A DNA stretch of 20,000 nucleotides from an uncultured virus (IMG/VR IMGVR_UViG_3300031746_000009) (lineage: Duplodnaviria; Heunggongvirae; Uroviricota; Caudoviricetes): IMG/VR virus record IMGVR_UViG_3300031746_000009; one strand, 5' to 3'. This document shows, piece by piece, positions 1 to 20,000 of the stretch (positions within the stretch are counted from its first letter, which is position 1; every line of letters begins with the position of its first letter). The notes below the pieces were generated by a model. It did no database searches, had not been told where the DNA came from, and was given only the letters and a program-made list of their open reading frames with translations. Both the position numbers and the translations under genes were made by a program.

Positions 1-911
1 GCTAGGCAGGTTGTGAATTCCCAGATTGCGTTTGGCCTTTTAATGACGGGTACGACGGCTTCCCACACTTTTCCTTGATAGTTCATTGTTGGCAGTTGAG
101 CCAAATAGTTGGTTATGTCTGCGCCTATGAGTAGTTCAAAGTTGCCGGGTGTAGTGTCAACGAGTAATGCAGAGTCTAATATGCCTGTTGCGCTGTAGCA
201 ACTGTCGCTGACTATGATGTTCTGTTGTCCGCCAAGCAGTTCGCCTAAAGCTTCAAAACCCCATTTCTCTGAGGGTGTTGGCAATAGTTGTTCGAAGCAT
301 GGTCCGTAGACTGCGGAGGGCATGATGGTCTTGTATGGTCCCATGTGGCCTAATGCTCGTAAGCCTGCTTTTCCTGTGGCAATATCCGCTAACGCGGCTA
401 TTGGGCCTGCGCCTGCGGCTGCGTCCCAGTTGGCGCCGTTAGTCGTGTTGGCTGCTGCGCGTCCTGATCGTAGGCCTGCGAGTCCCATTGCTGGCCAAGT
501 GGTGTCTTCGCCTGAAATAATCAGACGGTCTTCTTCTTCTGCTACTTGTCGGGCTGCGTTTGTAGCATGTTGAGTGTTCAAGTCTTCGCCTGAGTCTCTG
601 CGTTTTAGTACGTCTCTCCAGTGTAGGTTGTAGTCTTTGCTTATGATTGGAATATGCACATGAGATTCAGTCAGGTCCACTAGGTCCATTGACTGTTCTT
701 CGCCTGTCATGCTGATGGTTGCTTGTCCCATGTCGTTTTCAGTGTAGTACGTGTACTGTGTGAAGCCTGCGCTTGCCAGCGACTTTGTGGGCATGAGTGT
801 TCTACCTACGAGTAACGGGCGAACGGTTTTGACTATGCTTGTTTCGATAAGGTTGATTTCGTAGTCTGTGAGTGTGCCTGTTGCGAGTCCAATTCGTTTC
901 ATAGTGTTCAT
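1..911 (-). CDS. Major capsid protein, HK97 fold, encapsulin/Linocin_M18-like (3' end runs just off the window)
   Basis: Hand translation from ATG 911 (AGGTGA RBS upstream): MNTMKRIGLATGTLTDYEINLIETSIVKTVRPLLVGRTLMP...VHIPIISKDYNLHWRDV...NAARQVAEEEDRLIISG...GKVWEAVVPVIKRPNAIWEF. Open for 303 codons to the edge. Motifs resemble family-1 encapsulin/phage MCPs and it follows the scaffold and decoration genes. Confidence 0.88.
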   Translation of the reverse strand, partial: MNTMKRIGLATGTLTDYEINLIETSIVKTVRPLLVGRTLMPTKSLASAGFTQYTYYTENDMGQATISMTGEEQSMDLVDLTESHVHIPIISKDYNLHWRDVLKRRDSGEDLNTQHATNAARQVAEEEDRLIISGEDTTWPAMGLAGLRSGRAAANTTNGANWDAAAGAGPIAALADIATGKAGLRALGHMGPYKTIMPSAVYGPCFEQLLPTPSEKWGFEALGELLGGQQNIIVSDSCYSATGILDSALLVDTTPGNFELLIGADITNYLAQLPTMNYQGKVWEAVVPVIKRPNAIWEFTTCL

Positions 912-921
912 GTCAAGTCAC

Positions 922-1401
922 CTAAATGATGAGTTTGACGAGGACCCAGTCGCAGCATGCAGAAATGTCAGTGGTCTTGTTTTCTAAGCTGTAGCCTATA
1001 CATTGTCCTGCGGTTGCTCCAGCCTTAACCATGCCTGCGGCGGCAGAGACCAGTTTTGTTCCTACGGCGATTGTTTCGCCGCTTTTAGCGACAAGTTTAA
1101 CGACTATGTCGCCTCTGAGGACGCGTATCTGGTCGGCTGCGGTGAATGTTTTGGTTAATGCTCCTCCTGCGGTTGGCACGTAGTACGCGGTGAGTTTCTG
1201 GTCGCTTGGAACGTCTGCGACGCCCAACACGATGGCTGAAGCGTCTCCTGCAACTTGGGCTTGATATTCTGCTGTGTTAGCAATCACAAGTCTGCCGGGG
1301 CCGAATGTGGTGACTGTTTCAACTTCCATCTCTTGGATTTCGGGTTCGCCAGCATAAAGTATGGCGTTTTTCGCCATTTCATGGTTTAATCCTTGTGGCA
1401 T
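922..1401 (-). CDS. Head decoration/cement protein
   Basis: 159 aa, Ala/Gly/Val-rich beta-type protein (GETIAVGTKLVSAAAGMVK...IGYSLE) immediately upstream of the MCP. Confidence 0.7.
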   Translation of the reverse strand: MPQGLNHEMAKNAILYAGEPEIQEMEVETVTTFGPGRLVIANTAEYQAQVAGDASAIVLGVADVPSDQKLTAYYVPTAGGALTKTFTAADQIRVLRGDIVVKLVAKSGETIAVGTKLVSAAAGMVKAGATAGQCIGYSLENKTTDISACCDWVLVKLII

Positions 1402-1811
1402 TAGAAGTTGCCCCCTTCAGCGAGGATTTGCTCACGCGTTTTCCCATACAAGTCGCCGACTGTGGTTCTGCCAGCTTGACTGTCGCTTCCCGTGCGGATA
1501 GGCTTATAGGATGCGGTGTCTCCGCCTCTTGTTCTGCTCAATGTAGCGTCTATCTGCTGAAGCTGCTCAACCTTCATGGGTTCCAAGTCAGTGTCTTTGA
1601 AGTCGCTTTTGCTCATAATCTTTATTTTCAAGTCTGCTTTCAAGTCGGTTTCGATGACGCTTGCAAGTTGGATGTTCTGTGCTTTGAGGGCTGTGTTTTC
1701 GTCTGCGAGTTCCGTGTTTATCTTGGCTAATCTAGCGTTGTCCAATGTTATTGAGGCTAGTTGCACTTGAACTGTTGAATCTAAAGCCGTTTCTTTCTGT
1801 TTATCAGTCAT
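1401..1811 (-). CDS. Putative capsid scaffolding protein (coiled coil)
   Basis: 136 aa with heptad pattern LAKINTELADENTALKAQNIQL, GAGGAG RBS, located between protease and decoration/MCP genes, TAATG coupling to the next gene. Confidence 0.65.
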   Translation of the reverse strand: MTDKQKETALDSTVQVQLASITLDNARLAKINTELADENTALKAQNIQLASVIETDLKADLKIKIMSKSDFKDTDLEPMKVEQLQQIDATLSRTRGGDTASYKPIRTGSDSQAGRTTVGDLYGKTREQILAEGGNF

Positions 1812-1954
1812 AAATTGTTTTCTCCTCGTTTTGTTATGTTGCAGATTTCTTTAGCCACGCCTGCGTTGGGCGTGAACAACCCATTTGAGAAACCCAGCTT
1901 GTTGTCCACTGAGGAGAGCTTGCTCCCTGTCTCTCTGAAGGGGTCTAGCTATGA

Positions 1955-2149
1955 CTATGCGTTCTTCCACACTATGACGGCGACCGCGTTTGGAATTCCG
2001 TTAAGCCAACCGAACCAAACAACGTTGACCGATGTTACAGATGTGGCCGCTGCACACACGTCGTTGATTGCTTTAGCTAATGATCCAGCGGTTGTATCGA
2101 TGTCTCCTGTAGCGCAGGTTCCCGTTACGGTGCTTGTTTTAAAAGCCAT
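1955..2149 (-). CDS. Small hypothetical virion-associated protein
   Basis: 64 aa ORF with GGTGAGGTGA RBS inside the head module. Confidence 0.6.
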   Translation of the reverse strand: MAFKTSTVTGTCATGDIDTTAGSLAKAINDVCAAATSVTSVNVVWFGWLNGIPNAVAVIVWKNA

Positions 2150-2166
2150 TTGTCATTCACCTCACC

Positions 2167-3273
2167 TTACAGTGGGTGTCTTCGGTCTGCCCTGTTCTTT
2201 TCAATGACGCTTTGCTCCCGCATCTTCAAGAGTTCTTTGCTTCTGTCTATGAGTTGTTCAACGGTCTGTTCCGGTTCAGGAGCTGATGGCGGTATTGTGG
2301 GTGGTGGTGTTATAGGTGGAACTGGTATTGTTGGCGTTTCTACTGGTTTAGCGGGTAATGCCGGACTTGCAGGCGGTGTAATCGTTGGTGCTGGCGGAAG
2401 CTCTTTTGTTCCCACATACGCATCCCAATAGTCTTTAGCCTGTTGCTCAGTGTAACCTTCAATCTTACGTTGCTTCACAAACTCTAGGAACTCTTCGGGT
2501 TTTGTTTCACTCAATCCTTTCTTACCTCCTACAACTTTCTTTTCTTGAACTGTCACCCCTGACGCGGCAGCGATAAACCGTCTCACATTTTTTTCGCTTC
2601 CAATCCCACAATTTGGAAAAGTACAACGTCCACGCCAGACCCCGGCAGCTACGTGGTCAATCAACATGTCCCGCATAACCAAATCATAAGGAATTCCATG
2701 CCAAACGCCGGGAGTTGGGTCGGTTGCGTAGTAGAAGCCTATGCTCACGTCTTTGGGTGGTCCAGTCTTTGCGGCTGCTGCTCTGATTTCTTGGAGAAAG
2801 TCTTGCGGGCACTGTTCTTTGTCAAAGTTTAAGATGCCACGAATGCGGTCCCGGTCAAAGAAAGGTTTCTCAACTGTGCCGTACATGTCATGTTGGCTCA
2901 CGATAACCTTTTCTGGGGGATGATCCTTAACGATGATTTTGGCTGCTCGCGCAGTACGTGTGGCATTCAGTAATTCCTGTCTGCTCCATAAACATTGTTT
3001 GTCTTCGCCTTTTGGTCCTGCGGGGAAGGTGTAGACACCTTCCTTGGCGATGACGGCTTGAACTTTGAGGCAGCAGTTACTGTCTTCAACGATTTGCATG
3101 GGTTCCGCAAAGACGGCTAATTGGACAGTTGCGGATGCTGGTGTAGAGTCTCCTTTGAATTTGCTGTGGCAGATGGCGGCACGTTGTTCGGAGTCATATT
3201 TCTGCATGTCTGGGTATGCCATGCAACGTTGCATGAATTGTTCTTCTGTTTCTCCCTCATTAGGTTCGGGCAT
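2167..3273 (-). CDS. DUF2213-like prohead protease/scaffold protein with small N-terminal PxPxxGE..F..RCM domain and Pro-rich C-terminal linker
   Basis: Motifs IAKEGVYTF, DHPP, DVSIGFY, IDHVA and GRC..CGIG; AAGGTGA RBS; located between portal and MCP. Confidence 0.75.
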   Translation of the reverse strand: MPEPNEGETEEQFMQRCMAYPDMQKYDSEQRAAICHSKFKGDSTPASATVQLAVFAEPMQIVEDSNCCLKVQAVIAKEGVYTFPAGPKGEDKQCLWSRQELLNATRTARAAKIIVKDHPPEKVIVSQHDMYGTVEKPFFDRDRIRGILNFDKEQCPQDFLQEIRAAAAKTGPPKDVSIGFYYATDPTPGVWHGIPYDLVMRDMLIDHVAAGVWRGRCTFPNCGIGSEKNVRRFIAAASGVTVQEKKVVGGKKGLSETKPEEFLEFVKQRKIEGYTEQQAKDYWDAYVGTKELPPAPTITPPASPALPAKPVETPTIPVPPITPPPTIPPSAPEPEQTVEQLIDRSKELLKMREQSVIEKNRADRRHPL

Positions 3274-3321
3274 GTTTTTTCACCTTTATGTTGTTGTATC
3301 CGATTTTTGTCATGTTTTAAG

Positions 3322-4035
3322 TCACCATGACTTGGGAAACCTTGCGGAACATAGAGTCAACCGTTCCCTCCAAGGATGCAAGAGACGTTGCAGTTGACAG
3401 GTACGCACATAGTCTGCGCATCGGCATTGCGGCACATGTTTGAATGCAGCGTAAATGTAGCCGTAGACTGATAGGATGTGACGCCAACCCAACCTTGTCT
3501 TCGCCAACATGTGCAGTGGTTCGACGCCTAACTGATAATAGGCGATGCCCTGTTCAACCCAATACATGAGGCTGTGGGTTGCGCCGGGCTTTCTAAGCAT
3601 GGCAGGGTCTACCTTGTAGTAGACGGCTTTGAGGCCGTGGCGTTGAAATTCGAAGTGGATTGCCGAGTCGTCGCTGTACGGGTCAAATTTGCCGTGCATG
3701 ATTTTTTGGAAGCTGGACACTTTGATTAGTTGCGCCAGTCCGAGGCCGCACACGTCGGGCTTGTCTTTGAGGTTGCCTTCTATGAAGTTTGGTGGAAGCC
3801 ATGCGTCGCTGTCAACACGCAAGATATAGTCAAAGTCATTGAGTCTAATGTGTTTTAGTCCGTTGTTCAATATTTTTGCTACGCGGGCAGGCCATGTGGA
3901 TGCTTCCACTTTTTCTGTGAGCAAGACCATGAGTGATATGGGAACCGTTTGGCTTGCTAGGCAAGAAAATATTTGCGGTTGCAAGTCTGATGGTTGAATG
4001 AGCATGACGCAGAGGATTCTTATTTTATGATCCAC
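3322..4035 (-). CDS. GT-A fold (GT2-like) glycosyltransferase
   Basis: DYILRVDSDAWLPPNFIE (DxD motif), SQTVPI and LNNGL segments, and a DD acidic pair. Confidence 0.8.
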   Translation of the reverse strand: MDHKIRILCVMLIQPSDLQPQIFSCLASQTVPISLMVLLTEKVEASTWPARVAKILNNGLKHIRLNDFDYILRVDSDAWLPPNFIEGNLKDKPDVCGLGLAQLIKVSSFQKIMHGKFDPYSDDSAIHFEFQRHGLKAVYYKVDPAMLRKPGATHSLMYWVEQGIAYYQLGVEPLHMLAKTRLGWRHILSVYGYIYAAFKHVPQCRCADYVRTCQLQRLLHPWRERLTLCSARFPKSW

Positions 4036-4637
4036 CAGTCGGGGAACACGTTGTGAAACTCTAGTTCACTGTGTTGTTGCCTGAATTCGTCTACGGCTTG
4101 GCAGACTTCTAACACTTTGCGGTGAAGATAGTCGTGTCCTCCGATTACTCCGCCCTTTTTCAGTAGCGGATAATAGTTTTCTATGTCCTGTTTCACGTTG
4201 ACGTAGTTGTGGTTTCCGTCTATGTATATGAAGTCTAAAGGTTCAGTTATGTCATCGTGGGCTTCGTTGGATGGTTTTCTGATAAATACTGTTTCGTTGA
4301 AGTTGCCCAGTTTGTCTTTAGCCGTTCTGTCTTTTCCCTGATAGTTTAATTGTCTTCCATGCTCCAAGTATGGAACGTAAGGGTCTATGAGGAACAGTTT
4401 CTTGACTGGCAACTCTTGAGTCATGTTTAAAGCGTTTTCGCCTGCTCCGACACCGATTTCTAAGCCTACAAGGTCGCCTGTTTTGAAATGCTGTTTCAGG
4501 AACATGGTCATTGGTCGGGGGACGCCGCTGATGAGGCTTTCGAGCTCAACCATGTCTTTGTAAAGTTTGGGTGCAAGCAACTTTACTATTGCATGGCGAA
4601 GCCGCATGGTCTTCATTCGCAAGTGCATACGGTTCAC
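4020..4637 (-). CDS. Class I SAM-dependent methyltransferase (Methyltransf_24-like)
   Basis: LEIGVGAGENA motif I, LIDPY, and LDFIYIDGNHNY..VKQDI..YYPLLKKGGVIGGHDY. Confidence 0.9.
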   Translation of the reverse strand: MNRMHLRMKTMRLRHAIVKLLAPKLYKDMVELESLISGVPRPMTMFLKQHFKTGDLVGLEIGVGAGENALNMTQELPVKKLFLIDPYVPYLEHGRQLNYQGKDRTAKDKLGNFNETVFIRKPSNEAHDDITEPLDFIYIDGNHNYVNVKQDIENYYPLLKKGGVIGGHDYLHRKVLEVCQAVDEFRQQHSELEFHNVFPDWWIIK

Positions 4638-5962
4638 TTGTTCAGGTTAGTGTCTGGTTGCCGTTGTTCAGGCGCGTTTCCAGTTGGAAACTTGTTGGGC
4701 GCCCAAGGGTTCTGTGCGGCTTTGCTGAGAAGTTCTTCGCCGCCCTGTTCTTTGGTTAAAGGTTTAAGGGTTGGGTCCATGAGTTTGCGGAGTTCGTTGC
4801 GGGTCATCCAGTCGCCCTTCACCTGCAACGTTTGGGCTTTGACTTGGTCGATTTGGGCTTGTTTAAGGTCATCTAGTTGGAAGCCGCCCATCCATTTGAA
4901 GCTGAACGGCTCGTCTGTTTGCTGTACTGCGTTGATGAGTTGACGGATGCCTGTTTCATAGTAGGTTTCTTCGTCGCCGATAAGTGCGAAATATTCTTGC
5001 TGGTTCACTTCGGAACCTGTGAGTGTTCCCGCTTGCACGCCGCGTAGAATGGCTAGTGGGATTGCGGAGCCTGCGCTGATGTTTTCCATGATGGGCAGAT
5101 AGTATTTGGTGGGGTCTAAAGCTACGCCTGCGGTGCCTTTGAACTCTATGGTTTGGTTCTCGTTGTGCGCGAAATAGGTGCGGGCACTAAGATTCTCGAA
5201 GCTGCCTTCTTCTACCCAGTCGTCGATGTCGCTTTTCTCTGCACCTGTGAAAGTCAAGTCGGGGAAGCCGTGGCCGTAACGGTACATGGTTTGTCCCATG
5301 CCCCACCTGATGTTTCTGAGGGTTACTATGTCGTCCCACACGGGGTCTAGGGTGCTTATTCCCATGTAATCATGTTCTAAGAGTCGTGATGCGAAGTGGA
5401 TTGTTCTTGTGTAGTGGATTTTAAGGTTGCTTGTTATTCCAGACTGTTTAACATTGTAGTATTCTGGGAGGCCGTAGCGTGGATTGCTTCTGTCTTTAAC
5501 TTCGTCTACTGACGCTATTTGTAGTGGCCCATACGCTTTTATTTCCTGTAGTTTCGGAGTGCCTGTGACGGGTTCCGCAAGAGTTTGTGCTGCATCCGCG
5601 TATCCTAAGACGATTGTTGCCCAACCGTAGGCTCTTTCGTAGACGGCCATTCGCATGAGTTCACGTTTTGCGTTGAGGCGTGTGAGTTCCTTCTGGATTT
5701 GCGTGTCAAACGACTTGTCTTGTTCGTTGCCTTCCTTGTAAAGTTGGAACCAGTGGTCGAAGATGTCGTGGGCGACGGTGAAGACGATTCTGTGGGCTAC
5801 GGGTTCGCGTGTGATTGCGAATGTGCGGTCTACGTCTTGGATTTGTGCGCCGAATTCTCCGCCTCCGCCTGTGCCGCCTAAAGGAATGGTTATGGCTGCG
5901 CCTCGTGGGACGGTTGTGCCTGAGGCTAGTCCGATGCGTTTAAGTTCAAAACGGTTGCTCAA
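4634..5962 (-). CDS. Portal protein (DUF1073-like family)
   Basis: 442 aa with RAYGWATIVLG, YGLPEYYNV, IHYTRTIHF, GISTLDPVWDDI, IPLAILRG and MTRNELR; downstream of TerL. Confidence 0.85.
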   Translation of the reverse strand: MSNRFELKRIGLASGTTVPRGAAITIPLGGTGGGGEFGAQIQDVDRTFAITREPVAHRIVFTVAHDIFDHWFQLYKEGNEQDKSFDTQIQKELTRLNAKRELMRMAVYERAYGWATIVLGYADAAQTLAEPVTGTPKLQEIKAYGPLQIASVDEVKDRSNPRYGLPEYYNVKQSGITSNLKIHYTRTIHFASRLLEHDYMGISTLDPVWDDIVTLRNIRWGMGQTMYRYGHGFPDLTFTGAEKSDIDDWVEEGSFENLSARTYFAHNENQTIEFKGTAGVALDPTKYYLPIMENISAGSAIPLAILRGVQAGTLTGSEVNQQEYFALIGDEETYYETGIRQLINAVQQTDEPFSFKWMGGFQLDDLKQAQIDQVKAQTLQVKGDWMTRNELRKLMDPTLKPLTKEQGGEELLSKAAQNPWAPNKFPTGNAPEQRQPDTNLNK

Positions 5963-6225
5963 TCTTTTGCTCTTCCTTTGCTGTGTATTTGTTTAAAGTC
6001 GAAGCCTTCACTGTTGACTACTCCACGGAAATGGCAGTTGCCGCATGAAACCTCCGCATCCCAACCTTTCGGGTTACGCACAAACTTTTCCAATACAAGG
6101 CCGTTCTGGCCGCAAGCTGTGCATGGTTGCTTGTTGACGAGGTCTTTGAAGTGTTTAGCTTCGGCAAGCGTGGCCAGGAGTGTGGATTCATGTTTTCTGC
6201 GGTTAAACCGTGTAAACCAACTCAT
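5959..6225 (-). CDS. Zn-ribbon protein
   Basis: CTAC...CGNC; 4-nt overlaps with both neighbours. Confidence 0.7.
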   Translation of the reverse strand: MSWFTRFNRRKHESTLLATLAEAKHFKDLVNKQPCTACGQNGLVLEKFVRNPKGWDAEVSCGNCHFRGVVNSEGFDFKQIHSKGRAKD

Positions 6226-6434
6226 TGATGAATCGCGCTCTCTCGCAAACTCTTAAGCCAATCCTTCATTTTTGCTTCAAAATCGTCTATTTGGTCAATG
6301 GATATGTCAAAGTTTGAAGAGACAAAATATGTGTATTCGCCAAGCAAATCTTTTTCCTTCAGAGTGTCACCTATCATTTTGGCTACTGCCTCCGCTTCTT
6401 CTTTGGTGGCATGTGGTGGGTCTAATATTTTCAC
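6222..6434 (-). CDS. Hypothetical protein
   Basis: 70 aa ORF filling the TerL-portal gap, ATGA-coupled to the next gene. Confidence 0.55.
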   Translation of the reverse strand: MKILDPPHATKEEAEAVAKMIGDTLKEKDLLGEYTYFVSSNFDISIDQIDDFEAKMKDWLKSLRESAIHQ

Positions 6435-6464
6435 GTGAATAATTTTCGTTTACATCACTCCTTT

Positions 6465-7742
6465 TTATCCTAGTCTCCAAGCGTCTGCGGGTCCACCACT
6501 CTTTTTCAGCTGCCAAAATGCGAGCGCCAACGCAATCACGCAGTCGTCATGGAATCCTTCAGGCGAACTGTAACGCTGGTTTCCGGATGGCGTTTTCGTG
6601 TATCCAAACAGGTCCAGCTCCGTCAAGAGTATGGGAATGTTTGGGTAAGAGATTTCGCCGTTTTCCAATCCTATCACCAAGTTTTCGATTAAGTCTTCTT
6701 TGCTTGGCTGAGTAATCTTGTAGCCTTTCACTTGGACGCCTTCGTGACGCATTTCGTCGAACACTGGGTCGCCTAAACCAGTAGAATCTATCAGTAGGGG
6801 TGCATGATACCGTTTTGCGGTGGCGGCTAACCATTCCCGTTGAAGGTGCCAGTCTCTGATTTGTCTGCGGTCAAACATGCAGACGTGGCCGTCTATGTCC
6901 AAGATGATTAGTACGGTGTAGTCTTGATATTTGGCTAGGTCTGCTCCTGCACGGTAACTCATGTCTTGACTGTAAGGCTCATAATGGGAGTCCAGATAAC
7001 CTTGTAGCGGCATTTGGATGCCTTGGATGTGATCTTTGATGCCTATGAAGACTGCGCCTACGTCGCTTAAGAATTCTCCGTCAAGTTCCTGTTTGCGGGC
7101 TCTTTCACTCATGTTTCGGGCGATAGCGTCAAGGTCTTCTTTATGGATGACTCCGCCCTTTTCAACGGTGTTGTTGGTTGATGGGAAACACCAACTTTTA
7201 AAGTCTTGGTCAAGCGGGTCATATCCTCTCATGCAGAGGAGGTAGTACCAGTTTCGTCCTTTCGGGGTGCCTGTGAACCATGCGCGTCCATGCTTATCCG
7301 CTAGGGCGGGAAGCACAGCGTAATCCCATATTTCCTGGCTCATTCCAGCGGGTTCATCTAGCCAAGCCCAAGTGTAGCCTTCGCCTCGACATGCTTCAGG
7401 GTTTTCTGCGCTACGGAAATGTATCGTCCGATTACCGATTAGCCGAATGTATTGGCTGCCGGGGGTTCTGTGAACCTCTTTGATGACTTGTTGTGGAAGA
7501 TATTCGAGCAAAGTGTTCCAACATTTTCCGAGGCTGCTTGACCCGTAGGATGGTGCTACGACGAGTCCGCTTGCAGACGGCGGGCTAGATAGGGTTGTCT
7601 TGATTGCTTCGTTTGCGCCCCACGTCGTTTTGCCCCAGCGTCTTCCGCAATGCAACATTCGGAACCGTGCAAGGCTCTGGTGAACCAATTGCTGGTCCTG
7701 TCTGTGCTGATAGTTGATTGTTAACTCCATTGTTTTGCTCAT
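6465..7742 (-). CDS. terL: Terminase large subunit (Terminase_6/6C type)
   Basis: Walker A GRRWGKT, Walker B AWLDE, TGTP coupling motif, nuclease motifs GADLA, DSTGLG and HDDCVIALALA. Confidence 0.95.
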   Translation of the reverse strand: MSKTMELTINYQHRQDQQLVHQSLARFRMLHCGRRWGKTTWGANEAIKTTLSSPPSASGLVVAPSYGSSSLGKCWNTLLEYLPQQVIKEVHRTPGSQYIRLIGNRTIHFRSAENPEACRGEGYTWAWLDEPAGMSQEIWDYAVLPALADKHGRAWFTGTPKGRNWYYLLCMRGYDPLDQDFKSWCFPSTNNTVEKGGVIHKEDLDAIARNMSERARKQELDGEFLSDVGAVFIGIKDHIQGIQMPLQGYLDSHYEPYSQDMSYRAGADLAKYQDYTVLIILDIDGHVCMFDRRQIRDWHLQREWLAATAKRYHAPLLIDSTGLGDPVFDEMRHEGVQVKGYKITQPSKEDLIENLVIGLENGEISYPNIPILLTELDLFGYTKTPSGNQRYSSPEGFHDDCVIALALAFWQLKKSGGPADAWRLG

Positions 7743-8142
7743 TCACAGGCCAACTTACCTTAATCTCTCCAATTTCAGTAGGCGTATTCAAGCCCATCCT
7801 CTTCAATTTTAAAGCGGTTAAAGCGTTAAACGCTACTTCAGGTTTCTCTTTCATTAGCCTGTAAAGAAGGCTGAACCATACAGGCTCCAAGACGCCGCTC
7901 TGATCCACAACCCGATAATACACCGCGAGAATATCGTGTACTTGGCACCGTGCAATATCCAGTTTCTCGCTGATCTGAGTGTAGCTTAAGCCTTCCTGTT
8001 GAAGCACCAGAATCTTTGCCAGCAGAATCTTGCGTTTCCAATCACACGCAGGCTTCTCGCTCAGCTTGAATTCGCTGTAATGTTCTCCGAGAACACGTTT
8101 AACCTCTTCAAGTTCTTCTATTGAATCCAGTTGCTCACTCAT
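7585..8142 (-). CDS. Putative terminase small subunit (HTH)
   Basis: HTH-like GLSYTQISEKLDIARCQVHDIL; IKVSW beta-strand typical of TerS C-termini; directly upstream of TerL. Confidence 0.65.
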   Translation of the reverse strand: MSEQLDSIEELEEVKRVLGEHYSEFKLSEKPACDWKRKILLAKILVLQQEGLSYTQISEKLDIARCQVHDILAVYYRVVDQSGVLEPVWFSLLYRLMKEKPEVAFNALTALKLKRMGLNTPTEIGEIKVSWPVNEQNNGVNNQLSAQTGPAIGSPEPCTVPNVALRKTLGQNDVGRKRSNQDNPI

Positions 8143-8294
8143 GACTTCTCAACCTTCAGACGACTATCACTATGAAAGAAAAACCCGCAGGACAAGTTAC
8201 TGCAAATCACCGACGTTTCAAACCCCGAAACCCTGACACACGTAGGAGAACCACATTCAGGACAAGCCTTAGAACGAACCTTAACCTCCCTCAT
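8139..8294 (-). CDS. Small Zn-ribbon protein (51 aa)
   Basis: Hand translation MREVKVRSKACPECGSPTCVRVSGFETSVICSNLSCGFFFHSDSRLKVEKS; stop overlaps the TerS ATG (ATGA). Confidence 0.65.
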   Translation of the reverse strand: MREVKVRSKACPECGSPTCVRVSGFETSVICSNLSCGFFFHSDSRLKVEKS

Positions 8295-8427
8295 AACCAA
8301 CCAACACCTTTTCAAGCAGCCTACGTTCCAACATCACTTCAAGGATGCGGGCAGCCATTTCTTCAGGCGTACGAGGCATTCGACGCCAACACCATAAACT
8401 ATCAGGCAAACGCTTCAGCTTGGACAT
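8281..8427 (-). CDS. Small hypothetical protein (48 aa)
   Basis: MSKLKRLPDSLWCWRRMPRTPEEMAARILEVMLERRLLEKVLVGYEGG; GGTG upstream; tiles the operon. Confidence 0.5.
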   Translation of the reverse strand: MSKLKRLPDSLWCWRRMPRTPEEMAARILEVMLERRLLEKVLVGYEGG

Positions 8428-8515
8428 CAGAACGTCTCACACCAGAACCCATATGAATGCACTCGCCTTTTCCCATACGAAGATTAAAATGATAATACCA
8501 TTCCTCGAACTTCAT
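8402..8515 (-). CDS. Small hypothetical protein (37 aa)
   Basis: MKFEEWYYHFNLRMGKGECIHMGSGVRRSDVQAEAFA with GGGTGA RBS. Confidence 0.45.
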   Translation of the reverse strand: MKFEEWYYHFNLRMGKGECIHMGSGVRRSDVQAEAFA

Positions 8516-8541
8516 TCCCTTCACCCATTAACAGGCAAACG

Positions 8542-8667
8542 CTAATAACAGTAGTCTTTGCCACCATGAAGCACCACAAACAACTCTGTAAACCTCCAAT
8601 AGTCCTTATCTGTTCGTATGAATCTGAAAAGCAGAGATAGAACCAAACACTTCCAACACACCACCAA
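8542..8667 (-). CDS. Possible small protein (41 aa, CxxC)
   Basis: TTG/GTG start, MVVCWKCLVLSLLFRFIRTDKDYWRFTELFVVLHGGKDYCY; start codon uncertain. Confidence 0.3.
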   Translation of the reverse strand: MVVCWKCLVLSLLFRFIRTDKDYWRFTELFVVLHGGKDYCY

Positions 8668-8751
8668 TCACCACAAGTTCAACAAGTCCCAAATCACCCC
8701 TAACACAAACACCCTTACGGGCAGCATTCAACTTTTTGTGTGTACTATTTG

Positions 8752-8795
8752 CATGGTTGTATGCTTGTGTTATGCTACTATATGCTTGTACTATG
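8752..8795. repeat. Phased TATG(C/T) repeats
   Basis: TATG at 8760, 8771, 8781 and 8792 (10-11 bp spacing). Confidence 0.55.
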
Positions 8796-8960
8796 TTAAG
8801 TATTAAGACATTAGAGTACACGTGCAACAACACAAAGACCATATGATACAGGTACGGCATGCGAGAGTACCCATGATCCTACTCAATCAGTGTTCACACC
8901 TAGCAGAGACACACCATACTCTATTACCTGCTTCCAATAGCCACGTGGTAGAGGCGGAGC

Positions 8961-9053
8961 GTATGTTTTGAGTATGGTTTGGGTATGTTTTGGGTATGCT
9001 GTGGTATGCTTGGGTTATGTTTTGGTATGTTTGAAGCATACTGGGTATGTATG
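8961..9053. repeat. Degenerate tandem 10-11 bp repeat with GTATG core (consensus about GGGTATGTTTT)
   Basis: GTATG at 8961, 8972, 8983, 8994, 9004, (GTTATG 9014), 9025, 9045 and 9049. Confidence 0.8.
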
Positions 9054-9371
9054 GTGTGTTGTTACTTACCTGTTAGTCATATCTTATGAGAGTATAGGCT
9101 TGGGATTGTGTTGTTGATTAAGTTTATTGTGTCTTTGTTAGTCGGGTCGTTTCCGGAATCGTTTTGGATTGCTCATTTTGTGTCCTCGTAGTTTCTTGTT
9201 TGATGGTTAAAGTGTAATTGTGAATGTGTTTGTCCATGCGTGGATTCACGTTTTGTGGGGGTCGCTTTTTGTTATGTTGTTTTGATGGATGATTTTTTAC
9301 GGTGCCTGATTTGGGCGTGTATTCACATATGTTGTTATGGTGTGTGTTTAACTGACTGTGTTCACATATTC

Positions 9372-9416
9372 CGATATGTTTATAAGTAGTTATGTGGGTG
9401 TGTGTAGTTAAGGTGA
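9372..9416 (+). promoter_or_regulatory. Archaeal-type promoter (TATA box TTTATAAG) and AGGTGA RBS of the early operon
   Basis: TTTATAAG at 9379-9386, AGGTGA at 9411-9416, ATG at 9423. Confidence 0.6.
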
Positions 9417-9422
9417 AATGGA

Positions 9423-9623
9423 ATGGTTAAGACAATAAGAATCAAAGAAGCAAACAGAATCGTACCTAACTATGAAGACTATCCAAACATAAGCGTTACT
9501 GGTAGCTTGCGGGGAATGCACGACAGGTTTGGCATGGTTCTGAAATACTATGTGCGGATCGGAGGCTTCTACTACTATCTAAGGGGTTATCCAAATATTG
9601 AGCAAATACTAGAGCAGATTTAG
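9423..9623 (+). CDS. Hypothetical protein (PNISVTGS..GM motif)
   Basis: 66 aa, strong RBS, first gene of the operon. Confidence 0.75.
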   Translation: MVKTIRIKEANRIVPNYEDYPNISVTGSLRGMHDRFGMVLKYYVRIGGFYYYLRGYPNIEQILEQI

Positions 9624-9645
9624 AGGCTGTTAAGGAAGTGTGTAT

Positions 9646-9771
9646 ATGAAGTGTCCGAAATGCAACTCGCTATATGTAGAGTTTCTCGACCTCGTACATT
9701 TTCCGAATGATAGGAAATGTAAGTTTTGTGGGTTTGTTTGGGAAGAGGCTGTTAGGGTGGTGAAAACATGA
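9646..9771 (+). CDS. Small Zn-ribbon protein (41 aa)
   Basis: MKCPKCNSLYVEFLDLVHFPNDRKCKFCGFVWEEAVRVVKT; ATGA overlap with the next gene. Confidence 0.75.
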   Translation: MKCPKCNSLYVEFLDLVHFPNDRKCKFCGFVWEEAVRVVKT

Positions 9772-10016
9772 GAAAAGGATCAAAATTCAGGTTGACATCT
9801 GACGCCGAAGAAAACTATAAGGATATTTTGAAAGAGCTGTTCGGTGACAAGTGGAGTGAACGTGTGTTCAGAGTTACGCATGTCGCACATAGTGTTGAGG
9901 AACACAGAGGATATGATGAAGGTGTAGCGCCACAAGGACTTTATGATTTTGAGGATGTAAAGTCTGGCAAAGAGATGTCTGTGTCGGTTTATGATTGGGA
10001 AATTGAAGAGGTTTAG
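9768..10016 (+). CDS. Hypothetical protein
   Basis: 82 aa, GGTGGTGA RBS. Confidence 0.75.
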   Translation: MRKGSKFRLTSDAEENYKDILKELFGDKWSERVFRVTHVAHSVEEHRGYDEGVAPQGLYDFEDVKSGKEMSVSVYDWEIEEV

Positions 10017-10089
10017 AGCGCCCCTGATGATGCTGTGCAACTCAGCGAAACACCACGATTTTTTATGGTGTCGGGTGAAGTGTGAACCT
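10009..10089 (+). ncRNA. Type I hammerhead ribozyme 1 (predicted cleavage after GUC, C10072)
   Basis: Stem I CGCCC(10019-23)/GGGUG(10073-77); core CUGAUGA (10024-30) plus an extra U; stem II GCUG-UGCAACU-CAGC; GAAA (10047-50); stem III CACCA-loop-UGGUG; UC; distal stem I AGGUUU/GAACCU. Confidence 0.9.
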
Positions 10090-10099
10090 AGAAGGTGAT

Positions 10100-10516
10100 A
10101 TGATGAGTACAAGATGTCGAATAGATTTCATTGTGAAGTGGATCGATGAGAATGGGAAAGAACACACCGATATAAGATGTGTTTACAGGCACAGTGATGG
10201 ATACCCAGAAGGTGTCTTGCCCGATCTCACCGAGTTCTTGAAGTGGAACAACGGACGCAACAACGATGTTGAATATACTACGGCGAACTTTATCTATTGG
10301 TCTAAGCGAAACATGGAGAAATACCTCAAGGAAGGCGAGGATTGGAATAGCCCAAACAGTTACGCTAGATTTGGTTTCGGTGTTTGTGATAAAGATTGCT
10401 GGCATGGTGATCTTGAATACTACTATGAAGTTTTCCCTGAAATTGGTGAGGTTAAGGTTTACAAAATGCCAGACAAAACCCCTCTCAAGACGGAAACTTT
10501 GATAATTACCGTTTAA
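10100..10516 (+). CDS. Conserved viral hypothetical protein with MSTR...YxHxDGYP...HGDxEYxY motifs
   Basis: AAGGTGA RBS at 10092-98 favours ATG 10100/10103 over the track's GTG 10082; protein (M)MSTRCRIDF...VYRHSDGYPEG...HGDLEYYYEV. Confidence 0.85.
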   Translation: MMSTRCRIDFIVKWIDENGKEHTDIRCVYRHSDGYPEGVLPDLTEFLKWNNGRNNDVEYTTANFIYWSKRNMEKYLKEGEDWNSPNSYARFGFGVCDKDCWHGDLEYYYEVFPEIGEVKVYKMPDKTPLKTETLIITV

Positions 10517-10585
10517 ACCCTTGAAAAGTCTCTGAGATGGGACGAAACTTAGAGTTTTTTTCTAAGTCGGGTGATGTTGAAATGG
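10509..10585 (+). ncRNA. Type I hammerhead ribozyme 2, U3-A8 core variant (predicted cleavage after GUC, C10568)
   Basis: Stem I ACCC(10517-20)/GGGU(10569-72); core UUGAAAA (10521-27); stem II GUCUC-UGAGAU-GGGAC; GAAA (10544-47); stem III CUUAGA-GUUUUUU-UCUAAG; UC; distal stem I CCGUUU/AAAUGG. Confidence 0.85.
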
Positions 10586-10824
10586 AAAAAGCTAGATGTG
10601 TAGATATGTCCACGTTGCCACGTGTGAAAGAGCAAGAGAACGGAAATGTGTATATGTGGTTTCAAAGTGAAGATATGAGCCACATCATAAGCTTGGGTGA
10701 AGGCGAGATAAGGGTTAAGACACCAACAGACAGATATGTTATCCCTGTTCGCTGCTATCCTAAACTTTCTGAAGCTGAAGTTCGCAGAGCCATAAGAAAC
10801 ACGATTTACGCAAGGCCGAGGTAG
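10582..10824 (+). CDS. Hypothetical protein (80 aa)
   Basis: Start reassigned to ATG 10582 (MEKARCVDM...) with GGTGA RBS at 10570-74; the track's ATG 10537 lies inside ribozyme 2. Confidence 0.7.
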   Translation: MEKARCVDMSTLPRVKEQENGNVYMWFQSEDMSHIISLGEGEIRVKTPTDRYVIPVRCYPKLSEAEVRRAIRNTIYARPR

Positions 10825-10831
10825 ATGTGGA

Positions 10832-10954
10832 ATGGATAGGAAGCAGGTTGAAGACATGTTAAAGGTGGACGAAACCTTTGACTGTTGGCGTGAAGCATAC
10901 CGGAAAGTTTACGGCAAATATCCTAAGGTGAAGCTGGTGGAGGTGGAAACATGA
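10832..10954 (+). CDS. Small hypothetical protein (40 aa)
   Basis: MDRKQVEDMLKVDETFDCWREAYRKVYGKYPKVKLVEVET; GAGGT RBS; ATGA-coupled to the next gene. Confidence 0.6.
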   Translation: MDRKQVEDMLKVDETFDCWREAYRKVYGKYPKVKLVEVET

Positions 10955-11100
10955 CAGACTATGACAATTTTGAGTTAGTGAGTGACGCGGTTAAAGACGT
11001 TGATCGAACTTTGATAAAGCTAGTAGCTATTCAGACAGAGATGGTGAAGCAGTTTGCTGAGGCTGTGCGGGTGCTGAATGAGATTCTTAAAAAATGTTGA
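10951..11100 (+). CDS. Small helical/coiled-coil protein (49 aa)
   Basis: MTDYDNFELVSDAVKDVDRTLIKLVAIQTEMVKQFAEAVRVLNEILKKC; GGAGGTG RBS. Confidence 0.65.
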   Translation: MTDYDNFELVSDAVKDVDRTLIKLVAIQTEMVKQFAEAVRVLNEILKKC

Positions 11101-11113
11101 GGGAGGTGGTTTG

Positions 11114-11257
11114 ATGCCGTTTGAAAAGCTAGATATCTACGCAATCGCTCACGACCTAATAGATAGTGGCCATGCCGAAGAGGGTTACATGCTTGTGCTA
11201 CTTCAGCAAATCCGTGACGAACTTAGGGAAATTCGGAAGCAGGGGGTGAAATCTTGA
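11114..11257 (+). CDS. Small hypothetical protein (47 aa)
   Basis: MPFEKLDIYAIAHDLIDSGHAEEGYMLVLLQQIRDELREIRKQGVKS; GGAGGTG RBS. Confidence 0.65.
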   Translation: MPFEKLDIYAIAHDLIDSGHAEEGYMLVLLQQIRDELREIRKQGVKS

Positions 11258-11388
11258 GTTCTTGGCGAAAGTGTGAAGCGTGTGGTTCAGATGAGCTAGA
11301 AAGGCTAGAGTCACATGACGGTAAAGACATATATGTTTGTTTAGACTGTGAACATACACAGACAGAGGTGAAAACAACACATGAGTGA
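11254..11388 (+). CDS. Small Zn-ribbon protein (TFIIB-ribbon-like, 44 aa)
   Basis: TTG start with GGGGTGA RBS; CEACGS...YVCLDCEH. Confidence 0.65.
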   Translation: MSSWRKCEACGSDELERLESHDGKDIYVCLDCEHTQTEVKTTHE

Positions 11389-11563
11389 TAGCAAGGTAGG
11401 TAAAGATTGGGTCGTATGGACATGTTTAGTTAGCCCAGAATCAGACGAGCTAGTCCGAGCCAAAGCTAGACATAAGGGTGACAAGTCAATTCTTACTGAT
11501 GAAGCATTGAAGCAGACCTATAAGCCTAAAGCCACGTTGCCGGATAATCCGACAACAACTTAA
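11381..11563 (+). CDS. Putative ribbon-helix-helix DNA-binding protein
   Basis: Alternating beta pattern VVWTCLVSPE, then helix, then KGDKSILTDEAL; GAGGTGA RBS. Confidence 0.55.
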   Translation: MSDSKVGKDWVVWTCLVSPESDELVRAKARHKGDKSILTDEALKQTYKPKATLPDNPTTT

Positions 11564-11580
11564 CCCTTTTTCTTTTTATC
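11564..11580 (+). terminator. Oligo-T archaeal-type terminator between convergent operons
   Basis: CCCTTTTTCTTTTTA directly after the last plus-strand gene. Confidence 0.55.
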
Positions 11581-11607
11581 GTTCTTCCGCGTCTTCTTTG
11601 GCAAAGC

Positions 11608-12015
11608 CTAAGTCACCACCGCATCCACCATCATGTCCCAACTGTAACTGCCATCCGAAGCAGTTGAAGCTACACCTATGATCAGGTTGCCCTTCAAGCT
11701 GGAGCCAGCGTTCAAGAGTGTGCCGTTCTCAATCCACGTCTGCGACCATCCAACAGGCGGATATGTGATTAGTGACAGTGTATAGTTGTCTGTGCCTGTG
11801 TTTGTGACGTTGAATTCTACGAAGTAGCTAGAGGCTTTATGCACTTTGCCCCAGTCTATTGTTGTGCCATTCTGCCATTCCATGCCATTCAGATAGAAGG
11901 TTAAGCCAGATTCTACGGTTGCCTCGTTTGGGAACTGGGATTGCTGAATGATTGCGGCTGCACCTATGCCAACGGCTAGAGCGATTACGACGAGAACTAT
12001 GGTGCTAGACTTCAT
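11608..12015 (-). CDS. Membrane-anchored/secreted beta-sandwich (Ig-like) glycoprotein
   Basis: N-terminal hydrophobic helix; beta-rich body (FNVTNTG..YTLSL, LNAGSS, DGSYSWDMMV); four N-x-T sequons. Confidence 0.7.
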   Translation of the reverse strand: MKSSTIVLVVIALAVGIGAAAIIQQSQFPNEATVESGLTFYLNGMEWQNGTTIDWGKVHKASSYFVEFNVTNTGTDNYTLSLITYPPVGWSQTWIENGTLLNAGSSLKGNLIIGVASTASDGSYSWDMMVDAVVT

Positions 12016-12113
12016 CTTCCCATCTTCCTAAGAACCTTGTTAATGCGTTTACGTTTCGACTTCTTGCCAACGTGAACGTAAGCGGTGAACATTAACATTG
12101 CTTGTTCATTCAT
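12012..12113 (-). CDS. Small basic protein (33 aa)
   Basis: MNEQAMLMFTAYVHVGKKSKRKRINKVLRKMGR; ATGA overlaps at both ends. Confidence 0.5.
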   Translation of the reverse strand: MNEQAMLMFTAYVHVGKKSKRKRINKVLRKMGR

Positions 12114-12295
12114 ATTTTTGCTGCCTTCGAAGTCATATAGATAAGCTGGCTAGTCTTCACAAGCTTCCACTTGTCGCCCCAACCCCTCTTAAAGTGAAAG
12201 TGTAAGCCGCATGTGTCGCAACGCATTATCATCCATCCTGTGCGCTCGTCTTTCTCGTAGAGTTTGAGGTCACGTTGACACTGAGAACACTTCAT
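12110..12295 (-). CDS. Zn-ribbon protein (61 aa)
   Basis: MKCSQCQRDL...MRCDTCGLHFHF; start reassigned to ATG 12295, just after the upstream stop. Confidence 0.7.
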   Translation of the reverse strand: MKCSQCQRDLKLYEKDERTGWMIMRCDTCGLHFHFKRGWGDKWKLVKTSQLIYMTSKAAKI

Positions 12296-12297
12296 GT

Positions 12298-12441
12298 TTA
12301 CCACGAGTTTGTAGCCCACTTCCACATGAAAACAAGCATGTCCCAAAGGTGATCTCTAAGCGCGTAGCCAAGAATAAAGTTGATTGCGCCCCAGAATAAG
12401 GCGTAAGCCATGATTTTTCGGATGCCTTCAACCTGAACCAT
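12298..12441 (-). CDS. Small membrane protein (47 aa)
   Basis: MVQVEGIRKIMAYALFWGAINFILGYAL...; start 1 nt after the upstream stop. Confidence 0.6.
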   Translation of the reverse strand: MVQVEGIRKIMAYALFWGAINFILGYALRDHLWDMLVFMWKWATNSW

Positions 12442-12442
12442 T

Positions 12443-12577
12443 CTAAAGTCTCTCTGTGATTTGTATTCTACGTTTCGCTTCCATACACATTTTCTGAATA
12501 CTACGAGTACACTCATCATAGGTTGGGCAGTCTTTGTGAAAGTGGCAAGGTTGTTCTAGGTGAAGCGGATTCTTCAT
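12443..12577 (-). CDS. Small Cys-rich protein (44 aa)
   Basis: MKNPLHLEQPCHFHKDCPTYDECTRSIQKMCMEAKRRIQITERL; ATGA overlap with the upstream gene. Confidence 0.55.
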   Translation of the reverse strand: MKNPLHLEQPCHFHKDCPTYDECTRSIQKMCMEAKRRIQITERL

Positions 12578-13098
12578 GCTACCACTGTTTTTACAGCTAT
12601 CTTCATCTGCGCGATCTGCGTGTTCAAGTTGCTAACGTTGTCTCTGAGCCGCACGATTTCCTTATCTGCTTGGTCTAAGAGGTTTTGATAATGGTTTGTG
12701 GGGTCATTTGCTTTTAACGCCGTATTCTCTGCTTTAACTGCGTCTAGCTGTTGCAGAAGAGAGTCATTCGTAGATTGAAGGCTAGATGCTTGTCCACTTG
12801 TCTGGATAAGGTTGTTTGTGAGTCCGCTTATCTGCATTTTTGCTTGGTCTTGTTCTGCGGTGCGTCCAGTATTCGTCACGACCTTGCCGATGATTGTGCC
12901 TGTGATCGCTGTGCCCACGGCAAATAAGGGTGTGAACGCGGGGTTAGCTTGAAGATTCTTGTACGTGGGCATAACAAGGTTTGAAATTGTTGTGAGTGTC
13001 CACGTTGCTTTCTCTTGAACGAAGGGCACGCAGGTGAATAGGAGCCATCCGCCTGCTACGGCTAACGCTAAGAGTAAGGCTAATGCGAGTTTGTTCAC
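12574..13098 (-). CDS. Membrane protein with C-terminal coiled coil
   Basis: N-terminal TM/signal helix, a second Gly-rich hydrophobic segment, then a long Gln/Asn/Leu heptad region. Confidence 0.75.
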   Translation of the reverse strand: MNKLALALLLALAVAGGWLLFTCVPFVQEKATWTLTTISNLVMPTYKNLQANPAFTPLFAVGTAITGTIIGKVVTNTGRTAEQDQAKMQISGLTNNLIQTSGQASSLQSTNDSLLQQLDAVKAENTALKANDPTNHYQNLLDQADKEIVRLRDNVSNLNTQIAQMKIAVKTVVA

Positions 13099-13457
13099 AT
13101 GTTCACTTCCAAAGGCTTTAACGGGACACTGGGAAACTTGTCTGAACTGTCAACGAAATGTTGTAAGATGCCTTCCGAATATAGTCGAAACACGTCGTCA
13201 TAATGGTATAGTATTGTGTGGTTTCTTCGGACTCTGCGTCCATTATCATCGTAGTCTGTTGTCAAATGTGAGTAGGCTACGACTTGTTCACGTTCAAACT
13301 TGTTGATGTGTAATCCGTCGGCTGACTCGTTCTTTCCAAGCAGAAAAAGGAAGGAGAGGCTTTTCTCGCTTAACATATGGTCAACGTCGCCAGTTTGCTT
13401 TATTCTTGTGCCTTCACCGTTAAACCAGCCGTAGAGGAACTGGCCTGTTTCGGTCAT
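13095..13457 (-). CDS. GAP1-N-like (GTPase-associated protein 1 N-terminal domain-like) protein
   Basis: QFLYGW..G.G and DDNGR....NHT motifs; ATGA-coupled to the GTPase gene. ORF is solid, family assignment is by eye. Confidence 0.55.
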   Translation of the reverse strand: MTETGQFLYGWFNGEGTRIKQTGDVDHMLSEKSLSFLFLLGKNESADGLHINKFEREQVVAYSHLTTDYDDNGRRVRRNHTILYHYDDVFRLYSEGILQHFVDSSDKFPSVPLKPLEVNM

Positions 13458-14464
13458 GTGGCAAACTCCAAAATCGCGTCTATAAGGTCAGCGTAAGATT
13501 GTTCTGAACAGGCTGGTTTGCGCCAGTCACAGATTTCTTCGCTTTCTTTTGCTCGTATGATTTCGTGTTTTCCATCCCATGTTTTTGGAACATTATTGTC
13601 GCCACGTTCCACTTCCACAAAGGTTGGAAAATACCTTATTTTGGTTTGTGGATGGTCCACTTGATAGCTTTTGATTGCTTGACTCACTGAAGGATAAAAC
13701 GTGTCCATGAACAATGTGAGGTCGTTCTGGTTTGGGTCCATGATGTTGATGCCGCGATGTTCAATATGATATTTCAACTCGTCCCATTTGGTGATGACTA
13801 TAAAGATTGCTTTCAACTGTTTCTTGATTGAGTCTCGGTAATCGAAAATGTCGTTGAGCAATCGGACAAGGTTAACGTCTGGGTCACGGTGAAGGTTCTT
13901 ATCTGATTCTGTTTTGACTTGCGCGTTTTCTGTGCCTCTTCCTATCACAGCTCGGCTCGCATCAGCCACAGCTATGATGCCTTCGCTCTGCTTCAAATAT
14001 TTGTTGACGCTGTTCACAGCCGCGTAAGCTGCAGCGCCTAATGGTCCTACGGCTTTAGCGTATTGGCGAATGTTCATCTGCAACGTTTCGCCTGCCACGT
14101 CACAGACGGGAACTTGAATCTTTTTGAAGCCGCCAAACGGCATACTTGATTTGCGTGCTAACAGTAACCCTGCTTCAACGGCGTGAGAGTCGAATACTTC
14201 TGTTTTTTCTGGAAAATAGCCTGAACGAATATTGCTTATGTCGCCGTAGATGTTGCTGTTACGTTCTAAGATTCTACAGTAGAAGTCTGGCCGTGCGCTG
14301 CTCAAAGTTTGCGTTGTTAACCCTACAAGACCAACGATAGTGCTTTTTCCGCATCCGCTTGGGCCTATCAGGCTGAACCGTGTGTTACACTCATAGAGTT
14401 TGCTGGATAAGTAAGGTTGCTGATCCTGCACTGGTTTGCTGGAAAGAATAGAGGGAAGTCTCAT
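13454..14464 (-). CDS. TRAFAC-class P-loop GTPase (double-GTPase/ternary-system-like)
   Basis: G1 GPSGCGKST, probable G2 FPEKT, G3 DVAGE, G4 ITKWD; GGAG RBS. Confidence 0.85.
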   Translation of the reverse strand: MRLPSILSSKPVQDQQPYLSSKLYECNTRFSLIGPSGCGKSTIVGLVGLTTQTLSSARPDFYCRILERNSNIYGDISNIRSGYFPEKTEVFDSHAVEAGLLLARKSSMPFGGFKKIQVPVCDVAGETLQMNIRQYAKAVGPLGAAAYAAVNSVNKYLKQSEGIIAVADASRAVIGRGTENAQVKTESDKNLHRDPDVNLVRLLNDIFDYRDSIKKQLKAIFIVITKWDELKYHIEHRGINIMDPNQNDLTLFMDTFYPSVSQAIKSYQVDHPQTKIRYFPTFVEVERGDNNVPKTWDGKHEIIRAKESEEICDWRKPACSEQSYADLIDAILEFAT

Positions 14465-14476
14465 GGTTTAAGTCTC

Positions 14477-14878
14477 CTAACTGGCTGGGGCTTCTTCTTT
14501 CTTTTCAGTCACAGTCTTTAATGGAACTGGAGATACGTCTTGCTGTAGAGTTACTGGAGTCTGTTGTCCTAGGCCGACTCTGTTTCTTGCAGCTTGCATG
14601 ACTGGTTTATCCCAAAGATAGTGTTTCAAAACGATCAAGAAAATGCTGAATGATAGGCCGATGCCAATAATGATGACTGTTGCAGTTGCTAGTCCAGTCG
14701 TGCCCCACATGAGCATTCCTGTGAGTCCTCGGGTTATGCCGTTCACGATTGCTACGCCAGCCACTTCAACACCATAATAATAGAGTGTTGCACTGAATGC
14801 TGGTGAATAGAGACAAGCAATAGCGAGAACTAGCGAGACGAACAACGATATTATGATGAACCATACGAGTTTTCTCAT
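14477..14878 (-). CDS. Multi-pass membrane protein
   Basis: 2-3 hydrophobic helices and a polar C-terminal tail; GGAGGTG RBS. Confidence 0.75.
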   Translation of the reverse strand: MRKLVWFIIISLFVSLVLAIACLYSPAFSATLYYYGVEVAGVAIVNGITRGLTGMLMWGTTGLATATVIIIGIGLSFSIFLIVLKHYLWDKPVMQAARNRVGLGQQTPVTLQQDVSPVPLKTVTEKKEEAPAS

Positions 14879-14892
14879 TTTTACACCTCCAA

Positions 14893-15228
14893 CTATTTAT
14901 TGAAACCTACCTGACCCCACTTAACCGACAAAGGAAAAACCCTGGTCTCGCTTCGATTCAACACTTCACCATATTCCTTGTCTACAGCGTAAGCTGGCAG
15001 GTAGCCGAATGTCTGTGTCAATTTTTCACGGATGACAGGCTCGGTTTCCGCTTCAAAGACTTTCTCACCATTTTCTTTACAATAAAGGCAGAAGTCTAAA
15101 ACTATGCGGTTTGCTACCTCTCTTTCCGTGTGATGCTGCTTGCGTCTAACTTGAGCTTCCAAGCTTCTTACATGTGGCACTTTTCTGATCCTCTTGTGCT
15201 GCTTGAGGGATTCATATAGCGTCCACAC
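14893..15228 (-). CDS. Hypothetical protein
   Basis: 111 aa ORF heading the minus-strand operon; start codon uncertain. Confidence 0.6.
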   Translation of the reverse strand: MWTLYESLKQHKRIRKVPHVRSLEAQVRRKQHHTEREVANRIVLDFCLYCKENGEKVFEAETEPVIREKLTQTFGYLPAYAVDKEYGEVLNRSETRVFPLSVKWGQVGFNK

Positions 15229-15289
15229 TATTTTAGCGGACTCTGAAAGAAAGACTATGTTTGCAGCACGGTATCTTCTTTAGTGAGTG

Positions 15290-15430
15290 TTCCTATAAAG
15301 GTTTTATGGTTCTTGAGAAAACTGTTTCCAGAGTGAAGCACAAACAATGGTGTTTTTGGGTTGGTTTACTATTAATTATTTAGACTATTACTCTAAAAAA
15401 GTAGACAGAGAGCTTTTATAGCTCTAAGCC
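15290..15430. promoter_or_regulatory. Divergent promoter region; plus-strand TATA box TTTTATA inside inverted repeat AGAGCT-N5-AGCTCT
   Basis: AT-rich; TATA at 15414-15420 about 30 nt before ATG 15450 with no RBS (leaderless); CTTTATAG on the minus strand at 15293-15300. Confidence 0.5.
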
Positions 15431-15449
15431 TACTTTACCTTGATCCGCA

Positions 15450-16259
15450 ATGCTACAAGACACACTCAAATCTAATAGCTTTTTCGGTCAATACTCCGAC
15501 AAAATCTTACAACTCTGCAACGAAACCTTCAGCACCATGTACGCTAACATTTTCAAGCGTTACTGGCATGATGGAAAGTTCATGTCAAGGATGCCTTGTA
15601 ACTACTGCAAAACAGACTGGAAAGACGGAGTCTATGAAGTTCACATTCCAACAAGAGAAGACCCAGAGTTTAACATGGCCTACTACCGCATAATTGTGAA
15701 GGTCTTGCCAGAGATGGATATGGAAACAGCAAAACAAGAAAGCCAGAAACTACAAGCAAGCCTGAACCCGCCAATGGGTTATAAGGATAGCGAGCTGATA
15801 GTGCTTGTTTCCCCGAAACTGAAAAAAAGGGGGTTTCTCAGAGCCTTCAAACATGTTAAAAGGCCAGGCTTCTTGACTGGTTTATTTGTGACTAAGGTTC
15901 CAGAGATCGCCTTCAAACGACTGCTCACCGTTCTTAAAAACTTCTTTCAAAGAAGGATAGCCAAACTCTTAGAGAGACTTGAAGTGAGACCTTGGCACCT
16001 TGACTATAAGGAAGACACACTCTATTATATTAATGATGTTACGTATATAATAGAACACTTTTCCCACGGAATAGCATGTACGGTTAAGTGTTTTAGTCAT
16101 TGTCTTTCTTGGTTTGTTGGTAAAATAAGGTCTGTAAAGCATGAGATAGGTGTGCAGAACATGATAAAACTATCATTCAGACCCTTGCGAGAGATGCCTA
16201 AAAGAGACCAATTCCGCGTTCTTGAGGCTCTACAAGTTCAAGTGAACGGTCATGGCTAG
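15450..16259 (+). CDS. Hypothetical protein (269 aa, CxxC near the N-terminus)
   Basis: Long ORF following a TATA box; no family recognised. Confidence 0.75.
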   Translation: MLQDTLKSNSFFGQYSDKILQLCNETFSTMYANIFKRYWHDGKFMSRMPCNYCKTDWKDGVYEVHIPTREDPEFNMAYYRIIVKVLPEMDMETAKQESQKLQASLNPPMGYKDSELIVLVSPKLKKRGFLRAFKHVKRPGFLTGLFVTKVPEIAFKRLLTVLKNFFQRRIAKLLERLEVRPWHLDYKEDTLYYINDVTYIIEHFSHGIACTVKCFSHCLSWFVGKIRSVKHEIGVQNMIKLSFRPLREMPKRDQFRVLEALQVQVNGHG

Positions 16260-16476
16260 ACTTTTGACTCTGAAAAAAGGAAAAGAGTTTATTGTGTTAC
16301 GTAAGGCTACAAAGTTGCATCAGTGCCATGAGTGCAGTCACGCAATTCCAAAAGGGGTTCTGTATGTTGAAGACCATTTAACTTATCCACAAACAAGATG
16401 TGACGGAAGCTTTTGGCTTAAGCGCTATACTAACAAGATTTGCCTTCTATGTTGGCGTGGACCCTTACCGAAATAG
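16252..16476 (+). CDS. Zn-finger protein
   Basis: RKA.K.HQCHECSHAIPKG..Y...ICLLCW. Confidence 0.75.
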   Translation: MARLLTLKKGKEFIVLRKATKLHQCHECSHAIPKGVLYVEDHLTYPQTRCDGSFWLKRYTNKICLLCWRGPLPK

Positions 16477-16532
16477 GCCTTGTTTGCGTAGTATGCAGAC
16501 TGCTGCAGCTTCACGAGGCAAACGTTGAAACC

Positions 16533-16790
16533 TCATTGTTTTACCTCTGGCGGTTTCCTGAATATTGCGTCAAAACGGATCGGCTCAGGCTTCCGTTCCT
16601 CTGGTGTTGGTTCAGGAATCTTTGCCTCTTTCATCTGGCTTCTGAATGGGCATTCCTTGAAGTGTGTGCGCCAACCAGATTCTGTGCAATGATAAGGATA
16701 TGTTGCATAGTCTGATTGGCAGGTGCGTAAATACTGTGCGCCTTGGTATGCGGGTTTAGAATATTCACATTCTTCAGGTTCCTGAGCCAT
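16533..16790 (-). CDS. Cys-containing hypothetical protein
   Basis: 85 aa, four spaced Cys, Pro/Glu-rich tail. Confidence 0.55.
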   Translation of the reverse strand: MAQEPEECEYSKPAYQGAQYLRTCQSDYATYPYHCTESGWRTHFKECPFRSQMKEAKIPEPTPEERKPEPIRFDAIFRKPPEVKQ

Positions 16791-16884
16791 AACATCCCTT
16801 CTTACAATACATTTTTCCGTTGGCTATTCTCATTTCGAGACATGAGCCACAATCAAGGTTGTTAGTACAATTCTTCAAGTTCAC
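16774..16884 (-). CDS. Possible small Cys-rich protein (36 aa)
   Basis: GTG start, MNLKNCTNNLDCGSCLEMRIANGKMYCKKGCYGSGT. Confidence 0.35.
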   Translation of the reverse strand: MNLKNCTNNLDCGSCLEMRIANGKMYCKKGCYGSGT

Positions 16885-16906
16885 TCATCCTTCTTCGCCT
16901 TTTTCT

Positions 16907-17155
16907 TCACTCATGGCCAAACCACTTCTGAAACCACTTGTTGATTTCTTCAAGTTGATCCTTGCCGAAAGTATCATCTTCATGTGGGAAGCCATCGTCA
17001 AACCAATGGTCATTAGGATTGACAAATGGAAAATCTTTCTTAGCCTTATCAAGAATCTTGTCAATGTTTGGTAAACATTCTTCATGGCAAATCCCGTCAT
17101 CTAATTCTCCATACGCTTTATGGATTCTCTTCTTTAATTCGCCTTCTTCACTCAT
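16907..17155 (-). CDS. Hypothetical protein
   Basis: 82 aa, ILDKAKKDFP...WFQKWFG; GAGGA RBS. Confidence 0.7.
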   Translation of the reverse strand: MSEEGELKKRIHKAYGELDDGICHEECLPNIDKILDKAKKDFPFVNPNDHWFDDGFPHEDDTFGKDQLEEINKWFQKWFGHE

Positions 17156-17259
17156 GCTTCATTCCTCTTGGGTGTGCTTACGGTGAAAAAGTCCTTATCC
17201 TCAAGGGCACGTAGATGGCGTGGCGGCCAAAAACTATCTTGAGAATACAACCTTTTCAT
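17152..17259 (-). CDS. Possible small protein (35 aa)
   Basis: MKRLYSQDSFWPPRHLRALEDKDFFTVSTPKRNEA; ATGA overlap with the next gene. Confidence 0.4.
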   Translation of the reverse strand: MKRLYSQDSFWPPRHLRALEDKDFFTVSTPKRNEA

Positions 17260-17343
17260 TCCCGCCACATCCACAATGCGAGTTCTTCTTTGTGCGGTTC
17301 ATAATAAAAGGGTTTTGGTTGAACTGTACGGTTTCACAAATAT

Positions 17344-17358
17344 GGAAAGCCTTAAATG
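17344..17358 (+). promoter_or_regulatory. BRE/TATA-like promoter GGAAAGCCTTAAATG
   Basis: Purine-rich BRE-like element plus CTTAAAT in a divergent intergenic gap upstream of the RHH gene. Confidence 0.45.
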
Positions 17359-17395
17359 CTTTAACATACACGTAAATACTTGAAAGTGTTTCAGA

Positions 17396-17545
17396 ATGGC
17401 TAAACCAAACAAGCAAATCAACCTAACATTACCCGACGACTGGTATGAAGCATTAGAAAACTTGAAAACCGTCTACGGCGCATTGACTGTTCAAGATGTG
17501 ATTCGGGTTGTTCTTGCGGGCGTGTTGCATAAGGAGGAAAAGTAA
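17396..17545 (+). CDS. CopG-like ribbon-helix-helix regulator (49 aa)
   Basis: MAKPNKQINLTLPDDWYEALENLKTVYGALTVQDVIRVVLAGVLHKEEK; TAATG-coupled to the next gene; missed by the ORF track. Confidence 0.75.
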   Translation: MAKPNKQINLTLPDDWYEALENLKTVYGALTVQDVIRVVLAGVLHKEEK

Positions 17546-17787
17546 TGTTGTTTGAGCGGAATGAAAGTAAAGTTGCAAATCTGTTAGCCACCATCGACGA
17601 GCTTGTGGATCACGACAAAATAGAGGTCTTGGTAGAGTGTATTGTGGAATTGCAGAAGCAGATCGAGGAGCAGGAGAAGGCTATCAAAGAACTCAAGGAT
17701 AGACTTGAGAGTCACGAAACCTTTACGCCTGAGTTTTGTCGACAAGAAGCAGAGTTTCAGAAGCATGTTTTGGAGCTGAAAAAATGA
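17545..17787 (+). CDS. Coiled-coil protein
   Basis: 80 aa with heptads; AGGAGG RBS. Confidence 0.75.
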   Translation: MLFERNESKVANLLATIDELVDHDKIEVLVECIVELQKQIEEQEKAIKELKDRLESHETFTPEFCRQEAEFQKHVLELKK

Positions 17788-18131
17788 GATATCAATGTTT
17801 GAATAAGGATTGTGGCAAGGTGTTCATACACCCTGCAAAACTCATAAACCAAACACAGACAACCACAAAAGTTGAAAATGATTATCTTGGAACTTCCGCT
17901 TCATTTACTGGAATCCCAACAACCACTACTCACGAATATCATGTGTGCCCTTATTGCAACAATGTGAACATTGACGAGTATGTTGAGCCTCAGCCGCAAA
18001 TCGTCAGCGTTAAAAGTGTGCCCATCGAGGAAGTGGATTCTCTGATAAAAGAAGGCTACGTGGTTCTTGAGGGCGGAATCTATGCTAAAACGTGCAATCT
18101 CATAAAGAAAGAGGAGAAGAAAAAGCCATGA
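17784..18131 (+). CDS. Zn-ribbon protein
   Basis: Start reassigned to ATG 17784 (ATGA overlap): MRYQCLNKDCGKVF...VCPYCNN. Confidence 0.75.
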   Translation: MRYQCLNKDCGKVFIHPAKLINQTQTTTKVENDYLGTSASFTGIPTTTTHEYHVCPYCNNVNIDEYVEPQPQIVSVKSVPIEEVDSLIKEGYVVLEGGIYAKTCNLIKKEEKKKP

Positions 18132-18556
18132 GTCAAGATGATGTTTTAGGTCGCATAGACAAACTCGAAAAATGGGCGATAGACATGCTCGTAAAGATAG
18201 ATCAGGTTCGCGAATCCATGTTGCTCTACTGTGATGGCCAAGACGCTGTGAACACGCAGTTGCGCAGGAACATTGGTGGAAACCCGTTTAAAGCCCAAAC
18301 CCTAGAGCAGAAAGTCAAAGAGCAACCGCTTGAAGTGAAGCTTTCCTACAATGTGGATGCTTTGAAGTGGGAGCTTAGAACGCCGAAGGAAGAGGGCAAG
18401 AAGCCCTATGAGATTGCGCAGGATGATGGTAGCGAGAACTTTAAGAACTTGGTTAAAGCGGTTGACAGTGCGGGTGAGAAGGGCATGTTCACACGGTTTG
18501 GATCGTATTGGGTGATGTTTGAGGGGAAAGCGGTGGGTCGGAGGGCTAGGAAATGA
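18128..18556 (+). CDS. Hypothetical protein
   Basis: Start ATG 18128 (MSQDDVLG...), ATGA overlap, GAGGAG RBS. Confidence 0.75.
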   Translation: MSQDDVLGRIDKLEKWAIDMLVKIDQVRESMLLYCDGQDAVNTQLRRNIGGNPFKAQTLEQKVKEQPLEVKLSYNVDALKWELRTPKEEGKKPYEIAQDDGSENFKNLVKAVDSAGEKGMFTRFGSYWVMFEGKAVGRRARK

Positions 18557-18575
18557 AGGTGGAGGAAACCAACAA

Positions 18576-18875
18576 ATGAAGCCGTTAAGAAATGTTGGAA
18601 GCGTGAAGAAAGCGTACATCCAAGCGGTAAAGCTTCGCTTGAAACAGGCAATCGAGCATGATGCGGAAGGAATCATGTCGGAAAGTTGTTATATGTGCAA
18701 AGAAGTCAAAAAACATCTAGAAGCTGGTTCATCTGGCGCATGTGCAGTGTGTCCTATCCCTTTTGTTTGTGAGCGATTCCAAAACTTGCGCGGGATTGCC
18801 GTTAGATGTGGAGAGTGGGTCCAACTGAAAAGCTATCTCAGAGACTTGTTGAAGAAGGTGGGGGGTTCGCCATGA
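18576..18875 (+). CDS. Cys-cluster (metal-binding) protein
   Basis: MKPLRN...CYMC...CAVCPI..VC; GGAGG RBS. Confidence 0.7.
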   Translation: MKPLRNVGSVKKAYIQAVKLRLKQAIEHDAEGIMSESCYMCKEVKKHLEAGSSGACAVCPIPFVCERFQNLRGIAVRCGEWVQLKSYLRDLLKKVGGSP

Positions 18876-19042
18876 GAAAGCTTAGACGCTTCCATGACTC
18901 TTTCGTTCTACTGAGCACAAATTGCAAGTTGAAGCAGACTGGGCAAGAGGTTCATTGCGACCTTGCTAAATCGGAGCATTGCCCGAAGAAAACCTATGCT
19001 TACGTGTTTACGTTAACTTGTTTTGAGGTTGAGAAGCCGTGA
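18872..19042 (+). CDS. Small Cys-containing protein (56 aa)
   Basis: MRKLRRFHDSF...; ATGA/GTGA overlaps at both ends. Confidence 0.6.
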   Translation: MRKLRRFHDSFVLLSTNCKLKQTGQEVHCDLAKSEHCPKKTYAYVFTLTCFEVEKP

Positions 19043-19200
19043 GCCAAACCAAGGAACAGAAAATAATCCATGAAATTGCAGACTTGGAAGAAAAGATAAG
19101 GCAGAAGAACAATGAAATCCGCGACATTAACAATGCGATAATTGATTTGAGAAACAGTCTGTTTGTGCTGAAATTTAATCGTGGTGAGAGATACCTATGA
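19039..19200 (+). CDS. Small coiled-coil protein (53 aa)
   Basis: GTG start, MSQTKEQKIIHEIADLEEKIRQKNNEIRDINNAIIDLRNSLFVLKFNRGERYL; overlaps at both ends. Confidence 0.65.
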   Translation: MSQTKEQKIIHEIADLEEKIRQKNNEIRDINNAIIDLRNSLFVLKFNRGERYL

Positions 19201-19880
19201 GCCAAACCAAGCGGAAGGTGAAGATTAGGCAACACATCGCCCAATTACATATAAAGACTCAGGCAGTGAATTGCCCAAATTTCAAGCAGAAGAAAGCTGA
19301 AACAAAAACAACATGTGACCAAATGAGAAGATGTAAGACTTGCGAGAGGGTTTCTGAGGCTGAGCACACTAAGCTTCAAGAAGCGCATAAGAAATCTGTT
19401 CAAAAGCTTGGCGAAATCACTGGGATGTATATTCGTAAAAACGAGGTTCTTGAGGGTGAAAACGCCAAACTCAAAAATGAAATTGCTGAAGAAAGGACTG
19501 GAAACGAGTTTTTGAATACTGAAAACTTGGCTTTGATGGGTGATTGTGTTGCATACCAGAAGAGGCTTGAGGCAATCAAGTCTCTCTACGAAAACCGACC
19601 AAAACGAAGACCTTTCATAAAGGGAATGAAAGGCGAAGAATGTTATCTTGACGGCGAAGTAGATGAGTTTCTGAAGGAGCTTGGGGTTTTGCTTTCACCG
19701 AAAGAAGTAGACTCGAACCAAACCCTATCGTCGCATCAATGTTGGCTTACACATAGTCCTCTTGGCTGTTCTTGGGTAGATTGTCAAGATTGCCCTATGC
19801 GAGAATTGGAATATTACGGTGGCTTGGAGAGAAAATTCAAAGAGCTTGACCAGAAAACGAGGGAAGGCGACTCAAAATGA
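19197..19880 (+). CDS. Coiled-coil protein with N- and C-terminal Cys clusters
   Basis: 227 aa, GGTGA RBS, CKTC and CQDCP motifs. Confidence 0.75.
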   Translation: MSQTKRKVKIRQHIAQLHIKTQAVNCPNFKQKKAETKTTCDQMRRCKTCERVSEAEHTKLQEAHKKSVQKLGEITGMYIRKNEVLEGENAKLKNEIAEERTGNEFLNTENLALMGDCVAYQKRLEAIKSLYENRPKRRPFIKGMKGEECYLDGEVDEFLKELGVLLSPKEVDSNQTLSSHQCWLTHSPLGCSWVDCQDCPMRELEYYGGLERKFKELDQKTREGDSK

Positions 19881-20000
19881 CGAAGAATGAGGAAACATTC
19901 ACCGCAAACCGCAACCACATGCGCCTAATGCGTCGGCTAGGCTGTGAACTGGAATGTATGAAACAAATTTGTTTGCATGGTTCGAGGGCGATTGTGGTTG
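19877..20000 (+). CDS. Hypothetical protein (partial)
   Basis: ATGA overlap; MTKNEETFTANRNHMRLMRRLGCELECMKQICLHG... open to the window end. Confidence 0.5.
   Translation, partial: MTKNEETFTANRNHMRLMRRLGCELECMKQICLHGSRAIVV

What the first reader, a model, noticed from the sequence alone, without database searches (positions are those of the whole stretch)
10009..10585. Two hammerhead ribozymes bracket one gene: a self-excising, potentially circularising 496-nt mRNA in a probable archaeal virus
Seen: complete type I hammerhead folds start right at the stop codons of the 9768-10016 and 10100-10516 genes. Both have a GUC cleavage triplet (after 10072 and 10568), and both 3' products begin GGGUGA. 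Double cleavage would release 10073-10568 (496 nt) carrying exactly one ORF with its RBS. Established: hammerhead cleavage leaves 5'-OH and 2',3'-cyclic phosphate ends, the substrates of RtcB ligase, which is widespread in archaea; tandem hammerheads generate retrozyme and viroid-like circles. Inference: because both products start GGGU, ligation would rebuild an intact ribozyme 2 across the junction (ACCC/GGGU). That would give a reversible protein-coding circular RNA or a separately stabilised mRNA. The two ribozymes differ in sequence but share structure, which argues for selection rather than recent duplication.
Basis: partly seen in the sequence, partly recalled or inferred. Interest (0 to 1): 0.92.

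Follow-up and report, generated by a model that had tools for sequence, protein, structure and literature searches.

The report
Two hammerhead ribozymes flanking a viral gene
Two small self-cutting RNA motifs (hammerhead ribozymes) fill the gaps on either side of one small gene in a tailed virus that probably infects archaea; this layout is already known from phages, and the idea that the cut-out message becomes a circle has no support so far.

Summary
Two type I hammerhead motifs lie at 10019-10077 (HH1) and 10516-10573 (HH2), with GUC cut sites after C10072 and C10568. They fill the only two sizeable gaps in a tightly packed + strand operon. Each starts at the upstream stop codon. Double cleavage would release a 496-nt RNA carrying one gene.

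A covariance model built only from 15 non-window viral sequences scores them at 49.3 and 42.7 bits; the next best hit in the window is 10.5 bits. Across 17 aligned sequences the three helices covary strongly. Each motif departs from the strict core once: HH1 has an extra U after A9, and HH2 has U3-A8, a published natural active variant.

The virus is head-tailed. Its portal protein's closest genome relatives are 7 of 7 Bathyarchaeia MAGs, so "probably archaeal" is supported.

Ribozymes flanking single, non-conserved phage genes were described by Perreault et al. 2011, who looked for circular products and found none. This scan has met the layout before on other DNA. No homologue of the enclosed gene in 130 loci has such a motif next to it.

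Circularisation is chemically possible but untested; no RNA data exist.

Verdict: new member of a known kind, most likely mRNA processing.

The parts
9381..9388 (+). TATA-box-like TTTATAAG about 35 nt before the first + strand gene (9423-9623). It is the inferred archaeal promoter of the operon that holds the ribozymes.
   Evidence: Read from the sequence. This is inference only. Sigma-70-like sites are not enriched (4 found against 6.7 expected).
9768..10016 (+). Upstream small gene (82 aa). Its stop codon UAG 10014-10016 lies in the internal loop of HH1's helix I.
   Evidence: ORF list. Matches phrog_34111, unknown function, E 2.6e-9.
10009..10089 (+). HH1, a type I hammerhead. The modelled core is 10019-10077, and a distal helix I stem pairs 10009-10015 with 10083-10089. 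The core is CUGAUGA plus an extra U at 10031.
   Evidence: folds; descriptor and shuffles; R2 49.3 bits, E 8.7e-13.
10072..10073 (+). Predicted HH1 cleavage site (GUC|G), between C10072 and G10073.
   Evidence: Position of C17 in the fold and in the model alignment. Cleavage itself was not tested.
10094..10099 (+). Shine-Dalgarno-like GGUGAU of the enclosed gene.
   Evidence: Sequence. Homologues begin MSTRC, which places the start at AUG 10103.
10103..10516 (+). Enclosed gene (137 aa from AUG 10103; an in-frame AUG also lies at 10100). It belongs to a widespread phage family of unknown function with an invariant Y-x-H-S-D-G-Y-P-E motif.
   Evidence: relatives; alignment; model pLDDT 89; no solved fold match; no family.
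10509..10585 (+). HH2, a type I hammerhead. The modelled core is 10516-10573, and a distal helix I stem pairs 10509-10514 with 10580-10585. The core is UUGAAAA (U3-A8 variant).
   Evidence: R2 42.7 bits, E 7.9e-11. U3-A8 is a natural covariation according to PMC3088659.
10568..10569 (+). Predicted HH2 cleavage site (GUC|G), between C10568 and G10569.
   Evidence: Cleavage itself was not tested.
10570..10575 (+). GGUGAU, the Shine-Dalgarno-like site of the next gene. It overlaps the 3' strand of HH2's helix I.
   Evidence: Sequence and fold.
10582..10824 (+). Downstream small gene (80 aa from AUG 10582). The AUG is paired in the distal helix I stem of HH2.
   Evidence: ORF 10537-10824 in the same frame, fold. 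Only one weak relative found.
11567..11577 (+). Two T5 runs directly after the last gene of the operon (11381-11563). This is the inferred oligo-T terminator.
   Evidence: Inference; that archaeal RNA polymerase terminates at oligo-T is recalled, not tested.

Best explanation
HH1 and HH2 are functional type I hammerhead ribozymes. They belong to the class that punctuates operons of small genes in phages and archaeal viruses.

Proposed mechanism:
- The + strand operon (about 9410 to 11577) is transcribed as one RNA.
- Each ribozyme folds as soon as it leaves the polymerase and cuts itself after C10072 and C10568.
- This turns the polycistronic RNA into separate messages.
- Each upstream piece ends just after its stop codon. 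It carries the compact ribozyme fold and a 2',3'-cyclic phosphate.
- Each downstream piece begins with a 5'-hydroxyl GGGUGA and a short leader holding its ribosome-binding site.
- The 496-nt middle piece is a single-gene mRNA.
- The likely effect is that neighbouring genes get separate stability and translation. For HH2, the cut would also free the ribosome-binding site and start codon of gene 10582 from helix I.

What is shown: the motifs, their placement, and covariation across the class. What is inferred: co-transcription, cleavage in vivo, and the effect on stability and translation.
For: - Both minimum-energy folds are the hammerhead junction.
- All core nucleotides are present apart from one documented kind of variation each (PMC3088659 section 8).
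- Model R2, built from 15 non-window sequences, scores 49.3 and 42.7 bits against 10.5 for the next hit in the window.
- In the 17-sequence alignment, 98.7% of cells pair and 12 of 14 pairs change on both sides. No shuffle of 500 reaches this, and slid controls pair at 33-40%.
- The two motifs fill the only gaps over 60 nt in a run of overlapping or abutting + strand genes.
- Of 13 non-window hammerheads of the class, 10 start within 10 nt of a stop codon that closes an open frame of 40 or more codons.
- Locus L178 shows hammerhead-gene-pistol-gene-pistol-gene-hammerhead.
- The literature describes the same layout. It proposes processing of long phage transcripts into single-gene mRNAs (PMC3088659 passages; PMC6155905 and PMC6765202 passages).
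Against: - No cleavage or transcript data exist for this DNA.
- Neither motif meets the strict consensus. HH1 has an extra U between A9 and G10.1. The only precedent I know is a viroid hammerhead paper whose title I saw in reference lists; its kinetic details are recalled, not read. HH2 has U3-A8.
- Rfam gives no hit at gathering score.
- My descriptor was written after seeing the motifs.
- R2 is not fully independent. Nine of its 15 training sequences were found with a pattern derived from the window, and they were aligned with a model that included the window. Two of its rows (L176 1692-1745 and L057) look degenerate.
- A ribosome stopping at the upstream stop codon would cover helix I and the core, so folding must compete with translation.
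- The function of phage hammerheads is still unproven in the literature.
Confidence: 0.62

Rival explanations
1. After double cleavage, the 496-nt RNA is closed into a protein-coding circle. The ligation would be done by host RtcB or by HH2 running in reverse, with the 5' GGGU docking on ACCC 10517-10520.
For: - Hammerhead ends are RtcB substrates (established chemistry; PMC6765202 passages on viroid circularisation).
- RtcB is found in 4 of 5 Bathyarchaeia MAGs that carry related portal genes.
- Both 3' products start GGGU, so a 4-bp helix I can form across the junction.
- In a circle, the HH2-rebuilding fold lies only 1.1 kcal/mol above the optimum.
Against: - There are no RNA data.
- Perreault et al. 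2011 looked for circular or spliced products of clustered phage hammerheads and detected none (data not shown in that paper).
- In the linear excised RNA's minimum-energy fold, the 5' GGGU pairs inside the ORF (10467-10470), not with ACCC.
- The distal helix I stem of HH2 cannot form with the HH1-derived end.
- A rebuilt hammerhead would cut the circle again.
- In the one other hammerhead pair examined (L179), the cross pairing has a central mismatch (rows).
- There are no long terminal repeats or rod-like features as in retrozymes or viroids.
Confidence: 0.06
2. The hammerheads act mainly at the DNA level. They would be conserved borders at which small gene cassettes are swapped between related viruses by recombination, with RNA cleavage secondary.
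For: - Contigs of four other sediment runs (four studies, same habitat and years) laid on 9200-11600 show joints at hammerhead borders:
  - 10051 to 10543 in X3, X4 and X5
  - 10079 to 10517 in X4
  - 10082 to 10824 in X3
  - 10577 to 10824 in X2
  - 9765 to 10023 in X3
  - 9772 to 10017 in X5
  - 9650 to 10014 in X4
- A 792-nt X5 contig matches 10543-10853 with 31 differences, so a roughly 90% relative of the downstream gene is preceded by the 3' half of an HH2-like motif.
- The closest homologue of the enclosed gene (L091, 67% identity) has no ribozyme beside it.
Against: - The tool warns that joints with sides under 30 letters at likeness below 95 often come from other organisms or repeats. 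The sides here are 21-38 letters at a likeness setting of 80.
- Whether other letters lie between the two sides is not known.
- Helix covariation across the class shows selection on RNA structure, which a pure DNA role does not explain.
Confidence: 0.15
3. Translational switch. HH2 (not HH1) holds the next gene's ribosome-binding site and start codon inside helix I, so gene 10582 is translated only after the cut. Cleavage would be a timing or dosage control.
For: - GGUGAU 10570-10575 overlaps helix I (GGGU 10569-10572).
- AUG 10582-10584 pairs in the distal stem 10509-10514 with 10580-10585.
- L214 shows the same close spacing, GUC|GGGUAAAAUU-AUG.
Against: - For HH1, the ribosome-binding site (10094-10099) and start codon (10103) lie outside the fold, so this is not general.
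- The distal stem is predicted by energy alone, with z about -1.9. It was not tested for conservation.
Confidence: 0.12
4. Decayed or inactive copies. One or both motifs are relics that no longer cut, or cut too slowly to matter.
For: - Each motif has one departure from the strict core.
- Degenerate copies exist in the class, for example L176 1692-1745.
- Perreault et al. note that some clustered hammerheads may not be functional.
Against: - All other core positions and all three helices are intact in both.
- U3-A8 is a compensated pair reported as active.
- The helices of HH1 and HH2 differ through paired changes.
- Both sit exactly between a stop codon and a ribosome-binding site.
Confidence: 0.08

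Closest known systems
Clustered hammerhead ribozymes flanking single genes or short gene blocks in prophages and phages (Perreault et al. 2011, PLoS Comput Biol, PMC3088659; reviewed in PMC6155905)
   Same: - Several ribozymes lie in the same orientation as the genes.
- They sit in intergenic gaps of viral operons.
- The flanked genes are small and not conserved.
- The U3-A8 core covariation occurs.
- The proposed role is cutting long transcripts into single-gene mRNAs.
- The circle idea was already raised and tested there without result.
   Different: - The published clusters are described mostly for bacterial prophages, where type II forms are common.
- Here both motifs are type I, and the virus is linked to Bathyarchaeia.
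- HH1 has an extra U after A9.
HHphage variant hammerhead of haloarchaeal viruses HF1/HF2 (Perreault et al. 2011, discussion passages)
   Same: - A hammerhead in a tailed archaeal virus.
- It sits a few nucleotides (13) upstream of a start codon in the early region.
- A mapped transcript 5' end lies near the cut site.
   Different: - HHphage is a structurally unusual, high-salt variant that occurs singly.
- The motifs here are near-canonical, paired around one gene, and come from a sediment virus unrelated to haloviruses (TerL 30.6% identity to Halorubrum phage Hardycor1).
Retrozymes and viroid-like circular RNAs with hammerheads (Cervera et al. 2016; described in PMC6155905 and PMC6765202 passages)
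   Same: Two hammerheads in direct orientation would release a unit-length RNA whose ends a tRNA ligase can join.
   Different: - Those elements are non-coding or lack ordinary mRNA features.
- They carry the ribozymes in long direct repeats and are proven to form circles.
- Here the unit is an ordinary gene with a ribosome-binding site.
- The two ribozymes share only 32 of 59 aligned columns.
- No circle has been seen.
Mixed ribozyme arrays (hammerhead with pistol, twister and others) next to small phage genes (Weinberg et al. 2015, cited as ref. 20 in PMC6155905; its content is recalled)
   Same: Locus L178 of the same hammerhead class alternates hammerhead and pistol ribozymes between single genes.
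   Different: The window holds hammerheads only. No other Rfam ribozyme was found at gathering score.

Membership tests
Hammerhead ribozyme (type I) | Three helices around a junction, with helix I open and helices II and III closed by loops | tested here: met
   The minimum-energy and centroid folds of both stretches give exactly this. The model alignment agrees.
Hammerhead ribozyme (type I) | Conserved core: C3 U4 G5 A6 N7 G8 A9, G12 A13 A14, A15.1-U16.1, H17 | tested here: inconclusive
   HH1 has every core base but an extra U (10031) between A9 and G10.1. HH2 has U3 and A8 in place of C3 and G8, a compensated natural variant (PMC3088659). All other positions match. Neither would pass the strict filter described in that paper's methods.
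Hammerhead ribozyme (type I) | NUH cleavage triplet followed by helix I | tested here: met
   GUC at 10070-10072 and 10566-10568, each followed by GGGU that pairs with the 5' strand.
Hammerhead ribozyme (type I) | Helices supported by covariation among relatives | tested here: met
   Alignment A4, 17 sequences: 98.7% paired, 12 of 14 pairs with double changes, 0 of 500 shuffles as high, slid controls 33-40%. The alignment was fitted to the model.
Hammerhead ribozyme (type I) | Rfam Hammerhead_1 (RF00163) gathering score | tested here: not met
   No hit at gathering score and none at E up to 10 for RF00163. Canonical relatives also fail: the model gives only 21.8 bits on one (L172) of the nine pattern-matched hammerheads and 29 bits on a second hammerhead in L179, all below the 34-bit cut-off. 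The test is therefore insensitive for this class.
Hammerhead ribozyme (type I) | Self-cleavage giving 2',3'-cyclic phosphate and 5'-OH ends | not testable with these tools
   No RNA run holds this DNA. A bench assay is needed.
Clustered phage ribozymes flanking genes (Perreault 2011) | Two or more ribozymes in the gene orientation, in intergenic gaps of a viral genome | tested here: met
   Both lie on the + strand between + strand genes. The virus encodes terminase, portal, protease and capsid genes.
Clustered phage ribozymes flanking genes (Perreault 2011) | Identity of the flanked genes is not conserved | tested here: met
   None of 130 loci with a homologue of the enclosed gene has a hammerhead of this class next to that gene. 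The only hits (L001, L035) lie about 2.5 kb upstream. L091 has none.
Retrozyme / viroid-like circular RNA | Circular RNA form detected | not testable with these tools
   No RNA holder is listed.
Retrozyme / viroid-like circular RNA | Ribozymes lie in long direct repeats at both ends of a non-coding unit | tested here: not met
   The two motifs share 32 of 59 aligned columns and nothing beyond the ribozyme. The unit is a protein-coding gene.

The most novel reading that the evidence does not exclude
In an archaeal host rich in RtcB, the hammerhead-released 496-nt message is closed into a translatable circular mRNA. Closure could be by RtcB, or by HH2 working in reverse on the matching GGGU end. 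This would give a viral gene a nuclease-resistant, reversible circular form. It would be the first natural protein-coding ribozyme-made circle in a DNA virus of prokaryotes.
Probability: 0.06. Interest if true: 0.85.

Novelty: new member of a known kind. Interest (0 to 1): 0.3.

Why it matters
The biological role of the many hammerheads in phage genomes is still open (PMC6765202).

This example adds three things:
- It is a clean case with single-gene resolution, from stop codon through ribozyme to ribosome-binding site.
- It comes from a virus linked to Bathyarchaeia, an uncultured archaeal group.
- It carries two natural core variants that could be tested side by side.

In the library I searched, the only hammerhead reported for an archaeal virus is the unusual HF1/HF2 variant (searches; paywalled papers are not covered). 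The case therefore modestly extends the known range of canonical hammerheads.

It does not change what is known about how such ribozymes work.

Tried and rejected
- **Whole genome.** None is held for the window.
- **Expression.** No RNA holder is listed among the 12 runs that hold the DNA, so expression, transcript ends and junction reads could not be examined.
- **Depth in the laid contigs.** Depth is higher over the two ribozyme bins than over the neighbouring genes. The tool states that contig depth cannot rank parts of a stretch, so I do not use it.
- **Neighbouring genes.** Relatives in viral contigs: one weak 16-residue match for 10582-10824 and none for 9768-10016. The other operon ORFs have no match in any fetched locus.
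- **Terminase relatives.** The 40 TerL-related viral loci (448 kb) hold no descriptor hit. With model R1 they give only one weak, non-hammerhead hit, L057.
- **Bathyarchaeia MAGs.** Model R2 finds nothing in five of them. The tool notes that an empty answer shows nothing.
- **Pattern in prokaryote genomes.** It gave 37 loci, of which only 4 are supported by R2 at E 0.01 or better (L222, L214, L229, L216). I take the other 33 to be chance matches.
- **Host from the terminase.** Not informative: Alicyclobacillus 38%, Haloarcula 31%, Halorubrum phage Hardycor1 30.6%. The protein atlas gave only "viruses".
- **Function of the enclosed protein.**
  - No Pfam, PHROG or NCBIfam family.
  - PDB sequence hits are only chance-level matches to cytochrome c, E 0.006.
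  - Foldseek gives no hit at E 0.001 or better.
  - VIA-align gives a best Z of 4.0.
- **Earlier scan notes.** There are none on this genome.
- **Metagenome scan.** It kept the best 80 of 347 relatives, so the other 267 were not inspected for ribozymes.
Full report
**What is in the sequence**

Between 10009 and 10585 on the + strand lie two stretches that read as type I hammerhead ribozymes.

HH1:
- Helix I is CGCCC (10019-10023) paired with GGGUG (10073-10077).
- The core is CUGAUGA (10024-10030), followed by one extra U (10031).
- Helix II is GCUG/CAGC with a 7-nt loop, followed by GAAA (10047-10050).
- Helix III has 6 bp with a loop containing U6.
- The triplet GUC ends at C10072.

HH2:
- Helix I is ACCC (10517-10520) paired with GGGU (10569-10572).
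- The core is UUGAAAA (10521-10527).
- Helix II is GUCUC/GGGAC with a 6-nt loop, followed by GAAA.
- Helix III has 8 bp with a U-rich loop.
- The triplet GUC ends at C10568.

- Both 3' products begin GGGUGA, and 10073-10568 is 496 nt.
- The minimum-energy and centroid folds of both stretches are exactly this three-way junction.
- With more flank, helix I gains a distal stem across an asymmetric internal loop: 10009-10015 with 10083-10089 in HH1, and 10509-10514 with 10580-10585 in HH2.
- The upstream stop codons (UAG 10014-10016, UAA 10514-10516) lie inside these extended helices.
- In HH2 the distal stem pairs the AUG at 10582-10584, and the proximal stem overlaps GGUGAU at 10570-10575.

**Is it more than chance?**

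- A descriptor that I wrote after seeing the motifs finds exactly these two sites in the 20 kb, both strands. It requires a core with C3-G8 or U3-A8, allows an optional one-base insertion, and needs three helices and UH.
- Dinucleotide shuffles give 0.03 sites each. Nine of 300 shuffles have one site and none has two.
- The same descriptor gives 0 sites in 448 kb of terminase-related loci, 0 in 246 kb of metagenome loci and 3 in 286 kb of viral loci.
- Rfam gives nothing at gathering score in the window. In E-value mode it gives only weak partial matches on HH2 (Hammerhead_3 17.7 bits, E 0.77; RAGATH-1 hammerhead 16.8 bits, E 5.3) and nothing on HH1.
- This negative carries little weight. On nine loci with clean canonical relatives, Rfam's type I model gives only 21.8 bits on one of them (L172) and 29 bits on a second hammerhead in L179. 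Both are below its cut-off of 34.

**Relatives of the ribozymes**

A degenerate pattern taken from features shared by HH1 and HH2 matched nine viral contigs. All nine are tidy type I hammerheads with canonical cores.

I built two covariance models:
- A first model from these plus the window found further copies close by: L179 1846-1896, L178 2524-2583 and a degenerate one at L176 1692-1745. It also found L001 470-526 and L035 413-460.
- A second model, R2, was built only from 15 non-window sequences. It scores HH1 at 49.3 bits (E 8.7e-13) and HH2 at 42.7 bits (E 7.9e-11). The next best site in the window scores 10.5 bits.

R2 is not fully independent, for three reasons:
- Nine of its training sequences were found with a window-derived pattern.
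- The training alignment was made with a model that included the window.
- Two rows (L176 1692-1745 and L057) look degenerate or are not hammerheads.

On the 17-sequence alignment:
- 98.7% of cells form standard pairs.
- 12 of 14 pairs change on both sides.
- No shuffle of 500 reaches any of the five measures.
- Sliding the partners drops pairing to 33-40%.

HH1 and HH2 share 32 of 59 aligned columns. Three helix III pairs differ on both sides yet still pair.

**Core variants**

Neither motif matches the strict consensus.

HH2 carries U3 and A8. Perreault et al. 2011 report that C3 and G8 pair, that they covary to U3-A8 in several natural hammerheads, and that such variants were already known to be active in vitro (PMC3088659, section 8 read in full).

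HH1 has an extra U between A9 and G10.1. Without it, helix II cannot be drawn. I know of one natural precedent for an extra nucleotide in this part of the core, a viroid hammerhead (De la Peña and Flores 2001). I saw only its title in reference lists; what it says on activity is recalled. Whether HH1 cuts well is therefore open.

**Setting**

The window is part of a head-tailed virus. On the minus strand it encodes a large terminase (6465-7742), portal (4634-5962), head protease (2167-3273) and an HK97/encapsulin-like capsid protein (3-911).

The ribozymes lie in a run of small + strand genes from 9423 to 11563 that overlap or abut. The gaps 10017-10099 and 10517-10581 are the only sizeable ones, and the ribozymes fill them.

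Signals read from the sequence:
- A TATA-like TTTATAAG lies at 9381-9388, upstream of the first gene.
- Two T5 runs at 11567-11577 follow the last gene.
- Between about 9400 and 11565, the only T runs of five or more are the two in the helix III loops.

Reading these as archaeal promoter and terminator signals is inference.

**Host**

- Terminase relatives are uninformative.
- The portal protein's relatives in one-genome-per-species prokaryote contigs are 7 of 7 Bathyarchaeia or Bathyarchaeota MAGs, at 41-52% identity and E 2e-91 to 2e-121.
- A hammerhead of the same class sits in another Bathyarchaeia MAG contig (L214, 42.8 bits). It starts 2 nt after the stop of a 282-aa ORF, and an AUG lies 10 nt beyond its cleavage site.
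- A weaker hit lies in a Thermoplasmata MAG (L229, 20.1 bits).

This supports "probable archaeal virus". MAG binning can misplace viral contigs, so it is not proof.

**The enclosed gene**

Its homologues begin MSTRC, which places the start at AUG 10103, 3 nt after GGUGAU 10094-10099.

The family is common in viral and metagenome contigs: 50 and 347 relatives, of which the best 80 of the 347 were kept. It has an invariant Y-x-H-S-D-G-Y-P-E motif.

No function could be assigned:
- It matches no Pfam, PHROG or NCBIfam family.
- A confident model (pLDDT 89) has no convincing solved relative. Foldseek gives no E of 0.001 or better, and VIA-align gives a best Z of 4.0.

They are not.
- In 130 loci, no hammerhead of this class lies next to the homologue.
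- L001 and L035 have one about 2.5 kb upstream.
- L007 has a type II hammerhead about 2.8 kb upstream. Rfam at gathering score was run on only 20 of the 50 viral loci.
- In the closest relative (L091, 67% identity), the gene abuts its neighbours with no room for a ribozyme.

**What is known already**

Perreault et al. 2011 state the following (passages):
- The identities of those genes are not constant.
- This implies processing of long phage transcripts into operon-length or single-gene mRNAs.
- Successive cleavage and ligation could give spliced or circular RNAs, but they could not detect either.

A 2017 review repeats that hammerheads flank small non-conserved ORFs and are persistently tied to phages (PMC6155905, passages). 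A 2019 review says the purpose is still undefined (PMC6765202, passages).

The same layout appears in my own loci. L178 reads gene-hammerhead-gene-pistol-gene-pistol-gene-hammerhead. Of 13 non-window hammerheads, 10 begin within 10 nt of a stop codon that closes an open frame of 40 or more codons.

Earlier notes of this scan record the same arrangement on other phages. One is a near-identical claim, judged "a known arrangement". I did not test those notes.

**Mechanism**

The best-supported reading is co-transcriptional self-cleavage that separates the operon into single-gene messages.
- The upstream piece keeps the ribozyme fold and a cyclic phosphate just after its stop codon.
- The downstream piece starts with a 5'-hydroxyl and a short leader.
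- For HH2, the cut would also free the ribosome-binding site and start codon of gene 10582. For HH1 it would not, since that site lies outside the fold.

A ribosome paused at the upstream stop codon would cover helix I and the core. Folding and translation must therefore compete. This is inference.

**Circularisation**

It is chemically possible. The ends are those RtcB joins, and RtcB is present in 4 of 5 related Bathyarchaeia MAGs.

The fold calculations give it no support:
- In the excised RNA's minimum-energy fold, the 5' GGGU pairs at 10467-10470 rather than with ACCC 10517-10520.
- In a circle, the HH2-rebuilding fold is 1.1 kcal/mol above the optimum.
- The distal helix I stem cannot form with the HH1-derived end.

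No RNA run holds this DNA, so nothing could be tested.

**A side observation**

I laid contigs of four other sediment runs on 9200-11600. They show joints whose ends fall at the ribozyme borders, for example:
- 10051 to 10543 in three runs
- 10079 to 10517
- 10082 to 10824
- 10577 to 10824
- 9765 to 10023

A 792-nt contig matches 10543-10853 at about 90% identity. This hints that related viruses carry similar ribozymes next to different genes.

The matched sides are short (21-38 letters at a likeness setting of 80), and the tool warns that such joints often come from other organisms or repeats. It is a weak hint only.

**Verdict**

The circular-mRNA part remains unsupported speculation that has been raised in print before. 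This is a new member of a known kind. Its modest interest lies in the Bathyarchaeia link and the two natural core variants.

Noticed in passing
window 10103-10516: The enclosed protein belongs to a widespread phage family that starts MSTRC and has an invariant Y-x-H-S-D-G-Y-P-E motif. It has no Pfam, PHROG or NCBIfam match. A confident predicted fold (pLDDT 89) has no solved relative (best Z 4.0).
   Followed up: partly
window 8961-9032: About 6.7 tandem copies of an 11-nt unit (GTATGTTTTGG; also read as a 21-nt unit, 3.4 copies). They lie in the gene-free stretch between the diverging structural and small-gene modules. They may be iterons or regulator sites.
   Followed up: no
window 10059-10064 and 10555-10561: Between about 9400 and 11565 on the + strand, the only T runs of five or more are the U6 and U7 stretches in the helix III loops of the two ribozymes. 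Four of the nine pattern-matched relatives (L171, L173, L175, L176) also have U-rich helix III loops. In an archaeal host, oligo-T can stop transcription (recalled), so each ribozyme may also hold a weak terminator.
   Followed up: no
L178 1499-2583: A viral contig alternates ribozymes and single small genes: hammerhead 1499-1553, pistol 1844-1909, pistol 2244-2312, hammerhead 2524-2583. ORFs of 85, 103 and 65 aa lie between them.
   Followed up: partly
L214 1199-1260: A canonical type I hammerhead in a contig of a Bathyarchaeia MAG. It starts 2 nt after the stop of a 282-aa ORF, and the next AUG lies 10 nt beyond its cleavage site.
   Followed up: partly
window 9200-11600 against runs X2-X5: Contigs from four other sediment runs join across genes at the ribozyme borders, for example 10051 to 10543 in three runs. 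This suggests gene cassettes differ between related viruses while the ribozymes stay. The matched sides are short, so the hint is weak.
   Followed up: partly
L171-L179: Rfam's type I hammerhead model (RF00163) stays below its gathering score on all of these clean phage hammerheads. Standard Rfam annotation therefore misses this class.
   Followed up: partly
L176 1692-1745: About 135 nt downstream of an intact hammerhead lies a copy with a broken core (no CUGANGA, GAUGC in place of GAAAC, GCA at the cut site). It looks like a decayed ribozyme.
   Followed up: no
window 13454-14464 (minus strand): A 336-aa protein with a P-loop-like GPSGCGKS motif. It has only marginal matches to ABC-type ATPase models (E 0.006 and weaker, far below their cut-offs) and no Pfam or PHROG family.
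   Followed up: no

Follow-up and report, generated by a model that had tools for sequence, protein, structure and literature searches.

A conserved gene module in a lineage of tailed viruses is predicted to build a membrane-tethered GTPase switch

The DNA analyzed here, which we call the window, is a 20,000-nucleotide stretch of an uncultured virus (IMG/VR record IMGVR_UViG_3300031746_000009). The virus is tailed, as had been proposed: positions 3-8142 encode the large terminase (TerL), a portal, a protease, a scaffold, and an HK97-type capsid protein. The region of interest is one tight operon on the minus strand, running from 15228 to 11608 (Table 1). The original description of closely spaced or translationally coupled genes is borne out at the junctions. 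Specifically, the GTPase stop codon and the start codon of its partner gene, p120, overlap as ATGA, the p120 stop codon overlaps the GTG start of the 174-aa gene as GTGA, and the GTPase start lies 12 nt past the stop of the upstream gene, with GGAG before it. Similarly, GGAGGTG lies 5 nt ahead of the start codon that follows the basic 111-aa gene. The divergent intergenic region contains TATA-like A/T boxes and is the predicted promoter region of the operon.

Table 1. Features of the module and its context in the window
Feature	Position	Strand	Basis or remark
Intergenic region, divergent	15229..15449	.	between the minus-strand operon and a plus-strand gene at 15450; sequence read
Basic 111-aa protein, module gene 1	14893..15228	-	iterative HMM; 22 members directly 5' of hairpin gene
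133-aa membrane-hairpin protein	14477..14878	-	N-terminal TM, second TM near residue 64, charged tail
336-aa single-domain TRAFAC GTPase, DO-GTPase/YcjX branch	13454..14464	-	G1-G4 motifs
120-aa partner, "p120"	13095..13457	-	translationally coupled to GTPase
174-aa protein, N-terminal membrane hairpin + coiled coil	12574..13098	-	21 distinct relatives
Small single-TM protein, probably ~47 aa	12298..12441	-	ORF open to 12519; conserved part only this
Zn-ribbon protein, ~61 aa, two CxxC pairs	12110..12295	-	sub-threshold Zn-ribbon matches; 3 members
135-aa N-anchored beta-sandwich (Ig-like) ectodomain protein, last module gene	11608..12015	-	HMM relatives
Small-terminase-like HTH protein, context	7585-8142	-	downstream of module
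Large terminase (TerL), context	6465-7742	-	downstream of module

Five genes spanning 12298..14878 had been described as the unit. All five open reading frames are present on the minus strand with unchanged coordinates; the unit itself is larger, also taking in the basic-protein, Zn-ribbon, and Ig-like genes. The small TM protein had been read as 73 residues long, and an open reading frame of that length exists (12298-12519). Conservation is limited to its last 47 residues, the conserved section begins at a Met at 12441, and the two halves lie ~320 nt apart in a related locus, L030. The protein probably has 47 residues, not 73; in this form it is 98% identical in L030 and has a weak match in L038. 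A Zn-ribbon call starting at TTG 12346 is, likewise, probably overlong. The module genes are real rather than chance open reading frames; relatives of the GTPase recur in other loci and in database-wide clusters.

The GTPase carries G1 (GPSGCGKS, residues 34-41), G2 (Thr88), G3 (DVAGE, 122-126), and G4 (TKWD, 225-228) motifs; the G1 (as GPSGCGKST, 34-42), G3, and G4 motifs had already been recognized. The stretch DPDVNLVR at 194-201 is a hallmark of the family. GTPase relatives are present in 57 fetched loci besides the window (58 in total), and the GTPase profile retrieved 114 cluster representatives at E <= 0.001 from 1.84 billion proteins. The motifs are conserved across alignments of 16, 28, and 69 sequences: among the 69 members, K40, G125, and D228 are invariant, and G34, G39, T88, E126, and D196 are kept in at least 90%. 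The earlier assignment of this NTPase to the TRAFAC double-GTPase (DO-GTPase) kind, rather than to ordinary small GTPases or ATPases, stands. Specifically, Pfam DO-GTPase2 is matched by 26 and DO-GTPase1 by 20 of the 69 members at E <= 0.01, and any other Pfam family by at most two. The DO-GTPase models (PF19975 / PF19993) match 25 of 68 relatives at E <= 0.001, and their gathering score (27 bits) is reached by 12 of the 68, including the GTPase of locus L001, which is 40% identical to that of the window. The window GTPase has no Pfam match at E <= 0.1, so its DO-GTPase membership rests on transitive homology through these relatives.

The top fold matches of the GTPase are all GTPases, YcjX being the best. 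The YcjX family (presumably the one that Pfam names YcjX/DUF463) is matched by no member at E <= 0.01, where the 69 members match 13 families in all, and YcjX is absent among the best 60 of the 196 PDB matches at E <= 1 obtained with the 69-member profile. A link to YcjX is suggested by the fold match and not by sequence. PDB sequence searches with the window GTPase and with the profile gave only P-loop proteins among the matches listed, and the window's module proteins gave only P-loop or coiled-coil noise against Pfam, PHROGs, PADLOC, and NCBIfam. The GTPase matches no PHROG family, and a search of 50,697 deposited records of phages and archaeal viruses found no relative of it; its fold neighbors among viral proteins are exclusively of the giant-virus Ran/Rab/atlastin type. 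One GTPase open reading frame is present per locus in 57 of the 58 loci, and the remaining locus (L056) holds two fragments of one gene. Paired GTPases of the sort found in double-GTPase systems were not detected in these 58 loci.

The partner, p120, lies downstream of the GTPase in 47 of 58 loci; among the 11 loci lacking it, 10 break off within 170 nt past the GTPase, and in the remaining one the GTPase itself is broken. A 4-nt overlap joins the two genes in 26 of these 47 loci and in the window. Pairwise identities of GTPase and p120 are correlated across 14 dereplicated loci (r = 0.82), and those of the GTPase and the TM proteins are not (r = -0.02 and -0.07). Members of the p120 family are single-domain proteins of 112-132 aa. 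The motifs that had drawn attention to p120, QFLYG at 6-10 and DDNGR...NHT at 70-81, are present, and Arg74, at the tip of a hairpin (DxxGR) and followed by NHT, is invariant in 31 sequences. An AF2 model (pLDDT 88.8) places strands at 4-12 and 15-22, helices at 25-43, strands at 48-54, 59-69, and 75-85, and a helix at 86-100. This predicted strand-strand-helix-strand-strand-strand-helix order resembles the longin, roadblock, and PAS folds, and NPRL2/3, Lst4, FLCN/FNIP, Ragulator, and MglB/MglC rank high among its fold matches.

The proposed GAP1-N identity of p120 found no support: 0 of 31 members match GAP1-N1 or GAP1-N2 (PF20013, confirmed to be GAP1-N2) at E <= 0.1, and GAP1-M and GAP1-C are absent from p120 as well. 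A p120 profile search found no longer proteins holding a p120-like domain, which is weak evidence. In a distant relative (contig C152 of genome G094), a p120-like domain opens a protein of at least 203 aa that has no Pfam match. The ESM Atlas returned no usable match for p120, and tblastn searches of plasmids with two distant DO-GTPase-like members returned none. Prediction of a complex of GTPase (69 rows), p120 (31 rows), GTP, and Mg gave an ipSAE of 0.00 in two runs without controls, a value that is uninformative either way.

Upstream of the GTPase, the 133-aa protein has two hydrophobic stretches by Kyte-Doolittle analysis (three in a relative) and a charged tail rich in Pro, Glu, and Lys. 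Its family comprises 32 distinct full-length relatives, always just 5' of the GTPase, and every locus with upstream sequence has the hairpin gene in this position. The protein belongs to no Pfam or PHROG family. Passages of a review describe holins as possessing one or more TM segments and a charged hydrophilic C-terminus (PMC10791045). The 133-aa protein and its 32 relatives are likewise small TM proteins with two hydrophobic segments and a charged C-terminus rich in Pro, Glu, and Lys, an architecture that may be called holin-like, though it is not specific to holins. As noted at the outset, no holin or endolysin is apparent: no such Pfam or PHROG family was matched in the module or the window. 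The 174-aa protein has a conserved C-terminal end (hydrophobic-VVK/VVA) and, in Pfam, sub-threshold coiled-coil matches only. An hhalign comparison of this protein with the upstream hairpin family aligned the TM region with a probability of 92% and an identity of 10%; TM composition bias may explain this signal, and we do not take it as evidence that the two hairpin families are kin. By a crude hydropathy count, the confidently predicted TM proteins of the examined regions reside mostly in the module (4 of 7 in L103). An 84-aa open reading frame at 8606-8860 that was flagged by this count looks spurious.

Relatives of the basic 111-aa protein have in common an Arg/Lys-rich N-terminal stretch and, mostly, a C-terminal GEVLxDSRGxGSFQ motif, at which the window copy has diverged. 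The window copy has no Pfam match at E <= 0.1, nor do 10 of 11 relatives, the other showing a sub-threshold match to Inhibitor_G39P; against PHROG, the window copy reaches only E 0.04-0.06, and 0 of 5 relatives match at E <= 0.001. The position of Zn-ribbon genes varies among the modules of relatives. In the Ig-like family, 6 of 12 relatives have sub-threshold Ig-like Pfam matches, and the Ig-like proteins contain 60 N-x-S/T sequons versus 24.7 expected from shuffles (3.14 per 100 aa versus 0.25 in the GTPases). The module contains no effector domain, and no PADLOC family scores above noise.

The genes of the original prediction also keep company elsewhere: beyond the 47 of 58 loci that pair the GTPase with p120, module genes are present in 17 of 17 loci of one TerL clade (TerL at least 62% identical) for which at least 3.4 kb of upstream sequence is available, and the GTPase is present in 15 of these. 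Thus, the module is not a patchy accessory. Its content does vary. Two near-identical TerL-anchored loci, L124 and L125, have the GTPase without p120 and carry instead genes for a 98-aa protein and a 120-aa Zn-ribbon protein. L005/L119 retains the basic-protein, hairpin, GTPase, and p120 genes and, by HMM, has neither the coiled-coil nor the Ig-like gene. The order of the genes is stable over GTPase identities of 29-100% and two TerL types, and the module evolves much faster than TerL, with GTPase identity as low as 29% where TerL is 65% identical. In relatives, the module forms the first part of a series of genes leading on to those for the terminase and the head; of 13 long loci found by GTPase homology, 9 have the large terminase downstream of it on the same strand. 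In the window and in L003, L032, and L038, opposite-strand genes come after the module, not the terminase directly. Relatives of the window-type TerL in IMG/VR are only 27-39% identical and 0 of 40 have the module, a count that is uninformative regarding close kin. With respect to the host, the GTPase is carried by 2 of 401 genomes of the class of genome G001, one of which has it on three contigs of 2-3 kb. These occurrences, one of them on short contigs, do not suffice to name a host. That the host is an archaeon is plausible, though on weak evidence.

The hairpin, GTPase, and p120 genes are inherited and exchanged as one cassette between near-identical virus genomes. L030 and the window are 97.6% identical in DNA from ~13123 onward, and their GTPases are 33%, their p120 proteins 26%, and their hairpin proteins 52% identical. 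In four other sediment runs, read depth is ~20-90 over the flanks but 0-18 over 13212-14823, and contigs of two sediment runs link 13115 with 14858 through ~1.7 kb of dissimilar sequence. Deeply divergent trio alleles, set between near-identical flanks, are found side by side within the same sediment samples.

The best reading of the region is a conserved virus module that would build a membrane-tethered GTPase switch. The hairpin protein could anchor the GTPase or be under its control, and p120 would set the nucleotide state: it would be GAP-like if Arg74 reaches the nucleotide, and otherwise a platform of the longin/roadblock type or a PAS-like sensor. The action of the membrane proteins would, in turn, be gated by the GTP/GDP state. 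The notion is that the module sets the time of, or triggers, the late membrane event by which virions leave the cell, the hairpin proteins serving much as a holin does. We assign this role a probability of about 0.4; it is deduced solely from architecture and position, and the TM segments and charged tail of the hairpin protein were counted in its favor, as was the lack of any holin- or endolysin-family match in the window. Passages of a 2024 review describe the players in the egress of head-tailed archaeal viruses as completely uncharacterized (PMC10791045). Observations that run against an egress role are the retention of the GTPase without p120 in L124/L125, the module's position not directly before the terminase in the window, L003, L032, and L038, and the divergent trio alleles in otherwise identical genomes, a pattern also expected of conflict determinants. 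We know of no GTPase in any phage or archaeal-virus lysis system, and a literature search found none. For relatives of DO-GTPases, moreover, passages of Kaur et al. predict systems of conflict or stress rather than of lysis (PMC7159879). A more elaborate version of the egress reading, that the module is the egress machine of head-tailed archaeal viruses, in which a GTPase clock triggers holin-like hairpins, a longin-like Arg-finger partner sets the clock, and the pair is related to bacterial DO-GTPase/GAP1 conflict systems, strikes us as improbable. If it were true, the DO-GTPase/GAP1 conflict systems would be of viral lysis-timer ancestry, or the reverse.

The main rival, unlikely in our judgment, is a virus-borne conflict module that functions in superinfection exclusion, inter-virus competition, or counter-defense. 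Such a module would be a miniature of the DO-GTPase/GAP1 type: the Ig-like ectodomain or the membrane proteins would sense or block the invader, and the GTPase would set the threshold. The GTPase is homologous to DO-GTPases, which passages of Kaur et al. predict to form conflict systems near the membrane, with partners of the TM, Zn-ribbon, and FNIII types (PMC7159879). TM proteins, a Zn-ribbon, and a beta-sandwich ectodomain protein are all present in the module, and both the coexistence of deeply divergent trio alleles and the fast divergence of the module relative to TerL are in keeping with conflict. Accessory exclusion and defense genes, however, are usually patchy, turning over by gain and loss. 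That every one of the 17 informative TerL-clade loci has this module, in a constant position and diverged in situ to 29% identity, makes a compact accessory conflict system less likely. Neither an effector domain nor a PADLOC family above noise was found, GAP1 is undetectable in all 31 p120 members, and the published systems keep GTPase and GAP1 constant while effectors vary, whereas here it is the GTPase pair that varies.

More improbable still is a membrane-stress module of the YcjX kind, which would keep the host membrane intact or energized while infection proceeds, or would remodel the envelope for a purpose other than release. No GTPase member matches the YcjX Pfam family at E <= 0.01, and Pfam and NCBIfam searches of the module proteins revealed no PspA-like or YcjF-like partner, even though YcjX is the best fold match and TM proteins are concentrated in the module. 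To our knowledge, the function of YcjX itself has not been established. Also in favor of a stress role, DO-GTPase family proteins encoded next to psp operons are described as having a predicted function in membrane-related stress (PMC11237479). Finally, the genes could be neighbors that have no common function, the GTPase and p120 serving a cytoplasmic process (replication, partition, or translation) and the TM proteins being unrelated to it. This we consider very unlikely: the hairpin gene is always directly 5' of the GTPase and is replaced together with it, gene order is stable across the full range of GTPase identities and both TerL types, and the junctions are tight or overlapping. The near-zero correlations between GTPase and TM protein identities would nonetheless fit unrelated neighbors, as would the lack of coiled-coil and Ig-like genes in L005/L119 and a basic first gene that, judging by its composition, could bind nucleic acid.

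Hardly any GTPase switches are known from viruses of prokaryotes, and here a whole virus lineage retains a GTPase, predicted to be such a switch, along with membrane proteins and a small partner dedicated to it, in front of its morphogenesis genes. The module is a concrete, clonable candidate for egress of head-tailed archaeal viruses. Whatever its role, it extends the DO-GTPase family to viruses, and p120, with its one invariant Arg, offers a minimal model for the regulation of DO-GTPases. The natural allele swap of the three-gene cassette provides ready-made specificity controls.

Among known systems, holin cassettes of the lambda S-R-Rz type are placed ahead of terminase genes. Analogous to phage holin lysis cassettes, the module has small TM proteins with charged C-terminal tails at the start of a run into the terminase, high sequence diversity, and cassette exchange; it differs in having no endolysin, spanin, or holin-family match, and known lysis cassettes have no counterpart of its GTPase and partner. 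We know of no p120-like partner for the stress GTPase YcjX. That protein (PDB 6nz4-6nz6), whose gene lies next to the psp operon together with that of the membrane protein YcjF, is longer (~465 aa) with larger inserts, and has no sequence-level match to the virus GTPase among the best 60 of the 196 PDB matches or the Pfam families matched.

The DO-GTPase/GAP1 ternary systems (Kaur, Burroughs, Iyer, and Aravind 2020, eLife; PF19975, PF19993, PF20013) share with the module a TRAFAC GTPase, a co-varying partner gene directly 3' of it (r = 0.82 here), TM proteins, Zn-ribbons, and a beta-sandwich component in the same operon, and predicted action near the membrane. Passages of Kaur et al. 2020 report a conserved glutamate in the DO-GTPase Walker B motif (PMC7159879), and the virus GTPases likewise have a Glu after the Walker B DxxG (E126 of DVAGE in the window). 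The context here, by contrast, is viral and not cellular, and each locus has a single GTPase gene; a pair of paralogous GTPase genes or domains occurs in 38% of the published systems and is not strictly defining. Zn-ribbon and TM segments are separate genes here rather than fusions to the GTPase, an effector domain is lacking, and it is the GTPase pair that varies instead of forming the constant core. GAP1 has three domains (N, M, and C), whereas p120 is a single domain of 120 aa with no GAP1-N, -M, or -C signal (0 of 31). Finally, the longin/roadblock pairs (Rag-GATOR1 NPRL2/3, FLCN-FNIP/Lst4, C9orf72-SMCR8, MglA-MglB, and SRbeta-SRX) resemble the virus pair in joining a GTPase to a small alpha/beta partner with, as modeled for p120, the longin strand order, and the Arg-finger longin GAPs described in passages of PMC12290439 find their likeness in the invariant Arg that p120 is predicted to expose on a hairpin.

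The window holds a portion of a tailed-virus genome in which the module lies upstream of the head and packaging genes, on the same strand. Translated ORF calls bear out the five genes, and all of the motifs, named in the original prediction. The span proposed for the unit was too short, however, as further module genes lie on both sides. Read from the sequence, the junctions are tight: the GTPase stop overlaps its partner's (p120) start codon in ATGA; the p120 stop overlaps the following gene's GTG start in GTGA; and the GTPase begins 12 nt past the preceding stop, with GGAG in front. Conservation of the 73-aa ORF is limited to its last 47 residues. Neither the basic first gene nor its relatives match a known family. 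Most relatives (e.g., L001:2583-2885) share a C-terminal GEVLxDSRGxGSFQ motif, lost from the window copy. Unlike in the window, module and terminase genes are adjacent in most relatives.

Features of the module and its surroundings in the window
Feature	Coordinates	Strand	Remarks
80-aa coiled-coil protein	17545-17787	plus	weak PHROG matches to Rz-like spanin (E 7.5e-4) and holin (E 8e-3), probably a coiled-coil composition effect
Basic 111-aa protein	14893-15228	minus	first module gene, behind divergent A/T-rich intergenic region
Upstream hairpin, 133 aa	14477-14878	minus	
GTPase, 336 aa	13454-14464	minus	
p120, 120 aa	13095-13457	minus	
Coiled-coil hairpin	12574-13098	minus	
Zn-ribbon	12110-12295	minus	distal end of module
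N-anchored beta-rich protein	11608-12015	minus	distal end of module
Opposing gene block	8172-11563	plus	between module and terminase genes
82-aa protein	9768-10016		matches phrog_34111 (E 2.6e-9)
Head/packaging genes	8142 down to 3	minus	small-terminase-like HTH protein, large terminase, portal, methyltransferase, head protease, scaffold-like protein, HK97/encapsulin-type capsid protein
237-aa protein	3322-4035	minus	between methyltransferase and head protease; no family match; DSD-type acidic motif could suggest a glycosyltransferase-like enzyme

Beyond its P-loop, the window GTPase has no family match among Pfam, PHROGs, PADLOC, NCBIfam, or PDB sequences. A word-based search yielded 16 relatives (44-100% identity), and a profile made from them, run against 1.84 billion proteins, retrieved 114 cluster representatives (E <= 0.001), almost all of them 290-365 aa in length. 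Three residues (K40, G125, and D228) are invariant across 69 full-length members, and G34, G39, G82, P85, T88, E126, and D196 are at least 90% kept; the conserved positions span G1, G2, G3 (as DxxGE), and G4 (TKxD). The same profile search returned P0053, a 6831-aa protein with 22 separate stretches matching profile positions 90-134, which could reflect a repeat protein or an artefact of composition. Relatives of the GTPase are absent from 50,697 deposited phage records, from PHROGs, and from the prokaryotic-virus proteins of BFVD. In full-text literature (main articles) on Bathyarchaeia viruses and on archaeal-virus GTPases and egress, we found no published description of the GTPase, and main-text passages of a Bathyarchaeia virus preprint do not mention any GTPase.

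The GTPase and the 120-aa gene do co-occur elsewhere, as anticipated. Specifically, in 58 loci (57 fetched through GTPase homology, plus the window), a p120 homolog follows the GTPase in 47; 10 of the remaining 11 have at most 170 nt left past the GTPase, and in the eleventh the GTPase itself is broken. The 4-nt overlap recurs in 26 loci, while in others a small Zn-ribbon gene sometimes intervenes. Arg74 is the sole invariant residue among 31 p120 sequences (14-76% identity), with F7, L29, D70, N79, T81, and P109 at least 90% kept. The likeness to GAP1-N originally proposed for this protein is not supported: none of the 31 matches GAP1-N1 or GAP1-N2 at E <= 0.1. A profile search found no longer p120 forms, which is weak evidence. 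A confident AF2 model (pLDDT 88.8) has the order strand-strand-helices-strand-strand-strand-helix and places Arg74 at the hairpin tip between the last two strands.

Long loci share a gene order that starts with the basic protein and a two-TM hairpin whose tail is Pro/Glu-rich. The GTPase and p120 follow, in some loci separated by a Zn-ribbon; then come a hairpin protein that carries a coiled coil and has a conserved C-terminus, in some loci another two-TM protein, and an N-anchored beta-sandwich protein. The large terminase (TerL) comes next, on the same strand, in 9 of 13. The beta-sandwich family carries 60 N-x-S/T sequons versus 24.7 expected from shuffles, and 6 of 12 members have sub-threshold Ig-like Pfam matches.

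Because these loci had all come via the GTPase, an independent search was anchored on the phrog_38-type terminase. It gave 37 loci whose TerL shares at least 62% identity. Of these, 17 include 3.4 kb or more of upstream sequence, and every one of the 17 carries module genes; the GTPase is seen in 15 (the other two are cut and retain distal genes only), and p120 in 13 of those 15. In the exceptions, L124 (5231-5886) and the near-identical L125, the GTPase has CETAGE, not CDVAGE, as its G3 motif and is followed by two other small proteins, one of 98 aa and a Zn-ribbon protein of 120 aa. The module is absent from 19/19 loci with TerL at 25-41% identity and from 40/40 distant relatives of the terminase type that the window itself carries. 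Module-bearing viruses have two large-terminase types, phrog_38 (L001, L004, L005, L019, L028, and L046) and Terminase_6N/phrog_2 (the window, L002, L021, and L045). The phrog_38 terminases are mutually 65-73% identical, and the GTPases that accompany them share 29-40% identity with that of the window; GTPase identity falls to 29% where TerL is at 65%. The module thus marks a virus lineage, occurs with both types of terminase, and has diverged while keeping its place.

Over 14 dereplicated loci, GTPase and p120 pairwise identities correlate (r = 0.82), whereas correlation of the GTPase with either hairpin family is about 0. Locus L030 is 97.6% identical to the window in DNA from about 13123 through the coiled-coil gene, yet its GTPase, p120, and upstream hairpin are 33%, 26%, and 52% identical. 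When contigs from four other sediment runs were placed on 11600-15300, summed depth was about 20-90 in the flanks and 0-18 in bins 13212 to 14823; in two runs, contigs bridge positions 13115 and 14858 with about 1.7 kb of dissimilar sequence. Taken together, the correlation, L030, and these contigs show that hairpin, GTPase, and p120 are co-adapted and can be replaced as a single cassette, of which at least two deep alleles coexist in nature. Between window 13116-14857 and L030:1-3019, the alleles diverge inside flanks about 97-98% identical, and the alternative allele is deeper than the window allele in two other sediment runs.

Regarding the host, one relative lies on a contig of 2 kb from a Bathyarchaeia MAG, and the GTPase occurs in 2 of the 401 genomes in that class. 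In one of these two, a distant module copy (L062, 835-6744, on contig C152 of Bathyarchaeia MAG G094) adjoins a P-type cation ATPase gene and comprises a wHTH protein, a hairpin, and a 313-aa GTPase; its p120-like domain forms the start of a longer protein (at least 203 aa, cut by the contig end) for which Pfam gives no match. The best deposited relative of the window portal belongs to a haloarchaeal virus (E 9e-12), and the sequon-rich ectodomain fits archaeal N-glycosylation. An archaeal host is likely, on thin grounds; Bathyarchaeia are a lead.

What might the module do? The GTPase has an intact catalytic motif set, its partner is dedicated and coupled, and the hairpin protein is exchanged with both. 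The module also holds further membrane proteins and an ectodomain protein and is kept lineage-wide ahead of the packaging genes. We suggest that the hairpin would hold the GTPase at the membrane, that p120 would set its nucleotide state, and that this state would gate the membrane proteins. Our tentatively favored reading is egress timing (probability roughly 0.4). Its behavior is that of an essential yet fast-evolving membrane function, the hairpin proteins have a holin-like architecture, and no other lysis candidate is visible in the window. Moreover, egress of head-tailed archaeal viruses is described as unexplained in passages of PMC10791045.

The main rival, a conflict or exclusion function, is supported by kinship to DO-GTPases and by the allele polymorphism of the trio; we consider it unlikely, though a serious competitor to egress timing. 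A membrane-stress role like that of the stress GTPase YcjX is more doubtful again. That the module's genes are unrelated neighbors is the least probable reading.

Concerning known systems, p120 Arg74 may be likened, by analogy, to the Arg finger that passages of PMC12290439 describe for longin-domain GAPs. For the GTPase, the DO-GTPase kind originally proposed was right, the form was not: here it is single-domain and single-copy. A Pfam scan of the 69 members gave DO-GTPase2 in 26 and DO-GTPase1 in 20, with any other family in at most 2. The gathering score is reached by 12 of 68 relatives, including the L001 GTPase, 40% identical to that of the window. In passages of Kaur et al. (PMC7159879), DO-GTPases are defined as a family of TRAFAC type whose Walker B motif contains a conserved Glu, which the window's DVAGE matches. 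Fold evidence and the sequence evidence gained through relatives are thus in agreement.
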